DNA of 64,000 nucleotides from an uncultured Candidatus Saccharibacteria bacterium (lineage in GTDB: Bacteria > Patescibacteriota > Minisyncoccia > UBA6257 > GWB1-50-10): positions 5,287-69,286 of the forward strand of contig CAYHLH010000002.1 of NCBI GenBank assembly GCA_964357525.1, read 5' to 3'. Below the pieces are notes generated by a model. That model ran no database searches. It had not been told where the DNA came from and saw nothing but the letters and a program-made list of their open reading frames with translations. The position numbers and the translations under genes are program-made. Of this stretch, positions 1-64,000 are shown in pieces. Each line of letters starts with the position of its first letter. Position 1 is the stretch's first letter.

Positions 1-1119
1 ACGGAAGAGAAAATTCCTTATGTCGTTGCCCTGACTAAAATTGATAAGCAGAACGCCGATGTGGAGAAGGCGAAGCAAAGCCTCACGAAAGCGGGCGTGT
101 ATCTCGAGGGGCTCGGCGGCAATGTTTCCTACCATGAGATTTCCGGAAAGACCGGCGAAGGCGTATCGGAGCTCCTGGATCTTTTGCTTCTAACAGCCGA
201 CATGGAGGATATCTCGGCGGACGCCGAAGCCGTGCCGAAAGGCGTCATTCTCATGAGCCGGCTTGATCCGCGTAAAGGCATAATCGTCGGAGGCATCGTC
301 AAAGACGGTACGCTCAGGCAGGGCGAGCCAATCGCGACGGAAACCGCAAAGGGAAAGGTAAAAACGCTTTCCACATTCCTCGGGAAAGCGGTTAAGGAAC
401 TTTCGCCGTCATCGCCCGCATTCATCACCGGATTCGAGACGCTTCCGGAGGTTGGGGAGATATTTTATGCCGGGGAAAGCGCCGCTGAGTTTTGCAAGGC
501 GGAAGACGGCAAGAAAAGGGAAGCTGTGCAGGAAATTCCGGAAAACGCCCTGACGGTGATGCTAAAAGCTGACGAAACAGGTTCATTGGACGCGTTGAGG
601 GGTATAATATGTTCAAAGGAACCGCTTCGTCCGATTGTGATTCTACGGGCTGACGTTGGGGATATTTACGAAGGCGACGTGAAGCTCGCGAAGACCTCCG
701 GCGCGCTCATCCTGGGGTTCAAGGTCAAGGTAGACAAGGCCGCGGATACGATGACGAAGAACGAACAGGTGACGATGCTCGTCTCGGACGTCATCTACGA
801 GCTCGAGGAGGCGCTCGAGAAGCACTTGAAGGAGGAATCCCCGGAGGCAATGCGCGCCTTCGAGGTACTGAAGATATTCGGCGAACCGAAGGGGAAGCAG
901 TATATCGTGGGCGGACGCGCCTCGAAGGGCACCGTCAACAATCAGGAGGCGTTCGAGCTGTGGCGCGTGGAGAAAAAGCTCGGCGAGGGGAGGATACTGA
1001 ACCTACAGACGGGGAAAGAGGACGTGCAGAGCATCGACGAGGGCGTCGAGGCCGGCATGCTCGTGGAAGCTTCCGTTCCCCCGGAAAAGGGGATGACGCT
1101 TCGGTTCCGCGGAAATTAA
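1..1119 (+). CDS. infB: Translation initiation factor IF-2, C-terminal part (5' end lies outside the window)
   Basis: Frame 1 is open from nt 1 (TEEKIPYVVALTKIDK... NKxD-like GTPase motif), continuing into the IF-2 domain II/C-terminal beta-barrel sequence. rbfA lies immediately downstream, the classic infB-rbfA order. Confidence 0.85.
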   Translation, partial: TEEKIPYVVALTKIDKQNADVEKAKQSLTKAGVYLEGLGGNVSYHEISGKTGEGVSELLDLLLLTADMEDISADAEAVPKGVILMSRLDPRKGIIVGGIVKDGTLRQGEPIATETAKGKVKTLSTFLGKAVKELSPSSPAFITGFETLPEVGEIFYAGESAAEFCKAEDGKKREAVQEIPENALTVMLKADETGSLDALRGIICSKEPLRPIVILRADVGDIYEGDVKLAKTSGALILGFKVKVDKAADTMTKNEQVTMLVSDVIYELEEALEKHLKEESPEAMRAFEVLKIFGEPKGKQYIVGGRASKGTVNNQEAFELWRVEKKLGEGRILNLQTGKEDVQSIDEGVEAGMLVEASVPPEKGMTLRFRGN

Positions 1120-1137
1120 TCTTATAATTCTATAAGG

Positions 1138-1470
1138 ATGCGCCCTTACAGGAACCTGAAGGTCGGAAGCGTATTGGAGCACGAACTTGCGAAGCTCCTC
1201 GCGAGGGATTTCCACGTGGAGGGCGCCCTGGTGACTCTTTCGGGCGTGGATGTTTCCGAGGATCTGTTGCACGCGACGGCGTACGTGAGTATCATTCCCT
1301 ACGAAAAGGAGATAGAGGTATATAAGGAGTTCGGGAAGCGGCGCGGGGAACTGGAACACCTTCTCTACAAGAAGATGAACATCCGTCCGTTCCCGCATCT
1401 GGAGTTCTCCGTCGATTCCCCCGACGAAAAACTCCGCGCGAAGAAGAGGGGCGGGGTGAAGAAATGGTGA
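1138..1470 (+). CDS. rbfA: Ribosome-binding factor A
   Basis: 110-aa protein directly after infB. Size and sequence (LAKLLARDFHVEGALVTLSGVDVSEDL...) fit RbfA. Confidence 0.8.
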   Translation: MRPYRNLKVGSVLEHELAKLLARDFHVEGALVTLSGVDVSEDLLHATAYVSIIPYEKEIEVYKEFGKRRGELEHLLYKKMNIRPFPHLEFSVDSPDEKLRAKKRGGVKKW

Positions 1471-1510
1471 CCCTCTGTAAAGTTTTCGAAAGAGAAATTT
1501 GCTACAAATG

Positions 1511-1546
1511 AGGCGCTGCATTTAAATGCAGCGCCTGTGGTATAAT
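1511..1546. promoter_or_regulatory. 26-bp perfect palindrome AGGCGCTGCATTTAAATGCAGCGCCT abutting an extended -10 box (TGTGGTATAAT); candidate operator and promoter of the downstream TrpR-like gene
   Basis: Perfect dyad centred on TTTAAA, read directly from the sequence. TATAAT lies 13 nt upstream of the ATG at 1560. Confidence 0.5.
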
Positions 1547-1559
1547 GCAGTTATATCCT

Positions 1560-1934
1560 ATGGTGCGTGTAAATAAAACCCAGTTTCCGGAAAAACTTCG
1601 TGAAGAGTTGTGGGGAAAGTTTTCAAGCGAATTGAAAAACTCACCATCGTCGGAAGCACTTCTCAGAAAGTTGAGGATTGTCCTTACTCATGCTGAAATC
1701 ACCATGCTTGAGAAGCGCCTCGCGATTCCGATTCTCCTTGAACAGGGCAGGAGTTATCGGGAAATCGGCCGCATGATAGACGTGAGTTCCACGACAATCA
1801 ACTCCATCAAACATCATTTTGTGAAAAAGCCCGTGTCTCGCCATCGGTATACTTCATCATTGTCGAAGAAAAGTGCTTCACGGAGCCACCACTCATCAAA
1901 GGGCGTCGGGGCGGAGATTTGGAAAGCAAGGTAA
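1560..1934 (+). CDS. TrpR-like (YerC/YecD family) small HTH regulator
   Basis: MVRVNKTQFPEKLREELW...LEKRLAIPILLEQGRSYREIGRMIDVSSTTINSIKHHF, a Trp-repressor-like HTH. Start chosen at the second ATG (1560) by analogy with the paralog at 12997 (MVRVNRTQF). The track ORF starts at 1545, inside the -10 box. Confidence 0.6.
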   Translation: MVRVNKTQFPEKLREELWGKFSSELKNSPSSEALLRKLRIVLTHAEITMLEKRLAIPILLEQGRSYREIGRMIDVSSTTINSIKHHFVKKPVSRHRYTSSLSKKSASRSHHSSKGVGAEIWKAR

Positions 1935-1940
1935 AAAAAA

Positions 1941-1970
1941 CAAACCGCTGCATTTAAATGTAGCGGTTTG
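1941..1970. terminator. Near-perfect palindrome CAAACCGCTGCATTTAAATGTAGCGGTTTG flanked by A/T runs; terminator and second copy of the operator-like dyad
   Basis: Same GCTGCATTTAAATGCAGC core as at 1511, one mismatch, flanked by aaaaaaaa and ttttt. Confidence 0.45.
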
Positions 1971-2051
1971 TTTTTACCGAAAATGCCGTGTGGCAGCAAC
2001 GCCATTCGATGGAATTTCTTGAGATGGACTAGAGTTGTCGGTTGTTTCTTG

Positions 2052-2123
2052 AGGCCTGGGCGGGAATTGAACCCGCGCATAACGGTTTTGCAGACCGCTG
2101 CGTTACCACTTCGCCACCAGGCC
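2052..2123 (-). tRNA. tRNA-Cys (GCA)
   Basis: Reverse complement folds as a cloverleaf: acceptor GGCCTGG/CCAGGCC, anticodon loop CTGCAAA, T-arm CGGGTTCAATTCCCG. Confidence 0.8.
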
Positions 2124-2201
2124 GCGTTCGTTATCTTATCATCGCTCCACACATTTGGAAAAGCGTGTTACAATCTCCCTAAACATCCGTTCTATATCAT
2201 A

Positions 2202-3290
2202 ATGAGGAAAATTTTCATACTCGCATTCGCCGCGTTTTTCGTATCCGGAACGGGCCTCGCCGCCGCGGCGTACCCCGTCGACGTGTGGCTTCCGTACTGG
2301 AAGAAGACGGAAGGCATCGCGGAGGCGACGCCGAACCTCGCGCCCATCTGGCGGGTGCATCCCTTCTCCTACGAGGTGCAGTCCGACGGCACCATAGTGG
2401 ACCTGTGGAACATGGACGAGATCGCGACGGACGATTTCTTCCTCGACGTCCGCGCCGCGAAGGCGAAGGTCGTGCCGACCATCGCGTGGCACAACGGAAC
2501 GGAGATCATGAATATCCTCTCGAGCTCCACCGCCCGCAAGGCGCATATCGACGGCATCGTGGCGCACGCGGAGGTTTACAGGTTCGACGGGGTGGACATC
2601 GATTACGAGGGGAAGCCGGCGGAGTCGCGCGAGCACTTCTCCGCGTTCCTGCAGGAGCTCTCCGCGCGCTTACGGGCCCAAAAGAAGATACTCTCGTGTA
2701 CCATCGAAGCGAGGACACCGCTCTCCTCGCGTTTCACCGTCATTCCGGCCGATCTGGAGTACGCGAATGACTACGTTGCCATCAACAGGTACTGCGATGA
2801 GGTGAACATCATGGCATACGACCAGAGGGACGTGGATATAATCCTTAACGCCCAGAAAGGGAAAGGCGGACTTCCCTACCTCCCCGTCGCCGACAGGGAG
2901 TGGGTGGAGAAGGTTATACAGGAAACCGTGAAAACCATAGACAAAAAGAAGATACGCCTCGGCGTACCGACATTCGGGTACGAGTACGAGATGGTGCTCG
3001 GGAAATCGGACACAGGCCTCGTTGCAGGCGGATACAGCCGCCTCAGGAGCATCACTTACAGGGATTTCGACGGCCTTGTGAAAGCGTCGGGGATGAAGCC
3101 CTTCCGGAACGCGGCGGGGGAGCTCTCGCTGTTCTACATTTCGGGGAATTCAATCCGCATCGCATGGATATCGGATTCGGAGGCGGTGAAGGCCAAGGTG
3201 GCGCTCGCGAAGAAGTACGGCCTCAAGGGCGTCGTTGTCTGGACCGCGAACGGGGAGAACGACCCCAACCTCTGGAAGGTCTTGAAGTAG
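2202..3290 (+). CDS. Secreted glycoside hydrolase family 18 (chitinase-like) protein
   Basis: Signal peptide MRKIFILAFAAFFVSG and GH18 catalytic motif FDGVDIDYEG (DxxDxDxE). The track ORF start at 1968 overlaps tRNA-Cys and is rejected. Confidence 0.75.
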   Translation: MRKIFILAFAAFFVSGTGLAAAAYPVDVWLPYWKKTEGIAEATPNLAPIWRVHPFSYEVQSDGTIVDLWNMDEIATDDFFLDVRAAKAKVVPTIAWHNGTEIMNILSSSTARKAHIDGIVAHAEVYRFDGVDIDYEGKPAESREHFSAFLQELSARLRAQKKILSCTIEARTPLSSRFTVIPADLEYANDYVAINRYCDEVNIMAYDQRDVDIILNAQKGKGGLPYLPVADREWVEKVIQETVKTIDKKKIRLGVPTFGYEYEMVLGKSDTGLVAGGYSRLRSITYRDFDGLVKASGMKPFRNAAGELSLFYISGNSIRIAWISDSEAVKAKVALAKKYGLKGVVVWTANGENDPNLWKVLK

Positions 3291-3447
3291 ATTTCCGCCT
3301 TTTCCCCGAACATAAAAAGGCGTTTTTGACTAAAACGCCTTCCTGTGTTTTTATATGGAATTCATTGACTATAAGTTCATTTAGTGCTAAAAGAACATCA
3401 GTAATCAAATTTTATAAAAAGTAAATAATACAAGAAAAGGGGGCCCT

Positions 3448-4029
3448 ATGAGGTTTCTACGAAAAAGATGGAAAACGGTTCTTTTCATTCTCATCCTCGC
3501 AGGCTTCCTGGTTGTACTGAAAGACGCGCGGCAGGATTTTCTCTCTTATTTTCAGAGTTTCAATAGGTGGATTTTTCTCGAAAGTGTCGTTGTGGTAGTT
3601 ATCACTTTCGCGTTATTCAGCATTCTCTCCAAATGGAAATCGCCTGTGTTTGAACACAAGCTTCCGTGGGATTTTTCGACGGAATCCATGCTCGATTTTT
3701 CGGTGTGGGGATGGTTGCTTATAACGCTTTTTTTTCTGAACATTCCTTTTGTCGCAAAGATGGAAGAGCTCATATTCAGGGGAGATCTCTTCGGACGCGG
3801 AACCGCCGGTTGGGAAGAGGGAGTATGGAGAAGTATTTTATTTGGGTTTGTTCACTACGTATTTGGTGTACACGTGAAAACCGCAATACTCATAGTGTTT
3901 TTAGGGCTGTGGTTTACCTGGCATTATCTGCATGGCGGCGTGCCGGAATCCACGCTCTATCATGCAACTTTCAATTTCGCGGCATTGGCAATTTGGTTTT
4001 TCTCGTTTCTAGGTAAAGGTAATAAGTAA
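3448..4029 (+). CDS. CPBP family intramembrane metalloprotease (CAAX protease / Abi domain)
   Basis: Multi-TM protein with CPBP motifs EELIFRG, FGFVHY and HATFN. SD-like AAGGGGG upstream. Confidence 0.75.
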   Translation: MRFLRKRWKTVLFILILAGFLVVLKDARQDFLSYFQSFNRWIFLESVVVVVITFALFSILSKWKSPVFEHKLPWDFSTESMLDFSVWGWLLITLFFLNIPFVAKMEELIFRGDLFGRGTAGWEEGVWRSILFGFVHYVFGVHVKTAILIVFLGLWFTWHYLHGGVPESTLYHATFNFAALAIWFFSFLGKGNK

Positions 4030-4086
4030 AAATAAAAAATGGGCGGTTATTTCTAACCGCCCAAAAATTTTGTGTTGTAAGTTCCG

Positions 4087-4407
4087 TTACATCGCTATTA
4101 GGTCGCTGACCCGGCCGTCCTTTGTCCAAACCTTTATGTAACCTATTCCATCTTGTATCGGGGCTATGTTGTAGCCTTCTTTGAAATCGATGGTTTTTTG
4201 GTAACTTTGATCAAAACCGTAAAGTTCTAATTTAGTTACCTGGTTATCTGGGTTCGTTGAGTAAAGATTAACAGGTCCAATTCCACTCCAGTTCTGGGAT
4301 ACACTGTATACTGGGAGTGTATTGGTATTGTTGTTTGCTGATATTCCGAAGAATCCAACAATTATAACGACGAGAATAACGAGTGATGTGAAAAATACAG
4401 ATTTCAT
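4087..4407 (-). CDS. Small secreted hypothetical protein (AT-rich island)
   Basis: 106 aa with N-terminal signal peptide. The gene and its upstream region are conspicuously AT-rich relative to the flanks. Confidence 0.5.
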   Translation of the reverse strand: MKSVFFTSLVILVVIIVGFFGISANNNTNTLPVYSVSQNWSGIGPVNLYSTNPDNQVTKLELYGFDQSYQKTIDFKEGYNIAPIQDGIGYIKVWTKDGRVSDLIAM

Positions 4408-4588
4408 TTGATTTTTCTCCTTATGATTAATTGTTTGTAATTAATGTTTTTAAAATAAACTCTTTAAAATATAATTGATATTTAATCAAGTATATTTTAT
4501 AGCTAAATATTAGCACACTATTATAATAATGTCAATACCCTTGGAAAAGGGGTAAAAAAGCCTCATTTTAGGGGTTTTTTGCTACAAT

Positions 4589-4975
4589 GTGGGTATGTTG
4601 CTCAAAAACAGGTTCGTTCCAATTCTGCTGGTCCTTTTGATTTTCGGTGTCGGCATATATCTCGCCTATATCTACACGTTTTCGGAGCGCGCCGGTCAGG
4701 AAACCTCTTCCGAGCGGAACGGCGCTTCCTCGCTTTCCGAGGCCTCGAAGGCGGCGGTGGATGCGTACCTAAGGGGGCACATTTCGGAGCTTTCCACGGA
4801 ACCCGAGGTGCTCGGCGGGAAGTTCTACGTGACGGACATCGCGTTCCTTTCCGACACCCGGGCCAGGGTGTGGTACGAGGACGGGCACAACGCGTTCAAG
4901 GCGGAATTCGATTTCTTCATCAATGCTGACAACGAGGTGCGGGAGGTGAATTTCAGGGTGATCCAACGTAACTGA
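4589..4975 (+). CDS. Hypothetical membrane-anchored protein
   Basis: N-terminal TM helix. ATG lies 6 nt after TTGCTACAAT (extended -10), suggesting a leaderless transcript. Confidence 0.5.
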   Translation: MGMLLKNRFVPILLVLLIFGVGIYLAYIYTFSERAGQETSSERNGASSLSEASKAAVDAYLRGHISELSTEPEVLGGKFYVTDIAFLSDTRARVWYEDGHNAFKAEFDFFINADNEVREVNFRVIQRN

Positions 4976-5018
4976 CTGTTGCGTAATTCCACTAAATTCG
5001 TAGAGTAATACTGCCTGT

Positions 5019-5090
5019 GGCCCCATCGTCTAGTGGTTAGGACAACGCTCTTTCAAGGCGTAAACACGGGTCCGATTCCCGTTGGGGCTG
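5019..5090 (+). tRNA. tRNA-Glu (TTC)
   Basis: Cloverleaf: acceptor GGCCCCA/TGGGGCT, anticodon stem ACGCT/GGCGT with loop CTTTCAA, T-arm ACGGGTCCGATTCCCGT. Confidence 0.8.
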
Positions 5091-5250
5091 CAAACACAAA
5101 AATCTCCTAATCAAGGAGATTTTTGTGTTTGCTTTCCTAGGAATCGGACCGTTTTACCCCCGTGTCGGATTGAATTGAAAACCGAGGGTTTTCAAAGTCA
5201 GGGGGTCGGGGGCAAAACATGTGTTTATGTCCGATTCCCGTTGGGGCTGC
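5091..5250 (+). repeat. tRNA-Glu 3'-attached element: terminator-like hairpin, inverted copy of the T-arm, G-rich GGGGGTCGGGG motif, direct repeat of the last 22 nt of tRNA-Glu
   Basis: Hairpin ACACAAAAATCTCC-TAATCA-AGGAGATTTTTGTGT (5094-5128). GGAATCGGACC at 5140-5150 is the reverse complement of the T-loop GGTCCGATTCC. GTCCGATTCCCGTTGGGGCTGC at 5229-5250 duplicates 5069-5090. Confidence 0.55.
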
Positions 5251-5277
5251 TAAAAAAAAGTGGTATAATTACGGCAT

Positions 5278-5877
5278 ATGACCCGTCACCGGAAGAGGGG
5301 CACACACCGCGACGAGCGCGCTCCGGAAGCGCAAAGGGTTCCCGCGCATCCGGCGCACCACGTCCAGCCTCAAAAGCCGCATGAAGCGCACCGCCTCCCC
5401 GCAAGGCCGGCGCCCGGGCGGAAGATCTCCTGGAGGGCGGCGGAATTCCATTATTTTGAGAAGGATTATCTGTGGTATGTCTGGGCGGTTTTCACAGGGG
5501 TCGTGCTTCTCGCATTCGCGCTTTGGCAGAGGAATTTCTTCTTTGCGGTGTTCGTCGTCATTGCGACGGTGCTCTTCGTCGAGTTCGGCAAGCGCAGGCC
5601 GAGGACACTGGATTATGAGCTTAACGAGAAGGAGGTTCTGATAGACGGGAGGATGTCGATCCCCTACAAATCCATCGAGAGTTTCCACGTGAGGAAGCGA
5701 CTGGGGCTTCTCGACGAGGTCGTCTTCAAACGCGCCACGCGGGTGAATCCGTTCATCCACCTGCCCATCGACGAGGAACTTGCCGTACGGGCGCGGGAGT
5801 TCCTCCTCGAATTCCTGCCCGAAGACGAGCACGAACAGACCATCGTGGAGATCATCGCGGAGCGCATCGGATTCTGA
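5278..5877 (+). CDS. Hypothetical membrane protein with basic N-terminus
   Basis: 199-aa ORF with two TM helices. ATG 8 nt after GTGGTATAAT. A long antisense ORF on the other strand is judged spurious. Confidence 0.45.
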   Translation: MTRHRKRGTHRDERAPEAQRVPAHPAHHVQPQKPHEAHRLPARPAPGRKISWRAAEFHYFEKDYLWYVWAVFTGVVLLAFALWQRNFFFAVFVVIATVLFVEFGKRRPRTLDYELNEKEVLIDGRMSIPYKSIESFHVRKRLGLLDEVVFKRATRVNPFIHLPIDEELAVRAREFLLEFLPEDEHEQTIVEIIAERIGF

Positions 5878-5910
5878 TTTATTGACTTTGTTCAGATTTT
5901 GTACTAAAGT

Positions 5911-7173
5911 ATGACCATGATAGAACTCAAGTCGGTCGAAAATCCTCCCGAAAAGCCGAAAGCTCCCGAGGAGGAGATCGAAGCCGCTCCCGCCGCAAAG
6001 GACGTCCCGAAGCCGCTTCGCGACATTCCAGAGGTGAAGAGCCGTTGGGAGAGATTCCGCGACAAGACGAAGGAAAAACTCGCCGCCGTATACGAGAAAA
6101 CCGGCCTTGCGGACACGGTTGACCGCGCGAAGGTTGTGGTGAACCGCGCCATGATGAAATTTCACGTGAATGATGCCGTCGTGTACACGAAAAAGCTCGG
6201 AGAGCGCAACCAGAATATAGAATTCCTGCAGAAGAAATTCGACGATTACGACTCGAGCATAAAGAAGATGAAGGAACTCGGTGTCCACGGGGACAAGGAG
6301 GTGAGCGCGGACCTCGGGAAAGAGAGGATGAAGCTCGCCGAGAAGATAGATAAGGAGAAGAAGAAGGCCGACAGGATCCAGTCGAAACTGGAGGTGAAAA
6401 ACCTCAAGAAGGAAAGGTATGAAGGACGCGTCGGCGACATCTGCGAGAAGGCGAAGAACAGGATTGACAGGCATTTGAACCCGTTCGAACAGAAGCTCGG
6501 CGAGCTGAAGCTCGAGCGTGAAAGCCTGAAATCCGAGATCGTGAGCTTCAAGGACACGCGCGGGCGCTTTACGGAAGAGATAAAAACGCTGGAAGCGGCC
6601 GCAAAGGGCGCGGTGTGGAAAACGGAGAAGATGGCGTATGAAGCGAAGATAAAGGAGATAAAGAAGACCATAGGGAAGGCGGACGCCATGGTGGAAAAGA
6701 AGATGAAAGAAAGGACGAAGATAGAGAAGGGGATCGCCGCGAACGAGAAAAACGCGAATCCGTGGCGCGACAAGCGGAATGAGTTCGCGCGGTTCACAAA
6801 GATAGAATCGCCCGACACTTCCGTCCCGAAGAAGAAAACCGAGGAGTTCGGCGCCAGAAGTGGCGGAACCGAAAAATCGGGACCCGAGGGATCGGCGGCG
6901 GAGAAGTTCGGAGAAAAAGCGGAAAAATTCGAAACCCCGAAGCTCATCGCCTTGTGGAACAAGCACTTCGGTTCGGAGCTCTCACTTACACCGCAGATAT
7001 TGGAGAAGTTGGGCGGTTTTTCCGCGAAGCGGATGAGCGCGGATTACTTTTTGAACCTTGCTGGGCTTTATGACGCGAACATTCACGGAGCGAAGGGCCC
7101 GCAGAGGAGGGAATTCGACGATAAGGCATCGATGTTCCGGAAAATAGTCGACCGGCACGCGGGAGAAATGTAA
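5911..7173 (+). CDS. Lys/Glu-rich coiled-coil hypothetical protein
   Basis: 420 aa with strongly K/E-rich heptad-like sequence. The overlapping 565-aa minus-strand ORF has L/F-rich mirror-image composition typical of a shadow ORF. Confidence 0.5.
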   Translation: MTMIELKSVENPPEKPKAPEEEIEAAPAAKDVPKPLRDIPEVKSRWERFRDKTKEKLAAVYEKTGLADTVDRAKVVVNRAMMKFHVNDAVVYTKKLGERNQNIEFLQKKFDDYDSSIKKMKELGVHGDKEVSADLGKERMKLAEKIDKEKKKADRIQSKLEVKNLKKERYEGRVGDICEKAKNRIDRHLNPFEQKLGELKLERESLKSEIVSFKDTRGRFTEEIKTLEAAAKGAVWKTEKMAYEAKIKEIKKTIGKADAMVEKKMKERTKIEKGIAANEKNANPWRDKRNEFARFTKIESPDTSVPKKKTEEFGARSGGTEKSGPEGSAAEKFGEKAEKFETPKLIALWNKHFGSELSLTPQILEKLGGFSAKRMSADYFLNLAGLYDANIHGAKGPQRREFDDKASMFRKIVDRHAGEM

Positions 7174-7181
7174 CTCTGCAT

Positions 7182-7442
7182 ATGACCACACCACAGGACG
7201 AACGCGATCTGGTTGCCCACGCGAGCGGCCTTTTGAGGGAGATAGAGGAAGCCATGAAAAGCTTCGATGCGAAGACCTCGGACATCGTCTCGCGCGCCGA
7301 AAAGCTTATCAAGGAACTGGATGCGACCGACCTTACGAAGGAGATCGAGGCAATCGAGCGGGACGCCGTGAAGGAAATCGACGAGGCAACCTTCGATTAC
7401 GCCGAGGAGACGGACAAGCTCGGCGAAGACGAGGAGGAATAA
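7182..7442 (+). CDS. Small acidic hypothetical protein
   Basis: 86 aa, D/E-rich, followed by a hairpin terminator (7452-7497). Confidence 0.4.
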   Translation: MTTPQDERDLVAHASGLLREIEEAMKSFDAKTSDIVSRAEKLIKELDATDLTKEIEAIERDAVKEIDEATFDYAEETDKLGEDEEE

Positions 7443-7497
7443 CTTCAATCTCCCAAAGCAAAATGCCCCGGCAATCGAGCCGGGGCATTTTGCTTTG

Positions 7498-7569
7498 TGC
7501 CCTCGAGGGGATTCGAACCTCTATTACAAGATCCGCAATCTTGCGTCCTATCCATTGAACGACGAGGGC
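7498..7569 (-). tRNA. tRNA-Arg (anticodon GCG as read; ACG/GCG ambiguity acknowledged)
   Basis: Reverse complement: acceptor GCCCTCG/CGAGGGC, D-loop AATGGATAG, anticodon stem CAAGA/TCTTG with loop TTGCGGA, T-loop TTCGAAT. Confidence 0.7.
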
Positions 7570-7613
7570 CGCCGGGACTTTTAAAGGATAGAGCCGAATG
7601 CCGAAAAAATCCA

Positions 7614-7690
7614 CCCAGTAGAATCACGGCTGCGCCGTAGCTCTACCGGGCCCACCCCTTTTCGGAGGTTTTTCCTCTCTTGCTATAATG
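7614..7690 (+). promoter_or_regulatory. Degenerate type-A hairpin (CCCAGTAGA...TCTACCGGG) followed by TTGCTATAAT at the sigma-factor gene start
   Basis: CCCAGTAGAATCACGGCTGCGCCGTAGCTCTACCGGG at 7614-7650, then CTTGCTATAATG at 7680-7690. Same architecture as the elements at 15508, 19404 and 22290. Confidence 0.4.
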
Positions 7691-8293
7691 AAACCCACGT
7701 CACGAAAGACGGATTTGCACGTTATGCATTCAGAGAGGAGTAAAAAGTTGGTGGATCTGATATCCCGCGCCAAGGCGGGGGACGCAAGTGCGCTCGACGC
7801 GATATACCGCGCCTATTTCACCCCGGTGTACCGCTACGTGTTCATACGCGTAGGAGGGCGCCGCGCGGAGGCGGAGGATGTCACGCAGGACGCCTTCGTG
7901 AAGATAATGAAGAACCTCCATCGCTTCGAGGATAGGGGTAAAGATCCCCTTGCATACTTCTTCACGGTGGCGAGGACGACGCTTATAGACCGCTTGCGCC
8001 GACGGCGCGAGACGGTGTTTTCGGAGATGGAAGCCGCCGACGCCCCATTCGATGTTCCGGATGAGCGCGCGGATGCGCCAGAAATCCTGTACCGCGGGTT
8101 CATGGTGGAAGAGGCGGTGCGGGCGATGGGATCCCTCACCGATGCGGAACGCGAGGCGATCACGCTCCGGTTCTTCGGTGAACTCTCGACCGTAGAGATC
8201 GCTGCCCTCATGGGGAAGTCGGAGGACGCGGTGCGCCAGCTCCAAAGCAGGGGCTTGAGGGCGCTCGCAAAGAAATTGAAACATCATGCTTGA
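7688..8293 (+). CDS. ECF-type RNA polymerase sigma factor (sigma-70 family regions 2 and 4)
   Basis: Region 2 (DVTQDAFVKIMKNLHRFE) and region 4 HTH (LTDAEREAITLRFFGELSTVEIAALMGKSEDAVRQLQSRGLRAL). True start may be the internal Met at codon 13, since TATAAT overlaps the first ATG. Confidence 0.8.
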   Translation: MKPTSRKTDLHVMHSERSKKLVDLISRAKAGDASALDAIYRAYFTPVYRYVFIRVGGRRAEAEDVTQDAFVKIMKNLHRFEDRGKDPLAYFFTVARTTLIDRLRRRRETVFSEMEAADAPFDVPDERADAPEILYRGFMVEEAVRAMGSLTDAEREAITLRFFGELSTVEIAALMGKSEDAVRQLQSRGLRALAKKLKHHA

Positions 8294-8846
8294 AGAAAAG
8301 GACATATACCGCGAGGCGCTTGCCGCGCTCGAGCGCGGAGAAACGCTCGATTCGCTTCGCGGCCGATTTTCGAAAGCCGAGCTTGAAGAGGCGGGGCGGG
8401 TGTTTTCCGCGCTCGCGCATGCGAAAAGGGACATCGTTCCCGACGCGAACGCGCTCCGGGACGCCGTGTTTAAAGAAAACCGCGCCGTTTCCCTCGCGTC
8501 GATTGCGGGGGTCAATTGGAGGATAGCGGTTCCGTTAGGGGCGTTCGCGGTGCTCCTTCTCGCGTTCGTCTTCGGCGCGCAGCGGTTTCCGAAGCCCGCC
8601 GAGGAGGCGGCGAATCTGCAAGGCGGGAAAACCGCTTCTCCCGAATGGGGGAACGGCTCGGTTGCCGCTCTTGAGGAGCCCCTCCCAAAGGCCACGGGGA
8701 ACGTGGATGACGCGGTTGCCGCGCTCTTCGCGGACATGGAGCAGGAATCCGCCGCGCTCGGAAGCCAGGCAGATGCGGAGATATCTGTGGCGGAGAGCGA
8801 ATACGGAGAATTGAATTCCTTCAATTATGGAGAAACGCAGATATAA
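8286..8846 (+). CDS. Putative anti-sigma factor (single-pass membrane protein)
   Basis: Overlaps the sigma gene stop (ATGA-type overlap). Has a central TM helix (WRIAVPLGAFAVLLLAFVFG), the typical ECF sigma / anti-sigma arrangement. Confidence 0.5.
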   Translation: MLEEKDIYREALAALERGETLDSLRGRFSKAELEEAGRVFSALAHAKRDIVPDANALRDAVFKENRAVSLASIAGVNWRIAVPLGAFAVLLLAFVFGAQRFPKPAEEAANLQGGKTASPEWGNGSVAALEEPLPKATGNVDDAVAALFADMEQESAALGSQADAEISVAESEYGELNSFNYGETQI

Positions 8847-9714
8847 CCTTGTGGCGATGGCGCTCGCGGCGACGCTCGTCGTTTCGTTCGCGGTTCCCGC
8901 GGTTTCGTTTGCGGAAGAGAACGAGGGGAAGAACCGTCCGGACACGGAATCATTGAGGAAAAATATCCTTGAGCGGGTGAGGCAGATCTTGCCGTTCAAG
9001 GCGAGGTTTGCCACCTCGACCCGTCCCCGCCCCGAGCTTGCCGACGACAGCGACATGAAAACGGGAAAGTTCGCCTGCTCCCGACTCCCCCAGCTTTTCG
9101 GGGAAGTCCAGGTGAAGACGGCGGAACGCAGGAGCGAGCTTCTGAAGAGTCAGGAAGAGGCCCGCAGGAAGGTTCAGAGACGCAAGGAAGCGGTGCGTGA
9201 GAAGGTAAGCGAACGCAGGGACGAATGGAGCGATAATTTCAAGGAACGATTCGCGGCGCTCGAGCGGAGGGCGGCGACGACGGAGCAGCGTGCAGCCGTC
9301 GCGGCGTTCCGCGCGTCGGTCGAATCCGCGCTCGCGGCGCGCCGTTCGGCGATAGACGCGGCGACCGCGGCGTTCGCTTCCTCGTCGGCGGCTTCCGCCG
9401 GGGAACGCGAGGCGAGGATCGCGGAGATCACCGAAACGTACCGCGTTTCGGTCGCATCCGCGGCGGAGAAAGCGAAGAATGACTGCGCGGCCGATCCGAG
9501 GAATGTAGTAGCCGTCCGCGAGGCATATATGGCTTCTGTGAAGGCCGCGAAGGAAAGATTCGACGCCGACCGCAAGGTGCTCGAGGAGCTGAAAACGGAC
9601 GTGACTGATGCGGCAAAAACATACAAGGATGCGCTCCGTAAAGCGGACGCCGATTTCAAAGCGGCCGTCGAGGCGGCGTCAAAAACCCTGAAAGCCGCGT
9701 TTCCCGGCGCGTGA
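8827..9714 (+). CDS. Secreted Ala/Arg-rich coiled-coil protein, third gene of the ECF operon
   Basis: Signal peptide MEKRRYNLVAMALAATLVVSFAVPAVSFA, then a low-complexity coiled-coil. Followed by the terminator hairpin at 9737-9772. Confidence 0.5.
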   Translation: MEKRRYNLVAMALAATLVVSFAVPAVSFAEENEGKNRPDTESLRKNILERVRQILPFKARFATSTRPRPELADDSDMKTGKFACSRLPQLFGEVQVKTAERRSELLKSQEEARRKVQRRKEAVREKVSERRDEWSDNFKERFAALERRAATTEQRAAVAAFRASVESALAARRSAIDAATAAFASSSAASAGEREARIAEITETYRVSVASAAEKAKNDCAADPRNVVAVREAYMASVKAAKERFDADRKVLEELKTDVTDAAKTYKDALRKADADFKAAVEAASKTLKAAFPGA

Positions 9715-9736
9715 AATAGTAACTGATCGGCTTATT

Positions 9737-9772
9737 GGTTCAACAAAAATCCCCACAAGGGGATTTTTGTTG
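9737..9772. terminator. Bidirectional rho-independent terminator (CAACAAAAATCCCC-ACAA-GGGGATTTTTGTTG)
   Basis: Perfect GC stem flanked by A-tract and T-tract. Confidence 0.6.
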
Positions 9773-9820
9773 TATTGCGGATACGGTATACTGAATACTG
9801 TATACTGGATACTGATATAT

Positions 9821-10003
9821 ATGTCTCTCCACAAAAAAATCCTCGGCATTCTCATCGTCGCCCTGCTTCTCATCATCGTGCTCCTCGGGGGGCTGTTCCT
9901 CATCTTCAACCGCGCGGCGCAGGCGCCGACTTCGGGGTTCCAGGGTCCGACGGGAGTACCGTACGCGACCGGGCCAACAAGCCCGCCTCCGTCGTCGTAT
10001 TAA
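9821..10003 (+). CDS. Small hydrophobic membrane protein (60 aa)
   Basis: MSLHKKILGILIVALLLIIVLLGGLFLIF..., with a terminator hairpin immediately after the stop (10005-10031). Preceded by four tandem (N)ATACTG heptamers. Confidence 0.4.
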   Translation: MSLHKKILGILIVALLLIIVLLGGLFLIFNRAAQAPTSGFQGPTGVPYATGPTSPPPSSY

Positions 10004-10034
10004 CTCAAAAAACCGCCGAAGCGGTTTTTTGTTT

Positions 10035-10216
10035 TGTGCGGGTTAGGAGAAATCTCACACGCTGGGAAACCTCCTTCGATCCCGAGATTTCAGGACCGAG
10101 GGGCACGGTTTTCCCACAGCCTTCCTCCACGGGGAACCGGTCGCGGTTCCCCGACCCCCTCCTCTGTTCGATTCTCCACAGAACAAAAATACCCCGATTG
10201 GGGCATTTTTGTTCTG
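10035..10216 (-). repeat. tRNA-Gly 3'-attached element (tRNA sense is minus strand): hairpin, inverted T-arm copy, GGGGGTCGGGG motif, GGAACCG-CGAC-CGGTTCC palindrome, direct repeat of the tRNA 3' end
   Basis: TGTGCGGGTTAGGAGAA at 10035-10051 duplicates 10215-10231. GTTCGATTCTCC at 10166-10177 is in the opposite orientation to the tRNA T-loop. Hairpin CAGAACAAAAATACCCC-GATT-GGGGCATTTTTGTTCTG at 10178-10216. Confidence 0.55.
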
Positions 10217-10287
10217 TGCGGGTTAGGAGAATCGAACTCCTGTCTCAACCTTGGCAAGGTCGTGTTCTACCACTAAACCAAACCCGC
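10217..10287 (-). tRNA. tRNA-Gly (GCC)
   Basis: Reverse complement GCGGGTTTGGTTTAGTGGTAGAACACGACCTTGCCAAGGTTG...GAGTTCGATTCTCCTAACCCGCA. Anticodon loop TTGCCAA. Confidence 0.8.
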
Positions 10288-10332
10288 ATTTACAGGATTG
10301 AGTGTACGGGAAGGTTAAATTCTCTTCAAGGG

Positions 10333-11541
10333 TTATCTGATTTTTACAAACCTCTTTTTCCCTATTTTCACGATGTCGCCCGAAGCGAATATCATCTCGT
10401 CGTCCGCTGGAACGGTTTCTTGATTCACTTGTATTGCTCCCTGTTGCAAGAGCCGCCGCGCCTCGCTTTTGGAGGGAACGCCGGCCTTGAGAAGAAATTC
10501 TGTAAGGCGCATTTTTTTCTGCGGGAGGGTTATAGAAGGCATTTCCGCGGGAACTTCGCGTTTGGAGAATGTATTTATGAAAGCTTCCTTAGCCTTTTTT
10601 GCGAGCGCGGGCGAGTGGTAGAGAGACACGACCTCAAAGGCGATCTCCATTTTTATGTCACGCGGATTGCGCTTGTTCGAGAGGTCGCTTTTCAGTTTTA
10701 ACAATCGCGATTCGGTCATGTCGGTTGAAAAGTCGGCGATGAGCGTCATGTTTTCATCGTCTATTGCCATGACCTTTCCGAACATGTCCTCCGGACCGTC
10801 GTCCAGATTAATCATACCCCCCTCGCTCTTGTTCATGAGTTTTTTCCCGGTCTTTGGATCAACCAACAATTTAGTGGTGATAACGAATTTTTCTTTTCCT
10901 TTCAACGCCCTCATCAAGTCTCGTCCCACGAGCATGTTGAATGTTTGATCGGTTCCACCTATTTCGCCGTCAACATTCATTGCCACCGAATCATATCCCT
11001 GCATGAGCGGGTAGAGGAATTCGTGAACCCCTATGGGCTTGCCCGATTTCAATCGCTCCTGAAACATGTCCCGCGCGATCATTTGTTGCACCGTGATGCG
11101 CGAGGCAAGGTCCAAAATATCGGCAAAGCCCATTTTGCGGTACCATGTGGAATTGAATTTGATTGTCGCGGGATTTTTGCCCGTAAAGGAAATCACCTTA
11201 CCGACTTGGGATTTGAACGTTTTGAGATTCTCTTGTACTTGTTTTTCAGTAAGCGGTTGGCGGGGAGAAAGCTTGTCGGTGGGGTCGCCTATCCGGGCGG
11301 TCATGTCCCCGATGAGAAAGATAATTCGGTGGCCGAGTTCTTGGAGCCTTTTTAGAAGCAGTAAATTTGTGGCGGTTCCAAGGTGAAGGTGAGGCCCCGT
11401 TGGATCCGCTCCCAAATAGAAAGCCAACTTCTTTCCGCCAAGAAGAGCCTTTCTCAGCATTTCCTTAGAAGGGTAAATATTTTCCACCCCCCGTGCGAGG
11501 GTTTTTTCGATGAGCTCCAATTTATTCCCCATTTGTTTCAT
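10333..11541 (-). CDS. tyrS: Tyrosine--tRNA ligase
   Basis: Class I aaRS with HIGH-type motif (GPHLHLGT), KMSKS-like region (KKLMNKSEGG) and C-terminal S4-like RNA-binding domain (RLTEFLLKAGVPSKSEARRLLQQGAIQVN). Confidence 0.9.
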   Translation of the reverse strand: MKQMGNKLELIEKTLARGVENIYPSKEMLRKALLGGKKLAFYLGADPTGPHLHLGTATNLLLLKRLQELGHRIIFLIGDMTARIGDPTDKLSPRQPLTEKQVQENLKTFKSQVGKVISFTGKNPATIKFNSTWYRKMGFADILDLASRITVQQMIARDMFQERLKSGKPIGVHEFLYPLMQGYDSVAMNVDGEIGGTDQTFNMLVGRDLMRALKGKEKFVITTKLLVDPKTGKKLMNKSEGGMINLDDGPEDMFGKVMAIDDENMTLIADFSTDMTESRLLKLKSDLSNKRNPRDIKMEIAFEVVSLYHSPALAKKAKEAFINTFSKREVPAEMPSITLPQKKMRLTEFLLKAGVPSKSEARRLLQQGAIQVNQETVPADDEMIFASGDIVKIGKKRFVKIR

Positions 11542-11619
11542 TTTAACCGCTCTGTCCTCAAAAACATAGTGAAGCCCGCTTTCCGGAAAAAGAGGGCTTC
11601 AGCCGCATTGTAGATAGAA

Positions 11620-12207
11620 TTATTTTTTTGACGGTTTGAGGACCACGTCGATGAGGCCGTATTCCTTCGCCTCCGCGGCGGTAAGCCAAAAGTCGCGGTC
11701 CGTGTCCTTCTCGATCTTGGCGAGCTTCTGCCCCGTGTGCTTGGCGAGCACCTTGTTCAGGCGCTCCTTGATCTTCAAAATGTGCCGCGCGGTTATCTCG
11801 ATTTCCGTCGCCTGGCCCTCCGCGCCGCCCATCACTTGGTGGAGCAGTATCTCCGAGTTGGGAAGCGCGAAGCGCTTGCCTTTAGTGCCGGCGCAGAGGA
11901 GCACGGCGCCCATACTCGCGGCGACGCCGACGCAGATGGTGGATACCGGGGACTTGACGTGCTGCATCGTGTCATAGATGGCGAGGCCGCCCGTCACCAT
12001 CCCTCCGGGCGAGTTGATGTAGAGCTTGATGTCCTTCTTCGAATCCTCGTTGTCCAAAAAGAGGAGCTGGGCGATGACGGAGTTGGCGACCACATCGTCG
12101 ATGCCGCCTCCGAGGAATATGATGCGTTCCTTGAGGAGGCGCGAGTAGATGTCGTACGCGCGCTCTCCGTAGTTCGTTTTTTCAATGACGGTGGGTATTA
12201 GGTTCAT
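11620..12207 (-). CDS. clpP: ATP-dependent Clp protease proteolytic subunit
   Basis: Full-length ClpP family sequence ([18 protein letters not shown], catalytic Ser in GVAASMGA, His in LHQ). Confidence 0.9.
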
Positions 12208-12261
12208 TGTTTACAATGATAACGTATCATCAAAATATTTTCAAACAAATCGGAAATCCCG

Positions 12262-12285
12262 CCATTGGCGGGATTTTTCAATTCG
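12262..12285. terminator. Bidirectional terminator hairpin (AAATCCCGCC-ATTG-GCGGGATTT)
   Basis: GC stem with flanking A/T runs between the convergent clpP and 12315 genes. Confidence 0.5.
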
Positions 12286-12314
12286 TATATTCGTACCTAT
12301 TCGTGATTGGTTGA

Positions 12315-12812
12315 TTAGAATTCCACCTTCTCGATGAGGATGGCGTTGAATTGGCTCGCTTTCCTGACGTTCTCCGCGGCTGTCACCGTGACGGTCTCGC
12401 TCGTCTTGAGGTCGGAGAGCTTCAAGGTTTCGCGCGAAATGTTGCCGTTCTTGTCTATCTGCGTGGGCCGGAGGACGTACATTTCCGTGGATTGGTTCAC
12501 GACCGCCACGCGGGAGATGGTGCGCTGCGGGCTGCCGTCCGAGTGCGGAAGGTAATCCTCGGGGTCACCGATCGAAAGTTCTATCTTCGAGCCGTCTATC
12601 TTCGTGATGGTGCCGACGACGGTCCTGAGGTCCTCCGGCGGCTTCGGGAAGGTCAAGGCCACGAGGTCCTCCAACTGCTTCGTGTCCGTCGTTTGGAATC
12701 CGAGGTTCTTGCCGACTAGGTAGTAGCCGATGAGAAATCCTACGACGAGGCCGACGATGAAGAATATGACGGGAAGCTTTAGATTTTTTTGTTCCATGAT
12801 TTTGAAATGCAC
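12315..12812 (-). CDS. Hypothetical membrane-anchored protein
   Basis: N-terminal TM helix (LPVIFFIVGLVVGFLIGYYLV). Start could be Met1 or Met6. Confidence 0.5.
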   Translation of the reverse strand: MHFKIMEQKNLKLPVIFFIVGLVVGFLIGYYLVGKNLGFQTTDTKQLEDLVALTFPKPPEDLRTVVGTITKIDGSKIELSIGDPEDYLPHSDGSPQRTISRVAVVNQSTEMYVLRPTQIDKNGNISRETLKLSDLKTSETVTVTAAENVRKASQFNAILIEKVEF

Positions 12813-12897
12813 TTTCGCGACGTTTTATTCAGTATAGCATAAAAGATGCAAAAAACATGATTTCTCATACCCAAGGTCTTTTCTCCGCTTTTCTCCA

Positions 12898-12933
12898 CGC
12901 GGTCTGATTAATCAGACCGCGCCGTGGTATAAT
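12898..12933. promoter_or_regulatory. 24-bp perfect palindrome CGCGGTCTGATTAATCAGACCGCG followed by CCGTGGTATAAT (extended -10); operator-like site upstream of the frameshifted TrpR-like gene
   Basis: Perfect dyad centred on TTAA, the same centre as the E. coli trp operator CTAGTTAACTAG. Architecture identical to 1511-1546 but with a different half-site sequence. Confidence 0.5.
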
Positions 12934-12996
12934 AATCAATGATGATGTTTATTGTTGGCGTTGTTAAAACAGCAATAAAAACCTTTTCTCAAAAAC

Positions 12997-13372
12997 ATGG
13001 TTCGCGTAAATAGGACTCAATTCCCAAGCGCGTTACGCCGAGAGGCATGGCAGAAGTTCTGGAAAATCGTGAGAAGTTCCCCGTCGCCGGAGGTGCTCGC
13101 GCGAGATCTCTCGGCATTTTTCTCCCCCTCGGAAATCGCCGTGCTTGAAAAGAGGCTTGCGATATTACTTCTCCTTGAAAAGGGCGCGGCCTATCGGGAA
13201 ATCGGACGCACTATATGATGTTACAAGGGGTACGGTGAGTTTTGTTAAGCATCACTTCGTGAAAAAACCGCGCGTACACCGGAAATATTCACCACTGCCA
13301 AAAAGGGAATCTTCATATATTCCGCCACCGGGGACACTACGATCACTAAAACGCCACTTTAAAGAAAAATAA
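12997..13372 (+). pseudogene. TrpR-like (YerC/YecD) regulator paralog interrupted by a +1 frameshift
   Basis: Frame A gives MVRVNRTQF...LEKRLAILLLLEKGAAYREIGRTI then a stop. Frame +1 continues YDVTRGTVSFVKHHFVKKP..., colinear with ...REIGRMIDVSSTTINSIKHHFVKKP of the 1560 gene. This is either a 1-nt indel or a sequencing error. Confidence 0.55.
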
Positions 13373-13437
13373 ATTTTTCTCTCTAACTCCATCTTTCCCT
13401 CCGTCTTTTCTTTTTCTTCTATGTGTCCCCTCCACCA

Positions 13438-13461
13438 CGCGGTCTGATTAATCAGACCGCG
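13438..13461. promoter_or_regulatory. Second copy of the palindrome CGCGGTCTGATTAATCAGACCGCG
   Basis: Identical 24-bp dyad, 65 nt downstream of the pseudogene. Confidence 0.5.
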
Positions 13462-13630
13462 TTGGATTTCGGTTTTAACCGGTTTATTTGATTATTCCTG
13501 CATCTTACATTTGATTGTTCCCGCATCTTACAAAAGAAAGAAAAGAAATGAAACTCCGCTGGCTTGCGCCCGTGGTTTCTTTTGGCTACAAGCTCAGTTT
13601 GACCCAGGTCTTCCAATAATATGCGACACA

Positions 13631-13660
13631 AGAGGTGGTCTGATTAATCAGACCACCTCT
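13631..13660. promoter_or_regulatory. 30-bp perfect palindrome AGAGGTGGTCTGATTAATCAGACCACCTCT (variant of the GGTCTGATTAATCAGACC dyad)
   Basis: Same core as at 12898 and 13438. Outer positions changed symmetrically (GCGG to GTGG on both arms). Confidence 0.5.
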
Positions 13661-13843
13661 TGATAACCCCTTTGTGCTGGAACGGGAAGACCGGGGTAAT
13701 GCATTTACCCGCCTCGACATTGCGTCGGGGTGGTTTTTTGACATATAAAAAACCCCCGCAATTTGACATTGCAGGGGTGACGTCACCTTCCTTACATTTA
13801 GTAGAAGTGTCCCCCAAAAGGGACTTTTGTCAGGAGGTGTAAA

Positions 13844-15283
13844 CTATTTCATCAGTATCATTTTCTTCGTATCCGTAAAATCATCGGTTTTCAACCTGTA
13901 GAAGTAAACTCCGCTCGGCAAATTGACTCCGTCAAAAGAGACTTCGTAATTTCCGGCAGGCTTCATTCCGTTTACAAGAATTTCAACTTCTCTTCCGAGG
14001 ATGTCGTACACCGTAAGGTTTACAAGTCCTTTTTTAGGAACAGAAAACTGAATTTTTGTGACAGGATTGAACGGGTTCGGATAGTTCTGGGAAAGGGAGA
14101 ATTTTTCAGCAATCTCATTCTGATTCTGGATCCCCGTCATGGAGTCGGGCGCGTATTTCTTTATCCATCCGATCGACAGCGGATTTTGTCCGTTATCGAA
14201 GGATTTACCAAGAGCATAGAAATATCCTTGGTGAAATTTCACTCCCTGCACGTGGTTTAGGACATATTGCGGGTGTTGCACGATTCTCGTGCTCCACTTT
14301 CTGTGTCCATCAAGATCGAATGCGGCGAGGTACCCCGCCTTTTGCGACGTCCATTGCAGAGAATCCCTTCTGATCTGTGCTCCTATCAATATGAGATTCT
14401 GGTATTGCGATATGCTAACACCCTGAACAAAGTTCTCTTCATTCGCCGCGGAACTTCCGTTCGGAAGCCACATGGTGTCCCATATGATCGCGCCGTTTGT
14501 TCCGTTCAGTTTGCACAACCGGAACCATAATGCATAAAGCGGATTGAGCGAACCAGTCACGGTCATGCCGACATAGCAATTCCCGCTTGAATCAACATCC
14601 CCGTCCGTGGTAATTCCGATGGAATCCATGAAATCTTTTCTCCATGTTTGCTGGCGGGTCGCAAGATCGAATCGCATCACGGTGTTGCGGTAGGTGCCGT
14701 TGAAGGAAGTCGTGAAAATAGTCAGCTTGTCGCCTACCACTTTCGGATGCCTTCCGGCGGTGATGTTCGCCCCGATGGGAAAACTGCTCCGTTGGGTCCC
14801 GAACTCGTCATATATGAATATGATGTCATTCAATACATCAACCACGACGACACTGTCTCCGTAAACAGCAAGAAAAGGCGCTCCGACATATACCGAACTC
14901 GTATTGAGCAGAGCGCCCGATGAGGCGTCCCTGAACACAAGACGGTAATTATTGTTGGCCGCTTGGTGCGAGACATTCACTGTCTTGTTCTTTCCAGCAA
15001 GCACATTCAGTTGCGAATGACTGGCGATGGAGTTGTTATTGAACGTAGTGTCCAATTTCACCCACTGGGTAAGGCCGTTCACCGAATTACAGCGTATGAC
15101 ATGGGATTTGAAGTTGGTATAACCTCCGAGAAACAGCCCCCCGTTCCATACCTGCAGCTCGTTCGGATCCAGATGGTTTCCCTCGGAAGGAGGGTATTCC
15201 TGCGTCCAGACCAAAGATGGCGTCTGCGCGTTTGTTGCAAGAGCGCAACAAAAAAGCACAAGAGCGATGATTAGTGTTTTCAT
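13844..15283 (-). CDS. Secreted protein with a type IX secretion system C-terminal sorting domain (Por_Secre_tail)
   Basis: Signal peptide MKTLIIALVLFCCALATNAQ. C-terminus QNYPNPFNPVTKIQFSVPKKGLVNLTVYDILGREVEILVNG...LPSGVYFYRLKTDDFTDTKKMILMK matches the T9SS CTD consensus. Lower GC than the backbone. Confidence 0.7.
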   Translation of the reverse strand: MKTLIIALVLFCCALATNAQTPSLVWTQEYPPSEGNHLDPNELQVWNGGLFLGGYTNFKSHVIRCNSVNGLTQWVKLDTTFNNNSIASHSQLNVLAGKNKTVNVSHQAANNNYRLVFRDASSGALLNTSSVYVGAPFLAVYGDSVVVVDVLNDIIFIYDEFGTQRSSFPIGANITAGRHPKVVGDKLTIFTTSFNGTYRNTVMRFDLATRQQTWRKDFMDSIGITTDGDVDSSGNCYVGMTVTGSLNPLYALWFRLCKLNGTNGAIIWDTMWLPNGSSAANEENFVQGVSISQYQNLILIGAQIRRDSLQWTSQKAGYLAAFDLDGHRKWSTRIVQHPQYVLNHVQGVKFHQGYFYALGKSFDNGQNPLSIGWIKKYAPDSMTGIQNQNEIAEKFSLSQNYPNPFNPVTKIQFSVPKKGLVNLTVYDILGREVEILVNGMKPAGNYEVSFDGVNLPSGVYFYRLKTDDFTDTKKMILMK

Positions 15284-15507
15284 TTCAAACTCCTTTCGAG
15301 TTCCAAGCTTTTCAGCTTATTAATTTATTTAATTACTAGGTTCATTATAGCACATTACTACAAAATTTTCAAGTTATTCTGTCAATCCCTCACATAACAA
15401 GTTATATAAGGGATAAAGATAAGGTTTTAAGCGGTTTTTGGGTAGTTTTAATAATCAAAGAAACTAGGTCTTCCGGACGAGGTCGGGTTTTCTTGTTTCT
15501 CGATTTA

Positions 15508-15577
15508 CCCGGTAGTAGAACCGCGACAGGTTCTCCACCTTTGGGTAGTCGCGGTACACTACCGGGTTTGCTACAAT
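15508..15577 (+). promoter_or_regulatory. Type-A hairpin (CCCGGTAGTAGAACCGCGACAG...TAGTCGCGGTACACTACCGGG) followed by extended -10 TTTGCTACAAT
   Basis: Long inverted repeat with termini CCCGGTAGTAG / CTACTACCGGG, then the TGnTACAAT box. Its predicted transcript starts at about the ATG of the type-B element at 15585. Confidence 0.55.
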
Positions 15578-15584
15578 GAAACAT

Positions 15585-15718
15585 ATGCCCAGTAATACAA
15601 CTTCAATTCGCTTTGCGAAAAAGTGATTGAAGCACAGTTGCTGGGGAAAGTCGCAGTACAAACAAAAAGTTAAAAACACCTTGTCGCGGTGTAACCAATT
15701 GAAGTTGATATACTGGGT
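15585..15718 (+). mobile_element. Type-B inverted-repeat element, ORF-less derivative (MITE-like) of the GIY-YIG element at 63224-63544; its 3' end abuts the ATG of the 15719 gene
   Basis: ATG-CCCAGTAATACAACTTCAATTCG...CCAATTGAAGTTGATATACTGGGT-ATG. First 7 codons MPSNTTS identical to the GIY-YIG gene start, then a stop after 13 codons. About 23 bp terminal stem with a 3-nt central mismatch. Confidence 0.6.
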
Positions 15719-17179
15719 ATGAAAAATAAAAGGGAAATTGTATTTATTTTAGTCGGCGTGGCGTTCCTACTCTTCGTCCTTGTTTCCATGGGGGTGTTCC
15801 GGAATCTCGGGCAGCAGGTGGCCCAGGAGTTCTATGTGAACGCGAAGGGAGAGAAGTGGACGCTTCCGGACGGGAAGTACGAGTTCACGGTGAGCGCGAG
15901 CGGCTATCCGCGATTCCTAGGTGGAGTGATAGACCCCGTGAAAGTAAAAGTGGGAGATACGCAGACGATGACGGTCCGCGTCGCGAGCCCGGTGCCGATA
16001 GAGAGCGTCGTCGCTGAAATTCAAACGGACACAAAGACGCAGGAAATCGCGCTCACACTCGTGGAGAACAAGGCACTTTCGGGAGAGTATTTTGAAAACC
16101 AACCATACCTCATTGACGACAGCGGGGAGCTCATCATCAACAGGGCGAACTCAAGCTATGCGGAGAAGGCGATAAAGCAATTGGTCGCGAGCGCGGAGGC
16201 ACAATCCCTCGTAGAATATGTCTTTGAGGGCGAGTGGGTGGTAAACGACACGCATACGAAGCTTTACCACACGAAGTTCACGGCGACGGATGAGGACGGC
16301 AATGCCGACGAGCTCATTCTCGCGTGGTCCGACCCTGTGTGCAATTTTCTTACTGATGTTGATGGCACCGGATTACTTCAAGGAGACTGTTCAGTAACCA
16401 ACGGAGTTGAGGGTTTTGACGGGGCAAATCTTAGTTTGAATGGACATCAGGTAACTCTTTCCGGTACTTCCTCTCTCATCTGGAACGGGGATGCCGAAGG
16501 CAATCGGTCGCTCATCATAGGAGGGGGAAGCATCAGTATCGGCAACGGCACGCAGGTGAAGGAAGCGCTTCTGTGGTACACCGACCTTGATGCGGATACC
16601 TTTACGGCGGATTTGGGAACAATACACTACGAAGATTGTTCTCTGCCGCCGTGCCCGCAGAGGGTGCGCGTTAAAGATTCTCCATCGCGACCGTGGTTCA
16701 CTCCCGCCTTGGCAAACGGTCTTGACTGTCTCGACGACCCGACTATCGGGGATTTCAAGGCGGTTGACGTTCATCCCCAGCTTCCCGGGGAGGAGAAGTA
16801 TTTCGAGGATTTCTACAACGCGGGAGTGACAAACCCACAGAGTTACGACTACGACTGTTCCGGCGCGGCGACCGGAGGATGGGGAAATAATGTTCCCACC
16901 GATATAACCTCAACAACCCTCGTCTACTTCGACATAATAAGCGGCGGTGACGACCAGGGCGGCGGCAAGCAGTTATGCAATACAGGAGCGACCATAGAGG
17001 ATTTCTCTTCGTACTGCGGTACTCTCTCTCCTTCCACTTTCATACGGTGCGATGTTGGGCTCATTACCGGCGGTGGCGTGGGGAGCCCGGAGATTTTTCC
17101 TCCAGACCTTGAAAACGGATGGATGTACGGCACGTGCACCGAATGCATCGGCGTCTCGGTCGCCGGATTCTGCCACTGA
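15719..17179 (+). CDS. Secreted/membrane-anchored hypothetical protein with Cys-rich C-terminal region
   Basis: N-terminal signal anchor. C-terminus has multiple CxxC-like cysteines (CDVGLITGGGVGSPEIFPPDLENGWMYGTCTECIGVSVAGFCH). Confidence 0.55.
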   Translation: MKNKREIVFILVGVAFLLFVLVSMGVFRNLGQQVAQEFYVNAKGEKWTLPDGKYEFTVSASGYPRFLGGVIDPVKVKVGDTQTMTVRVASPVPIESVVAEIQTDTKTQEIALTLVENKALSGEYFENQPYLIDDSGELIINRANSSYAEKAIKQLVASAEAQSLVEYVFEGEWVVNDTHTKLYHTKFTATDEDGNADELILAWSDPVCNFLTDVDGTGLLQGDCSVTNGVEGFDGANLSLNGHQVTLSGTSSLIWNGDAEGNRSLIIGGGSISIGNGTQVKEALLWYTDLDADTFTADLGTIHYEDCSLPPCPQRVRVKDSPSRPWFTPALANGLDCLDDPTIGDFKAVDVHPQLPGEEKYFEDFYNAGVTNPQSYDYDCSGAATGGWGNNVPTDITSTTLVYFDIISGGDDQGGGKQLCNTGATIEDFSSYCGTLSPSTFIRCDVGLITGGGVGSPEIFPPDLENGWMYGTCTECIGVSVAGFCH

Positions 17180-17214
17180 TGAAGTATCCGAATTAGGTAG
17201 GAGTTACACAGCAT

Positions 17215-17250
17215 CAAAAAGCCCCCAAAAAGGGGGCTTTTGATTTTGAT
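17215..17250. terminator. Bidirectional terminator (CAAAAAGCCCCC-AAAAA-GGGGGCTTTTG)
   Basis: Perfect GC stem with A/T tracts on both sides. Confidence 0.6.
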
Positions 17251-17305
17251 TGAAATAAAGGCGGGGCCTCCAAACCCCGTCTTTTTCTTTACTTTTTAGA
17301 GTTGC

Positions 17306-17334
17306 TTGACGCCTATATTTGTGGTATAAACTAA
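17306..17334 (+). promoter_or_regulatory. Sigma-70-like promoter (TTGACG, 17-bp spacer, TATAAA) for the DUF397 gene
   Basis: TTGACGCCTATATTTGTGGTATAAACT read in sequence. The DUF397 gene has a strong SD (AGGAAGGAG) 7 nt before the ATG at 17428. Confidence 0.4.
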
Positions 17335-17427
17335 CAGTAGTTTTACATTAACAAACTTTGAGTGCCTGCTTGCGCATCTCATCCTTTCCGTAGGTTGGAA
17401 GGAATTTTAAAAGCAGGAAGGAGATTC

Positions 17428-17658
17428 ATGAAAATGAAAAAGCAATTTTCATTTCCGGTGGAGGACTCGGATTTCCAAACTTCGAGTTACACTCACCCCG
17501 GTGGGATAATTACCCGCTGTGTAAAAGTCGCCATAAAGAAAAAAGGCGTAGCTTTGCGGGACAGCAAGGATCCCGGTAATAAGACCTTATTCTTCAAGCT
17601 CGGCGAATGGAATGCCTTTATTAAAGGCGTTAAAGACGGCGAATTTGACCTTAAATAA
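17428..17658 (+). CDS. DUF397 domain protein
   Basis: FQTSSYTHPGGIITRCVKVAI...ALRDSKDPGNKTLFFKLGEWNAFIKGVKDGEFD matches the DUF397 signature (SSYS..CVEV...RDSKDP...F...W.AF..GVK.GEFD). Start set at the ATG with a good SD, not the track start at 17362. Confidence 0.6.
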   Translation: MKMKKQFSFPVEDSDFQTSSYTHPGGIITRCVKVAIKKKGVALRDSKDPGNKTLFFKLGEWNAFIKGVKDGEFDLK

Positions 17659-17748
17659 AATTGTGCCGTAGCGCTACGACATATATATGGGCATACTTGA
17701 TAGGTATGCCCTTTTGTCATTTAATTAATTCGATGGGAAGACCATAAT

Positions 17749-18324
17749 ATGGAAAAACCTCGGTTCTACATTTTACCCGGGTGGGGGCATAGGATTACCG
17801 ATAGAAACTATCGGAAGCTTATTTCCATTGTCTCCAAAAAGTACCTATTTACGCCGCTCGCGCTTTCCACGAGGAACAGGAAATATTCGCTGGGAGGCCC
17901 GGAGCCCGTCTCAACAATACTCAAAAAAATCGAGGAACAGATTGCCAAACCATGTGGGCGTGACGTAATCCTCGGATTCTCCGTGGGAGCCCTGCAGGCA
18001 TATCTCCTTGCGCGGCGGCTCGATTTCAAACATGCGATTTTGTGCTCTTTGAGTCCGGTGCTCGGCAAGGACATCCTGCTTTACCGCAAGAAAGAACTTT
18101 CGGATTTCTCCCTGGTTCAACGGCGGGAAATGAAGAAAATGAATTACCCCCCGCTTGCTACAAAAAAGGTGACGCTCCTGTATGGCGGAAAAGAGCACAT
18201 TACCGTGAAGAATAGGGCGAAGCGGTTGAGCAAGAGAAAAGGGTGGCGCGCAATCGAGATCAGAAATGCTGACCATGACCTTGGTGATGCATATCTGAAA
18301 GGCATAAAAAAGGTTTTACTATAA
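17749..18324 (+). CDS. Alpha/beta hydrolase fold protein (YqiA-like esterase)
   Basis: GxSxG nucleophile elbow (GFSVGA) and C-terminal His (ADHDLG). AT-rich. Confidence 0.5.
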   Translation: MEKPRFYILPGWGHRITDRNYRKLISIVSKKYLFTPLALSTRNRKYSLGGPEPVSTILKKIEEQIAKPCGRDVILGFSVGALQAYLLARRLDFKHAILCSLSPVLGKDILLYRKKELSDFSLVQRREMKKMNYPPLATKKVTLLYGGKEHITVKNRAKRLSKRKGWRAIEIRNADHDLGDAYLKGIKKVLL

Positions 18325-18372
18325 ATAAAAACTCCCGTATTTCTACGGGAGTTCAGGAGAAAAATGAAGTTA

Positions 18373-19275
18373 CTATCGTATCAGTATCATCTTCTTCGTA
18401 TCGGTGTAGTCCCCAGCCGTCAAGCGGTACAGGTATGTCCCGCTTGAGAACTTGTTTGCATTCCAGTCGATCTTGTAGCTTCCGGCTTCCATTTCCTCGT
18501 TCACCAGAACCTCGATTTCCTTTCCCAAGGCGTCATACACCGTGAGTGTCACGAGTTCCGGTTTTTGTATCCAGAATTCTATGTTCGTCAAGGGGTTGAA
18601 CGGATTGGGGTAATTCTGCTTGAGTTTGAATTCTTTCACCGTTTCGTTTTGTGGTTCCATACCCACTAGCGTCCTCTCAAAGTCGTCAATGATGGCCTCC
18701 CAAGTTGCCCCGCCGTTGGAGGAAGTAATGTACCAGTCAAGTATGACCGATGCATTTATGTTCTGTCCTCCTGGAGGATAAATAGTGACGAACTTTATCT
18801 TTAGTTTGTTGAACTGTTGGGGGAAGTTTTGTGGTACCACCCAAAGTCCAAGACCCCATGAGTTGAGAGAAGCCCTGCTAATGAAATAACCGCCAACTTG
18901 AGACCATGGATCGCTGTTTTTTTTCACATAAAAATACAGTTCCAATCCAACTACTGATGAAATTGGAGTAAGTTCAGTGGGTTTAATGCGTATGACGAAA
19001 AATTCTGCTTGAGTGGAACGATTTATCATCGTAGCAAGCGTTTTCTCGATTTCTATATATCCTTCATGAATTCCCACAATATTGAACTTCTGAGCCGAAT
19101 CGCCTTGCCCCCAGTGGTCACCGGTCATTTGTGAATTGTAAACCGTGATACCGCTATGCGTGCCGTTCGGCGCCCAGCCGTTTATGGGATTCATGTTGAT
19201 TTCATAAAGCAGGAATAGAAACCCCAAGATAAGTATCAACAAGGCTCCAAAAAAGATAATCTTTGTAGGTTTCAT
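18373..19275 (-). CDS. Secreted protein with a T9SS C-terminal sorting domain (second copy)
   Basis: C-terminus KQNYPNPFNPLTNIEFWIQKPELVTLTVYDALGKEIEVLVNEEMEAGSYKIDWNANKFSSGTYLYRLTAGDYTDTKKMILIR. N-terminal TM/signal. AT-rich. Confidence 0.7.
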   Translation of the reverse strand: MKPTKIIFFGALLILILGFLFLLYEINMNPINGWAPNGTHSGITVYNSQMTGDHWGQGDSAQKFNIVGIHEGYIEIEKTLATMINRSTQAEFFVIRIKPTELTPISSVVGLELYFYVKKNSDPWSQVGGYFISRASLNSWGLGLWVVPQNFPQQFNKLKIKFVTIYPPGGQNINASVILDWYITSSNGGATWEAIIDDFERTLVGMEPQNETVKEFKLKQNYPNPFNPLTNIEFWIQKPELVTLTVYDALGKEIEVLVNEEMEAGSYKIDWNANKFSSGTYLYRLTAGDYTDTKKMILIR

Positions 19276-19403
19276 TTCTGAAACCCTCCTTTCCAGTGAT
19301 ATTTAGTTTTTATTTATTCTGTCCTATTTATACCACGAAATACGGAGAAAAACAACCATTCTGTTCGAGTCCTTTTTCTACCCCTTTTTCAGCATTGAAT
19401 TTG

Positions 19404-19471
19404 CCCAGTAGTAGAACCGCGACAGCCCTTGCCGGAAAATGGTCGCAGTTCACTACTGGGTTTGCTATACT
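19404..19471 (+). promoter_or_regulatory. Type-A hairpin (CCCAGTAGTAGAACCGCGACAG...TCGCAGTTCACTACTGGG) followed by extended -10 TTTGCTATACT; a second TTTGCTATAAT box at 19498-19508 lies 8 nt before the ATG
   Basis: Inverted repeat with termini CCCAGTAGT / ACTACTGGG, read directly. Promoter boxes TGCTATACT and TGCTATAAT. Confidence 0.55.
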
Positions 19472-19516
19472 TATTACATAAGGTCAGAGATCGAAAGATT
19501 TGCTATAATAAAAGCA

Positions 19517-21430
19517 ATGAAAAATAAACTTCTCGTTTTTTCAGTCGGCGTACTTTCGCTTGCGGTGCTTTTCTCCGCAGGAGCGGTATTTGGGCAGGGA
19601 AGAAACAATACGTGGACCCCGCCCGCCCAGCAATTCCCGGCGGGGAATACAACGCCGCCGGTGGACGTGGGAGCAGAAAAACAAACGAAGGTGGGTGAGT
19701 TTACTGCAAGGGTTCTCGAATCAAGCAATAGTCTTGGTGGACCGGGTTTCATTCTTCAACCCAACACTTCCATACAATCCGGACAGAACACCTTCTTTCT
19801 TTCCACGGGAGGTTATTCCGTTCTGAATTCTTTGGGCCACATTTTCCTGAACTCCAACAGCGGGTCAATCCAAATCAACGCCCCGGCGGGGACTGCGAAC
19901 TTTTCCATCACGAAAGGACTCGTGCTCCCGAACTACACGACGACCCAACTTGGTACCGGGGTTCCGGCAGGAACTGTTACCTATAACCCTACGACCGGCG
20001 AATTATGGCTTTTCACCGGCGGAACGAATTGTAATGAACAGCAGGGGGGAATTTTGAATTCGGCTTCCGCACAGAGCGGGAGGTGCTGGGTGAAAGTCGC
20101 CACGGGCAGCCTGAATGTCAATACGTACTGGCAGCCGGTGGGTACTGGAAAGATCCATTACGACAACAATGTGGGAATCAACACGGGAACTGCTGAGCCG
20201 CGCGGGCCGTTGGACATCGTGAGCGGCGCGGACAACAAACCTGCGTACTTCTCAAGCGCCAAGGGGTTGGTGCTCCCGAATTATACGACGGCACAGTTGG
20301 GGAGCGGTGTGCCCGCTGGGACTATCACCTGGGATAACACGACAGGGAAATTGTATGTTTTAAAAACACAAACAGGAGGATCGAAAGCGCCAGGGTTGGT
20401 AGGCGAAGCGAACGCGCAGGTCGGTGGAACGTGGGTTGAGATTGGCGCGGGCGGGCAGCCCACGAACGTGTTCTGGCAAGCGGGAACGGGAGGTGCCATT
20501 CATTATCCGGGAGGCAATGTCGGTATCGGGACGAACGCTCCTGCTATCAATCTCGCCATCGGCGATACCGACACCGGTCTCAAGTGGATAAGTGATGGCA
20601 ATCTCGCGGTTTATACGAACAATGCGGAGAGGATGAGGGTTGATTCAAGCGGTAGCGTCGGCATCGGCACGAGCATGCCGACGGCGAAGCTTGACGTGGT
20701 TGGCAGCGCGAAATTGACGGGGGATGTCACGCTTGCTCCTTCGGGACAGTCGGCATATACCGTGAAAAACAGCGCGGGGACCATTGGGCTCTACAACGGC
20801 TCGAACGCGGTGAACTTCAGCGTGGGGCAGGACGGCGTCGTGCTCGTGAAGGACAGAATTGCCGCGCAGGGGACGACGCTCCAAATAGTGGGGTCATCGG
20901 GAAGCGAGAGTGTGCTCAAAGTGGGAGGTACGTATGGAGGCACGTTCCGGCCCGGCAGGGTGGAAATCGCGCATCCGAACGGTACGGACACGATATCTCT
21001 GAAGCAGGAATACGGGAAAACACTTTCTATCAGCGAGCCGGGGAATAATAAGACGCTCAAAATAAATCTTGATAACGTTTTGGCCACAAGCTGTTTCAAC
21101 GTGAACGGCGTTGATCCGCACAGATTTTTGAAAGTGGACGCGAACGGGTGGCTCGTCTGCGCCGATCTTCCCAATTCAAGTCCCACGGTGCAGATTTTCC
21201 CTGCGCCAGGTAGCAATCCGCTTGCGGGCGACAATATGATAGATCTTGGGAACAACTGGTCACTTTGTTCGCTCTCGTGGATGGAGTCTACCGGAGGTCC
21301 GGGCGGGGATCCGTTTCGTCCAACCGGCTGCGAAGTCGGAAAGAACACTGGCAATAATCAGTGGTATCTGCGGGCGATCAAGAACGGCGAATGGAACGCC
21401 CGATGTAAGGCCACGTGCGTGAGATTTTAA
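19517..21430 (+). CDS. Large secreted repeat protein (tail-fibre/adhesin-like), two copies of the motif GLVLPNYTTxQLGxGVPAGTxT...TTG(E/K)L
   Basis: Signal peptide MKNKLLVFSVGVLSLAVLFSAGAVFG. Internal near-identical repeats at about residues 130-165 and 250-285. Gly/Thr/Asn-rich. Start chosen at the ATG after the TATAAT box (track start 19439 lies inside the hairpin). Confidence 0.55.
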   Translation: MKNKLLVFSVGVLSLAVLFSAGAVFGQGRNNTWTPPAQQFPAGNTTPPVDVGAEKQTKVGEFTARVLESSNSLGGPGFILQPNTSIQSGQNTFFLSTGGYSVLNSLGHIFLNSNSGSIQINAPAGTANFSITKGLVLPNYTTTQLGTGVPAGTVTYNPTTGELWLFTGGTNCNEQQGGILNSASAQSGRCWVKVATGSLNVNTYWQPVGTGKIHYDNNVGINTGTAEPRGPLDIVSGADNKPAYFSSAKGLVLPNYTTAQLGSGVPAGTITWDNTTGKLYVLKTQTGGSKAPGLVGEANAQVGGTWVEIGAGGQPTNVFWQAGTGGAIHYPGGNVGIGTNAPAINLAIGDTDTGLKWISDGNLAVYTNNAERMRVDSSGSVGIGTSMPTAKLDVVGSAKLTGDVTLAPSGQSAYTVKNSAGTIGLYNGSNAVNFSVGQDGVVLVKDRIAAQGTTLQIVGSSGSESVLKVGGTYGGTFRPGRVEIAHPNGTDTISLKQEYGKTLSISEPGNNKTLKINLDNVLATSCFNVNGVDPHRFLKVDANGWLVCADLPNSSPTVQIFPAPGSNPLAGDNMIDLGNNWSLCSLSWMESTGGPGGDPFRPTGCEVGKNTGNNQWYLRAIKNGEWNARCKATCVRF

Positions 21431-21574
21431 ATTAGCTTCATTTCAGCCGAAGGCTGGTCCGCCTTTGGCGGAAGCTTCATAGTAAGAAAGTCCGCCCCCG
21501 CCATGGCGGGGTCGGACTTTCTTTAATATGGTTTGACCAAGATTGAGGAACGGTAGAATATAAGAATATAACCT

Positions 21575-21925
21575 ATGGAAATAAAAATAGTGAAAGATCA
21601 TATAACCGCGGAAGAGTTAAAAAAAATGGCGAGCGAGGGGTTTGGCGATCTCGTGAAAGCGGTCGTTGATGTGAGTCAGAAAATCATGGCGGTGGGCGGA
21701 GAGCTTCACGCCGATGAAGAGATAATGCTCGTGGAAAAAGAACATTCGCGTCGTGAACATACATGGGGAATTAATATTTACCCCGCGAGGCCGGAGAAGG
21801 AACGGCTTGAATTTGATTCCATGATTAACTTGAAGCCGATGTCCGGCAACCGGTCGCGGGATGTGGAAAGCCCGGATACGAGAGAGAAGATACGAGAAAT
21901 CGTAGCAAAACTTGTACGCGGGTAA
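21575..21925 (+). CDS. Small conserved hypothetical protein (possibly DUF5674-like)
   Basis: 116 aa, MEIKIVKDHITAEELKKMASEGFGDLVKAVVDVSQKIMAVGGELHADEE... Family assignment from memory only. Confidence 0.45.
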   Translation: MEIKIVKDHITAEELKKMASEGFGDLVKAVVDVSQKIMAVGGELHADEEIMLVEKEHSRREHTWGINIYPARPEKERLEFDSMINLKPMSGNRSRDVESPDTREKIREIVAKLVRG

Positions 21926-21926
21926 T

Positions 21927-22256
21927 ATGGCGCTAATCCATAAAAATCTGGCAGAGGGGAGGTGGTACGAGCTGTCTTTCGCGGAGCAGTTGGGGAACAT
22001 TGGAAGCGAGGTATTGCGCGCCTCGCGTCGGCAATTGAAAGACAACACACTTTTCTGGGGCGCGGTTTTTCGCGCGCTGGAACTTTTTGATTTGACCCTT
22101 GGCGATCCGCGCTGGGCAGGGCGCCGTTACGAAATCGCCCGCGCCAGAGAGGTATTTTGCGATGCCGTATACGGAGGAAAACTGTACAAAAGTTCATTGT
22201 CCGATTTAATTCCTTATTTTGACAGTTTCGCGCTTGCGGCAAGAAATAAATTATAG
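21927..22256 (+). CDS. Small hypothetical protein, adjacent to (1-nt gap) the previous gene
   Basis: ATG 1 nt after the stop of the 21575 gene. Helical, no recognised motif. Confidence 0.4.
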   Translation: MALIHKNLAEGRWYELSFAEQLGNIGSEVLRASRRQLKDNTLFWGAVFRALELFDLTLGDPRWAGRRYEIARAREVFCDAVYGGKLYKSSLSDLIPYFDSFALAARNKL

Positions 22257-22289
22257 GTCAGATAGATAATAGTCTGTAAAGGAAATTTG

Positions 22290-22430
22290 CCCAGTAGTAG
22301 CACTGCGACACATTTTGCGCCTCCAGTGGATTTTTCAGAAAACATCGGAATGGCGTTATAAAATAATATATTCAACTGTATCAATGACATGTTAGAGGCA
22401 GTCGCAGTCCACTACTGGGTTTGCTATACT
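22290..22430 (+). promoter_or_regulatory. Type-A hairpin (CCCAGTAGTAGCACTGCGACA...CAGTCGCAGTCCACTACTGGG, loop of about 90 nt) followed by TTTGCTATACT; ATG of the downstream gene lies 7 nt after the -10 hexamer
   Basis: Inverted-repeat termini identical to the 19404 copy. A leaderless arrangement is predicted. Confidence 0.55.
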
Positions 22431-22437
22431 TAATATA

Positions 22438-24969
22438 ATGACAATAAAAAGAGTTTCTTTTCTTTCCTTTGCGCTTGTCGCGGCTATGGGGATTTTTGTT
22501 TCTTTTGCGACAGCAGCAGAGCCATTAAGGGCCCGCGTTTCCTCAATTACCGCCAATTCGGTGGTCGTTTATCTTGATGGGTGGACGCAGGCGCGGAGCG
22601 GCGAGATCTACACGCTCTACCGGAACAACGGAACGGGCGACACGCGCCTCAATGTCGGTACGGCTATGTTTTATCGCGATACCAATGTCCCGACTGGGAA
22701 GACTTACACCTACCGGCTCACGAAAAATCCTGGGGGAGATATAGGCACCGCGCAGGTGAACGCCAACATACGCCCAGGAACAATAGTGAAAGGCGTTGGA
22801 TGGAGTTCGATGGACGGCGCAGGCATAGGGTGGATAAGCGTCAATAGCACCTCGCAGGATCGGCAGGGAGGCAATCCCCATTCTTCGGTTCCCTATGGCG
22901 TCTATGCGGATGATTCCGGAGTTATGCACGGCGTCATGTGGGCGGGGCATGTGTCTGGAAGTCCCGCGACGGGGTGGGGGTGGCTCTCATTCAACCAGGA
23001 AGATCTGAAAAACTGCCCCGACAGCAATTGCAGGGCGTTCCTGAACCCTGCGACGGGGAAGATTGACGGATGGGCAAAATTCATAAACACAACAGGAGCA
23101 GCGGAGTCTTGGAGCGGATGGGTAAGTTTGCGGAACATGGATCCAAAAAATCCGTACGGACTCTGTTTCGGCGATCCGGACGGACAGCCAATCAAAGTTG
23201 ACGATGCGTTGTATTACAGCGGAAACGCGTGCAAGGCAAACGGAGGGGTGACCCACCCCGTGCTCACAGGTGCCGCATGGGCGGGTTTGAACTCCGATGA
23301 GCCAGGGGGATGGGTTCTATTTGCCTCGTCTTCTCTGGGCATCATCAATCCGACCTCGACCTTGTCGGGCGTTGCCATCAGCCCTCCGCCGCCGCACAAC
23401 GTCGCCATCCGCGACATCAAGGAGTTCTCGGCGAACAGGGCTGTTTCGTGGTTTGTGGACAACACCTACGGTGGGAATTCCCGCTACGGGACGGTGACAC
23501 CGCGCGATTCCGGAGAATACGTGCCGGTGAGCTACCTGGCGCCGATGACCCTGCCGAACCCGAGAAACACCTTCATCAGGGTGTCGACGACGGACAGCGG
23601 CACTCCAGCCGCCGACCAGGATCCCTTGACTGTCGTGCCGCCGTACTCCTTGACGTGCCTTTCCGAGGGCGAAACCTCCATTCGCCTCATAATCACGAAG
23701 AATTATTTCGACCCGAACTATTTCGGGCGCGAGCCGCACCGGATAGACCTCCGCGGCGCGACGGGAACTCCGCCCTCCGTCATCATCGCGTCGTCCACGA
23801 CGGGCGCCATCCCCTCATTCACGCACACGGGGCTGAAGAAAAAGACGAAGTATAACTATGAGCTCGCTACGACCTATAACCGCGACGGGTATGTGGTGAG
23901 GACCTCGCCCATCGTGTCCTGCGAGACGGGCGCGTCGCCAGAGCCCGTGGGGGCCGCCGTGAACCTCAACGCGTACGCGAACACACCGCAGAGCATCTGG
24001 GTGAACTGGAAGGATACTTCCCGCGCGACGACGCCGTACGAGTTCGAAATCCAGCGCATGAGGGTCACTCCCGATCGCGAGAACCTGCGGCTTGAGTTCC
24101 GCCCGACGAGCATGACGAAGGCGGAGATCACGTGGGAGAACAGGACGCTCTGGGTCCCGTACATACAGAAGTTGTGGAGGAGCGACGGCCCGAGCGGGAA
24201 GTTCGACCTTGTGTTGGGCAACGTCCCCGGGTGGCTCCGCGAAGGGCCTCCGACTTCGACCGTACGATACGCGTTCAGCGACGTGGTCGAGCCGGGGCAC
24301 CAGTATCGGTACAAGCTCGAGGTGTGTGCCTCCCTGAACCTCGAGGACGTATACTCAAGTCCCGTTCGCGGCGGGACGGCGAAGCCGCCGCTCGTGTGCG
24401 TTGAGTCCGACACGTTCAACTACCTCCATTCGTGGAGTGGCGGCGAGGGCGCCCGCGCTCCCGGAACGTTTGCCAAAGCGACGGCGTCCCTCCTTGATGT
24501 CTCACACCGCGCGCTCCGGAGCGTCTGGAATGCGGTAGCAGGGCTTTCCGAAAAGGTTTCCTCGGGATTGAGGTTCGCCGCCTCGTCCGTCTCGAAATGG
24601 TTCGGCGGCGGAGAACGGACGGTGCTCGCACAGACCGCAAATTACAATGCGTACTTCAAGACAGCGGTCATCACAAAGAACCCGTCCTACTTCGACAGTG
24701 ACCTCGTCCCCGACACGGTGTATCTTTACCGCGTGTCAATCCTTTCGGACGAACCCGTGTGGAGCAATCTCCGCGCGGCGAAAACACTCCTCGACGACCA
24801 AGGGGGTCCCACGGAGAACCGTCCGGTCTGCACCCGGAACAGCTTCTGCGACGCGAGCGTGCCGGGAGTGAAGACGGGCGACCTTTCCGAATCATCGGAA
24901 CAGCAGTGCTTCGTGAACAAGGACTGCGTGGATGTGGGGAGAAGCGACCAGGGATTCCAGGAAAGATAG
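22438..24969 (+). CDS. Large secreted protein with fibronectin type III-like repeats and a Cys-rich C-terminus
   Basis: Signal peptide. FN3-like segments (ANSVVVYLDGWTQARSGEIYTLYR...GKTYTYRLTKN; YNYELATTY...). C-terminal CTRNSFCDASVPG...CFVNKDCVD. Confidence 0.6.
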   Translation: MTIKRVSFLSFALVAAMGIFVSFATAAEPLRARVSSITANSVVVYLDGWTQARSGEIYTLYRNNGTGDTRLNVGTAMFYRDTNVPTGKTYTYRLTKNPGGDIGTAQVNANIRPGTIVKGVGWSSMDGAGIGWISVNSTSQDRQGGNPHSSVPYGVYADDSGVMHGVMWAGHVSGSPATGWGWLSFNQEDLKNCPDSNCRAFLNPATGKIDGWAKFINTTGAAESWSGWVSLRNMDPKNPYGLCFGDPDGQPIKVDDALYYSGNACKANGGVTHPVLTGAAWAGLNSDEPGGWVLFASSSLGIINPTSTLSGVAISPPPPHNVAIRDIKEFSANRAVSWFVDNTYGGNSRYGTVTPRDSGEYVPVSYLAPMTLPNPRNTFIRVSTTDSGTPAADQDPLTVVPPYSLTCLSEGETSIRLIITKNYFDPNYFGREPHRIDLRGATGTPPSVIIASSTTGAIPSFTHTGLKKKTKYNYELATTYNRDGYVVRTSPIVSCETGASPEPVGAAVNLNAYANTPQSIWVNWKDTSRATTPYEFEIQRMRVTPDRENLRLEFRPTSMTKAEITWENRTLWVPYIQKLWRSDGPSGKFDLVLGNVPGWLREGPPTSTVRYAFSDVVEPGHQYRYKLEVCASLNLEDVYSSPVRGGTAKPPLVCVESDTFNYLHSWSGGEGARAPGTFAKATASLLDVSHRALRSVWNAVAGLSEKVSSGLRFAASSVSKWFGGGERTVLAQTANYNAYFKTAVITKNPSYFDSDLVPDTVYLYRVSILSDEPVWSNLRAAKTLLDDQGGPTENRPVCTRNSFCDASVPGVKTGDLSESSEQQCFVNKDCVDVGRSDQGFQER

Positions 24970-24972
24970 AGA

Positions 24973-25677
24973 TCAGGTTTTGGCTATGGCGAGTCCCGCG
25001 ACATGCGGGACTCCCGCTTTTTTGAGGGCGCGCGCTGCCTCCTCTATCGTCGCGCCGGAAGTGACGACATCGTCCACGAGGAATACGAGCGCGTTCTCCG
25101 GAAGCCCGCGGTTTTCCGCCGAGAAGCATCCCTCGACGTTCAGGGCGCGCTCTTTCCGCGTTCCGCATGCGGTCTGGCTTTTCGTATCTCGAGTGCGGCG
25201 GAGTGTGTTGGAAAAGACCGCCGCCCGGAACCCGGTTTTCCGGAGCTCGCGCGCGAGCGCCTCTGAAAAGAGCCCGGACTGGTTGAATCCCCGCTCGCGC
25301 TCCCTGCGCGGATAAAGCGGGATGGGAAGGAGCGCTGGCATCGCTCCGCGCGGAATCGTTTGCGAGAGAAGCGGAGAAATGAGCCGCGCGGCGGTCGCCG
25401 CCGCCTTCTCCGTTCCACCGTATTTGAGAGCGTGGATGAGCCGCCTCGCAGGGATGGACTCATAGGAAAATCCCGCAAATACGGAAATGCTTCCCGGGTG
25501 GCACTTTCCCTCCGCGACGCGCTTTCCGCACGACGAGCAGACGAATCCGCCCCGCACGCCGAGCAGCGCGGAGCACTCGGGACACATGAGGGGGACGCCG
25601 ATCGCGAGCGCGCGCCCGCACGAGAGGCAGAGTGGAGGGAAAAGAAGATCTGGAATTTTCCGCAGGAAGGAGAGCAT
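24973..25677 (-). CDS. comFC: ComF family protein (phosphoribosyltransferase-domain competence protein)
   Basis: N-terminal Zn-finger-like CxxC pairs (CLSCGRAL...CPECSAL; CSSCGKRV) and C-terminal PRTase motif (LVDDVVTSGATIEEAARAL). Confidence 0.7.
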   Translation of the reverse strand: MLSFLRKIPDLLFPPLCLSCGRALAIGVPLMCPECSALLGVRGGFVCSSCGKRVAEGKCHPGSISVFAGFSYESIPARRLIHALKYGGTEKAAATAARLISPLLSQTIPRGAMPALLPIPLYPRRERERGFNQSGLFSEALARELRKTGFRAAVFSNTLRRTRDTKSQTACGTRKERALNVEGCFSAENRGLPENALVFLVDDVVTSGATIEEAARALKKAGVPHVAGLAIAKT

Positions 25678-25710
25678 TCGTCTTTATTTTACTCCTCTGT
25701 TAAAATAGGG

Positions 25711-26820
25711 ATGCACACCATGTCTTTCATCAGCGATTTTTTGGGCGACTTGGGGAATTTCCTCCGCGGGGGGACGGTTTTGGGCATCGACATCGGCACG
25801 TCGTCCGTGAAGGTGGTGGAGCTCAAAAAGCTCGGCGACCGGTTCGCCTTGAGGAATTACGGCATCCTCGAGACGAGGGACTATTTGGAGCATCCGAACC
25901 AGGCCATACAGACGAGTTCCCTGAAATTGAGCGAGAGGGACGCAGCCGCGACCTTGAAGCTCCTCCTCCGCGACATGAAGCCGAAGACGAACCTCGCGGT
26001 CGCGACCCTGCCGGTCTTCACGACGTTCACGACCACCCTGGATTTTCCCGACCTTCCGCCCGCGGAAACCGAGAAGGCCATCCATTTCCAGGCGGCGCAG
26101 TACATCCCCATTCCGATCTCGCAGGCCTCTATCGAATGGCGCAAGGTCGCCGAATATACCGACAAGGAAGGAAGGAAGCATCAGCGCATCATCCTCACTG
26201 CGACGCCCAATGACGTCATCAGGAGCTACGAGCAGGTATTCAAGCTCGCGGGTCTCCGCCTCGTCACCCTCGAGCACGAGCCGTTCGCCATCGCCCGGGC
26301 GCTCAAGGGATCGTTGACCGACGCGGCGACCCTGGTCGTCGACATCGGGGCGCAGTCCACGAGCGCCATCGTCCTGAGCCGCGGGGCCGTGGAGTATGTG
26401 GGTCAGACCGACGTGTCGGGGATTTACCTCACGCAGGCGCTCTCGCGTAGCCTGGAGGTCTCGATGTCGCGTTCCGAGGAGCTCAAGCGGCGAAGGGGGC
26501 TACTCGGCACGGGCCCGGAAGCGGAGTTATCAACTATCCTCCTGCCGTTTTTGGATGTTATAATACAAGAGACGAGGCATACGAAGGAGCTTTACGAGGC
26601 GCAGTTCGGCAAGCGCGTCGAAAAGGTGATGTTCCTCGGGGGCGGCGCGAATCTTGCGGGAGTGGAGAAATACGCGAGCGGGCAGTTGAACCTCATGTTG
26701 GGACAGCACTCGTTCATGCAGGGGCTCGTCTACCCGAAGGAACTCGTCCCCGCACTCCGCGACCTCGATAACCGCCTCCTCGTCGCGTTCGGGTGCGCGA
26801 AGCGATATTTCAAACAATGA
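25711..26820 (+). CDS. pilM: Type IV pilus assembly protein PilM (actin-like ATPase)
   Basis: VLGIDIGTSSVKVVELKK N-terminal actin-fold motif. The track N-terminal extension overlapping comF is rejected; start at MHTMSF. Confidence 0.8.
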   Translation: MHTMSFISDFLGDLGNFLRGGTVLGIDIGTSSVKVVELKKLGDRFALRNYGILETRDYLEHPNQAIQTSSLKLSERDAAATLKLLLRDMKPKTNLAVATLPVFTTFTTTLDFPDLPPAETEKAIHFQAAQYIPIPISQASIEWRKVAEYTDKEGRKHQRIILTATPNDVIRSYEQVFKLAGLRLVTLEHEPFAIARALKGSLTDAATLVVDIGAQSTSAIVLSRGAVEYVGQTDVSGIYLTQALSRSLEVSMSRSEELKRRRGLLGTGPEAELSTILLPFLDVIIQETRHTKELYEAQFGKRVEKVMFLGGGANLAGVEKYASGQLNLMLGQHSFMQGLVYPKELVPALRDLDNRLLVAFGCAKRYFKQ

Positions 26821-27368
26821 ATTCAGTGCAAAACGGCAGAACGCAAATAGGGTACGGGAACATTCCCGTCGGTTTCCCGTGGAAGATACTGGTCTTCGCG
26901 GTGGTGGTGTTCCTTTTCACGTTGTTCGTGTTTTTCGGGGTCAAATTCGGCTATTCTAATTTCCTCGACAGCCGCGAGAAGACGCTCGACCAGCGGATCG
27001 ACCAGCTCGCCGCGGTGGTCTCCCAGGAAGACCAGCAGGAATTCATCTCGTTCTATTCCCAGCTCGTGAACCTCAAGGAGGTGTTTTCCCGGCACGCGGG
27101 CGGGAGCGAGGCGCTCTCGATCCTAGAGCGCCACACCATCCCGTCGGTGTATTATGCATCCGCGAAGATCCTCCCAAAGGAGCGGAAGGTCGAGGTGTCC
27201 GGGCGCGCCTCCTCTCTCGATTCGTTCATAGAGCAGATGTATGTGTTCGACAATTCGCCGGATTTCCGCGAACGGGTGACCGTGACGCAAATGGGATTCG
27301 ACCAGGGGCGGGTGGTGTTCAGCGCTCTGCTCTTCCCGCGCGAGGAAGTGTTCGGGGTGATGCAATGA
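26817..27368 (+). CDS. pilN: PilN-like type IV pilus assembly protein
   Basis: Overlaps the pilM stop (ATGA-type overlap). Single TM helix then a coiled-coil, as in PilN. Confidence 0.55.
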   Translation: MNSVQNGRTQIGYGNIPVGFPWKILVFAVVVFLFTLFVFFGVKFGYSNFLDSREKTLDQRIDQLAAVVSQEDQQEFISFYSQLVNLKEVFSRHAGGSEALSILERHTIPSVYYASAKILPKERKVEVSGRASSLDSFIEQMYVFDNSPDFRERVTVTQMGFDQGRVVFSALLFPREEVFGVMQ

Positions 27369-27372
27369 CGAC

Positions 27373-27933
27373 ATGAAAGCTTCGACAAAAAGGGTACTTT
27401 CCATATTCTCCGCGGCGGCGCTGTTTTTCGCCTCGGTCCTGGTTTACTCGAACCTCATAAGGCCCGAGTTCGACCGCGTGGCAGAAAAGCGCGCCGTCGT
27501 CACCGCGAAGGAAGAGGTGTTCTCGACCCAAAAGGAGGCGGTGGACCAGGTGAAAAACGTGATTTCCCAGGCGCAGGGGATGGAATCGGTACGCGAGACC
27601 GTGTCCTTGACGGTCCCCGAGGACCCGGATACGACCGGGATCCTCCGCCAGCTCTCCGCGATCGCGAATGCGAATCAGGTGGCGTTCACCTCGTTTTCCA
27701 TAGAGACGCCCGTCCCTCCGCGCACGAAGGATTTCCTCGTGAAGCAATTGGCGGTCGTACGGATGCAGATGTCCGTGTTCGGCCCCTATGAAGGCCTCAA
27801 GGGATTCCTCCGCGGACTCGAGACGAACGTCCGCGTGGCGTCCATCGAAAATGCGGAGATACGCCCCGTTTCCTCGGGCGGAGGCGAACTTTATTCCCTT
27901 GCCGTCAAAGTCGAATTTTTCTATCAAAAGTAA
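27373..27933 (+). CDS. pilO: PilO-like type IV pilus assembly protein
   Basis: Single N-terminal TM, coiled-coil, then a C-terminal domain. Position after pilN. Confidence 0.55.
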   Translation: MKASTKRVLSIFSAAALFFASVLVYSNLIRPEFDRVAEKRAVVTAKEEVFSTQKEAVDQVKNVISQAQGMESVRETVSLTVPEDPDTTGILRQLSAIANANQVAFTSFSIETPVPPRTKDFLVKQLAVVRMQMSVFGPYEGLKGFLRGLETNVRVASIENAEIRPVSSGGGELYSLAVKVEFFYQK

Positions 27934-28139
27934 GGGCTTGATATAAATTTACGAGATGAAATCGAAGGAAATTTATGAATCAAACCTTACCCGCCCAAAT
28001 TTTTAAAAAACAAAACATTATGACAAAACAATTCAATCAATCAAAAGATAGCCACCACAGTATCCCAACGGTCGTTCAAAAACTTGGGCGGGTGTGCAAT
28101 TTTATGATTGCTCACTGCGTTCGCAAATAAAATCCGCAC

Positions 28140-28430
28140 ATGGCCATTGTTGTTCAGGAGGAAAAGAAGCCGGTGAATTGGATAGGGATGCTGACCGTGG
28201 TGTTTCTCGTCGTCGCGCTCTTCGTGCTTTCCTATTTCCTTTTCTTCAAGCGTCCGGAGGTCATCGAGCAGGTGACCCCCAAGAAGTTCGACGACATCAA
28301 CAAGATCTCGCGGATCTCATTCGATCCGGAGGCGATCGTCTCGTCGGAGTCGTTCCAAGCGCTCAAAAACTACGCACCGTCGTTCGTCCCGCGCGAAACA
28401 CCAGGGAAGCCCAATCCGTTTCGCCCGTAA
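28140..28430 (+). CDS. Small membrane protein (pilus cluster, PilP-like position)
   Basis: 96 aa with one TM helix. Stop at 28430 immediately precedes the type-B element. Confidence 0.4.
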   Translation: MAIVVQEEKKPVNWIGMLTVVFLVVALFVLSYFLFFKRPEVIEQVTPKKFDDINKISRISFDPEAIVSSESFQALKNYAPSFVPRETPGKPNPFRP

Positions 28431-28439
28431 GGTTCTCCC

Positions 28440-28574
28440 ATGCCCGGTAATACAACTTCGATGCGCTCCGTGAAAAATGAATCGAAGTGTAATGCCTTTG
28501 GAAATTAATGACACGAGTAAATATCAAAATTACATTAGTCGCGGTGATAACCAATCGAAGTTGATATACCGGGC
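28440..28574 (+). mobile_element. Type-B inverted-repeat element (ORF-less derivative of the GIY-YIG element), filling the whole intergenic space between the 28140 gene stop and the pilB ATG
   Basis: CATG-CCCGGTAATACAACTTCGATGCG...CGCGGTGATAACCAATCGAAGTTGATATACCGGGC-ATG. Keeps codons MPGNTTS then a stop after 23 codons. Arms carry compensatory changes relative to the 15585 copy (A/T to G/C at two stem positions). Confidence 0.6.
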
Positions 28575-30320
28575 ATGACCGATCAGGACTTGGTGAAGGA
28601 ACTCGTGGGGGCGTCGCTCCTCTCCGACACGGAAGGGGCGAAATTGTTGCATGACGCCGAGACAAGCAAGAAGCCGGTGGAGGATTTCATCTATGACGGC
28701 CATCTCGTCGACGACGTGGCCGTCGCGAAGGCGAAGGCGAAGCTCCTGGGAGTCCCTTTCAGGCGCGCGGACGTTTCAACCATTCCAGATGCGCTATTGA
28801 AGCTCATCCCGCAGGAGACCTCGGAGAACTACAAGGTCATCCCGATGGAACGCAAGGGGAACATGCTCGTGGTGGGGATGCTAAATCCATTGGACGAGCG
28901 CGCCCAGGAGGCGCTCCGCTTCATCGCGAAGCGGGAGCGCGTGAGCCTTGGGGTGTATCTCATCCCCATTTCGGACCTCAGGGAGGCGTGGCGCAAATAC
29001 AAGCCGTACAAATCCGAGCTCGAAGAACTCGTGACGAGCGTGTCAAAGTCCATGAAGGGCGAGAAGTCCGCACTGGTTTCGCTCGACGAGGCGTCAAGGA
29101 CCTCTTCGGAGGACGCGCCCATAATCAAGATGGTCGCAAAAACCCTGCAGAACGCAGTTGAAGGACTCGCCTCGGACATTCACATAGAGCCCGGCAGAAC
29201 CGCTCTTAGAATACGCTTCCGCGTCGACGGCGACCTTAAGGAGGTTGCGTCGCTTCCAACTATGTTGGCTCAGCCCATCGTCTCGCGTGTTAAGGTCCTC
29301 GCAAACCTGCGCCTCGACGAAAACCGAATTCCGCAGGACGGACGGTTCCGGACCATAATTCAGAACCGGGAAATCGATTTCCGCGTCGCGACATTCCCTG
29401 TTCCGACCGGCGAAAAGGTGGTGCTCCGCGTGCTCGATCCGCTTACTGGCCTCAAAGGTCTGGAGAGCCTCGGATTCGAGGACTACAATTTCAAAAAAAT
29501 ACAGGCGGCCGTCGCCGCGCCGTACGGGATGATAATCATTTCCGGCCCCACGGGGAGCGGGAAGACGACGACCCTGTACGCCATCATGAAGAAGATGGAC
29601 GCCGTGACGCAGAACATCGTGACTTTGGAGGATCCGGTGGAATACACCATGGACGGCATCAACCAATCGCAGGTGAAGCCCGAGATTGGTTACACGTTCG
29701 CTTCGGGCCTGCGGCAGATCCTCCGCCAGGACCCCGACGTGGTCATGGTCGGCGAGATCCGCGACGACGAGACGGCCGGCTTGGCGGTGAATGCGGCCTT
29801 GACGGGACACGTCGTCCTTTCCACCTTGCACACCAATAACGCCATCGGCGTAATTCCTCGGCTCGTAGACTTGGGCGTGGCGAAATTTCTCTTGCCATCG
29901 GCGTTGCACACCATGCTAGCCCAGCGCCTGCTTTCACACCTCTGCCCGGAGTGCCGGAAAAAAGATGTAGCTCCGACGGAATTGCAGGCGATAATTGCAG
30001 GCGAGATAAAAAAACTCCCGGCGGAGACTCGGGAAAAGGTTGTCTCCGAATTCGGCAAAAGCGCGTACGAGACGTACCGCACCGAACCGAAGGACACGTG
30101 CAAAGTGTGCAAGGGAAAGGGCATTGTAGGCAGGATTGCCATAACCGAGGTGTTCCAGATGACGCGCGAGCTCGGAACGATTATTGCCGAAGGATTCTCC
30201 GAGGACAAGCTGTATAAGGAAGCAGAGAGGCAGGGAATGATTTCAATGAGGGCTGATGGCATCGTGAAGGCACTGAAAGGCGAAGTGCTCATAGAAGAGG
30301 TGCTCCGCGAGACGGAGTAG
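28575..30320 (+). CDS. pilB: Type IV pilus assembly ATPase PilB (GspE family)
   Basis: N-terminal GSPII_E N domain, Walker A GPTGSGKTTTLYA, Asp box, His box, and a C-terminal tetracysteine motif (CPECRKK...CKVCKGKG). Confidence 0.9.
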   Translation: MTDQDLVKELVGASLLSDTEGAKLLHDAETSKKPVEDFIYDGHLVDDVAVAKAKAKLLGVPFRRADVSTIPDALLKLIPQETSENYKVIPMERKGNMLVVGMLNPLDERAQEALRFIAKRERVSLGVYLIPISDLREAWRKYKPYKSELEELVTSVSKSMKGEKSALVSLDEASRTSSEDAPIIKMVAKTLQNAVEGLASDIHIEPGRTALRIRFRVDGDLKEVASLPTMLAQPIVSRVKVLANLRLDENRIPQDGRFRTIIQNREIDFRVATFPVPTGEKVVLRVLDPLTGLKGLESLGFEDYNFKKIQAAVAAPYGMIIISGPTGSGKTTTLYAIMKKMDAVTQNIVTLEDPVEYTMDGINQSQVKPEIGYTFASGLRQILRQDPDVVMVGEIRDDETAGLAVNAALTGHVVLSTLHTNNAIGVIPRLVDLGVAKFLLPSALHTMLAQRLLSHLCPECRKKDVAPTELQAIIAGEIKKLPAETREKVVSEFGKSAYETYRTEPKDTCKVCKGKGIVGRIAITEVFQMTRELGTIIAEGFSEDKLYKEAERQGMISMRADGIVKALKGEVLIEEVLRETE

Positions 30321-30339
30321 CGGGTGTATAATTCATTCA

Positions 30340-30884
30340 TGAAGAAAACTTTTTTATACGCGGTAGTGGTAATTGTGGTCGCTCTTGGTTCCTATTTCGC
30401 GTACGGGTTTTTGAATACCGCAAAAGGCCCCGTGACAACCGAAGAAAGTTTGCCGCAGGAGGGGCTTCCAGTTTCAAATCTGGAATCGGGAAGCGAGATA
30501 ACGAGGTACGGCGATACCTACATATACACGAACAGTGAATTTGGTTTTAAACTCGCATTTACCAAGGCGTGGGAAGGATTGAATCCGCGCACTCTCGGCG
30601 GATCAGAATTTTCATTGAAAAGCATTTATATGCAGGTTCCCGTGGTTTACTGCAACGAAGCCCCGGATCCGAAAACCGGAACATGCTATGCTTCCCCGAT
30701 GATAGTGTCGGTTTATTCGAAATCCCAGTGGGATGCCGTGTCGCAGGGCGCATTAAAGCCAACATTTATCGCGGAGAACGCTGATTACGTTTTTGCGTAT
30801 GCCACGTGGCAGGACGCGCCTGCCGGGATGGAGCAGCTCGATTTTCAGATTCCTTCGGTCATAGCGTCGTTCAGGTTCAAATAA
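30340..30884 (+). CDS. Hypothetical membrane-anchored protein
   Basis: MKKTFLYAVVVIVVALGSYFAYGF... ATG 6 nt after GTGTATAAT (leaderless-type). Confidence 0.45.
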
Positions 30885-30910
30885 TGGGGTTTCAGTACTA
30901 TAATTAACAT

Positions 30911-31981
30911 ATGAACTATAAAGAGAAACTCGGGGAACTTCTACTTTTGACGGTCAAGCAGAACGCATCGGACATCCACTTTTCGGTCGGCAAGCGCCCG
31001 ACGGTGCGTGTGGACTCAATGCTAGTGCCGGTCGCAAAGGAAGCAATCCTGACGAAGGAGGACACGCAAGGGCTCGTGGACGCCATGCTCACGGACGAGC
31101 AGAAGGAGGCGTTAGCACGCGACAAGCAGGTGGACTTCTCGTACGCGTACGAGGACAAGGCGCGCTTCAGGGTGAACGTATACTACCAAAGGGGGTTCCC
31201 CGCGGCGGCATTGCGGCTCATCCCCGCGCAGATCAAGACCGTGCAGGAATTGGGGCTTCCCCCCATCATCCACGACTTCACAAAGATGAAGCAGGGATTC
31301 GTCCTCCTTGTCGGTCCGGCTGGGCAGGGGAAGTCGACGACCTTGGCGGCGATCCTCGACGAGATCAACCACACCCGGAACGACCACATCATAACCGTCG
31401 AGGATCCCATCGAGTACGTGTTCTCGCAGGACAGAGCCATCGTCTCCCAGCGCGAGGTCGGCATGGACGTCAAATCGTTCCAGGACGGGCTCCGGAGCGT
31501 CCTCCGGCAGGACCCGGACGTCATCATGGTCGGCGAGATGCGCGACCCGGATACCATCTCGACCGCGATGACGGCCGCGGAGACCGGCCACTTGGTGTTC
31601 TCCACGCTCCACACGAACTCCGCGTCCCAGACCATAGATCGCATCATCGATTCGTTCCCCCCGAACCAGCAGGGGCAGGTCGTGTCCCAGCTCGCGTCGA
31701 CCTTGATCGCCACCGTCAGCCAGCGCCTCATCCCGCGCATCGGCGGCGGAAGGGTGCCCGCGACGGAGATAATGCTCGTGAACCCGGCCATCAAGAACCT
31801 CATCCGTGAGCGGAAGATCTATCAGATAGACCTCGTCATCGAGACCTCCATACAGGAAGGGATGCTTTCCCTGAACCGCTCGCTCGTGAACCTCGTGAAG
31901 CGCAAGGAGATCTCCATGGAGCAGGCGCTCGCATTCTCACTGAACCCTTCGGAACTTAGGATATTGGTCAATAGGACATAA
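30911..31981 (+). CDS. pilT: Twitching motility ATPase PilT
   Basis: Walker A GPAGQGKSTTLAA, Asp/His boxes, PilT-length (356 aa). Confidence 0.9.
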   Translation: MNYKEKLGELLLLTVKQNASDIHFSVGKRPTVRVDSMLVPVAKEAILTKEDTQGLVDAMLTDEQKEALARDKQVDFSYAYEDKARFRVNVYYQRGFPAAALRLIPAQIKTVQELGLPPIIHDFTKMKQGFVLLVGPAGQGKSTTLAAILDEINHTRNDHIITVEDPIEYVFSQDRAIVSQREVGMDVKSFQDGLRSVLRQDPDVIMVGEMRDPDTISTAMTAAETGHLVFSTLHTNSASQTIDRIIDSFPPNQQGQVVSQLASTLIATVSQRLIPRIGGGRVPATEIMLVNPAIKNLIRERKIYQIDLVIETSIQEGMLSLNRSLVNLVKRKEISMEQALAFSLNPSELRILVNRT

Positions 31982-32080
31982 AAATAATGCAAAATTCAAA
32001 TTTCAAAAATCAAAATTGAAATTCAAAATGGTTAATTTTGAACTTTACATTTCACCTTTGCAGTTTGCATTTTGAACTTT

Positions 32081-32100
32081 GAAATGAAATGAAATGAAAT
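32081..32100. repeat. Pentanucleotide tandem repeat (GAAAT)x4 overlapping the pilC start codon
   Basis: GAAATGAAATGAAATGAAAT. Three ATGs in three different frames; the last (32094) is the pilC start. The region 31985-32080 is low-complexity A/T-rich with CAAAAT/TGAAAT repeats. Confidence 0.6.
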
Positions 32101-33299
32101 ATTCATATAAGGCGCGGACCAAAGAAGGCGAGCTCCAAGTAGGGAACGTGGAGGCGCTCGACAAGAACTCGGCGGTGAATGTGCTCCTTTCCCACGGGCT
32201 CTTCGTGCTTTCCGTCGAGGAGCACAGCGAGGAGGAATGGTACGACCGCCTCCTCAACTTCTTCAAGCGAGTCAAGACCACGCACATTATGATCTTTACG
32301 CGCCAGTTCGCGACGCTTTTGGCGAGTCAGGTCCCGCTCTCGGACGCCTTGAACAACCTCTACAAGCAGACGGAGCACCCCATCCTCAAGGAGGCCATCT
32401 ACGACATCTCGAACGACATTCAGGCGGGCTTCGCGCTCTCGCAGGCCCTGGAGAAGCACACGAACGTGTTCTCGGATTTCTTCATCAACATGGTGCGTTC
32501 CGCGGAGGTGACGGGGCGCCTCTCCGAGGTACTGGAATTCCTCGCGGACTATCTCGAGAACCAGGTGGCGATGCAGTCCAAGATCAAGAACGCGCTTTCC
32601 TACCCCATTTTCGTCGTCATTCTCGCGTTCGTGGTCCTCGGAATCATCATCACCTTCGTGTTCCCGCAGATCCTTCCCATCTTCGAGGATTCCAACATCG
32701 CGGTGCCGTGGTACACGGCGCTCATGCTCTCCGTCGGGACCTTCCTCAATAAGTTTTGGTGGATAGTCGTGTTCGCCATAGTCGCGCTCGTCCTCATCCT
32801 CATCAACTACTTCCAGACGCGCGAAGGGCGCATCGTCTTCGACGAGACCATCCTCCACATTCCGCTCGTCGGGAAGCTTTTCCGCAAGATCTACGTGGCG
32901 CGTTTCGCTGAGTCCGCGCGCGTCCTCATCAAGGGAGGGCTCACCATCCCCCAGGCGGTGGAGATCTCGGCGAGGACGATAGGCAACGTGGAGTATCAGG
33001 AGGTTTTGACGCAGGCGTCCGAGGAGGTCAGGAAAGGAAAGCTCTTGAGCAAGGTCATAGAGGAGCGTCCCGAATTCCCGCCGCTCGTTTCCCAGCTCAT
33101 CGCGATAGGAGAAAGCACCGGCCGCTTGGAGGAACTGCTCCAGAAGGTGCGCGATTTCTACATGCGGGAGATAGAGAATGCCATCGAGAATTCCATTTCG
33201 CTCATACAGCCCATTTTGATGGTCTTCGTCGGGGTGGTCGTCGCGTTCCTCTTTGCGGGCATACTCCTTCCGCTCTTCTCGCTTACGCAGACGATTTGA
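32094..33299 (+). CDS. pilC: Type IV pilus inner-membrane platform protein PilC (GspF family)
   Basis: Two T2SSF domains, three TM segments, 401 aa. Confidence 0.85.
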   Translation: MKYSYKARTKEGELQVGNVEALDKNSAVNVLLSHGLFVLSVEEHSEEEWYDRLLNFFKRVKTTHIMIFTRQFATLLASQVPLSDALNNLYKQTEHPILKEAIYDISNDIQAGFALSQALEKHTNVFSDFFINMVRSAEVTGRLSEVLEFLADYLENQVAMQSKIKNALSYPIFVVILAFVVLGIIITFVFPQILPIFEDSNIAVPWYTALMLSVGTFLNKFWWIVVFAIVALVLILINYFQTREGRIVFDETILHIPLVGKLFRKIYVARFAESARVLIKGGLTIPQAVEISARTIGNVEYQEVLTQASEEVRKGKLLSKVIEERPEFPPLVSQLIAIGESTGRLEELLQKVRDFYMREIENAIENSISLIQPILMVFVGVVVAFLFAGILLPLFSLTQTI

Positions 33300-33342
33300 T
33301 GTATAATTCTGATAAATAAAAGGTCGTAATTTTTTTTTCCAT

Positions 33343-33795
33343 ATGAAATTTTCAAGCAAAAAAGGGTTTACGCTGATCGAGATGCTCATCGTCATCGCAA
33401 TCATAGGCATCCTTTCGGCCGCGGTGTTGGCCGGCCTCGGGCCCGCTCGCAACAAGGCGAAGGACGCCCGCATCATCAGCGGGATGAACCAGGTCCGTTC
33501 CATCGCAGAGGCGAAGTACAACCCTTCGAGCGATGTTCCGTACTCGGCCATGGTGAGCGCGGATCCGATCGAACCCACGGATCCCGATCTGATAAAGATT
33601 GACGATGATATCGAGGCGGCATCCGCAAAGAAAAGCACGCTTACGGTACTGAGCGACGGAACGTATTACCTGGCATACGCGCTGCTGCTCACGAACCAGA
33701 ACGAGTGGTATTGCGTGGACAGCGCGGGCACCGCCGGCGTGGTGAAAGACAGCGCCCCGCAGGGGCAGACCTGTGCCATCGGCGGCACGCCTTAA
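33343..33795 (+). CDS. pilA: Type IV pilin (major pilin candidate)
   Basis: Class III signal: MKFSSKKGFTLIEMLIVIAIIGILSAAVLAGL (G-F-T-L-I-E motif). Confidence 0.8.
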   Translation: MKFSSKKGFTLIEMLIVIAIIGILSAAVLAGLGPARNKAKDARIISGMNQVRSIAEAKYNPSSDVPYSAMVSADPIEPTDPDLIKIDDDIEAASAKKSTLTVLSDGTYYLAYALLLTNQNEWYCVDSAGTAGVVKDSAPQGQTCAIGGTP

Positions 33796-33818
33796 TCGCG
33801 GAGCATACTAAGTTACAA

Positions 33819-34721
33819 ATGGCGGCCCTTCCCGGATTCTTTTTCTTCGTGTTCGGCACCGCGATCGGGAGCTTCCTGAATGTGGTGATACTCCGATATC
33901 GTCCGGAAAGGCCGCTTTTTGATTTGAAGATAATTTCCGGGCGCTCGAGGTGCCCAAAGTGCGGGAAGCTGATTCCAGCCCGCGAGCTCATCCCTCTCGC
34001 GAGCTTTTTGTTCCTCAGGGGAAAGTGTTCCGCGTGCAGGGAAAGGATTTCCATACAATATCCGCTCGTGGAGTTCCTGACGGGACTCGTGTTCCTCGGC
34101 GTCCCGCTATTTTTGAACCGTTTCTACGGCCAGTCGAACGAATTGTTCTTCTCGTTCGCCATGGACCCGTGGTACTACTTCCTTGTCGCGTTCTGGGTTT
34201 TGGCGTTCGTCTGTTTCATCCTCCTTGTGGCGATCGACCTCAGGCACTACATCATCCCGGACGAGTTGAACGTCATGGTGGGTACCGTGGGCATTTTTGT
34301 CGCGTGGCTTCTCGCCCAAAATCAGGCGCTCCTCGCTCCCTTTTCCACGTCTTTCGTGAGGCATTATGCGCTCGTGTTTTCCCCGGTTTCCAACCTTCTT
34401 TTGGGGCATCTCCTCGGAGCGGTCGCGGCGGGGCTCTTTTTTCTCGCTCTCGTGCTCTTGACCAAGGGGCGCGGGATGGGAATGGGCGACGTCAAATTCA
34501 TGTTCATGGCGGGGCTCCTTTTCGGCTGGCCCGATGTCGCCGTCGCCACGTTCTTCGCGTTCCTCCTCGGGGGCGTCACTGCGGGCGTGCTCTTTTTTCT
34601 CAGAAAGAAGGGAATGAAGGACAAGATTCCCTTCGGGCCGTTTCTCGTCCTGGGGCTCTCGGCCGCGTTCTTCTTCGGATACCCCGCGCTTCAGGGCTAT
34701 TTTGCCCTTTTCAACATCTGA
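33819..34721 (+). CDS. pilD: Prepilin peptidase (A24 family) PilD
   Basis: N-terminal Zn-finger CPKCGK...CSACRE, catalytic Asp regions (IDLRHYIIPDELN; GMGMGDVKFM). Start at MAALPGFF. Confidence 0.85.
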   Translation: MAALPGFFFFVFGTAIGSFLNVVILRYRPERPLFDLKIISGRSRCPKCGKLIPARELIPLASFLFLRGKCSACRERISIQYPLVEFLTGLVFLGVPLFLNRFYGQSNELFFSFAMDPWYYFLVAFWVLAFVCFILLVAIDLRHYIIPDELNVMVGTVGIFVAWLLAQNQALLAPFSTSFVRHYALVFSPVSNLLLGHLLGAVAAGLFFLALVLLTKGRGMGMGDVKFMFMAGLLFGWPDVAVATFFAFLLGGVTAGVLFFLRKKGMKDKIPFGPFLVLGLSAAFFFGYPALQGYFALFNI

Positions 34722-34751
34722 AAACCCCCGAAAACGTGGTAGAATGAACCC

Positions 34752-35237
34752 ATGCGTATGAGGGGCGGCTTCACGCTCGTCGAAATGGCGATCACAGCGA
34801 CCATCATGATCATGGCGTCTTCCATGCTCATCGTCTTTTCGCAGGGGAGCGGCAACCGGCTGACCCTTGGAACGGAGGCTGCGAAGATAAGCGGGGTACT
34901 GAACCGCGCGAAATCCCTCGCGCTCCAGCGCTACCGCACGGAAGGGGGTTCCTCGTGCGGATTCGCGTTCCGCTGGAACGACCCTGCGGCGACCTATACT
35001 ATCTCCCCAGTGCTCCGCGACGAGGAGAGGAATTGCACCGATGTTCAGCCCGCCATTGAAACCTTCGCACTCAACCGCAACGTGATGTTCCAGGGGCCGG
35101 GGGACACCATAATATTCGAATCGCCGTATCTCACGACCAGGAATCCCTTGGTCATTCAAATAGCCCTTCGTGACAATCCGGAGGAAAACACCGCCGGCAT
35201 CGAGGTCACTGCCGGGGGAGCCATCGTAATGAGGTGA
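34752..35237 (+). CDS. Pseudopilin / minor pilin
   Basis: MRMRGGFTLVEMAITATIMIMASS prepilin-type N-terminus. Confidence 0.65.
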   Translation: MRMRGGFTLVEMAITATIMIMASSMLIVFSQGSGNRLTLGTEAAKISGVLNRAKSLALQRYRTEGGSSCGFAFRWNDPAATYTISPVLRDEERNCTDVQPAIETFALNRNVMFQGPGDTIIFESPYLTTRNPLVIQIALRDNPEENTAGIEVTAGGAIVMR

Positions 35238-35239
35238 AC

Positions 35240-35782
35240 ATGTCCATTTTCCGCGGCCGGAAGGGCAACATCCTCATCGAATCCATCGTGTCGGTGTCGC
35301 TCATCCTTATCGGCCTTTTGGGGGTGTTTGGGCTCATCACGAGTTCCGTGAGGCAGAACAAGGACGTGAACCTTCGGGCCGCGGCGGCGTACCTCGCCGC
35401 GGAGGGCATCGAGGTGATGAAGAACATCGTGGACACGGACGTCGTGTCCACCTCCTCGCCGTGGATTGCCACGGTGGGAGAGGAGCCGTTCGAAACATAT
35501 GAAGTGGAGTACGACACCGACAACAGCCCCGAACTCGCGCCGATACTGTTGCCGAACGGCGCATCTTCGACGCGGGCGCTCGTGCTCGATAATGATACGG
35601 GCCTTTATCGCTACCCGGTTATCGGAGGGAGCGAAACGCCGACCCTCTTCAAGCGCACTGTCGCGGTCGCTAGCGAGAGCCCAGATGAACTCAGGATCAC
35701 GTCCGTCGTCGAATGGACGGAGCGGGGGGAGCGGAGAAGCGTGACGCTTCAGACGATATTCACGAATTGGAGGACGGACTAA
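35240..35782 (+). CDS. Minor pilin (PilV-like)
   Basis: MSIFRGRKGNILIESIVSVSLILIGLLGVFG N-terminal methylation-type motif. Confidence 0.6.
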   Translation: MSIFRGRKGNILIESIVSVSLILIGLLGVFGLITSSVRQNKDVNLRAAAAYLAAEGIEVMKNIVDTDVVSTSSPWIATVGEEPFETYEVEYDTDNSPELAPILLPNGASSTRALVLDNDTGLYRYPVIGGSETPTLFKRTVAVASESPDELRITSVVEWTERGERRSVTLQTIFTNWRTD

Positions 35783-35784
35783 AA

Positions 35785-36376
35785 ATGGAACACATGACAG
35801 ATGACCTAAAACTGAAAACCCGCTGCGGGTTCTCCACGACGGAACTCCTCGTCGGAATTGGGATATTCACCGTCATCGGCTCCGTGATGACGGGGATATT
35901 CGTGTCCGCCCTCAAGAACCAGCGCCTTATCCAGCAGATCATGGTGGTGAACAACAATGGCGGCCTTGTGCTGGAACAGATCGCCCGAGAGGCGCGGACT
36001 GGATACACGTTCATCGTCGAGGAAGGGGAAGGGACATGCCCCGAGGGGTCGGGAAGCATGGTCACTTTTGTGAACGGACAGGGGAATGTGACCACCACCT
36101 TCGCCCTCGCGGCGGACAACGAGACGGTGGTAAGGTATGAATGGGAAGGCGAGGAGCCTGGGCAAGGGCTGGAACTCTCCGCTTCGAGCGTGGCGGTGAA
36201 ACGGCTCTGCTTTTTCATGAAGCAGTTCGAAAGCGAAAGAAACTTCTGCAACCCCGAGCGCCTGACCATATTGATGGAGGTGGCGCCGCTCACGAACGCC
36301 TCGAGCGTCCAGCCGCTGCATCTTCAGACTACCGTTTCGTCGCGCGTGCTCCCGAGGGAGATCCCGGGAGACCCGT

Positions 36377-36393
<17 letters not shown>
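35785..36393 (+). CDS. Minor pilin (PilW-like)
   Basis: ...TRCGFSTTELLVGIGIFTVIGSVMTGIF prepilin-type N-terminus. Confidence 0.6.
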
Positions 36394-38891
<2,498 letters not shown>

Positions 38892-38909
38892 GGTGGTATC
38901 CTTTCAATA

Positions 38910-39239
38910 ATGCCCGAAAAGATAACCAAGGAAACGCTTGAGCATCTCCTCTCGCTTTCGCGCATAGAGTTGACAGAGGAAGAGAAAAAAAACAAGGAAC
39001 CCAAGCTTTTGAATGACCTTCAGAGGATTTTGGAGCATTTTGAGGAATTGAACGAAGTTAATACCGACGGAGTTGATGTCATAGAAGGGGGGAAAGCGGG
39101 CGTGAACGAATACAGAAAGGACGAAGAAAAAAGCGATTTCCGGAAAGAAGATGCTACTGAGCAGTTTCCGGAGACGCATGGCGGATACCTGAAGGTTCCC
39201 GCGATTTTGGAGCACAAGAAAAAATCAACGAATAACTAA
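38910..39239 (+). CDS. gatC: Asp-tRNA(Asn)/Glu-tRNA(Gln) amidotransferase subunit C
   Basis: About 100-aa protein (ITKETLEHLLSLSRIELTEEEK...) immediately upstream of gatA. Confidence 0.7.
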   Translation: MPEKITKETLEHLLSLSRIELTEEEKKNKEPKLLNDLQRILEHFEELNEVNTDGVDVIEGGKAGVNEYRKDEEKSDFRKEDATEQFPETHGGYLKVPAILEHKKKSTNN

Positions 39240-39305
39240 TATGTACAAATATACTAATCATTTAAAACATTCGTACATTCGTATTTTATTCGTAATTAGT
39301 TGGTT

Positions 39306-40778
39306 ATGAACATTCGTGATCTTTCCGTAAAAGAGTACGGCGAAGGACTACGCGCCAAGAAATTCAGCGCGGAAGAAGGCATGCACGAGTTTTTGTCGGT
39401 AATAAAAAAAGAGGACAAAAAAATCCACGCATTCCTTTCGGTATTTGAAGATGAGGCGCTAACGCAGGCGCGGGCCGTTGACGGAAAAATCGCCCGAGAG
39501 GAAATGTTGCACCCGCTCGCGGGCGTGCCGATTGCCGTTAAGGACAACATATTGATTCATGGCGCGAAAACCACCGCCGCGTCACGGATTTTGGAGAATT
39601 ACGCCTCCGCCTATGACGCGACCGTGATTCAAAAATTAAGGGACTCGGACGTTGTATTTTTGGGAAAGACAAACATGGACGAGTTCGCAATGGGCGCCTC
39701 AACCGAGAATTCGGCTTTCGGCGCGACCAAGAACCCATACGACATATCCCGCGTTCCGGGCGGCTCTTCCGGGGGCTCTGCGGCCTCCGTGGCCGCCAAA
39801 TTCGCCCCTATGGCGCTTGGAAGCGATACGGGGGGGTCGGTTCGCCAGCCCGCGGCATTTTGCGGGGTGGTTGGTTTCAAGCCTTCGTATGGCGCGGTTT
39901 CGCGCTTCGGCCTGATTGCAATGACTTCAAGCATAGATCAGATAGGCCCAATTGCGCGTTCTGCGGAGGATGTCTCGTTTCTTTTTGACGCAATAGAGGG
40001 AAAAGACAGATTTGACACGACGTCCGTCGGCGTGCCTTCGGGCGAGTATTCGGAGGAAGCGGTGAAAAAAATAAGAATCGGGATTCCGAAAGAATATTTC
40101 CTGCCTGCGCAGGCAGGCGGCGAAGGCGTTGACGCGCCGGTCAAAGCCGAAGTTATGAAATCAATCGAAGCGTTCAGAAAAAACGGGTTCGCGGTTAAGG
40201 AAGTGAGCTTGCCTCTCACGAAATACGCGATTTCCGTTTATTACATAATCGTGCCGGCGGAGGTCTCTGCAAACCTCGCGCGATTTGACGGCATTCGGTA
40301 CCCGAAGGAATTGAAAAAGGGATTTGAAAAATCATTTTCGGATTTGCTAGAAAAATACAAGAAGGCGCGGGGATACGGATTCGGCGATGAGGCGAAAAGG
40401 CGGATACTGCTCGGAACGTTCGTGCTCTCTGCCGGGTACTACGACGCCTATTACAAGAAGGCCGAGAAGGTTAGAGAGCTCATCACGCGAGAATTCGAAT
40501 CAGTGTGGGATGATGTTGACGTTCTTCTCGCTCCAACGACGCCGACCAGAGCCTTCAAGTTCGGCGAAAAGACAGACGATCCGCTTCAAATGTATGCATG
40601 CGATATGTTGACGGCTCCGGCTAATCTCGCGGGCCTCCCGGCTCTTTCGGTGCCTGTGAAAAAATACGAAATCGGCGGTAAAGAACTGCCTGTAGGTCTG
40701 CAAATTATCGGCAGGCAATTCCACGACCGAGAAGTGCTCGCACTCGGAAGATTCTACGAAAAATACCTGCGCGTATAA
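39306..40778 (+). CDS. gatA: Glu-tRNA(Gln)/Asp-tRNA(Asn) amidotransferase subunit A
   Basis: Amidase signature GGSSGGSAASVAAKFAPMALGSDTGGSVRQPAAFCG. Confidence 0.9.
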   Translation: MNIRDLSVKEYGEGLRAKKFSAEEGMHEFLSVIKKEDKKIHAFLSVFEDEALTQARAVDGKIAREEMLHPLAGVPIAVKDNILIHGAKTTAASRILENYASAYDATVIQKLRDSDVVFLGKTNMDEFAMGASTENSAFGATKNPYDISRVPGGSSGGSAASVAAKFAPMALGSDTGGSVRQPAAFCGVVGFKPSYGAVSRFGLIAMTSSIDQIGPIARSAEDVSFLFDAIEGKDRFDTTSVGVPSGEYSEEAVKKIRIGIPKEYFLPAQAGGEGVDAPVKAEVMKSIEAFRKNGFAVKEVSLPLTKYAISVYYIIVPAEVSANLARFDGIRYPKELKKGFEKSFSDLLEKYKKARGYGFGDEAKRRILLGTFVLSAGYYDAYYKKAEKVRELITREFESVWDDVDVLLAPTTPTRAFKFGEKTDDPLQMYACDMLTAPANLAGLPALSVPVKKYEIGGKELPVGLQIIGRQFHDREVLALGRFYEKYLRV

Positions 40779-40822
40779 TACTTGGGTTAGTATAATGCTC
40801 TGTCACGCGGTATAATGGCCTT

Positions 40823-41515
40823 ATGCCGGTTTTTAAATCCGTTAATAAAGACTTCTTTAAGAAATGGTGTCCGGAAATGGCCTACGTGCTCGGATTTTTC
40901 GCGGCTGACGGTTATATTACTGTGAACAAGCGCGGTGGACAGTTTTTAGGAATTCAGATTACCGATAAGGATCTTCTTGAAAATATTAAAAAAGCGCTGA
41001 GTTCGGAGCATAAGATAGGGAAACGTGCTCGTGGAGGAAATGAACAACCAACATATCGTCTTCAAGTTGGGAGCATTGAGATGTGCGACGATTTACGCCG
41101 TCTCGGTTTTTGCGAGAAAAAAGTAAGACGTTTAACGATGCCAAATATTCCCAGAAAATATCTTTCTGATTTTGTTCGCGGTTATTTTGATGGCGATGGA
41201 AATGTATGGGTGGGATTTGTGAATAAAAAGAGAAAAAATCCGGTGTTAACCATTGTAACGATGTTCACTTCTTGTTCGACTGAATTTTTACGCATTTTGT
41301 GGGGAAAGCTTCGAGTGGAGGGGGTTTCCGGCGGTTCTATCTATAATGCAAAGGGTAATTATTCTCGTTTACAATTTGGAGCGAGAGATTCTTTGAAATT
41401 ACAAGAATTTATGTATAATCAGAATTGTCTTAAAAATGGACTGTTTCTCGAGAGAAAGAAAAAAATTTTCAAGAGATACAATGCGTTAAAAAAGAGACAT
41501 GCGGTCGTGGTGTAG
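40823..41515 (+). CDS. Free-standing LAGLIDADG homing endonuclease (two-motif, single-chain type)
   Basis: Two LAGLIDADG motifs: LGFFAADGYI and RGYFDGDGNV. AT-rich. Three TATAAT boxes upstream. The 3' end overlaps tRNA-Asp by 15 nt. Confidence 0.75.
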   Translation: MPVFKSVNKDFFKKWCPEMAYVLGFFAADGYITVNKRGGQFLGIQITDKDLLENIKKALSSEHKIGKRARGGNEQPTYRLQVGSIEMCDDLRRLGFCEKKVRRLTMPNIPRKYLSDFVRGYFDGDGNVWVGFVNKKRKNPVLTIVTMFTSCSTEFLRILWGKLRVEGVSGGSIYNAKGNYSRLQFGARDSLKLQEFMYNQNCLKNGLFLERKKKIFKRYNALKKRHAVVV

Positions 41516-41575
41516 CCTGGTTAACATACCTCCCTGTCACGGAGGGGATCGTGGGTTCAAATCCCATCGGCCGCG
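41501..41575 (+). tRNA. tRNA-Asp (GTC)
   Basis: Acceptor GCGGTCG/CGGCCGC, anticodon stem CCTCC/GGAGG with loop CTGTCAC, T-arm GTGGGTTCAAATCCCAT. Confidence 0.8.
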
Positions 41576-41605
41576 CAAAAAAAAACGCCAAATGGCGTTT
41601 TTTGT
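41575..41605. terminator. Bidirectional terminator (CAAAAAAAAACGCC-AAAT-GGCGTTTTTTG)
   Basis: GC stem flanked by A and T tracts, directly after tRNA-Asp. Confidence 0.55.
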
Positions 41606-41606
41606 T

Positions 41607-42053
41607 CTAATAGCGTTTCACTAGGACGATGCCGTATTTCGGGATTTTTATAAAATCGGAAAGTTTCTCGATGGTAACTACGCCGTTGGATTGTTTGGCG
41701 TGGATTATTTCATCAGAGCCGAGATACATTACCATGTGGCCTATACATACTTCTTTGTCGGGAAAAAGTTCGTCGTTGTAATGTCCCTGCGGTCCCCGCA
41801 TGAACAATAGGTCGCCGGCTTCGAGGTTTGAGTGATTGGACGCGGATTCCACTTCTTTGCTTTGCGGGTCGGCGGCCTGAAGTATTGTGCTCCGCGGAAG
41901 CGTGAATCCTATTTGTTTATACAGATATAGTACGAATGAGGAACAATCGAACTCGGCCGGCGCCTTGTCCGGCGAGGCTCCGTAAACGTAGGGAACTCCC
42001 ACAAGATTTTTTGCGATGGATGTTACTTTTTCTTTTTGTTCTTTGGTAAGCAT
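41607..42053 (-). CDS. NlpC/P60 family cysteine peptidase
   Basis: Catalytic Cys in FDCSSFVLYLY and His in IGHMVMYLG. Start set at MLTKEQKEK; the track N-terminal extension would run into the tRNA-Met-associated repeat. Confidence 0.65.
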   Translation of the reverse strand: MLTKEQKEKVTSIAKNLVGVPYVYGASPDKAPAEFDCSSFVLYLYKQIGFTLPRSTILQAADPQSKEVESASNHSNLEAGDLLFMRGPQGHYNDELFPDKEVCIGHMVMYLGSDEIIHAKQSNGVVTIEKLSDFIKIPKYGIVLVKRY

Positions 42054-42060
42054 ATTATTC

Positions 42061-42226
42061 TGTGCCGACGGGAGGAAGCGGACAATCCACCTTTGGCGGA
42101 TTTTGGAACCCAGCGGTTCCAAGGCCTCCGCATTGGGAAAACTCCCGTTTCCCCACCGCCCCTTCCCGTCCGATTCCAGAGCGGCAAACACAAATGTTTT
42201 GAAAAACTCAAATCATTTGTATTTTG
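42061..42226 (-). repeat. tRNA-Met 3'-attached element (tRNA sense is minus): A/T hairpin, inverted T-loop copy, G-rich GGGGCGGTGGGG, GGAACC-GCTG-GGTTCC palindrome, direct repeat of the tRNA 3' end
   Basis: TGTGCCGACGGGAGGAAGCGGAC (42061-42083) versus the tRNA 3' end TGTGCCGACGGGAGGAATCGGAC (42225-42247). GTCCGATTCC at 42168-42177 is in inverted orientation. Confidence 0.55.
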
Positions 42227-42299
42227 TGCCGACGGGAGGAATCGGACCTCCGACCTAAGCGTTATGAGTGCTTCGCTCTAACCACTGAGCTACGCCGGC
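42227..42299 (-). tRNA. tRNA-Met (CAT) (elongator Met or Ile2/lysidine type not distinguishable)
   Basis: Reverse complement GCCGGCGTAGCTCAGTGGTTAGAGCGAAGCACTCATAACGCTT...GGAGGTCCGATTCCTCCCGTCGGCA. Anticodon loop CTCATAA. Confidence 0.75.
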
Positions 42300-42545
42300 T
42301 AGCGAAGGAAAAATGAAAATTTATTTTCATTTTTCCTGAGTAACGCCGGCGCAAGTCCCGCAAAGTCGGGACGCCACACCGGCAAGTGAGGAATACGCAC
42401 GTATTCCGAACGCCGCGGGCGCAAGCGTAGCGCTACGACGGCATCGCTTTTATTCTAGATAAAAAGAGGTTTTTCGCAAGATTTTTAAGTGTTGTAGTAA
42501 AAAAAAGAGGAGTATGCTTATAGCAAAGGTCAAAAATACAAGAGT

Positions 42546-44114
42546 ATGAAAAAATCAATTGTTTTAGTTTTTGCAGTTCTTTTTGTGTTTTGGTCGATTC
42601 CGTTAGTTTCGTACGCGAACTCTGAACAGCAAATTCCTTCAGGTGTTCTCGCACAACTCCTTGATGTGATTCAAGGATTGGTTGATAAAATGACTGAATT
42701 GCAACAATTGCCAAATAATACCGTTTCGGTTCCGTTAAGTACAGAAACTTCCCCTCGGATCGATTATTTTGTGAGTCCAGCCACGAATGATATCTGGCAA
42801 ATAGGTACAGTGCATAAAATAGAATGGATAATCGATCCACAGCCCGACGAAGTAAGCCTGCATCTTCTCAGGGATGGGTTTCCAAATTACGAAGTGCCAA
42901 TCACAGAAGGTTCAATTAAAAATACCGGCAGTTTTAATTGGACGGTTGGACCGCTAATCATGGATCTTGGAAAAGATTTTCGTGTTGAAGTAAGAAGCAA
43001 GGCTTACGGGCTTAGGAGCAATCTTTTCCAAATTACAAGAGTTACTCCTACACCAACCGTCGTTATCTCAAAAGACAGTTCGTCTCCGACTTCAAGGATT
43101 ACTCTTGTGGGGCAGAGTTCGGTTGAACTGCATAGAATCGGATTTGACGGGCGGGGGAGCGACCTCACGCTGAAAAAACTCACTCTGCAATTAGTGAGAG
43201 CGAACAAGAGGTTGTGGACATTAGGTTCGGTCTCCGCGAATTTCGGCCAGATTTATCTGTATGACGGTACAACGTTGGTCGGTTCCGGGGTTGTCAATCC
43301 CGCAAACGGGAAAGTTGCTTTTTCCGGTCTGAATGTGACGCTTCTCCAGGGGATGCGCAAAGTTCTTGGCGTGAAAGCGGACATTACCGGTTCCGGAACT
43401 CTGAAAGACAACAGCACGTTGGCGTTCTGGATCCCTTCGACGAGCGTAGACGAGATGGAAATTTACGGCCCGAACGGCTTATTGCCTTCGAGCAACATCA
43501 GGCTCCAGGATCGGGCGCTCTCGAATTTCAACCTGTATAAGAGCGTTGCTCCGAGCGTGATAAATGCGATGTCGAACGGCATCAAAACTCCGGGTGTGAA
43601 CCAGGAGATCGCGAAATTCACTATCACGAATGTCGCACCGCCAGGCGGGCGCTCGCTCAGGTTTGACAGATTTGAACCAACGGTTCTTCTAAGCGGATCA
43701 TGCACCGAATCGAGCACGGTGAGCAACTTCAAGTTGTATGACGGCGGTACTGTAATCGGTGTATCACCACTTTTGGCTGTTTTGAATTGTGGTTCCAGTC
43801 TGAAGCTCTATTACGATGCGAGCGATTCTGGCTGGGGAACACAGGAAATTCCTGCGGGAGGTTCAAAAACCTACACCATCAAGGCCGACACGACGAATAT
43901 CAGGAACGGCGTTCCGAGCGGGACATCGGTGTATCTTTCATCGAAAGTTGACGGTTTGAGGGGATACAACTCGAGGGATTTCACTGGTCCAGAGTATTAC
44001 TGGAATACGGGGGATGTGAAGTATAACTATACGACTGCGGGGATTATGGAAACCCACAAGAACAACAAGGCATCCGATTCATACTCGGTTCAGGGCGCGA
44101 CACTGACATACTAG
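42546..44114 (+). CDS. Secreted Ser/Thr-rich protein (AT-rich cassette); N-terminal 50 aa paralogous to the 48816 gene
   Basis: MKKSIVLVFAVLFVFWSIPLVSYANSE...GVLAQLLDVIQGLVDKMTELQQL versus MKKLVIVFTAGFLIFWSIPIRSFATAE...SMLAQLYEALQRVTEQISELTSE. Confidence 0.55.
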   Translation: MKKSIVLVFAVLFVFWSIPLVSYANSEQQIPSGVLAQLLDVIQGLVDKMTELQQLPNNTVSVPLSTETSPRIDYFVSPATNDIWQIGTVHKIEWIIDPQPDEVSLHLLRDGFPNYEVPITEGSIKNTGSFNWTVGPLIMDLGKDFRVEVRSKAYGLRSNLFQITRVTPTPTVVISKDSSSPTSRITLVGQSSVELHRIGFDGRGSDLTLKKLTLQLVRANKRLWTLGSVSANFGQIYLYDGTTLVGSGVVNPANGKVAFSGLNVTLLQGMRKVLGVKADITGSGTLKDNSTLAFWIPSTSVDEMEIYGPNGLLPSSNIRLQDRALSNFNLYKSVAPSVINAMSNGIKTPGVNQEIAKFTITNVAPPGGRSLRFDRFEPTVLLSGSCTESSTVSNFKLYDGGTVIGVSPLLAVLNCGSSLKLYYDASDSGWGTQEIPAGGSKTYTIKADTTNIRNGVPSGTSVYLSSKVDGLRGYNSRDFTGPEYYWNTGDVKYNYTTAGIMETHKNNKASDSYSVQGATLTY

Positions 44115-44192
44115 GAAAAACTTATTTTCCGCAAAACGAACTCTCTTAAGGGTTCGTTTTGCGTTTTTCCGGCTCTCGTATATACTAGCCCG

Positions 44193-44264
44193 TGCGGGGA
44201 GGAGTAACGGTTGCTCGTCAGGCTCATAACCTGAAGGTAGTGGGTCCAATTCCCACCCCCGCAA
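44193..44264 (+). tRNA. tRNA with CAT anticodon (Met or Ile2); 5' boundary uncertain by 1 nt
   Basis: Anticodon stem TCAGG/CCTGA with loop CTCATAA, T-arm GTGGGTCCAATTCCCAC, acceptor TGCGGGG/CCCCGCA. Confidence 0.65.
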
Positions 44265-44276
44265 CACAGAACGAAC

Positions 44277-45434
44277 ATGAAGCTTTACGAAAATCCAAAT
44301 CCGCTGAAAGTTACAATTCCCTCGGACGAGGAATTGAAGCTTAAGGTCGAACTGGAGAAGAAAAGCGACTCGGACAGCGCGCGCCTGCGCCGTTTTTTGT
44401 CTCTTCCGGATCTTTCGCGGACGCCGGGAAACCCAATCAGCGAGCTTGTGGAGCGTATTTTCCATATTGAGGAGCTTTCCAACTTCGACAGCGTGACCTC
44501 ACCGGAAATAAACCGCGCGGACGTTTCCTTTGATCTTTTCAATTTCCCGCAAGATCACCCCGCGCGGAGGGGGTCGGACACGTATTTCGTGGACGATAAA
44601 AACATTCTTCGTACGCACACGACCATAATGTGGTATTACTACCTCGGTCTTCCGGAAGTTAAGGAAAAGATGAGCCGGAGGGAGCATTTGGGGCTTCTTT
44701 CGCACGGAAAGGTGTACAGGAAGGACGAAATAGACCGATTCCACCTGAACGTGTTCCACCAGATGGACAGTCTTTATTTGGTTCCCAACGAAGAAAAAAC
44801 GCTTACGGAGGACGACTTGAAAGGCGTTTTGACGAAAATTGCGGAAGCGGTGTTCGGAAAAGACACCCAATGCCGATTCAATCTTGACCAATTCCCGTAC
44901 ACGGACCCGTCAATAGAAATGGAAGTGGAAAGGAACGGGAAATGGGTGGAGGTCCTTGGCGGAGGAATGGCGCGCCAGGTTGTCCTCAAAAACCTAGGCG
45001 TAGAGGGTTATAACGGCTGGGCGTTCGGGTTCGGCCTGGAGCGCCTCGCGGTTGTTTCCATGGAGCTTCCCGACATACGCCTTCTCCGCTCCGAAGACCC
45101 GCGCGTGAAGCGGCAGCTGGTGCTCGGAACCCCGTTCAAGGAGGTGAGCAAGTATCCGCCGGTTACACGCGACATCTCATTCGTGGTAAAGAACGACTTC
45201 GAGCCGAACGGCTATTTCGATCTCATCCGCGACATCGGCGGAGACCTTGTTGAGGAAGTCCGGCTCTTGGACAAATACGAAGATGCGAAAAAATTCGGAG
45301 AAGGAAAAATAAGTTACACGTACCGCGTTGTATACCGTTCCGGCGACAGAACGCTCACGTCGGAAGAGGTGGACGTATTACAGAAAAAACTATACGACGA
45401 GACCGCAAAACAATTTCGGGCAGAGCTGAGATAG
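44277..45434 (+). CDS. pheS: Phenylalanine--tRNA ligase alpha-type catalytic chain fused to a C-terminal FDX-ACB anticodon-binding domain (single-chain, mitochondrial-like architecture)
   Basis: Class II motifs (FPQDHPARRGSDTYF; FPYTDPSIEMEV; GWAFGFGLERLAVV). The last ~100 aa (KYPPVTRDISFVVKNDF...YRVVYRSGDRTLTSEEV) match the FDX-ACB fold normally found at the C-terminus of PheT. No pheT adjacent. Confidence 0.8.
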   Translation: MKLYENPNPLKVTIPSDEELKLKVELEKKSDSDSARLRRFLSLPDLSRTPGNPISELVERIFHIEELSNFDSVTSPEINRADVSFDLFNFPQDHPARRGSDTYFVDDKNILRTHTTIMWYYYLGLPEVKEKMSRREHLGLLSHGKVYRKDEIDRFHLNVFHQMDSLYLVPNEEKTLTEDDLKGVLTKIAEAVFGKDTQCRFNLDQFPYTDPSIEMEVERNGKWVEVLGGGMARQVVLKNLGVEGYNGWAFGFGLERLAVVSMELPDIRLLRSEDPRVKRQLVLGTPFKEVSKYPPVTRDISFVVKNDFEPNGYFDLIRDIGGDLVEEVRLLDKYEDAKKFGEGKISYTYRVVYRSGDRTLTSEEVDVLQKKLYDETAKQFRAELR

Positions 45435-45472
45435 CTTGCAATATTTCCTCGCTGACTTACCTTATTTAATGA

Positions 45473-45544
45473 GCCCCCATAGCTCAATGGATAGAGCAGC
45501 GCTCTTCTAAGGCGTTGATCTGGGTTCGACTCCTAGTGGGGGCG
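45473..45544 (+). tRNA. tRNA-Arg (TCT)
   Basis: GCCCCCATAGCTCAATGGATAGAGCAGCGCTCTTCTAAGGCGTTG...CTGGGTTCGACTCCTAGTGGGGGCG. Anticodon loop CTTCTAA. Confidence 0.8.
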
Positions 45545-45692
45545 CAAATTTTTGACGATAGTGTTTTTTTGTCTATACTGAAAAAGTTCGCCACAGTGAC
45601 GAAGTTGCCGCGGTGGCGTCCCGCCTTGGCGGGACTTCCCACGTCGGCGTTCGGGATTAATAATAACGAGGGTTCTTATCCATCCCTCACTT

Positions 45693-45764
45693 GCCGCGGT
45701 AGCTCAGTGGTGGAGCGCTGCCCTGAAGAGGCAGGCGTCGGGTGTTCGATTCACCCCCGCGGCA
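45693..45764 (+). tRNA. tRNA-Phe (GAA)
   Basis: GCCGCGGTAGCTCAGTGGTGGAGCGCTGCCCTGAAGAGGCAG...GGGTGTTCGATTCACCCCCGCGGCA. Anticodon loop CTGAAGA. Confidence 0.8.
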
Positions 45765-45780
45765 CAAAGACAAAAAATTA

Positions 45781-45810
45781 CATTCCAACATTCTGCAGAA
45801 TGTTGGAATG
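45781..45810. terminator. Perfect hairpin CATTCCAACATTC-TGCA-GAATGTTGGAATG after tRNA-Phe, convergent with the DedA-like gene
   Basis: 13-bp perfect inverted repeat read in sequence. Confidence 0.5.
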
Positions 45811-45823
45811 TCGTTGAGAATGA

Positions 45824-46486
45824 TTATTTCTCTTCTTCCTCCAGCGCGGGGAGCTCTTTAGGCGCCCACATCCGGATGATTTTCTTCACTGAATATTCTC
45901 CGATGAAGAAGAGGATGATTATTCCGACAATTATGAATTCTACGTTCTCGAATATTTTGTTTTGCTTGAGATAATGGAGTCCGGATGTAACAGCATAAGC
46001 GGAAGTTGTGACTATGGTAAACCAAAAGAGAGCTACTGGAATATAGACACGCAGGAATTTTTTGAATTCGGTCTTAGTCCACCCCATAAGCAGAATCATC
46101 AGCGTGTTCATCCCCGGAAGGAATTTCGCGAGTGTGAGTATTCTTATCGTGTGATTCCTTAGGTAATATATGTAAAGCTGGATTTTGCGGTTTCCCTTCA
46201 TCCGCCTGTATAATCGCCAGCCGAGGCGCGTTCCTCGGAGTTTTTTTCCCAAAAGATAGATGCACGTTTCGCCGACGAAAAGCCCAAAGAGAGCCGAGAT
46301 GATGAATTGCAGGAGAGTAATATGCTTGCCGACGACGAGGTAAAGCGAGAGGAGAGTCGTGATTTCCCCCTGAATGATTATTCCCAGTCCGATTATGACA
46401 CTGGTCCATTCAGGATGCTGTAAGGCAAGCGCGCCGAGGTAATCTAGAATGTTCGTCATTTTATGGGACGTTGAAAACCATTTCAT
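45824..46486 (-). CDS. DedA/SNARE-associated family membrane protein
   Basis: Polytopic membrane protein, about 220 aa, with a DedA-like G-rich loop (LFGLFVGETCIYLLGKK). Confidence 0.55.
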   Translation of the reverse strand: MKWFSTSHKMTNILDYLGALALQHPEWTSVIIGLGIIIQGEITTLLSLYLVVGKHITLLQFIISALFGLFVGETCIYLLGKKLRGTRLGWRLYRRMKGNRKIQLYIYYLRNHTIRILTLAKFLPGMNTLMILLMGWTKTEFKKFLRVYIPVALFWFTIVTTSAYAVTSGLHYLKQNKIFENVEFIIVGIIILFFIGEYSVKKIIRMWAPKELPALEEEEK

Positions 46487-46492
46487 TATATA

Positions 46493-46915
46493 ATGAAGAA
46501 ACCCATGAATCCATTTTTCAAAAAAGAAGATGTGCGCATGAAAATGTCGCGTTCGTCGGGGCCCGGCGGACAGAATGTGAACCGGCGTTCCACGAAGGTA
46601 CAGGTGCGACTTCCGATTTCAAAGATCCTTGTTACGGAAGTCCAGCGTGCGCGCATTTTGAGCCGCCTCGCGCACCGCATCAATCACAAGGGCGAGCTTG
46701 AAGCCGAGTCCGAAGAGGAACGGACGCAGGAGGCGAACCGCGAGAAAGCGCTTGCAACCCTGAATCGGTTGATTGTTTCTGCGGTGAGAATCCCAAAAAA
46801 GCGCATTCCCACGAAGATATCGAGGACGGCGGAGTCCCGGTTTCAGGAAAAGAAAAAGAAGGATGCGGAAAAAAAGCGATTGCGGAAATTCCTGCCGAAG
46901 GAGTGGCTGGAGTGA
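46493..46915 (+). CDS. arfB: Peptidyl-tRNA hydrolase ArfB (class I release factor-like ribosome rescue factor)
   Basis: GGQ motif SSGPGGQNVNRRSTKVQ and basic C-terminal tail. 140 aa. Confidence 0.75.
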   Translation: MKKPMNPFFKKEDVRMKMSRSSGPGGQNVNRRSTKVQVRLPISKILVTEVQRARILSRLAHRINHKGELEAESEEERTQEANREKALATLNRLIVSAVRIPKKRIPTKISRTAESRFQEKKKKDAEKKRLRKFLPKEWLE

Positions 46916-47057
46916 CATGTAACACGGAACACATAACATATAACACAGAACAGGTAACATGGAGTATTCCTAATTGATAATTTGATTTTTCCGTGTCATA
47001 ATTTTCACGTTTTGATGCTTGTTACATGCTCTATGTTGCATGCTTCATGACAACAAT

Positions 47058-47129
47058 GGTGCCTGTAGTTCAATGGTAGAACGCCGCCCTGTGGAGGCGG
47101 TCACGGGAGTTCAATTCTCCTCAGGCACC
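47058..47129 (+). tRNA. tRNA-His (GTG) with encoded G-1
   Basis: G-GTGCCTG...anticodon loop CTGTGGA...T-arm GGGAGTTCAATTCTCC...CAGGCAC-C. Extra 5' G pairs with C73. Confidence 0.8.
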
Positions 47130-47131
47130 CA

Positions 47132-47165
47132 GGTCAAAAATCCCGCATTCAGTGCGGGGTTTTTG
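47132..47165. terminator. Terminator hairpin CAAAAATCCCGCA-TTCAGT-GCGGGGTTTTTG
   Basis: GC stem plus T-tract after tRNA-His. Confidence 0.5.
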
Positions 47166-47175
47166 TTGGGGCTGA

Positions 47176-47991
47176 TTGGAGGTTAGAACTTTTGCTGATA
47201 AGATAAGGATAATGGCAAAGAAGAAATTCCTTTTTTGGAGGAAAACATCAGGGAATTTGGTTGAAGATAATTTCTCTGATAAACCGGAATATCACGCATT
47301 TTTTGCGCGATGCAACAAAGAGTTTGAATTTCGCATCGCCAATGACCCAGAGGCATATCTTGGAAACGGGGTCTTTAAAAATGTTTTTTCCTACAGTAAT
47401 TGGAAATTCATCCACGCAGAGGAAACCTTCAAGCCGGATGTAGTGTACCAACGGAAGAAACTTACAGAAGAATCCTTTGATAAGGGTGTTCCTATAATCA
47501 ACACACCCGAATTCAAGAAATGGAGCCCTGATAAGCTGGGTCAATATGAATTGCTCAAAGAATATATGCCGAGGACGTTCCTTATTGAAAAGGAGCAGGA
47601 TTTAGACGCGCGATTGGCGGAGATTTCCACCCCAAAAGCGGTACTCAAACCAAGAAGAGGGGAAAAAGGGGAGAATGTGGTTATTTTTGAAAAAAGCGCG
47701 GTCCCTCGGTTGAATAACGAGATTTTAGAGAAAAGAGGCTATGTGTTACAGGAATATGCAGATACCAATGTTTCGGTTCCGAATGTTGTGGAAGGCGTTC
47801 ACGACATCAAGCTGATCACCATTGGCGACAAGGTCTTTGCCAATTTGAGGACCCCTGAAATAAATAAGGATTATTGCACCTTGGTTCTCACCCCGATACC
47901 ATCTCCGTCTGCGGCTACGAGCTACGGGGCAGGCTTCCTCTACGACGGCACCCAGCATCAGTTTTTAGGAGAATCCGTAATGAAAATTTGA
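47176..47991 (+). CDS. ATP-grasp domain protein (RimK/glutathione-synthetase-like), possibly 3'-truncated at a GC-rich junction
   Basis: ATP-grasp motifs (AVLKPRRGEKGENVVIF; YVLQEYAD; DIKLITIGDKVFA). AT-rich up to about 47860, then an abrupt GC-rich tail (…PIPSPSAATSYGAGFLYDGTQHQ) that coincides with the GC-rich repeat ending in CTACGACGGCACC. Confidence 0.5.
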   Translation: MEVRTFADKIRIMAKKKFLFWRKTSGNLVEDNFSDKPEYHAFFARCNKEFEFRIANDPEAYLGNGVFKNVFSYSNWKFIHAEETFKPDVVYQRKKLTEESFDKGVPIINTPEFKKWSPDKLGQYELLKEYMPRTFLIEKEQDLDARLAEISTPKAVLKPRRGEKGENVVIFEKSAVPRLNNEILEKRGYVLQEYADTNVSVPNVVEGVHDIKLITIGDKVFANLRTPEINKDYCTLVLTPIPSPSAATSYGAGFLYDGTQHQFLGESVMKI

Positions 47992-48392
47992 AGGAAATTT
48001 CGGATATTTTTCACGATGACGTCCTTCTCTTTTGGATTGCTCTCGGCAACCATTTTTGCGAAGCGGTAGAGTTCTTTATTGTTTACTTTGAGCCACCTCC
48101 CGTTTCTGTGGAGGAAGAGCAATAATGCCATGATGGCAATACGCTTGTTTCCGTTCTGAAACGGATGATTTTTTATCATCATGTAAAACATCATTGCCGC
48201 TTTTCCAATGAGGCCTTTGTAGAGGTTTTTACGGTCAAACGTTTGAAAAGGGGAATCCAAACATGTTTCGAGCACATGAGGAAAACGAGAACTGAAATCG
48301 GGAATCGGTTCGCCCCATTCCATGATTTTTTTCGCCATCTCGTAGGCGGTGTATTCAACTTCCCTTACGGTGATTTTCTTGAGCGGCGTCAT
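47958..48392 (-). CDS. doc: Doc (death-on-curing) family toxin, Fic fold
   Basis: Fic/Doc motif HPFQNGNKR. 144 aa. AT-rich. Confidence 0.7.
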   Translation of the reverse strand: MTPLKKITVREVEYTAYEMAKKIMEWGEPIPDFSSRFPHVLETCLDSPFQTFDRKNLYKGLIGKAAMMFYMMIKNHPFQNGNKRIAIMALLLFLHRNGRWLKVNNKELYRFAKMVAESNPKEKDVIVKNIRNFLQIFITDSPKN

Positions 48393-48661
48393 TCTTTTCC
48401 GAGCAATTTGAGCGTTTCGCCGTATTCTTTTATCCCTTTCCTTACCACTTGTTCTATCTCTTTTTTCTTTTCCTCACTCAAGAGCGTTCCGAGGGCTTTC
48501 AAAAGCTCTTTTTTTTCAATGACGAAGTTCCGCCCGATTTTCACCGCACGTATTTTCCCTGTTTTTATCTTGTTGAAAATAGTGACTCTGCTCACCCCGA
48601 GAATCTCCGCTACTTGGCTTGTTGAAAGGAGTTCTTGATCCATATGCAGGCATATTAACAT
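48389..48661 (-). CDS. HTH (excisionase/MerR-like) antitoxin partner of Doc
   Basis: LLSTSQVAEILGVSRVTIFNKIKTGKIRAVKIGRNFVI helix-turn-helix. Overlaps the doc start by 4 nt, upstream in the same operon. Confidence 0.6.
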   Translation of the reverse strand: MLICLHMDQELLSTSQVAEILGVSRVTIFNKIKTGKIRAVKIGRNFVIEKKELLKALGTLLSEEKKKEIEQVVRKGIKEYGETLKLLGKE

Positions 48662-48815
48662 ATGTTAATACCCGAAATCAACTCTTAACAAAATCCCAAT
48701 GTGGCGGGCTTCCTACTTCTTCGCTTTCGGCAGATTCGACAAGCTCACTGCAGGCAAGCTCAGTATTTACAATCTACGACGGCACCTATGTAAAATATAG
48801 GAGTATAATAAATTT

Positions 48816-50009
48816 ATGAAGAAATTGGTCATTGTATTTACAGCGGGTTTCCTTATTTTTTGGTCGATTCCTATTAGATCTTTTGCGACCGCAGAATTTT
48901 CGGTTTCTACAAGCATGCTGGCACAATTGTATGAAGCATTACAGCGGGTAACTGAACAAATTTCCGAGCTGACATCTGAAAATTCCTCTATTCAACCATC
49001 AAAAAATATTTTTCCAACGAATTCGCTAACATCGCCCGACAATATAATCATTCTTTCACCGACGGCTGCCGATATATTTTGGGTCGGTCAATCAAATAAA
49101 ATCGTATGGAAAGTTCCGCAAAGGATAAGCCTTAGTAAGGTTGAAGGATGTATGAAAATACCAAATCTTCACTGTGATCTGGTCGGCTATGTGGCGGGAC
49201 ACGGAGATAAATTCATATTTTGGACGCCTGACCCTCAAGCACTTTGGTTTCCTAATTCTGAAACTTGGATAAGAATCAGCGATGGTGATAACCAAAGCGA
49301 ATATGTTGACAGCGGCCACTTTCCGGTTTTAATGCCACACGGGAATATAGACGGGTTGGTGGTAGATTTCCCTGTCGTGGGCGGGACTTGGCGGCTCGGC
49401 AACATGGAACGAATACAATGGACGCCTGAAACCGAGGGGCCGTATACACATATCGCGCTTTATAAGCTCGGCCAATACATACGAACGATATATGCTGGTA
49501 AGTCTGAGGAGAACAAATTTGCTTGGAGCGTCCCTCGTGACATACCTGCCGGAAATAATTTCCAGGTGGAAGTCATAGAATTTATAAACGGTGGAAACGG
49601 TGTATCGGGATGGAGCGGTCTGTTTTCAGTTCTTAATGACAGAGCATCGTCCTCAACGTCATCGGTTTCGGTGGCTTTAGACGCTTATAATGAAGCGGCG
49701 GCGGGCGTGGCGAGATTCGGTCGAAGAGTAATTTTCCTGAAAAATGGAAATCAGTGGAAACACGGAACTGTTCAAACGATTATATGGGACAAATCGGTTT
49801 TTTCCGGGCGGTACGTAAAAATTACTCTTGTGCCAACAGATTCGAAATATAAAGACGTGGTTGTTTCCCGTCTTGCCCATAACGACGGTGACTTTAGGGT
49901 TACGGTCAAAAAGGAGTGGGGTTTGAATACAAAATATAAAGTCAAAATTGCCTCGCCGGATGTGAATTCGGTAGTTTCCGAAAGCGACGTAATTATGATA
50001 GAGCGTTGA
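48816..50009 (+). CDS. Secreted Ser-rich protein, paralog (N-terminus) of the 42546 gene; AT-rich cassette
   Basis: Signal peptide and conserved N-terminal 50 aa shared with 42546 (see that entry). Confidence 0.55.
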   Translation: MKKLVIVFTAGFLIFWSIPIRSFATAEFSVSTSMLAQLYEALQRVTEQISELTSENSSIQPSKNIFPTNSLTSPDNIIILSPTAADIFWVGQSNKIVWKVPQRISLSKVEGCMKIPNLHCDLVGYVAGHGDKFIFWTPDPQALWFPNSETWIRISDGDNQSEYVDSGHFPVLMPHGNIDGLVVDFPVVGGTWRLGNMERIQWTPETEGPYTHIALYKLGQYIRTIYAGKSEENKFAWSVPRDIPAGNNFQVEVIEFINGGNGVSGWSGLFSVLNDRASSSTSSVSVALDAYNEAAAGVARFGRRVIFLKNGNQWKHGTVQTIIWDKSVFSGRYVKITLVPTDSKYKDVVVSRLAHNDGDFRVTVKKEWGLNTKYKVKIASPDVNSVVSESDVIMIER

Positions 50010-50061
50010 ATAATCCATTAAGCCGCACCCCTGACTGTTTGTCGGTAGGCAGGTTCTCACC

Positions 50062-50156
50062 CTCCTTCGCTCACGCTTCGGACGGGCAGGCTTCTTCTCC
50101 GCCTCCGCTTCTCCTTCGCCAAGGCTTCGGACGGGCATGCTTCCTCTCCTCCTTCG
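50062..50156. repeat. GC-rich imperfect tandem repeat, about 47 bp x2 (CTTCGGACGGGCAKGCTTCYTCTCC...)
   Basis: CCTTCGCTCACGCTTCGGACGGGCAGGCTTCTTCTCCGCCTCCG / CTTCTCCTTCGCCAAGGCTTCGGACGGGCATGCTTCCTCTCCTCCTTCG. Related shorter copies at 47883-47952 and 48711-48786. Confidence 0.55.
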
Positions 50157-50270
50157 TCCCGCCTCGGCGGGACTACGGACGGACGGGCCCGCCTTGACTC
50201 GCCGTCAGGCGAGGCGGGTACGACGGCACCCGTTTTGCGTTGCGCGAGGAGCGCATGATATACTGCTGGT

Positions 50271-50525
50271 ATGATAGACGTAACGCGTCTCATAAAGGTC
50301 AGCGCCGCGTGGGTGTCACTGGTCTACGCCGTGTGCTTTGCCGGCGTCGCGATGTTTCCTAACATCCGTCCGGGATTCATGCGGTATGGGCTCCATATGG
50401 GAATCGATTTCGGACGGAACATTTTGACGTTTGGAACTTTCCTCTCCGGCCTCATTATCTGGAATGTCATTGCGCTTCTTGGGGTCTGGCTTTTTGCCGC
50501 TTTGTGGAACTCGATAAAAAAATGA
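50271..50525 (+). CDS. Small polytopic membrane protein, paralog A (84 aa)
   Basis: MIDVTRLIKVSAAWVSLVYAVCFAGVAMFPNIRPGFM...FGTFLSGLIIWNVIALLGVWLFAALWNSIKK. About 80 percent identical to the 57188 gene product. Confidence 0.5.
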   Translation: MIDVTRLIKVSAAWVSLVYAVCFAGVAMFPNIRPGFMRYGLHMGIDFGRNILTFGTFLSGLIIWNVIALLGVWLFAALWNSIKK

Positions 50526-50905
50526 ACCGTTTCTTTGTTTTTACGCTTCTAATCGCGTTTATCGGCGCGGCGTTCATATGGGCGCTTCCCATGGTTGGGG
50601 ATCACGGCGACGGGTGCCTCGTCGCGTCGCTCTTCGGGAAGGCGATATGCTGGGGGGCGCTTTCAGAAACCGCCGCCCGCCACATCGCCGCATATTGGAC
50701 ACTCACGAACATTCCCGCGATTTCCTTCTTCGCGGCCTTTCTGTTTTTCGCTTTTGCGTTTTTTACCTTTCTTTCTTTGTACGCGAGAGGGAGACCCCGT
50801 TTGTATGTCATTTCCCGCGCACCTTTGCGGGAGCGGATACCGGTTCCGAAACAATCTTTCTATTCGTGGTTCTCGCTCCACGAGCGGAGTCCCTCTTTTG
50901 CGTAG
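50522..50905 (+). CDS. Hypothetical membrane protein (low-complexity C-terminus; could be degraded)
   Basis: ATG overlaps the previous stop (ATGA-type overlap). Three hydrophobic segments, then an Arg/Pro-rich tail. Confidence 0.3.
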   Translation: MNRFFVFTLLIAFIGAAFIWALPMVGDHGDGCLVASLFGKAICWGALSETAARHIAAYWTLTNIPAISFFAAFLFFAFAFFTFLSLYARGRPRLYVISRAPLRERIPVPKQSFYSWFSLHERSPSFA

Positions 50906-51144
50906 CGACGGCGTTTTTGCGGGGCGAGTGGTCGCTCCTCCGCATGCGCCGTTTTTCGTCCCCTTGAAGGGGATTTTTGTCGCGTAGAGAAAATGAAGGA
51001 TATGAATCCCGATGATGAATAGATTGCTCGGTGAATTTCGGGATTACATATCAAAATAAATACCATGCAAAATAAAAAGAATACAAGCAATATACAGTCG
51101 CAATCGTCCGAAAACGCACGAGTGCGTTTTCGTTCATCATCGGG

Positions 51145-51651
51145 ATGAAACATAAAAACATCATTATCGGCATCGCTGCCGCGGTCATCGTGCTCGGAGC
51201 TCTCGTGTGGATCGCGAGGCCGGACGGTAAGAGTGCAAACACGGGCGTTCCTTCCGCCCCGGTCGTACCTGGTGCGCTCGCCGCGGAAGTGACAGACTTC
51301 GATTTCGGCACGATATCCATGGCGAAAGGGACCGTGAGCCGGACCTTTACGGTCAAAAACACCGGCGCGGGACCGGTCATCATAGGAAAAATGTACACGT
51401 CATGCATGTGCACGACGGCGTCCCTAACGCTCCGCGGGGAGCGGTTCGGCCCCTACGGCATGCCCGGCCACGGATTCGTCCCGACCATCAACAGGGAGAT
51501 CGGCGCGGGCGAGGAAGCCGCGGTGGAGATCGTCTTTGACCCGGCCGCGCACGGCCCCGCGGGCGTCGGGAGAATAGAGCGCGTCGTCATCATCGAGAAC
51601 GACGGCGGGGCGCCGCTCCAAGTCGGGTTCACGGCGAATGTAACTCCTTAA
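51145..51651 (+). CDS. DUF1573 domain protein, membrane-anchored
   Basis: DFDFGTISMAKGTVSRTFTVKNTGAGPVIIGK matches the DUF1573 signature (DFG.I..G......F...N.G..PL.I). Confidence 0.6.
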   Translation: MKHKNIIIGIAAAVIVLGALVWIARPDGKSANTGVPSAPVVPGALAAEVTDFDFGTISMAKGTVSRTFTVKNTGAGPVIIGKMYTSCMCTTASLTLRGERFGPYGMPGHGFVPTINREIGAGEEAAVEIVFDPAAHGPAGVGRIERVVIIENDGGAPLQVGFTANVTP

Positions 51652-52433
51652 TGAGCAGGAAATTAATCATCCTTATCGTCATCGCGGCCGTTGTCCTCGG
51701 TTCGGTGGTCCTTTTCGGTTCTGACGGGGCGGGAACGGCGGCGCTGTGGCGCATAAGCCGGGAGGGCACGTGGCTGCTCCCGCTTGTCGGCGTCGCCGCC
51801 CTCGTCGATTCCGTGAATCCGTGCGCGTTCTCCATCCTTCTCCTCACCATCGCATTCCTCCTCTCCATCGGCGCCGTTCGCGGAAGGATGCTCGCGATCG
51901 GCGCCTCCTACATCGCGGGACTTTTCTTCGTGTATCTTTTGATCGGCCTCGGGCTTCTGCAGGTGCTCCATCTCTTCGATACGCCGCATTTCATGGCGAA
52001 GGTGGGGGCGGCGCTTCTCATCGCGTTGGGCGCCCTGAATCTTGTGAATGCACTTTTCCCCAAGTTTCCGGTGAAATTCCGCATTCCTCACGGGGCGCAC
52101 AAAAAGCTCGCCTCGCTCATGGAAAAAGCGTCATTGCCGACGGCGTTCCTCCTCGGAGGGCTCGTAGGCCTCTGTGAGTTTCCGTGCACTGGGGGCCCGT
52201 ATCTCATGGTGGTGGGGCTCCTCCACGATTCCGCCTCGTACCTCACGGGGGTGGGATACCTCTTCCTCTACAACCTCATCTTTGTTTTGCCGCTCGTCGT
52301 CATGCTCCTCCTCGGGAGCGACGAGAAGCTTCTGGGAAAGGTGCAGGCGTGGAAGACGAAGGAAGCGAAGTCCATGCGTCTTTGGAGCGGGGTCGCGATG
52401 GTCGCGCTGGGAATCATCATTTTCTTCTTGTAA
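51651..52433 (+). CDS. ccdA: Cytochrome c biogenesis / thiol-disulfide transmembrane electron-transfer protein CcdA (DsbD-beta family)
   Basis: Conserved Cys in two TM-embedded motifs: DSVNPCAF and CEFPCTGGPY. Six TM helices. Confidence 0.75.
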   Translation: MSRKLIILIVIAAVVLGSVVLFGSDGAGTAALWRISREGTWLLPLVGVAALVDSVNPCAFSILLLTIAFLLSIGAVRGRMLAIGASYIAGLFFVYLLIGLGLLQVLHLFDTPHFMAKVGAALLIALGALNLVNALFPKFPVKFRIPHGAHKKLASLMEKASLPTAFLLGGLVGLCEFPCTGGPYLMVVGLLHDSASYLTGVGYLFLYNLIFVLPLVVMLLLGSDEKLLGKVQAWKTKEAKSMRLWSGVAMVALGIIIFFL

Positions 52434-52435
52434 AA

Positions 52436-53433
52436 TGGGAAACATTGAAAAACAATCAAATAGTCGAAGTAAGACGATAAATACAATGGAAGACAAAATA
52501 AAAGACGCAGAGGACGAAATGGAACCGCAAGAGAACGGAGCGTCGCTCGAGAACAAGCTGCTTCTGCCGGCGAGCATCGTCGCTGCGGCGGTCATTCTGG
52601 CGGGCACGTGGATGTATGTAACGGGGAAGATTGTCCTCCCCGAAAGAACGGGTGGCGCCTCGAGTTTGGCGCGGGATGCCGAACGTGAGGAAAAGGTCCT
52701 CCCGAGCGGGGGCGCGGAGCTCCCCGTCCGGTGGGGCGATCTCGGGGCGAAGATGATCGCTTCGGGCGTCATCGACGCGGAGCAGTTCGAGGCGCTCTAC
52801 GAATCCCGCGGCGGGATGGATGGCGAAGCAAAAGCGCTCCTTTACGGAAAGGACAACGGGAACCTCAAAATCACGCGCGAGAACGCCGGAACGGTCCTAA
52901 ATCTCCTCTGGGCATTCGGCCTCGGAAACAAGAACGACATCTTGGAAAAGGGACCGATGGCGGACCCTGAATTCGGGGGCGCGGGGGTGTTTGCCTCGAC
53001 AGGCGGATGGACCTTGGCGGAGGGGGACGCGATGAACCATTACTCGATGCATAAATTTGTAGCGCTCACGACGGACCAGCAGGCGCTCGTAGAGCGCGTC
53101 GCGCAGGGCGTGTACCGCCCTTGTTGCGGGAACTCGACCTACTTCCCCGATTGCAATCACGGCATGGCGATGCTGGGGCTCCTCGAGCTCATGGCGAGCC
53201 AAGGGGTTTTGGAGGACGAGATGTACCGCGTCGCGCTTGCCGTGAATTCCTACTGGTTCCCAGATACCTACCTCACCGTCGCGAAGTATCTCGAACAATC
53301 GGGCGTCGCGTGGAAAGACGCCGACCCGAGGCAGGTCCTCGGATACGATTTTTCGAGCGCCGCGGGGTACAGCAACGTTCTCTCCAAAACCCAACCGCAG
53401 GGGTTCCAGGGGGGCGGCGGGTGCGGGGTATAG
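52436..53433 (+). CDS. Membrane-anchored hypothetical protein with a CCGNSTYFPDCNHG cysteine motif
   Basis: N-terminal TM (LLLPASIVAAAVILAGTWMYV), soluble domain with a clustered Cys/His motif. The track N-terminal extension from 52174 overlaps ccdA and is rejected. Confidence 0.45.
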
Positions 53434-53474
53434 ATATGGGGAATTAGGGGTTAGGAAATAGGAATTGGAACGCA

Positions 53475-53900
53475 ATGAAAAAAAATATACTGGTGATCTC
53501 GGTAATCGCCCTCGCCGTCGTCGGTATCGGCGTATATCTCTCCGCGCGTTCCCCGTCGCCGGAGGGGGAGAGTAAGGTCATTTCCATGAACGGCCTCCAT
53601 TGGCACCCGCACCTTATGATCTATGTGAATGGCACGCCGCAGGGGATTCCCGCAGGCATTGGGCTCGGTGCTGTGCACAACCCCGTGCACACCCATGACG
53701 CGGACGGCATCATCCACCTCGAATTCAGCGGGGCGGTGCGCGGACGCGACATCGCGCTCGGGAGATTCTTCGAGAATTGGGGGAGGGACATGCATTCGTT
53801 CGGCGGAAACATGAGAATGACGGTGAACGGGGCGGAGAACTCTGAGTATGAGCGCTACATGATGCACGACGGGGACGAGATCGAGATCAGGTATGAATAG
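53475..53900 (+). CDS. Secreted His-rich hypothetical protein (possible metal-binding)
   Basis: Signal peptide. HWHPHL...HNPVHTHDADGIIHLEF histidine clusters. Lies in the copper island. Confidence 0.45.
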   Translation: MKKNILVISVIALAVVGIGVYLSARSPSPEGESKVISMNGLHWHPHLMIYVNGTPQGIPAGIGLGAVHNPVHTHDADGIIHLEFSGAVRGRDIALGRFFENWGRDMHSFGGNMRMTVNGAENSEYERYMMHDGDEIEIRYE

Positions 53901-54318
53901 GCCGATCCTGTACGGATTTGCGGGTATGGTCGGACTCCTCGGTCTTTATTTTGGAATTCTCACACTTGTTTCAGGGTGGGGTTTTGCCGAAAGCCAATTT
54001 GTCGTTTTTTGGTACTTCATTGTGAGCCTCGCCGTCGGTTTCGGCATCCAGGTCGGACTGTATGCGCATTTGCGGGATCTTATGAAGGAAATGCACGGGG
54101 AGGGCAAGGTCCTGGGCGTGACCGGCACGACCTCAACTGCGGCGATGGTTTCCTGTTGCACCCATTACCTCGCTAACTTACTCCCGATTCTTGGCGCGGT
54201 CGGAATTGTAACCTTTGTGGCGCAGTATCAGATACAGTTGTTTTGGGTCGGTCTGTTATTTAACATCGGTGGCATTTTTTATATAACTAATAAAGTTTTA
54301 AAGTATAAAAAAGCATGA
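53893..54318 (+). CDS. Hypothetical polytopic membrane protein
   Basis: Four predicted TM helices. Overlaps the previous stop. Confidence 0.4.
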   Translation: MNRPILYGFAGMVGLLGLYFGILTLVSGWGFAESQFVVFWYFIVSLAVGFGIQVGLYAHLRDLMKEMHGEGKVLGVTGTTSTAAMVSCCTHYLANLLPILGAVGIVTFVAQYQIQLFWVGLLFNIGGIFYITNKVLKYKKA

Positions 54319-54785
54319 AATATCTAAAATTTACACTTATCATTTTGGTCGCGATATTCCTTCTGTATTACTACTTCAGTGTTTCCGATGCTGGAAAACA
54401 GCAGCTGAAAGGTAGTCGGCAAATAGAATCAGTAAGTAGCTCCGAGCAAAAACAATGGGAGACAAAAACCGATGAGCAGTCGCCGGTAACTGTTGCGGTA
54501 ACTCCGATTGAATTTGGCAAAGATGCGGGCACATGGAAATTCGACATCGTTTTTGATACACATTCCGGAAATTTAGATGAGAACCCTCTTGAGATAGCAC
54601 TTCTTCTGGACGATAAGAGCAATACCTATCAACCTCTTGCGTGGGAAGGACCGGGACCCGGCGGACACCACCGCGAGGGAGTGTTGATATTCAATCCAAT
54701 ACGCCCCGCGCCGCCTTACGTGGAATTAAAAGTTAAGGATGTCGGCGGCATTTCGGAGCGCTCGTTCAAGTGGAGTGTAGAATAA
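54315..54785 (+). CDS. Secreted hypothetical protein
   Basis: Signal anchor MKYLKFTLIILVAIFLLYYYF, 156 aa. Confidence 0.4.
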   Translation: MKYLKFTLIILVAIFLLYYYFSVSDAGKQQLKGSRQIESVSSSEQKQWETKTDEQSPVTVAVTPIEFGKDAGTWKFDIVFDTHSGNLDENPLEIALLLDDKSNTYQPLAWEGPGPGGHHREGVLIFNPIRPAPPYVELKVKDVGGISERSFKWSVE

Positions 54786-54789
54786 ATAT

Positions 54790-57162
54790 ATGAAGCAATA
54801 TCATCATTCAAAAAATCAGCATCCAATCCACGCTTCCCCCGCGCATTGCTCATGCGGTAAAGAGTGTTTGTGTTGCAAGGGAGAAAAGCTTGCTGTCAAT
54901 TGCGGTTGCGGCATGGAGGCAAAGCAGTATGAGTACAATATGGGTTCGAGCTGTTGTCACAGCGAACACGCCCACAAAGAAGAAATGAAGTTAGAGCCGA
55001 AAGGAAACAAAAACATTGTCTATACCTGTCCCATGCATCCGCAGGTCAAGAAGAACGAGCCCGGCCGGTGTCCGGCGTGTGGTATGGAGCTTATTCCTAA
55101 AGAGAAAGCAAAAAGCCACGCAGGTCATGACATGCAGAAGATGAGTCATGCCGATCACGAAGCGGCGATGACCAATCCGCAAATTGCTAAAGCGATGGAG
55201 AGAGATATGCTCCGCAGATTTTTGGTTTCCCTTATTCTTTCCATTCCCATTTTCCTCTATTCGCCGGTAGGTATTAACTTTTTCAAGCTCAACCTCCCAA
55301 CGCCGATACCGGTGAATTGGCTGCTCCTCATTCTCACTACGCCGATTGTTTTCTGGGCCGGATCGATCTTCATCACGGGCACCTACTATTCTCTCAAGGC
55401 CCGCAAGCTTAACATGGCGGTTCTGATCGCGACGGGCGTCTTGGCGGCGTATCTCTTCAGTGTTCTTCTCACTTTCCTGAGGCCAGAATCGGAAACTTTT
55501 TACGAAGCGGCGGCCCTCCTCGTCACTTTCGTGCTCTTTGGTCACTGGATGGAAATGAAGTCGCGCAGGGGTACATCCGATGCCTTGCGCGCCCTTTTTG
55601 ACCTCGTGCCGCCGAAGGCAAACGTTATCCGGGACGGCAGGGAGATGAGCATTCCGAGCGCGGAAATAGTTCACGACGATATCGTGGTTTTAAGACCCGG
55701 TGACAAGGTGCCGGTGGACGGGGAAATTACGGAAGGTGAGACCTCCATTGACGAGTCCCTCGTGACCGGGGAGTCCATACCGGTTTCGAAAACCATAGGC
55801 GCGAAAGTCGTTGGCGGTTCGGTAAATTTAACTGGAGCAGTTCGGTTCAAAGCCACGCAGGTTGGTTCGGAGACGGTACTCGCGCAGATCATCAAGATGG
55901 TTGAGACGGCCCAGAACTCCAAAGCTCCGGGCCAGCGCATTGCTGACAAGGCCGCGGGGGTGCTCGTAGTCGTCGCCATCGGTTCAGGCACCGCGGCGTT
56001 TCTCGGTTGGTATTTTTTGGCGGGGATCGGCCTCCTCGCCGCGCTCACCTTTGCGATCTCAACTGTGGTGATCGCGTGTCCTGACGCCTTGGGACTCGCG
56101 ACGCCTACTGCGGTTGCGGTAGGCACCGGCATCGGGGCGAAACACAATATCCTCATCAAGGACGCCGCGACGCTTGAGAACACCTCGCGCCTGAACGCGA
56201 TTGTGCTTGACAAGACCGGTACTCTCACGGAGGGGAAGCCGAAAGTAACTGAAGTTATTTCGGTTAATCCGTACAATAAAAATGATGTGCTCGCGTATGC
56301 TTCTGCCGTAGAACAAAGTTCAAATCATCCCATTAGCGCCGCTATTATTGAGGAGGCGAAGAAGCAAAGAGTGTTTGCGGAAAAAAAGATAGAAAAATTC
56401 TTGAGTCTAGGCGGACAGGGGGTGCGCGCGGTCGCGGACGGGAAAGCGGTCATTGTCGGTACTGAACACCTTATGCAGCAGAGCAATGTTGATATTTCGC
56501 CATTGAGACAAGAAATTGACCGGTTGCTTGAAACTGGAAACACCTTGAGCATTGTCGCCGTTGACGGAAGAATCGCCGGCGCGATCGGCGTTGCCGATAC
56601 GGTGCGCGTTTCCGCAAAGCGTACGGTTCAGAAGTTACATGAGCTGGGGCTCGAGGTCGCGATGATCACCGGGGATCACGAGCAGGTGGCGGGCGCGATT
56701 GCCCGTGATCTCGGTATTGACCGCTATTTCGCGCAGGTGCTCCCCGAGGACAAGGCGAAATATGTGAAAAAACTTCAGGACGAGGGGAAATTCGTCGCGA
56801 TGGTGGGGGACGGGATTAACGATGCGCCGGCGCTCGCGCAATCGGACATCGGAATCGCAATCGGCGCGGGCACCGATGTGGCGATTGAGACGGGAAACAT
56901 CGTGCTTATGAAATCGGACCCCTACGATATCGTCGCCGCACTCCGTTTGAGCAAGGCGACCGTGGTAAAGATGAAGCAAAATCTATTCTGGGCGGCGATT
57001 TACAATCTTCTCGCGATTCCCGTTGCCGCGGGTGTTTTCTACAATTCGTTCGGCTGGTCGCTCCGCCCTGAGATCTCCGCGCTCCTCATGTCGGCGTCGT
57101 CAATCATCGTGGCGACGAACGCCGTGCTCCTAAAGCGGGTCGAATCAAAACTCAAAGCGTAA
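54790..57162 (+). CDS. copA: Copper-translocating P1B-type ATPase
   Basis: N-terminal metal-binding region YTCPMHPQV...CPACGM, TM CPC motif (IACPDALGLATP), phosphorylation site DKTGTLT, and GDGINDAP hinge. 790 aa. Confidence 0.9.
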   Translation: MKQYHHSKNQHPIHASPAHCSCGKECLCCKGEKLAVNCGCGMEAKQYEYNMGSSCCHSEHAHKEEMKLEPKGNKNIVYTCPMHPQVKKNEPGRCPACGMELIPKEKAKSHAGHDMQKMSHADHEAAMTNPQIAKAMERDMLRRFLVSLILSIPIFLYSPVGINFFKLNLPTPIPVNWLLLILTTPIVFWAGSIFITGTYYSLKARKLNMAVLIATGVLAAYLFSVLLTFLRPESETFYEAAALLVTFVLFGHWMEMKSRRGTSDALRALFDLVPPKANVIRDGREMSIPSAEIVHDDIVVLRPGDKVPVDGEITEGETSIDESLVTGESIPVSKTIGAKVVGGSVNLTGAVRFKATQVGSETVLAQIIKMVETAQNSKAPGQRIADKAAGVLVVVAIGSGTAAFLGWYFLAGIGLLAALTFAISTVVIACPDALGLATPTAVAVGTGIGAKHNILIKDAATLENTSRLNAIVLDKTGTLTEGKPKVTEVISVNPYNKNDVLAYASAVEQSSNHPISAAIIEEAKKQRVFAEKKIEKFLSLGGQGVRAVADGKAVIVGTEHLMQQSNVDISPLRQEIDRLLETGNTLSIVAVDGRIAGAIGVADTVRVSAKRTVQKLHELGLEVAMITGDHEQVAGAIARDLGIDRYFAQVLPEDKAKYVKKLQDEGKFVAMVGDGINDAPALAQSDIGIAIGAGTDVAIETGNIVLMKSDPYDIVAALRLSKATVVKMKQNLFWAAIYNLLAIPVAAGVFYNSFGWSLRPEISALLMSASSIIVATNAVLLKRVESKLKA

Positions 57163-57187
57163 AGGTCGAAAATCTAAAAAATAAACC

Positions 57188-57445
57188 ATGATAGCAACCA
57201 AACGCCTGCTCAAAGTTACCGCCGCGTGGATAAGCGTCGTGTACGCGGTTTGTTTTGCCGGTGTGGCGCTTTTCCCGAACATCCGTCCGGGATTCATGCG
57301 CTCCGCCTTGCATGTGGTGGGGGTGGATCTGGGCATTGATGTGCTCACCTTCGGCACGTTCCTGTCTGGCCTCATCATCTGGAACGTCATCGCGCTCCTC
57401 GCGGTGTGGCTCTTTGCGGCGCTCTACAACGGCATAAAGAAATAA
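57188..57445 (+). CDS. Small polytopic membrane protein, paralog B (85 aa)
   Basis: MIATKRLLKVTAAWISVVYAVCFAGVALFPNIRPGFM...FGTFLSGLIIWNVIALLAVWLFAALYNGIKK. Confidence 0.5.
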   Translation: MIATKRLLKVTAAWISVVYAVCFAGVALFPNIRPGFMRSALHVVGVDLGIDVLTFGTFLSGLIIWNVIALLAVWLFAALYNGIKK

Positions 57446-57474
57446 GAAGCGGATACAATTTGTATTTCCCCGCT

Positions 57475-57688
57475 CGCTCGGAAATGTAGGTATAACCACC
57501 CCCATTTCCTCGCTCGCCAGGTTATGGCGGAATGAAATTCCTTGGTAACCTAGTTCGCTCGGAAATGTAGGTATAACCACCCCCATTTCCTCGCTCGCCA
57601 GGTTATGGCGGAATGAAATTCCTTGGTAACCTAGTTCGCTCGGAAATGTAGGTATAACCACCCCCATTTCCTCGCTCGCCAGGTTATA
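57475..57688. repeat. 81-bp tandem repeat, 2.6 copies, copies 1 and 2 identical
   Basis: Unit CGCTCGGAAATGTAGGTATAACCACCCCCATTTCCTCGCTCGCCAGGTTATGGCGGAATGAAATTCCTTGGTAACCTAGTT at 57475, 57556 and 57637 (partial). The partial third copy ends in AGGTTATAATG, creating a TATAAT box 9 nt before the GTG start of the 57697 gene. Confidence 0.85.
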
Positions 57689-57696
57689 ATGAGTTT

Positions 57697-58596
57697 GTGA
57701 AGGAAAAGAAAAGTTTCTTAATGCGGCTTGTTTCCGCGGTCATCATCGGACTCGTCGCCGTTCTCGGTTATTACGGGTATCAATACTATATTCTCTCAGA
57801 CGAACTCCTACGGACCCGAGACGAGTTCCGCAGAACGGTTTCCGATTTTGAGAATCGGGTTTCGGCGCTTCAGGCGGAGCTCGAGGCGGCGAAAAACGAG
57901 AACGCGGATCTTTCGGTGAAGCTCGCCGCCGAACAGGGGAAGAATGCCATGTTTGCGGAGCAGATTTCGGGCATTGCGGGCACAGTGGGCATTTTGGAAA
58001 AGCTTTCAAAGACCGACAAGGAGCTCCTGCAGAAATATTCCAAGATCTATTTTCTGAACGAGCACTACATACCCGAGGCGCTTGTCCAAATAGCAAAGAC
58101 ATATCTCTCGGGTGGGAACGACGAGGAGTGGATACACGCCCGCGCGTGGCCGCGCCTCCAGACGATGCTCGACGCCGCCTCGCGCGACGGCGTTACCCTC
58201 AAAGTCGTTTCCGGGTACCGCTCCTTCGACACGCAGGCGGATCTGAAATACGGATACCGCGTCTCCTACGGTTCCGGCGCGAACCAGTTCTCCGCGGACC
58301 AGGGATATTCCGAGCACCAGCTCGGCACCGCGGTGGACCTCACGACGCCCTCAATGGGAACGTCCCTCACGACGCAGTTCGAGAAGAAGCCGGAGTACGG
58401 CTGGCTTGTCGCGAACGCCTACCGATACGGGTTTACGCTCTCGTACCCCAAAGGGAACGCATACTACCAGTTCGAGCCGTGGCATTGGCGGTATGTCGGG
58501 GTCGCCTTAGCGACGAAGCTCAAGAACGACGGGAAATATTTCTACGACCTTGACCAGCGCGAGATCGATGCCTACCTCGTGAGCATCTTCGATTAG
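57697..58596 (+). CDS. D-alanyl-D-alanine carboxypeptidase, VanY/peptidase M15B family, membrane-anchored
   Basis: Zn-binding motifs SEHQLGTAVDL and EPWHWRYVG. N-terminal TM plus coiled-coil. GTG start. Confidence 0.75.
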   Translation: MKEKKSFLMRLVSAVIIGLVAVLGYYGYQYYILSDELLRTRDEFRRTVSDFENRVSALQAELEAAKNENADLSVKLAAEQGKNAMFAEQISGIAGTVGILEKLSKTDKELLQKYSKIYFLNEHYIPEALVQIAKTYLSGGNDEEWIHARAWPRLQTMLDAASRDGVTLKVVSGYRSFDTQADLKYGYRVSYGSGANQFSADQGYSEHQLGTAVDLTTPSMGTSLTTQFEKKPEYGWLVANAYRYGFTLSYPKGNAYYQFEPWHWRYVGVALATKLKNDGKYFYDLDQREIDAYLVSIFD

Positions 58597-58613
58597 AGGT
58601 ATAATTCTGTTGT

Positions 58614-59135
58614 ATGGAACCGCAATACAAAGCGAAGGGGTATGGGAAAAGGCCGCTGTGGCAGTGGATACTCATATATGCGGTCGTCGGAGGCATAGTG
58701 TACGGCCTCATTTACTATTTTGCGTTCTCGAAGCGCGGCCTCTACGATTATGAGACGCCGTATGGCACCCCGGAACAGGGGACGGAAGAGTGGATAGATT
58801 ATAGAGGAGAAAATCCGCTTCCAAAGGAAGTAACATTGGATCTTTCCACCGAATTTGCGCGGCAGTTCCAAACCGTGCTCTCCGCGGAACTTGCGAAGCC
58901 CGCGAACTTCGCGGGACACTATCGCATGGCGCTCGTGGGATGCGGTTCCGCGTGCGGGGTGCATAAGCTTTTGGACAAGGATACGGGTAAAGTGTACGAC
59001 ACGCCCGTTTCCGAGGATCTCATGCTCTACTCTTCCGTGGAATTTTCAGTTTCTTCGCCCGACCTGGTGCTTCGTCTCACCGGCGGAGGTGCGGAGACAT
59101 ACCGTTGGAACGGCTCCGTTTTCGTGAGGTTGTAG
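58614..59135 (+). CDS. Hypothetical membrane-anchored protein
   Basis: N-terminal TM helix, 173 aa. ATG 8 nt after AGGTATAAT. Confidence 0.45.
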   Translation: MEPQYKAKGYGKRPLWQWILIYAVVGGIVYGLIYYFAFSKRGLYDYETPYGTPEQGTEEWIDYRGENPLPKEVTLDLSTEFARQFQTVLSAELAKPANFAGHYRMALVGCGSACGVHKLLDKDTGKVYDTPVSEDLMLYSSVEFSVSSPDLVLRLTGGGAETYRWNGSVFVRL

Positions 59136-59146
59136 GATTTTTATGG

Positions 59147-59178
59147 AACAAAAAACGCCCAAAGCGGGCGTTTTTTGT
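59147..59178. terminator. Bidirectional terminator CAAAAAACGCCC-AAAGC-GGGCGTTTTTTG
   Basis: Perfect GC stem with A/T tracts between convergent genes. Confidence 0.6.
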
Positions 59179-59197
59179 TTTCAAAGGGCGAAGCCCT

Positions 59198-59980
59198 TTA
59201 TCTCACGCTCGTGTCGCGGATGACCGTCGCGTCTATTGTTGAGCTCGCCGAATTCACGAGCCCGTATATGCGGACGTTGTCTCCGGCCTTGAGCGACGTA
59301 AGCGGGATCCTGAGCCAGAAGACGTTCAGGACCGAGGTGTCCGCGGCGATATTCACCGTGTAATCCCTGTCCTTGAACGTGGCGACCATGGTGGTCGGCG
59401 TGGATGAGGCCGCCGGAGGCGTCTTGATCTTCCCCTCGAGTGTCATCGGCGCGGGAGCCGGCTTCAGCACCGTCCAGTTCTTCACTATCTTCGCCTGCAC
59501 GGTGAGGGGCGACGCGACGCCCGTTTGGAGCATTCCCTGGAAGCTTACGAGGTCTCCCACGGAGATCTCCGAGATGGACGATTTCCCGCCGCGGCGTACG
59601 AACTCGGTATTGGAGTCCGTGACGATGTTCCACGTCATTGACGCCGAGCCCCACGTCGTCGCGGCGCTTATGGTGTTTCCCGATATCGCCGTAACTTTGG
59701 CGCCCCGGACGAGCACGTTGCCCCTGTCAGTGACGTGCACCTCGAGCATGGAGCCGATAGCTTTAACCTCCTTTGCGAGTTTGAACTCGTCGTCGTTGCC
59801 CTTCCCTTTCCCGTTGTCGTCATCGGCGTATGCCGGAACGATAAGCGCCGCCATCAAGGCGAACACGACGGAGAAAATAAGGGTTGAAATTGCTGTCTTT
59901 TTTAACATGTTTTTATGGGTAATATCGACCTTTCCATTTAGTAGAACGTATGGCAGTCCGAAAAATGACATCCAGTTCAT
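59198..59980 (-). CDS. Secreted hypothetical protein
   Basis: Signal peptide around MLKKTAISTLIFSVVFALMAALIVPAYA. Thr/Ser/Val-rich beta-type sequence. Confidence 0.45.
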   Translation of the reverse strand: MNWMSFFGLPYVLLNGKVDITHKNMLKKTAISTLIFSVVFALMAALIVPAYADDDNGKGKGNDDEFKLAKEVKAIGSMLEVHVTDRGNVLVRGAKVTAISGNTISAATTWGSASMTWNIVTDSNTEFVRRGGKSSISEISVGDLVSFQGMLQTGVASPLTVQAKIVKNWTVLKPAPAPMTLEGKIKTPPAASSTPTTMVATFKDRDYTVNIAADTSVLNVFWLRIPLTSLKAGDNVRIYGLVNSASSTIDATVIRDTSVR

Positions 59981-60053
59981 TGACAGACAGGTGAAAAAGT
60001 TGTTTATGTAAAGTCAGTAATTCAATAATTTATATAAGAAAGAGGTAATAATC

Positions 60054-61271
60054 TTGAAAACTATAGCGATAATCCTGTTATTGGCGCTTTCCAGAGAGGC
60101 ATTCGGAGGCGACGGGCCGGAATACCGGTTTCTTGAGGAAAAACTATCATTGAATGTGCCGCATGATGATGGGTTGCTCGGGTGGATGAGAATGGACCGC
60201 CGGGGCCGAATTGAGGGACCGAGGCCGATAGGAAAGGAAAACACGGAGCGGAGAGGGTATCTCTCTATTCCACTGCTGCCTATCGTCAATTCCGACAACA
60301 TAAGCGCATACATGAACTCCGTAAGGCTTCTCAGCCTCATCGCATCGATAAGTTCTGACAGGTCGGAAACAGGATCTGACGCGGAAGGCCGCGTAAAAGA
60401 GCTGCAAAAGATTCCGCGGACGGATGCCTTGGTGAAAGCGAGTGAAATCATCAAGTTCGGGTTCCCGCTCGGCAAGAAGATATTTTTTGAGGCGCATATA
60501 GGCGCGCTGGCTTCGGCCGACTACGCGTACAGCGGTGTCGGGGCGTATTCGAAGAGCGGAGACACCGTGTTTGTGGCTTCCACAGAGAACTCGCTGTTCG
60601 CGCTTGGCGAACTTGGATTCCTCGGGGGATTCCGCATTACCGCACCAATAAATTTCAAAGGCCGCGGAACGCTGAATGTATCTTCGGAGTTTCTGTATAA
60701 ACGAATAATCGCATGGCAAGGATACGGATTCGTCAACGCGGTCATTACGAGCGGCGAAGACGTCAGTTTTCTTCCGGACAAATACATACGGATAGACGCC
60801 GACAAATTCTCATGGAACGTCTATCTTTCATATGAGCCTGAGTGGAAGAACCGGCTCTCTCCGCGGTTCGGGATGAAGATAAACGATCTTGCATATTCAT
60901 TTTCGCCGCGCTATGCGGGAAACGAAAAAACTGTTCCACGCGTGCGGAGTCCTAGGAGCATCGAGCTTGGAGCGCTCGCATCCCCGAAGAAGTGGCTTGA
61001 TGTCGGATTCAGCATGACCCTTTCGGGACTCAGGCCGCAGTACTGCATGGAAGTTTCTGCAAGGCCCGTTTACCTGCTACGGCTTTTGCTTAAGGCGGAA
61101 TTCAACAGGCCGGATCTTTTTCTCCAGACCGAAGATCTGTATAGTTTTCTTGTTATCTTCGGCTCAGGCGGAGTGCAGGTATCAATTCCCTTCTCCTACA
61201 ACGGGAAAAATGTGGGTATTGGTTTTGGATTTGTGCTCGGTTCCAACCTCTGGAATGCGCCGTCATTCTGA
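60054..61271 (+). CDS. Secreted hypothetical protein ending in an aromatic residue (NLWNAPSF), TTG start
   Basis: Signal peptide MKTIAIILLLALSREAFG. Alternating hydrophobic pattern near the C-terminus and a terminal Phe, reminiscent of outer-membrane beta-barrel signatures. Confidence 0.4.
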   Translation: MKTIAIILLLALSREAFGGDGPEYRFLEEKLSLNVPHDDGLLGWMRMDRRGRIEGPRPIGKENTERRGYLSIPLLPIVNSDNISAYMNSVRLLSLIASISSDRSETGSDAEGRVKELQKIPRTDALVKASEIIKFGFPLGKKIFFEAHIGALASADYAYSGVGAYSKSGDTVFVASTENSLFALGELGFLGGFRITAPINFKGRGTLNVSSEFLYKRIIAWQGYGFVNAVITSGEDVSFLPDKYIRIDADKFSWNVYLSYEPEWKNRLSPRFGMKINDLAYSFSPRYAGNEKTVPRVRSPRSIELGALASPKKWLDVGFSMTLSGLRPQYCMEVSARPVYLLRLLLKAEFNRPDLFLQTEDLYSFLVIFGSGGVQVSIPFSYNGKNVGIGFGFVLGSNLWNAPSF

Positions 61272-61314
61272 CGGCTGACGGAAAAAGAATTTTAAAGCCC
61301 CGCTATGCGGGGCT

Positions 61315-62289
61315 TTAGCTTTTGAAAAGGGTTTTCGCCTCTTCCCAGAAATCCGGGATGTTCCTCTTCTCCTTCATGTACCACCACCACTCGGCGCCCC
61401 AGAGATACAATTCCGGAAATCCCGTGTCCCGGGCGTAGCGGATGTTCTTCCGGAACTGTCCGATGTCAAGCGTCTCTTTCCAGTCGTCCTCGGAAGTGCC
61501 CAAGGGGTATGCCCGGAACCACGGTTCCGCCTGCACCTCCACGGAAATCACATCTTTTCCAAAGAATTGCCTTATGACGAGCGCCCTCAGCCGGTAGTAT
61601 GCGGGCGGAAAGGGGAACGAAAGGTATGTATGGAGCGCGGGAAAATAGGCCTTCCGATAGAGCGTGACGCCGACCACGTCTCCGAGTTTTGCCGCTCTGA
61701 TCCAGAGAGACCATTCGCCTGTGTCGGTCGTCATTACCGGCCGCGCGGGGTCTATCGCTTTCAGGGCCGCAATCTCTCGCCCGACGAAGTCCTCCGATAT
61801 CGGAGGGCACTCGCCGAACGGGAAGAACGGCTCGTTTTCCGCCTGCCACATCACGACGGCGGGGTTCCCCTTGTAGCGCCCCGCGACGGCCGCGGAGAAC
61901 CTGATGGCGGCGTTTTCCCGTTCCGCATCCGTGAGGTCCTTCGCCCACGCGGGGATGTGACACTCGGGCCAGCGGGGCGATTTCATGCCGACCGCGAGAA
62001 TGAGCTTAGCGCCGCGTTTTGCCGCCTCGTTTACCTGGAAATCAAGTTTGTCGAACGCGAAGACGCCCTCCTCGGGTTCCACGAGGTCCCATGGTACGGC
62101 GATGCGGAGATTCCTCGCGCCGAGGTCGTCGAGGAGCGCAAGATAAGCCGCCTTCCAATCGAGTCCCAAGGTCTCCGCGTGCTTTTGCGAGAATGTTACA
62201 CCCCACGCAGGTTTCCCCTCCGGCGCGCGCCACATGAAGAATGCGACGAGCGCGAGTGCAAATAGAAGCAGAAAAATGATTTTCTTCAC
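61315..62289 (-). CDS. Secreted glycoside hydrolase, (beta/alpha)8 clan GH-A type (GH5-like)
   Basis: Catalytic acid/base motif MWQAENEP. Signal peptide from GTG start VKKIIFLLLFALALVAFF. The track start at 62367 is an upstream in-frame extension. Confidence 0.55.
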   Translation of the reverse strand: MKKIIFLLLFALALVAFFMWRAPEGKPAWGVTFSQKHAETLGLDWKAAYLALLDDLGARNLRIAVPWDLVEPEEGVFAFDKLDFQVNEAAKRGAKLILAVGMKSPRWPECHIPAWAKDLTDAERENAAIRFSAAVAGRYKGNPAVVMWQAENEPFFPFGECPPISEDFVGREIAALKAIDPARPVMTTDTGEWSLWIRAAKLGDVVGVTLYRKAYFPALHTYLSFPFPPAYYRLRALVIRQFFGKDVISVEVQAEPWFRAYPLGTSEDDWKETLDIGQFRKNIRYARDTGFPELYLWGAEWWWYMKEKRNIPDFWEEAKTLFKS

Positions 62290-62293
62290 GGTA

Positions 62294-63223
62294 TCAGTTA
62301 GCCGCGAGAAGCACGACGATGCCGGCAAGGAAGAGCGCGGATGCGGCAATTTTTTGGATGGCCGCAATTCCAGTGAACGATTCCTTGAGCACGGAGGGGA
62401 ACCTCGCGGAGAGCGCGAACGCGAAGAGTTGCACGAAGAGGAACTGCACCCCCTGCAGGGCGTTCACGACGGCGACCGCGCCCGCCGGCGCGAGGTACAC
62501 GGCCGCGTTCTGGAGCACTCCCGCCGTCGCGCCCGCGCCCTGGATGCCGAGGAAAGTCCCTGTGCCTCCGCGTTTCGTCTCAGCCGGCGCTTCCGGCACG
62601 CGCTCCTTTTTCCGGAAGAGCTCGCTCCGCACGGAAGGCGAGAATGCGAATATCGCGAGTGCGGCGAGTGCGCCGAAAAGCCTTGCCCACAAAAGCCCGT
62701 CCCAGAAAGGCCCGAGGGAATACACGTATTTCAATGACACGAAGTACATCGCGAAGAGCAGCGCGGGAAAGAACGCAGCGCCGAGGCTAAGGAGGATGCG
62801 TTTGCCGCGCTGTGCGGTCACGACGACGCTCGCCGCTACGAAGAGGATGAGCGAGAGCGCCTGAGCGGAACCGATGGGCTCCCGTGGGAATACCGCGTAC
62901 GCAAGGAGGAGTGTGAGAAGGGGAAGGAGCCCGCCGATGGCGGGGATTATGCGCGAGGATTCGTGGACATTCAGGTTCTTATAGAACACGCCGAGCGCAA
63001 TGATGAAGATTATGCCTGAAAAGGCCGAGGTGAAGAGGAATTGCGCGCCTGGGAGAGGGAATCCGAAAAATGGGGCGAGCAAGACCACGAGCCCGCCCAG
63101 CGCGCCGACGTAGAAGGTGAATTGGAGGGGGCTCGGGACGACCTTCGCGAGTAGATATTTGTCCCCGACGGCGTTCACCGCGAAGAGAAGGTAGGCGAAA
63201 AGCGCCGCCGCAAGCCAGAGCAT
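62294..63223 (-). CDS. EamA/DMT-superfamily-like polytopic membrane transporter
   Basis: 309 aa with about 10 TM helices in two repeated halves. Its ATG is directly abutted by the 3' inverted repeat of the GIY-YIG element. Confidence 0.55.
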   Translation of the reverse strand: MLWLAAALFAYLLFAVNAVGDKYLLAKVVPSPLQFTFYVGALGGLVVLLAPFFGFPLPGAQFLFTSAFSGIIFIIALGVFYKNLNVHESSRIIPAIGGLLPLLTLLLAYAVFPREPIGSAQALSLILFVAASVVVTAQRGKRILLSLGAAFFPALLFAMYFVSLKYVYSLGPFWDGLLWARLFGALAALAIFAFSPSVRSELFRKKERVPEAPAETKRGGTGTFLGIQGAGATAGVLQNAAVYLAPAGAVAVVNALQGVQFLFVQLFAFALSARFPSVLKESFTGIAAIQKIAASALFLAGIVVLLAAN

Positions 63224-63541
63224 CCCAGTATATCAACTTCCAGTGACGCCAGACGCCCCTTTGGAACGCTGGTATTCCTGAAGTCGCAATCCGAGGAACC
63301 TCCGACCCTGGGTTCCCTTGAGATAGTGTTCCCTGCGTCTGGCGTCTTTTAAGTTTGTGCACCCCTCAAAGTACACGAGCTTGAATGGTCTGCGGGGAGC
63401 AGTTGCAAGGCTTTTGCCTTTTTCGTGCGCTTCCAATCTCTGCCTGAGGTTGGGAGCATACCCGATGTATCGTTTGTTGTCCTTCATGCTCTCCAAGACG
63501 TAGACATAGTGGAAGTGCACTCTGGAAGTTGTATTACTGGG
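63224..63541 (-). mobile_element. Type-B inverted-repeat element, full-length copy carrying a GIY-YIG gene (candidate parent of the copies at 15585 and 28440)
   Basis: Minus-strand reading: ATG-CCCAGTAATACAACTTCCAG...CTGGAAGTTGATATACTGGG-ATG. The 5' arm is the first codons of the GIY-YIG ORF. The 3' arm contains its TGA stop and ends exactly at the ATG of the 62294 gene. Confidence 0.55.
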
Positions 63542-63544
63542 CAT
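63233..63544 (-). CDS. Small GIY-YIG nuclease superfamily protein (YhbQ/UPF0213-like), 103 aa
   Basis: YVYVLESMKDNKRYIGYAPNLRQRLEAHEKGK...RRPFKLVYFEGCTNLKDARRREHYLK matches the GIY-YIG motif series. ATG 1 nt after the TAG stop of the upstream glycosyltransferase gene. Only the C-terminal 103 aa of the 206-aa track ORF are real. Confidence 0.7.
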   Translation of the reverse strand: MPSNTTSRVHFHYVYVLESMKDNKRYIGYAPNLRQRLEAHEKGKSLATAPRRPFKLVYFEGCTNLKDARRREHYLKGTQGRRFLGLRLQEYQRSKGASGVTGS

Positions 63545-63545
63545 C

Positions 63546-64000
63546 CTATTGCCGCGCGACGAGGCGCGCGATGTGTTCGGTGCCCTTTCGTTCCATCTTG
63601 ATGAATCCCTGCATCGCCGCCTCGGCGAACTTCCCCTCGTTAAGGAAATCGAAGAACCACTGTTCGGTGAACTGCACCGAGAGCTGGTCGAGCCCCGCGC
63701 CCGTGTAGAGGAGCCATTTGCGGTTCTGTATCTCCTGCGAGCCGATGGGAGGCGCGATGATGATGGGGATGCCGAACGCCCCGAAAAAGGAAAGCTCCGA
63801 CGGCTTTGTCCAAAGCACGTCCACCGAGTGGAGGAGTCCGTTGAATTTTTCAAAATATTCGTCCTTCGTGTCGGCGAAGAGGACGGTAAAGGTCTTCCCG
63901 AGATGTTCCTCGAGCCCGAGTTCGCGGGCGGCGCGCATGAATTCGTCTCGCGCGTCGGCGGAGACGCCGGCGACGAGGTGGAGGAGGATCTTCCCCGCGC
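63546..64000 (-). CDS. GT28-family glycosyltransferase (MGDG synthase/UgtP/MurG-like), C-terminal part; gene continues beyond the window end
   Basis: Frame open to nt 64000. Glyco_tran_28_C-like motif GIPIIIAPPIGSQEIQNRKWLLYTGAG. Confidence 0.5.
   Translation of the reverse strand, partial: AGKILLHLVAGVSADARDEFMRAARELGLEEHLGKTFTVLFADTKDEYFEKFNGLLHSVDVLWTKPSELSFFGAFGIPIIIAPPIGSQEIQNRKWLLYTGAGLDQLSVQFTEQWFFDFLNEGKFAEAAMQGFIKMERKGTEHIARLVARQ

What the first reader, a model, noticed from the sequence alone, without database searches (positions are those of the whole stretch)
47883..50236. Array of AT-rich gene cassettes separated by a GC-rich repeat family ending in the core CTACGACGGCACC
Three AT-rich units (ATP-grasp gene 47176-~47860; Doc/antitoxin pair 47958-48661; secreted protein 48816-50009) are separated by GC-rich segments that share sequence. 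GGTTCTCACCC occurs at 47884 and 50053. GGCRGGCTTCYTMYT occurs at 47929, 48713, 50086 and 50131. Each segment ends with (C)TACGACGGCACC (47939-47951, 48774-48786, 50219-50230). A fourth copy, CTACGACGGCATC (42433-42445), precedes the paralogous AT-rich gene at 42546. The ATP-grasp reading frame runs out of its AT-rich sequence into the GC-rich repeat, as if truncated at the junction. A TA module as cargo and repeated junction cores is the logic of integron-like or tandem site-specific-integration arrays, although the cores do not match the integron GTTRRRY consensus.
Basis: seen in the sequence. Interest (0 to 1): 0.65.

Follow-up and report, generated by a model that had tools for sequence, protein, structure and literature searches.

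The report
Foreign gene modules stacked behind tRNA-His
Behind the tRNA-His gene of an uncultured groundwater bacterium, three small foreign-looking gene modules sit in a row, each closed by a short GC-rich repeat ending in the same 12-13 letters; this looks like serial site-specific insertion at a tRNA gene, a known kind of event, and is not an integron.

Summary
TACGACGGCAYC occurs four times exactly, always on the + strand. Each copy sits at a GC-to-AT drop (42434, 47941, 48775, 50219). R2, R3 and R4 share ordered modules. The ATP-grasp gene is cut exactly where R2 begins.

New context:
- The array starts at tRNA-His, whose last bases (GGCACCC-AG) equal the end of the core. GGCACCCAG occurs only twice in 64 kb, and the two copies bracket the first unit.
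- In the nearest available relative, tRNA-His is followed directly by a vanY gene that lies 10.5 kb downstream here.
- The closest homologue of the toxin-antitoxin module, from an unrelated metagenome, is bracketed at the same two positions by a different perfect 24-nt direct repeat.

The window holds no recombinase. The repeats lack attC structure and the GTTRRRY core. The repeat family was not found at any other locus.

Best reading (about 0.45): tandem accretion of small, integrase-less, partly decayed integrative modules at the 3' end of tRNA-His, with the GC-rich segments as element-side att arms. This resembles the ssrA islands of Dehalococcoides and streptococcal CIMEs. Integron membership fails. 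The mechanism is inferred, not shown.

The parts
47059..47132 (+). tRNA-His(GTG). Its last bases, GGCACCC plus the flanking AG (47124-47132), equal the end of the repeat core. Proposed attB/attL side of the array.
   Evidence: AGGCACCC is also the tRNA-His 3' end in five relatives (L006, L008, L011, L012, L017)
47133..47880 (+). Unit 1 cargo: tRNA terminator hairpin plus a truncated YheC/D-type ATP-grasp gene (start 47212). Homology to 303-310-aa relatives ends at 47880.
   Evidence: GC3 0.48
47881..47953 (+). R2, a GC-rich repeat element: module A GGTTCTCACCC (47883-47893), module B GGCAGGCTTCCTCT (47928), core CTACGACGGCACC(C) (47940-47953).
47958..48699 (-). Unit 2 cargo: self-contained type II toxin-antitoxin module. 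It holds Fic/Doc toxin 47958-48392, HTH_17 antitoxin 48389-48644, and its own promoter with the palindrome TTAACATATGTTAA (48655-48668).
   Evidence: Pfam; about 75% nt identity to L106 over exactly 47960-48697, background outside
48700..48787 (+). R3, a GC-rich repeat element: module B GGCGGGCTTCCTACT (48703), core CTACGACGGCACC (48774-48786). It has no module A.
48788..50051 (+). Unit 3 cargo: secreted 397-aa protein with Kre9/KNH-like Ig domain (48816-50009). It is an orphan, with no homologue found among 5.8 billion proteins.
   Evidence: GC3 0.42
50052..50231 (+). R4, the longest repeat element: module A (50052-50062), two 49-nt tandem units each holding CTTCGGACGGGCAKGCTTC (50076, 50125), palindrome GTCCCGCCTCGGCGGGAC (50156-50173), a second hairpin, and core GTACGACGGCACCC (50218-50231).
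   Evidence: (D19)
42335..42446 (+). R1, an outlying fourth copy: hairpins plus core CTACGACGGCATC (42433-42445), next to the 5' end of tRNA-Met(-). It is followed by about 650 nt of AT-rich DNA that forms the promoter and first ~180 codons of the chimeric secreted protein gene 42546-44114.
   Evidence: GC3 jump near 43100
45618..45635 (.). Third copy of the palindrome GTCCCGCCTTGGCGGGAC (module C), in the tRNA-Arg/tRNA-Phe spacer. It shows that some R modules also occur outside the array.
50232..57696 (+). Rest of the block that is absent between tRNA-His and vanY in the nearest relative. It holds DUF5676, membrane and thiol-redox proteins, a CopA-type ATPase, a second DUF5676 and an 81-nt tandem repeat. 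Its composition is native-like, and whether it belongs to the array is uncertain.

Best explanation
**Proposal.** This is a tandem accretion array at the 3' end of tRNA-His. Small circular DNA modules were inserted one after another by a site-specific recombinase acting at a short crossover sequence (GGCACCC). That sequence is shared by the tRNA-His 3' end and by the modules' own attachment sites.

**How the structure follows.** Each insertion leaves the module's element-side att arm plus the core at its far end. The arm is the GC-rich R segment, with the repeated CTWCGGACGGGCA-type motifs as candidate recombinase-binding sites. This gives: tRNA-His | ATP-grasp'-R2 | TA-R3 | Sec397-R4 | old flank. 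The units are 823, 834 and 1444 nt long.

**State of the units.** None carries an integrase now, so they are cis-mobilizable or dead remnants. The recombinase must be, or have been, supplied in trans. Unit 1 has decayed, since its ATP-grasp gene is cut at R2. R1 would be a secondary-site or relocated copy.

**Shown:** the repeats, their positions, the boundaries, the foreign composition, the truncation, and the absence of the block in a relative.

**Inferred:** the recombination itself, the crossover site, the order of events and the role of the R bodies.
For: 1. There are four exact, co-oriented cores where fewer than one is expected. Each lies at a GC-to-AT drop in the top 0.05-4% of positions.
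2. The array abuts tRNA-His. GGCACCCAG occurs only twice in 64 kb on both strands: at the tRNA-His 3' end and at the R2 core, bracketing unit 1. AGGCACCC is the conserved tRNA-His 3' end in five relatives (L006, L008, L011, L012, L017).
3. In the nearest relative (L004, 65-69% aa identity), tRNA-His is followed 15 nt later by the vanY gene that lies 10.5 kb downstream here.
4. The units are self-contained and compositionally foreign (GC3 0.42-0.53 against 0.60-0.78). They include a TA module with its own promoter and operator, and an orphan secreted protein.
5. The nearest TA homologue (80% aa, about 75% nt) is on L106, from an unrelated sample. Homology covers exactly promoter to stop. The module is bracketed by a perfect 24-nt direct repeat 855 nt apart, against 834 nt core-to-core here. 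The layout is the same: repeat, 76-87-nt GC-rich spacer, promoter, antitoxin, toxin, 5-7 nt, repeat.
6. ATP-grasp homology ends within 1-3 nt of the first base of R2.
7. R2 and R4 share both ends and the same module order.
8. There is precedent. [quoted passage not shown] The CIME and accretion model is reviewed in PMC5704250.
Against: - No tyrosine or serine recombinase, excisionase or reverse transcriptase was found. This covers the main ORFs of the 64-kb window and about 2 kb beyond its ends.
- Identity with the tRNA is only 7-9 nt. The R bodies show no further tRNA-His homology, and tRNA-His scores no better than other tRNAs.
- The match to the tRNA end was noticed post hoc.
- R1 is 4.7 kb upstream, is not at a tRNA 3' end, and has no partner repeat.
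- The units are very small (0.8-1.4 kb) for integrative elements.
- The only population variant found (L002) breaks 18 nt from the core rather than at it, and it has coverage 2.
- Other Doc homologues in longer contigs have no flanking repeats.
- The closest relative is distant, so 'insertion' against 'loss in the relative' is not resolved.
- The core resembles the internal sub-repeat of R4, so it could have arisen by local duplication.
Confidence: 0.45

Rival explanations
1. A dedicated cassette platform of a new type, integron-like in logic. The R elements would be lineage-specific cassette recombination sites, functionally like attC. Single genes are captured and stacked by a recombinase encoded elsewhere in the genome, and the tRNA-His adjacency is incidental.
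For: - Single-gene units are each followed by a variable-length (70-190 nt) repeat with conserved ends.
- The TA cassette is reversed and has its own promoter, as in chromosomal integrons (integron comparison from own knowledge).
- The related TA module in L106 sits between copies of a different, lineage-specific repeat. This parallels species-specific attC families.
- R1 lies away from tRNA-His.
Against: - There is no integrase, attI or Pc-like arrangement in 64 kb.
- There is no inverse-core/core symmetry.
- R2 and R3 fold no better than shuffles (z +1.25 and +0.75).
- The core is not GTTRRRY.
- There are only three or four sites.
- The A+B module pair occurs at no other locus in the metagenome collection, which includes this aquifer's assemblies.
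- The ATP-grasp 'cassette' is truncated at the repeat, which clean cassette capture does not predict.
Confidence: 0.15
2. Local mosaic intergenic repeats, like BIME or neisserial NIME. They arose by duplication in this tRNA-rich variable region. They serve at most as homology patches for ordinary recombination after DNA uptake. No site-specific recombinase is involved.
For: - The R elements are mosaics of short modules (A, B, palindrome C, core) in varying combinations. R4 contains 49-nt tandem units, and the core resembles the internal sub-repeat.
- Palindrome C also occurs in the tRNA-Arg/tRNA-Phe spacer.
- The window encodes type IV pilus genes: PilM by Pfam, and PilB/PilT/PilC-like ORFs assigned by eye from their translations. 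It is my own knowledge, not tested here, that such pili are often linked to DNA uptake.
- No recombinase was found.
Against: - The family is not dispersed. There are no copies in the other 56 kb, none in 80 related loci, and the A+B pair is at this locus only across all metagenome contigs.
- All copies are co-oriented, and each ends in the identical word exactly at a composition boundary.
- There is a 9-nt identity with the tRNA-His end.
- The direct-repeat bracketing of the TA module recurs with a different repeat in L106.
Confidence: 0.22
3. Cis-regulatory or protein-binding sites. The core and the sub-repeats would be operators or insulators for a transcription factor that controls the secreted-protein paralogues and the DUF5676 operon.
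For: - Three of four cores lie 30-100 nt upstream of + strand genes, two of which are paralogues.
- The direct sub-repeats look like protein-binding arrays.
Against: - The distance and register to promoters differ. By my own reading of the sequence, the core lies in the putative spacer at R3, just upstream of a -35 at R4, and about 100 nt from the start codon at R1. The promoter scan itself reported no + strand promoter at R3 or R4.
- The R2 core faces the 3' end of the convergent Doc gene, with no gene to regulate.
- This reading explains neither the ATP-grasp truncation at R2 nor the L106 architecture.
Confidence: 0.08
4. Chance similarity among unrelated GC-rich intergenic stretches.
For: Single 11-mers such as GGTTCTCACCC recur by chance at this window size. 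With one mismatch, 3 were found against 1.0 expected.
Against: - There are four exact 12-mers against about 0.5 expected even with a mismatch allowed.
- Modules A, B and the core are collinear in both R2 and R4.
- All cores lie at composition boundaries.
Confidence: 0.02

Closest known systems
Tandem ssrA genomic islands of Dehalococcoides (PMC3146451)
   Same: - Low-GC islands are stacked downstream of a small RNA gene.
- Each is bounded by a direct repeat of that gene's 3' end.
- An element-derived conserved motif lies immediately upstream of each repeat and does not align with the RNA gene.
- Some islands lack integration genes and are regarded as cis-mobilizable.
   Different: - There, the repeat is 20 bp of ssrA, and many islands carry a serine-recombinase integration module and are several kb long.
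- Here, the identity with tRNA-His is 7-9 nt, the units are 0.8-1.4 kb with one gene or gene pair, and no recombinase is present in 64 kb.
CIMEs and site-specific accretion at tRNA or other target genes in streptococci (reviewed in PMC5704250; Pavlovic 2004 and Bellanger 2011 cited there)
   Same: Decayed elements that keep their att sites but have lost integrase and transfer genes, stacked in tandem by integration of newcomers into an att site.
   Different: Those tandems involve ICE- or IME-sized elements and demonstrated integrases. Nothing here shows activity or a conjugative partner.
Chromosomal integron cassette arrays and CALINs (own knowledge)
   Same: Co-oriented single-gene units, each followed by a variable-length repeat with conserved ends. 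TA modules with their own promoter occur as cargo. Repeat families are lineage-specific.
   Different: There is no IntI, attI or Pc. There is no R''/L''-L'/R' hairpin. The core is CTACGACGGCACC, not GTTRRRY. The array is anchored at a tRNA gene.
Mosaic intergenic repeats: BIME/REP of enterobacteria, NIME/dRS3 of Neisseria (own knowledge)
   Same: Intergenic GC-rich mosaics built from a few short modules, including palindromes. In Neisseria they are associated with variable gene islets.
   Different: Those families have tens to hundreds of dispersed copies in both orientations. This one has 3-4 co-oriented copies within 8 kb and none elsewhere in the data searched.
Type II toxin-antitoxin module, Fic/Doc toxin with HTH_17 antitoxin
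   Same: Pfam Fic/DOC (E 5.8e-11) and HTH_17 (E 6.9e-11). The genes overlap by 4 nt and a palindromic operator sits in the promoter. There are more than 1500 homologues, the named ones among the best 120 listed being from Patescibacteria.
   Different: Nothing unusual in the module itself. It is cargo.

Membership tests
Integron (complete) | IntI-type tyrosine recombinase gene with adjacent attI and cassette promoter | tested here: not met
   Pfam scans of 30 ORFs across the window found no Phage_integrase, Resolvase or other recombinase domain. Remaining ORFs were inspected by translation only. About 2 kb beyond each window end also shows none.
Integron / CALIN | attC sites: an imperfect inverted repeat (R''-L''...L'-R') that folds as a bulged hairpin, with R' = GTTRRRY at the cassette boundary | tested here: not met
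   The core is CTACGACGGCACC. R2 and R3 fold no better than shuffles (z +1.25 and +0.75). R4 and R1 have internal hairpins only. No inverse core was seen at the left ends when the sequence was inspected by eye.
Integron / cassette array | Unit-wise presence or absence of cassettes between strains | tested here: inconclusive
   Seven of the eight distinct contigs of the same population are colinear. One coverage-2 contig (L002) has a different sequence upstream of the Sec397 gene, but it breaks 18 nt from the core.
tRNA-linked integrative element / genomic island (tandem accretion) | Located directly downstream of a tRNA (or tmRNA) gene 3' end | tested here: met
   tRNA-His is at 47059-47130 and unit 1 starts at 47133. 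The block is absent at tRNA-His in relative L004.
tRNA-linked integrative element / genomic island (tandem accretion) | Direct repeats of the tRNA 3' end at the distal boundary of each unit | tested here: inconclusive
   Only GGCACCC(AG), 7-9 nt, is shared. The 16-nt tRNA end has no other copy with 3 or fewer mismatches. The R bodies show no extended tRNA-His homology.
tRNA-linked integrative element / genomic island (tandem accretion) | Integrase (tyrosine or serine) in at least one unit or nearby | tested here: not met
   The units would have to be CIME-like remnants served in trans.
tRNA-linked integrative element / genomic island (tandem accretion) | Excision to a circle and empty-site junctions | not testable with these tools
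   Needs reads, PCR or closely related genomes.
REP/BIME-type dispersed extragenic repeats | Many dispersed extragenic copies in both orientations, palindromic units, often a RAYT transposase | tested here: not met
   Copies occur only at 42.3-50.2 kb, all on the + strand. There are none in 80 related loci. The A+B pair occurs only at this locus in the metagenome collection. No Y1 transposase hit was found.
MITE | Terminal inverted repeats and target-site duplication | tested here: not met
   The left end GGTTCTCACCC and the right end ...GGCACCC are not inverted copies, and the flanks of R2 and R4 share no duplication (sequence inspected by eye; no dedicated inverted-repeat scan of the window was run).
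Xer/dif modules (pdif, IMEX) | 28-bp XerC-spacer-XerD sites flanking the modules | tested here: not met
   Conservation is limited to 12-13 nt with no dyad symmetry. The cumulative GC skew shows no terminus here.
Type II TA, Fic/Doc with HTH antitoxin | Fic/DOC domain toxin preceded by a small DNA-binding antitoxin in one operon | tested here: met
   Pfam PF02661 and PF12728, with overlapping genes. The family is widespread, with named members in Patescibacteria.

The most novel reading that the evidence does not exclude
Ultra-small groundwater bacteria (Patescibacteria) may possess a previously undescribed gene-cassette system. In it, single genes are captured and stacked behind lineage-specific, directional GC-rich recombination sites by a recombinase unrelated to, or at least not linked like, integron integrases. 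The window array (core CTACGACGGCACC) and the L106 locus (24-nt repeat TATTATTCTTGCGAACCAGATTGT), which carry related TA cargo, would be two instances.
Probability: 0.15. Interest if true: 0.75.

Novelty: new variant of a known kind. Interest (0 to 1): 0.42.

Why it matters
**If the reading is right.** It would show that tRNA-targeted site-specific accretion operates in Patescibacteria, whose small genomes are usually regarded as poor in mobile elements. It would do so in an unusually miniaturised form: single-gene units of about 1 kb with GC-rich att arms and no resident integrase.

**What it would provide.**
- A defined, testable recombination site (GGCACCC at the tRNA-His end).
- A way to search such genomes for strain-variable surface proteins and TA modules.

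**If the rival cassette-platform reading is right.** It would be a new gene-capture system.

**If neither is right.** It is a small, local repeat family of modest interest.

Tried and rejected
- **Integron or attC.** Rejected on sequence, fold and the lack of IntI.
- **Known RNA family.** Rfam gave only tRNAs at gathering threshold, and nothing at the R elements at E up to 5.
- **Intrinsic terminators.** The scan found none at the R elements. Clean terminators exist elsewhere, at 44130-44163 and 47142-47158.
- **R bodies as decayed tRNA-His 3' halves.** Local alignments looked collinear, but p was about 0.1. tRNA-His scored no better than other tRNAs once the shared heptamer was removed.
- **Duplicate of the tRNA-His 3' end at the far side of the 10.5-kb block.** None was found.
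- **Dispersed repeat family.**
  - The core is absent from 80 related loci.
  - The A+B pattern gave 12 stretches in the metagenome collection. Only this locus is real among those checked. The two other hits from the same aquifer (L094, L098) lie in coding sequence and lack R structure. The eight hits from unrelated samples were judged chance only from the absence of the core.
  - The L106 repeat is absent from viral contigs.
- **Recent duplication as the source of the shared core at R1 and R3.** Rejected, because the genes are only 32% identical over 110 aa and the upstream DNA is otherwise unalignable.
- **Flanking repeats around other Doc homologues and around full-length ATP-grasp genes.** None was found.
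- **Origin of the alternative 130-nt flank of L002.** It matches nothing held. The peptide was too short for the protein search.
- **The source contig.** The 72-kb NCBI source contig and the rest of the genome could not be fetched.
- **DNA-uptake-sequence idea.** The reverse complement of the core shares TGCCGTC with the neisserial DUS. The idea was rejected because there are only four clustered, co-oriented copies.
- **Literature.** Searches found no description of such arrays in Patescibacteria.


Full report
**Source and setting.** The window comes from an uncultured Patescibacteria (Paceibacteria-like) population in the Hainich aquifer. Contigs from well H41 (0.1 um fraction) are 99.8-100% identical to it. 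The best relative among 185,579 species genomes shares only 65-69% amino-acid identity in pheS, ligA and gatA. The finding lies in a tRNA-rich stretch: tRNA-Asp, Met, Met, Arg, Phe and His between 41.5 and 47.1 kb.

**Check of the observation.**
- TACGACGGCAYC has four exact copies, all on the + strand, at 42434, 47941, 48775 and 50219. Only 0.52 matches are expected even with one mismatch allowed. The four one-mismatch hits lie inside ordinary genes without a composition change.
- GGTTCTCACCC is at 47883 and 50052.
- The GGCRGGCTTC-type word is at 47928, 48703 and 50085, with a variant at 50134.
- Each core sits at a GC-to-AT drop that ranks in the top 0.05%, 4%, 1.7% and 2.7% of all window positions.
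- The intervening genes have third-position GC of 0.42-0.53, against 0.60-0.78 for the flanking housekeeping genes.

**Anatomy of the repeats.**
- R2 (47881-47953, 73 nt) and R4 (50052-50231, 180 nt) begin with the same 11-mer and end with the same TACGACGGCACCC. Both hold the GGCAGGCTTC word in between.
- R4 is longer because it holds two 49-nt tandem units, an 18-bp palindrome (GTCCCGCCTCGGCGGGAC) and a second hairpin.
- R3 (48700-48787) has the B word and the core, but not the left-end 11-mer.
- R1 (42335-42446) has hairpins and the core with one change (GGCATC).
- The palindrome recurs in the tRNA-Arg/tRNA-Phe spacer and, with two changes, in R1.
- The core resembles the sub-repeat CTWCGGACGGGCA inside R4. 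The elements therefore look like arrays of one short, possibly protein-binding, motif. This is an inference.
- R2 and R3 do not fold better than shuffled sequence.
- No Rfam family matches, and no terminator-like site is predicted at the elements.

**The cargo.**
- Unit 1 holds a YheC/D-type ATP-grasp gene. Relatives are 303-310 aa. Homology stops after ...YCT at 47880, 1-3 nt before R2, so about 80 residues are missing and the reading frame runs on into the repeat. Full-length relatives sit in ordinary chromosomal contexts without flanking repeats.
- Unit 2 is a complete Fic/Doc-HTH_17 toxin-antitoxin operon on the minus strand, with its own promoter and a palindromic operator.
- Unit 3 encodes a secreted protein with a Kre9/KNH-like Ig domain. 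It has no detectable homologue among 5.8 billion proteins.
- The gene after R1 (42546-44114) is related to unit 3 only in its first 110 residues (32% identity). It is itself a composition chimera: GC3 is about 0.35 for the first ~180 codons and about 0.65 after.

**Surroundings.**
- Unit 1 begins right after tRNA-His. The last bases of that tRNA gene plus two flanking bases, GGCACCCAG (47124-47132), are identical to the end of the R2 core plus its flank (47947-47955).
- This 9-mer occurs nowhere else in the window on either strand.
- R4 shares GGCACCC and R3 shares GGCACC.
- AGGCACCC is the conserved tRNA-His 3' end in five relatives.
- Measured from heptamer to heptamer, the units are 823, 834 and 1444 nt.
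- In the nearest relative (L004), the order ligA-gatC-gatA...pheS...dedA-arfB-tRNA-His is kept, and tRNA-His is followed 15 nt later by a VanY-type peptidase gene. Its orthologue in the window lies at 57697, 10.5 kb downstream.
- That 10.5 kb holds the three units and then a native-composition block with DUF5676, thiol-redox and CopA genes.
- L004 is distant, so this shows a variable site, not the direction of the change.

**A second instance of the toxin-antitoxin module.**
- The closest Doc homologue (80% aa) lies on a 997-nt contig from an unrelated run, L106.
- Nucleotide identity to the window is about 75% from the TA promoter to the Doc stop codon (window 48697 to 47960). It falls to background on both sides.
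- In L106 the module is bracketed by a perfect 24-nt direct repeat, TATTATTCTTGCGAACCAGATTGT, at 95-118 and 950-973.
- The layout matches the window: repeat, 76-87 nt of lineage-specific GC-rich spacer with a hairpin, promoter, antitoxin, toxin, 5-7 nt, repeat. The spacing is 855 nt against 834 nt.
- The repeats differ in sequence between the two genomes, and the sequences beyond the repeats differ within L106. So this is not an assembly artefact.
- More distant Doc homologues in longer contigs lack such repeats.

**Recombinase search.** Pfam scans of 30 ORFs across the window, and reading of the remaining ORFs by translation, gave no tyrosine or serine recombinase, transposase or reverse transcriptase. 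Contigs that reach about 0.8 and 1.5 kb beyond the window ends add none. A LAGLIDADG and a GIY-YIG ORF are present, but they are not linked to the repeats.

**Distribution of the repeat family.**
- The core is absent from 80 related loci, about 1.2 Mb.
- The pattern GGTTCTCACCC-N15-45-GGCAGGCTTC was scanned over all metagenome contigs, which include the Hainich assemblies. It found this locus, with both R2 and R4 matching, and eleven other stretches. The two from the same aquifer are coding sequence without R structure. Three are further records of this locus; none of the other 95 loci held at that point, the eight other hits among them, carries the core.
- The family is therefore local and not a dispersed REP- or MITE-like repeat. 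The limits are low-coverage assemblies and one pattern.

**Population variation.**
- Seven of the eight distinct contigs of the population are colinear with the window.
- The exception is L002 (coverage 2). It is identical to 48805-50063, but its first 130 nt hold a consensus promoter and the start of an unrelated ORF, and match nothing available.
- Its breakpoint lies 18 nt to the right of the R3 core.
- It may be a second context of the gene or a chimera. I do not count it as support.

**Interpretation.**
- The most economical reading is serial site-specific insertion at the tRNA-His 3' end. It accounts for co-oriented identical cores at composition boundaries, anchoring at tRNA-His with a shared terminal heptamer, related GC-rich segments only on the upstream side of each core, self-contained foreign cargo, a gene cut at a repeat boundary, absence in a relative, and the L106 parallel.
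- In that reading, GGCACCC is the crossover region. The conserved CTACGAC and the R bodies are element-side att arms. The units are now integrase-less remnants.
- This is the pattern described for tandem ssrA islands in Dehalococcoides. There, a motif that does not align with ssrA sits just upstream of each ssrA-derived repeat, and some islands lack integration genes (PMC3146451). It is also the pattern of CIME accretion (PMC5704250).
- It differs in the very short identity with the tRNA, the tiny unit size, the missing recombinase, and the outlying R1.
- I give it about 0.45.

**Rival readings.**
- A dedicated cassette platform with new attC-like sites: 0.15.
- Local mosaic repeats acting only through homologous recombination: 0.22.
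- Regulatory sites: 0.08.
- Chance: 0.02.

**Verdict.** 'Integron' is not supported. Interest is moderate. Islands at tRNA genes are well known, so the novelty lies in the miniaturised, integrase-less form in a Patescibacteria genome and in the possible second instance.

Noticed in passing
window 57474-57716: An 81-nt unit is repeated 2.6 times in tandem (two perfect copies plus 52 nt). The last copy runs into the ribosome-binding region and GTG start of the vanY-type peptidase gene (57697). It lies at the far edge of the block that is absent in relative L004.
   Followed up: partly
window 50271-50525 and 57189-57446: Two DUF5676 paralogues (first 130 nt 70% identical) bracket a 7-kb native-composition block. 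The block holds DUF1573, a DsbD/CcdA-like protein, small membrane proteins and a CopA-type P-type ATPase. The second copy has an odd codon-position GC pattern (GC2 0.74).
   Followed up: partly
window 42056-42225: A 28-nt copy (93%) of the 3' end of tRNA-Met(-) lies 164 nt downstream of that tRNA. Between them, a 43-nt element (42127-42169) is 88-93% identical in relatives L017, L024 and L011, which share only about 55-65% protein identity. It may be an unannotated structured or tRNA-like RNA, or an att remnant. Rfam gave no match.
   Followed up: partly
window 45546-45692: The tRNA-Arg/tRNA-Phe spacer holds a copy of the first ~13 nt of tRNA-Phe (GTTGCCGCGGTGGC, about 45607-45620) 81 nt upstream of the real 5' end. 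It also holds the palindrome GTCCCGCCTTGGCGGGAC. In five relatives, 1.5-3.6 kb of genes lie between these two tRNAs.
   Followed up: partly
window 40823-41515: A free-standing, AT-rich (GC3 0.37) LAGLIDADG endonuclease ORF ends inside the start of tRNA-Asp (41501). Homologues (45-51%) lie near the same tRNA/pheS cluster in L011 (directly beside tRNA-Asp) and L013.
   Followed up: no
window 42546-44114: The secreted protein gene is a composition chimera. GC3 is about 0.35 up to about 43090 and about 0.65 after. Only the AT-rich N-terminal part (signal peptide, coiled segment, Kre9/KNH-like domain) is related to the 48816 gene.
   Followed up: yes
L002 1-130 (ENA ERZ1292619 contig, coverage 2): An alternative sequence is joined to the Sec397 gene at window position 48804/48805. 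It holds a consensus TTGACA-17-CATAAT promoter and the start of a divergent ORF, and matches nothing in the window or in the fetched loci.
   Followed up: partly
window 15503-15582, 19399-19476, 22285-22435: Two short conserved elements (27 and 35 nt, 74-94% identical) recur in the same order upstream of three large genes without Pfam matches (15719, 19439, 22438). They look like a shared leader or regulatory region of a paralogous gene family.
   Followed up: no
window 13844-15283 (-) and 18373-19275 (-): Two proteins carry a Por_Secre_tail (type IX secretion C-terminal sorting) domain. To my knowledge that domain is typical of Bacteroidota, so it is unexpected in a Patescibacteria genome. 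Both genes have below-average GC (0.44-0.48).
   Followed up: no
window 12895-12921, 13435-13461, 13631-13657: A 27-nt perfect palindrome-containing repeat (CCACGCGGTCTGATTAATCAGACCGCG) occurs three times around a second YerC/TrpR-like gene fragment (13132-13215). That fragment is 76% identical to the one at 1695-1778.
   Followed up: no
L108 3017-3076 and 3795-3854; 3090-3106 and 3988-4004: In another Patescibacteria contig with a Doc module, a 60-nt promoter-bearing repeat (TTGACA...TATAAT, 77% identical) and an exact 17-mer recur 778-898 nt apart just downstream of the TA genes. This is a different small repeat system next to a TA module.
   Followed up: no

Follow-up and report, generated by a model that had tools for sequence, protein, structure and literature searches.

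Three segments of the window, that is, of the whole stretch of 64,000 nucleotides (64 kb) analysed here, are probably one autonomous copy (A) and two internally deleted copies (B and C) of a family of small mobile DNA elements of Patescibacteria. The case for this is built from the anatomy of the element and its copy number, a deletion series, placement flush against start codons, an orthologous site without the insert, helices that covary, and an encoded nuclease under purifying selection. The family is apparently undescribed: no published description was found in the literature searched (subscription-only papers being outside its scope), and the sequence-only reading of this DNA had likewise been aware of no such bacterial family. 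Copy A, its ORF, its helices and its neighbours are located as follows.

63224 to 63541, minus strand: body of element A, the autonomous copy, 318 nt, CCC...GGG, with arms that form an inverted repeat
63233 to 63544, minus strand: GIY-YIG (UPF0213/YhbQ-like) ORF, 103 aa, Pfam PF01541, E=4e-15
63522 to 63541, minus strand: 5′ arm of A, CCCAGTAATACAACTTCCAG, with P1 strand 63541-63535, loop ATA 63534-63532 and P2 strand 63531-63522
63224 to 63243, minus strand: 3′ arm of A, CTGGAAGTTGATATACTGGG, with P2 strand 63243-63234, loop ATA 63233-63231 and P1 strand 63230-63224
63507 to 63520, minus strand: 5′ strand of helix P3, codons of the SxVxF region, pairing with 63425-63435
63425 to 63435, minus strand: 3′ strand of helix P3, codons of the E-x-H region
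63335 to 63346, minus strand: 5′ strand of helix P4, codons of D-A-R-R-R-E, the catalytic Glu region, in a perfect 12-bp inverted repeat
63245 to 63256, minus strand: 3′ strand of helix P4, C-terminal tail codons directly before the 3′ arm
63221 to 63223, minus strand: host start codon 3′ of A, second copy of the duplicated ATG, aligned with the ortholog Met at the empty site
62294 to 63223, minus strand: host gene downstream of A, 309-aa membrane protein with a faint EamA match
63546 to 64000, minus strand: 3′ end of the host gene upstream of A, a 436-aa DUF6938/GT28-like protein

First of all, the ORF of A is the 103-aa minus-strand GIY-YIG gene within inverted-repeat arms that the sequence-only reading had described, and its ATG (63544-63542) does follow the TAG of the upstream gene (63548-63546) after a single G (63545). 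This ATG, which had been assigned to the 5′ arm, sits in the flanking repeat, outside the paired body, and the stop codon TGA (63235-63233) falls within the 3′ arm. The internal 12-bp inverted repeat had also been noticed; it is real and 100% complementary (63245-63256 with 63335-63346), although its coordinates had been given 1 to 6 nt off. The same architecture is seen in 21 other full-length copies. The two other copies of the window lie on the opposite strand.

15588 to 15717, plus strand: element B, non-autonomous, 130-nt body, arms 15588-15607 and 15698-15717, TATG flanks 15584-15587 and 15718-15721
15719 to 17179, plus strand: host gene of B, a 486-aa protein for which no Pfam hit is recorded
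15569 to 15577, plus strand: tentative extended −10 box TGcTACAAT near B, 7 nt before its 5′ ATG, a leaderless spacing
28443 to 28573, plus strand: element C, non-autonomous, 131-nt body, arms 28443-28462 and 28554-28573, CATG flanks 28439-28442 and 28574-28577
28575 to 30320, plus strand: host gene of C, a pilB-type ATPase (MshEN + T2SSE)

B and C have the same arms as A, as had been recognised, and the internal block GTCGCGGTG(A)TAACC that they were said to have in common is real; the arms of C carry a compensated G-C pair in P1. The arm 13-mers, 5′ and 3′, occur exactly three times each within the 64-kb window, with 0.6–0.7 matches expected in a shuffled window even when 2 mismatches are allowed, and a looser scan found no fourth copy in the window. 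It had further been claimed that all three copies occupy the space between an upstream stop and a downstream ATG. A does so and all three are start-codon junctions, but B does not follow a stop, since the intergenic region around it (435 bp) is divergent and the upstream gene (13844-15283) runs on the other strand. C begins 9 nt past the TAA of its upstream gene. For the candidate −10 box of B, a two-hexamer promoter scan found no plus-strand promoter.

Beyond the window, the exact 5′ arm is present in at least 116 genome contigs, nearly all of them MAGs of Patescibacteria, and among the matches listed three single MAGs carry at least 13, at least 11 and at least 10 loci. The 113 non-redundant complete copies among the matches listed comprise 63 of 120–170 nt, 25 of 200–260 nt and 21 of 305–330 nt, together with 3 that hold a nested copy and 1 of 66 nt; several MAGs, which are incomplete, have many small copies and no full-length copy among the matches listed. 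That is to say, there is a deletion series from about 315 nt (intact) through 200–260 nt to 120–170 nt, and the arms, 20 nt long with 17 near-invariant positions, are kept in all size classes. The mid-size copies (200–260 nt) keep N- and C-terminal GIY-YIG pieces, for example profile positions 1–41 plus 72–100, and both halves of helix P4 are kept in small copies such as L030, L066 and L071. These intermediates with fragments of the nuclease ORF support the earlier suggestion that the nuclease copy is the likely parent of the miniatures, and the arm search across genomes and metagenomes that had been proposed with it returned many other copies with different flanking genes.

Several known categories were tried for this repeat and rejected. 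A phage or plasmid origin is rejected because the 17-mer arm gave 10 hits in IMG/VR, none with an ATG or a 3′ arm and thus chance matches, and because a tblastn search of phage and plasmid records yielded a single weak match in phages and zero in plasmids. A known ribozyme, intron or leader is rejected because Rfam returned only tRNAs, both for the whole window at the gathering threshold and, at E ≤ 1 or E ≤ 0.1, for a full copy, a small copy and three small-copy loci. A group I intron with a GIY-YIG ORF was likewise set aside: Rfam gave no match at E ≤ 1 for a full or a small copy, the whole element is occupied by the ORF, and the elements stand in front of genes, not inside them as group I introns would.

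Moreover, the observation that the copies are flush on start codons holds for unrelated genes across the family. About 95% of copies have, after the 3′ arm, a (T)ATG that opens a real host ORF; (N)ATG follows the 3′ arm in 125 of 129 cases, and an ATG precedes the 5′ arm in 135 of the 140 cases found by a search without an ATG requirement. Since the collection scan for the 5′ arm required a preceding ATG, the unbiased evidence on the 5′ flank is that of the secondary copies in fetched loci and of the three window copies. When the downstream ORF was checked in 112 copies, it had at least 60 codons in 106, and the median in-frame open extension upstream was 5 codons; the Pfam domains of the host proteins start at residues 2–15. 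Of the remaining TATG sites in these loci only 10% resemble starts, and under a crude neutral model about 24% would be at starts. Every copy has the orientation of the gene downstream and abuts its AUG, and these host genes, which include recA, gyrA, ligA, gatB, gap, pilB and aminoacyl-tRNA synthetases, have nothing in common. No ancient orthologous insertion can be read from hosts that recur: the lysS-like and pilB hosts are found in two distant genomes each, and such coincidences are about as numerous as chance predicts.

The flanks themselves resemble a 3–4 bp duplication with the consensus TATG, and in the flank logo only T at −1 plus ATG is common to the target sites. Among the matches listed, the flank pairs x/y are T/T in 83, A/A in 3 and C/C in 2; x differs from y in 12 of about 100 copies, and in 13 copies zero nucleotides stand between GGG and ATG and only ATG is repeated. 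Nested copies are flanked by CAAG on both sides, those in L019, L102 and L074 being in-frame insertions into ORFs, and tandem copies have one TATG in common. The flank pairs and the CAAG-flanked nested copy fit the earlier guess of an ATG or CATG target duplication.

The nuclease ORF has no ATG within the element and uses the upstream duplicate, and the 5′ ATG is in use where a solo 5′ arm runs on in frame into a long host ORF (MPSNTTS..., 306 and 444 aa). The canonical ORF stops at the TGA in the 3′ arm, which leaves 9–10 nt to the host ATG; the L147 sub-family has TAG at that position instead. Leaderless-type promoters lie upstream of the elements, 6–7 nt before the ATG, a spacing that is enriched across the family. 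The 3′ arm was also considered as an outward promoter and rejected, TGATATACT resembling an extended −10 that stands only 3–4 nt from the host ATG. Among the small copies in the matches listed, the length is a multiple of 3 in 30 of 63 and an ORF stays open to the arm TGA in 10 of 63, so any selection for such an ORF is at most a weak tendency and termination–reinitiation is not the general route behind small copies.

The explanation proposed is as follows. The element would insert at (T)ATG with a 3–4 bp duplication and, if the site is a start codon, would duplicate that codon. As the element supplies the ORF only from codon 2 onwards, the upstream ATG copy, with the host promoter and initiation context, would become the start of the nuclease ORF, and the downstream copy would still start the host gene. 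Since the TGA lies so close before the host ATG, ribosomes could end there and then restart on the host gene, and for this reason the element could sit before essential genes. The GIY-YIG protein would recognise the conserved arms, probably as a folded single strand, and cut the element, the target or both; non-autonomous copies would be moved in trans, and translation of the host gene would be kept by coupling or by the closing helix. On this reading the nuclease would be what moves the element. The term translation-transparent is used for an element that has no start codon of its own, duplicates the host start, uses host promoter and initiation signals (often leaderless) and passes ribosomes on to the host gene.

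As for the protein, the PF01541 domain covers residues 12–81 of the 103 aa, and the rest is encoded by the arms and P3/P4. It is evidently under purifying selection (dN/dS of the core about 0.12, with synonymous sites saturated), and its catalytic-type residues are invariant. Against the PDB, the family profile matches UPF0213 BH0048 (1zg2, E=1.6e-9), EF2693 (1ywl, E=3e-5) and Slx1 (7wme, E=7e-3), and both the homology to solved members and the single-domain size place it in UPF0213/YhbQ; these proteins and Slx1 are the nearest by sequence, similar in size and made of a catalytic domain only. Folded arms would present the kind of branched or stem-loop DNA that Slx1 is able to cut, and the present clade is predicted to be a candidate nuclease. 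No report of a mobile context or flanking arms for UPF0213, YhbQ or Slx1 proteins was found in the literature searched, profile searches in NCBIfam gave nothing beyond the generic GIY-YIG domain, and PADLOC and PHROGs had no hits.

A nuclease alone cannot join DNA, which counts against mobility by GIY-YIG alone; we know of no strand-transfer activity in a 100-aa catalytic domain of this kind, nor of any prokaryotic transposon driven by GIY-YIG. The elements could accordingly be mobile and yet be moved by another enzyme or process, that is, by a hairpin-recognising HUH/Y1 enzyme in trans or by replication slippage and recombination, with the nuclease as a maintenance or homing factor or as a passenger exploiting a borrowed start codon. 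IS200/IS605 elements are single-strand 'peel and paste' transposons, and the present element resembles their logic in its fixed tetranucleotide target and folding ends, as well as in its very small size and strict orientation. The MAGs with many small copies and no full-length copy among the matches listed would suit this reading too, and transposon maintenance nucleases do exist, as with TnpB in IS605 (PMC10690162). However, IS200/IS605 has an HUH/Y1 TnpA, for which the present element has no ORF, and it has a subterminal hairpin within each end without inverted repeats or duplication, whereas here the ends pair together and the flanks look duplicated. The longest form has the GIY-YIG gene as its sole ORF, extending from one end to the other, no second gene travels along, the arms and the protein change together between sub-families, and the purifying selection on the protein is strong; for homing, moreover, the empty sites would have to agree in sequence, and they agree only in TATG. 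A mover other than the nuclease is therefore considered unlikely.

The preferred reading, a family moved by its own nuclease, also draws on the way in which the element folds. Its ends pair through P1 (7 bp), an invariant 3 × 3 ATA/ATA internal loop and P2 (10 bp). In the arms, 97.4% of cells are paired and 100 cells are changed on both sides; in the full-length copies, 35 pairs are 98% paired, 10 of them with double changes; each result was reached by 0 of 500 shuffles. Helix P3 has double changes in 3 pairs among 19 copies, and 4 of the 7 consensus pairs of P4 covary. The sequence-only reading saw the arms and the internal repeat, but the covariation of the arms and of two further helices escaped it. 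Because the varying base pairs stay complementary, recognition of a folded single strand is probable, and it is to such a strand that the covariation points. Mismatches in the helices number 6–8 for G.U and 10–13 for A.C, without an excess of G.U, and one P3 pair (U-A 14, U.G 5) is the only hint on the folding strand or on RNA. The ATA loops were considered as IS608-like guides for a TAT target, an idea that found no support, the complementarity being only 3 nt and the sub-families L146 and L147 having no such loop.

The same helices could belong to a structured leader that acts as RNA on how the next gene is translated or how stable its message is, and that the host retains for this purpose; dispersal would then be secondary and the GIY-YIG ORF incidental. 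Four helices (P1–P4) covary, two of them within coding sequence; the copies are co-oriented and flush with the AUG of the next gene; within one genome the arms are nearly invariant against interiors that are 65–90% identical; and both AUGs can be drawn into an extended P1 helix. Such a leader is nevertheless improbable as the whole account, given that there is no Rfam match even at E ≤ 1, no excess of G.U over A.C and nothing in common among the downstream genes. Duplicated flanks, copies nested or in tandem and a series of internal deletions are what insertion of DNA leaves behind, and a regulatory RNA needs no nuclease under purifying selection. An RNA role in addition to mobility may well exist and is included in the preferred reading.

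GIY-YIG is a classical homing endonuclease fold, known from free-standing genes such as the seg genes of T4 and from the intron-encoded I-TevI, and the sequence-only reading had likened the present gene to free-standing homing endonuclease genes. It shares with them the fold and the habit of a selfish nuclease gene that sits between host genes and uses host expression signals, and the group I intron endonuclease model TIGR01453 gives a weak match (E=0.004, far below its cut-off). The likeness stands as an analogy only. T4 seg and I-TevI have DNA-binding modules, one long target and home to alleles, whereas in the 103-aa protein Pfam found no separate DNA-binding module, no single long cognate target exists, and dozens of unrelated target genes are occupied within single genomes, with only TATG in common. 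They lack conserved ends and non-autonomous derivatives, and the present element has both; by definition, homing endonucleases do not recognise their own element (PMC1564403, also a survey of the GIY-YIG superfamily). With the family absent from phage and plasmid collections and from IMG/VR as well, a homing gene that spreads between alleles of one site by cleavage and repair is highly improbable.

For the mobile family, an unoccupied site is available for copy A. In the closest relative found, L132, the orthologs of the neighbouring genes (77% and 62% amino-acid identity) are joined without the insert; the junction reads aaaaATGAcctgg, and its Met aligns with the 3′ ATG of the window (63223-63221). 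This is the outcome of the comparison of orthologous operons that had been suggested earlier. Because L132 has only 62–77% protein identity, its empty site would date an insertion or a loss and is no proof of current mobility. No species was found to be polymorphic for the presence of a copy: JGI metagenomes had no match to a gapped pattern that joins the flanks of the P0025 locus, scanning for related loci with the upstream protein gave the source organism alone, and for the host genes of B and C identical proteins turned up at filled sites only. A plain resident yhbQ-like gene with a coupling hairpin, the 130-nt elements being convergent leaders, would suit the tight operon packing (stop 9 nt before the next ATG), but it is refuted and keeps practically no probability, because L132 has the neighbours joined directly, the neighbours differ in other relatives, and at least 100 copies with the same arms stand before unrelated genes, which also disposes of the null named by the sequence-only reading, a gene always at this operon position and without other copies.

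Among described repeats, the mobile family proposed here is to be compared with bacterial MITEs that have parent insertion sequences, such as the Correia elements of Neisseria, ERIC and the Rickettsia palindromic elements. Like them, it is short and multicopy, with terminal inverted repeats and flanks that look like a short target duplication; its short copies derive by internal deletion from a coding parent; and MITEs too are often co-transcribed with their neighbours, with mRNA hairpins possible. The in-frame nested copies have a counterpart in the occasional in-frame ORF insertion of Rickettsia palindromic elements. Shared terminal inverted repeats, many unrelated loci and internal deletion are thus all found, whereas a parent transposase of a recognised class is not: the parent encodes only a GIY-YIG nuclease of about 100 aa, and no DDE, serine, tyrosine or HUH transposase was found in the element. 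Unlike MITEs, moreover, its parent ORF has no start codon inside the element, about 95% of its copies are flush on start codons, its arms hold variable yet complementary pairs, and two more helices covary in the ORF. Bacterial MITEs and their parent insertion sequences have been reviewed (PMC3184786).

Tentatively, and with slightly less than even confidence, the family may represent a new class of mobile element, whose sole protein would be a GIY-YIG nuclease of minimal size working on the element as a folded single strand, and which would be translation-transparent and maybe actively start-directed. If this is true, a nuclease-only element would be added to the ways in which DNA moves in bacteria, and the large uncharacterised family of YhbQ/UPF0213-type GIY-YIG proteins of about 100 aa would gain a testable role. 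Should gene starts be actively targeted, how this is done would be a new question. In streamlined genomes such as these, with almost no spare intergenic space, the element would be a compact answer for selfish DNA, which could insert before essential genes (recA, gyrA, ligA, aminoacyl-tRNA synthetases) without killing the host. For the annotation of Patescibacteria, this repeat is the source of hundreds of calls as 'GIY-YIG nuclease family protein' or 'excinuclease ABC subunit C', as well as of short spurious MPSNTTS ORFs, misplaced start codons and contig breaks. In turn, its strict placement on start codons, often with leaderless spacing, makes the copies natural markers of true translation starts in uncultured organisms.

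The window holds three copies of one element, a full-length one (copy A) and two internally deleted ones of the 130-nt class (copies B and C), whose features are as follows.

Features of the three copies in the window (copy A read from the sequence, its arms from an inverted-repeat search)
63548-63546, minus strand: TAG stop of the gene upstream of copy A, followed by a single G
63544-63542, minus strand: ATG of the GIY-YIG ORF
63541 to 63224, minus strand: body of copy A, from CCC to GGG
63541-63522 and 63243-63224, minus strand: the two 20-nt arms of copy A
63235-63233, minus strand: TGA of the 103-aa ORF, within the 3' arm
63223-63221, minus strand: host start codon directly 3' of copy A, opening a 309-aa membrane ORF
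15588-15717, plus strand: copy B, 130-nt body with the same arms, then the ATG of a 486-aa ORF
28443-28573, plus strand: copy C, body of the 130-nt class with the same arms, then the ATG of a pilB-type ATPase ORF

The body of copy A is filled by the 103-aa ORF, residues 12-81 of which are a GIY-YIG domain (PF01541, E=4e-15, Pfam). Taken as a simple inverted repeat, its two arms show 85% complementarity, the three mismatched positions being an ATA opposite an ATA in the centre. The sequence-only reading, which saw one coding and two miniature copies with shared arms, was correct according to the window sequence and to the arm 13-mers, each of which occurs 3 times against 0.6-0.7 expected with 2 mismatches allowed; a looser arm scan of the window found no fourth copy. 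It had also placed every copy between an upstream stop and a downstream ATG: the ATG side holds for copies A, B and C, while copy B stands in the spacer between two divergent genes and copy C begins 9 nt past its upstream stop. TGcTACAAT is located 7 nt 5' of the ATG of copy B (15569-15577), where a two-hexamer promoter scan called no promoter. About 210 nt upstream of copy B, a near-consensus promoter on the minus strand (15344-15372; TTGAAA, 17 nt, TG-TATAAT) serves the divergent gene 13844-15283.

At least 184 relatives of the GIY-YIG protein (about 100 aa, 60-72% identity) were found, which are called Patescibacteria GIY-YIG proteins if they are named at all. The exact 5' arm, scanned in one genome per species with ATG required before it, matched at least 116 contigs. 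Among the matches listed, these contigs belong almost all to Patescibacteria MAGs (labelled Doudna-, Kerfeld-, Azam-, Portnoy-, Yanofsky-, Terry-, Sungbacteria and others), single MAGs hold at least 13, 11, 10, 7, 6, 5 and 5 loci, and 113 complete copies are left after removal of duplicates: 63 of 120-170 nt, 25 of 200-260 nt, 21 of 305-330 nt (18 with an intact 99-105-aa ORF), 3 of 378-393 nt with a nested copy and 1 of 66 nt. Because mid-size copies still hold both ends of the GIY-YIG gene (e.g., profile positions 1-41 plus 72-100), the short forms are internal-deletion derivatives, which bears out the earlier view of the miniatures as non-autonomous. Each genome has its own size class with related interiors (65-93% identical), and the arms are almost identical everywhere. 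The canonical arm, i.e., that of the window, gave only chance 17-mer matches in IMG/VR, and phage and plasmid collections contained no close relative of the protein. Canonical elements were also seen on contigs of MAGs labelled Gammaproteobacteria (loci L026, L038, L044, L068, L104, L108, L110 and L121; L numbers denote loci from other genome contigs), Pseudomonadota (L069) and Bathyarchaeia (L100), which may be due to mis-binning, mislabelling or real transfer. Many contigs (L014, L015, L022, L035, L061, L075, L094 and others) end about 60-120 nt from an element, and one MAG has two contigs with the same flank at equal distance from the contig ends; the repeat evidently breaks short-read assemblies of these genomes.

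Because the collection scan accepted only arms preceded by ATG, the 5' flank of its primary matches is not evidence for position; three independent lines are. When arms were searched without any flank requirement in 856 kb of loci, ATG stood directly before 135 of 140, and ATG or NATG came after 125 of the 129 3' arms, which were never part of a search pattern. With the element removed in silico, an ORF of at least 60 codons continues downstream at 106 of 112 sites, the in-frame open extension upstream of these 112 sites has a median of 5 codons, and in the 20 host proteins examined the Pfam domains start at residues 2-15 of the ORF from the 3' ATG. About 95% of the copies, non-autonomous ones included, are on start codons in sense orientation, against about 24% expected under a crude model of insertion at any TATG outside long ORFs; only 10% of all other TATG sites of the same loci are start-like. 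The host genes, whose ATG adjoins the 3' arm, are unrelated and often essential: gatB, recA, gap, two lysS-like genes, pheT, gyrA, ligA, ftsA, a class A PBP gene, pilB, a comM-like gene and others. The same gene is occupied in two distant genomes in the case of lysS-like (L045:4860-6323 and L078:2878-4329, proteins 46% identical) and pilB (window 28575-30320 and L117:5269-6948, 37% identical), one member of each pair being full-length and the other deleted, and this count of coincidences is about that expected by chance among 58 genes.

The only visible sequence preference of insertion is TATG in A/T-rich DNA, and apart from T at -1 (76%) the flank logo shows just an overall A/T richness. Upstream of the 113 elements (in L003, L013-L128 and the window), no Shine-Dalgarno signal was found (G about 8% at -6/-7), 27 copies have a TANNNT hexamer at a distance of exactly 12-13 nt from the A of the 5' ATG (background about 4 per offset), and a co-directional ORF ends within 20 nt upstream in 40. 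Leaderless promoters have this same distance of 12-13 nt. The flanks thus suggest that initiation in these Patescibacteria commonly follows leaderless transcription or stop-start coupling.

The flanks also carry a signature of insertion. Written as x/y, where x precedes the 5' ATG and y lies between GGG and the 3' ATG, the nucleotides are T/T in 83 copies, C/T in 6, A/A in 3, A/T in 3, C/C in 2, C/G in 1 and T/G in 1, and 13 copies have no y. If the element itself supplied an unchanging y, five concordant non-T pairs would be very improbable, so the flanks favour a 4-bp duplication with consensus TATG, sometimes of 3 bp only. In the window, the flanks are TATG/TATG (copy B), CATG/CATG (copy C) and GATG/ATG (copy A), and tandem copies in L051 and L076 have one TATG common to both. 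Three full-length copies from different genomes (L019, minus strand, element offset 1730; L102:1412-1804; L074:1974-2440) contain a small family copy nested inversely between the conserved TQ and GRRF of the nuclease ORF, with the order CAAG, CCC...GGG, CAAG; it measures 66, 81 or 150 nt including the repeat and is always in frame and stop-free. The orthologous site is empty in L132, the closest relative found (upstream protein 77%, downstream protein 62% identical), where the sequence aaaaATGAcc spans the overlap of the two genes and the Met of the downstream protein lines up with the 3' ATG of the window; more distant relatives have different neighbours. No empty allele within one species was found by a gapped flank-junction pattern, a related-locus scan or host-protein look-ups.

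The arms pair with each other as helices P1 and P2. Differences among copies A, B and C are compensated changes, A-T versus G-C in P1 and CAG/CTG, AAT/ATT and GAT/ATC at the inner end of P2. Standard pairing holds in 97.4% of cells across 80 distinct arm pairs. There is hardly any variation at positions 1-7 and 11-17, A.A, T.T and A.A occupy positions 8-10 without exception, and the last three P2 pairs vary yet stay complementary (one is C-G in 45, G-C in 29 and A-U in 4). Both sides have changed in 100 arm cells, a value matched by 0 of 500 shuffles. RNAalifold, applied to 19 full-length copies, added two helices within the ORF, both on the minus strand: P3 (63520-63507 with 63435-63425), in which SxVFF codons pair with EEH codons, and P4 (63346-63335 with 63256-63245), in which DAKRRE codons pair with the tail before the 3' arm and which is the internal 12-bp inverted repeat noticed earlier. 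These copies have 35 pairs in all, 98% paired and 10 with double changes; none of 500 shuffles reached the observed values, including a pair-count measure rarely fooled by phylogeny, and sliding the partners by 1-3 columns lowers pairing to 34-42%. Some small copies keep both halves of P4. Freely varying yet complementary pairs are unexpected if a protein reads each end as duplex DNA, which argues that a single strand folds; from sequence, the folded molecule may be RNA, DNA or both. Mismatches comprise 6-8 G.U versus 10-13 A.C in the arm and full-length sets, and Rfam gave no match even at E<=1.

The MPSNTTS N-terminus and the FGxGS-stop C-terminus are near-invariant in relatives though outside the catalytic domain, being the translation of the arms. 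Elsewhere in the ORF the median dN/dS is 0.12, synonymous sites are saturated between genomes and the GIY-YIG signature residues are invariant, all of which points to a working protein and an old family. The nearest solved structures to the family profile are UPF0213 BH0048 (E=1.6e-9) and EF2693, then Slx1. The canonical clade is 1 cluster among 569 related ones (50% clustering, E<=1e-10), and sister clades have other self-complementary ends but keep the CCC...GGG termini, are flanked by TATG on either side and sit flush before the host gene: CCCCGTACCACAG/CTGTGGTACGGGG before clpB and a Wzy-type gene, and CCCAGTGCTACAACTT/AAGTTGTAGCACTGGG before a methylase gene, with TAG where the canonical TGA stands. 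These sub-families are at L003/L004:5629-5919, L146:1501-1815 and L147:475-775, the last type, which has the TAG, being without an internal loop. Recognition of the ends by the nuclease has its best indirect support in the fact that protein and ends change together; a less probable alternative is that some other activity moves the DNA while the nuclease only promotes its retention.

A different clade of small GIY-YIG genes lies directly upstream of tRNA genes (L088:1080-1830; L032:4990-5317; L014, 4658-4940, minus strand; L053:2423-2678; L015:1855-2128). L088 has two of these genes in a row, with a copy of the first ~25 nt of tRNA-Cys (GGCCAGGTAGCCAAATGGTAAGG) before and after each, and the real tRNA-Cys at 1746-1820. 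These look like a sister lineage of cassettes with tRNA genes as their target, which would restore the 5' portion that they displace. The window has ten tRNA genes in 64 kb (2052-47129, several clustered at 41.5-47.1 kb), none with a GIY-YIG ORF beside it.

As for the working of the canonical element, the element proper has no ATG for its ORF, which starts at the upstream one of the two host start codon copies, and the 3' arm itself supplies the stop, 9-10 nt ahead of the host ATG. In three remnants only the 5' arm survives (minus strand of L085, offset 3158; L119, offset 1967; L072, offset 7404), with no 3' arm within 3 kb; it is fused in frame to a 306-aa membrane protein, a 444-aa secreted-type protein and a third membrane protein, which begin MPSNTTS or MPGNTTS, and in L119 TATAAT lies 7 nt before the ATG. 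Such fusions to long host ORFs show that the 5' ATG serves as a start. Insertion at a start codon would place the nuclease under the host promoter and initiation context; in a quarter of cases this context would be leaderless, and in a third it would be linked to an upstream ORF by coupling. Ribosomes terminating at the arm TGA would restart on the host gene. Only 10 of 63 small copies keep the ORF open to this TGA, so termination-restart cannot fully explain them; there, the closing helix that brings the upstream context beside the host AUG, or RNA processing, may matter. Cleavage by the nuclease would fall at the base of the folded ends, at TATG targets or at both, with the joining completed by host functions.

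The family behaves like a MITE-and-parent system but without a known transposase class; it has the nuclease fold in common with homing endonucleases but neither a single target nor a DNA-binding module, and it has some logic in common with IS200/IS605, whereas it is without an HUH enzyme and pairing is between the ends, not within each. No description of it was found in the literature searched, Rfam, Pfam, NCBIfam, PHROGs or PADLOC, and the family, read here as a TIR element with derivatives, has a substantial chance of proving to be a new class once its mechanism is known.
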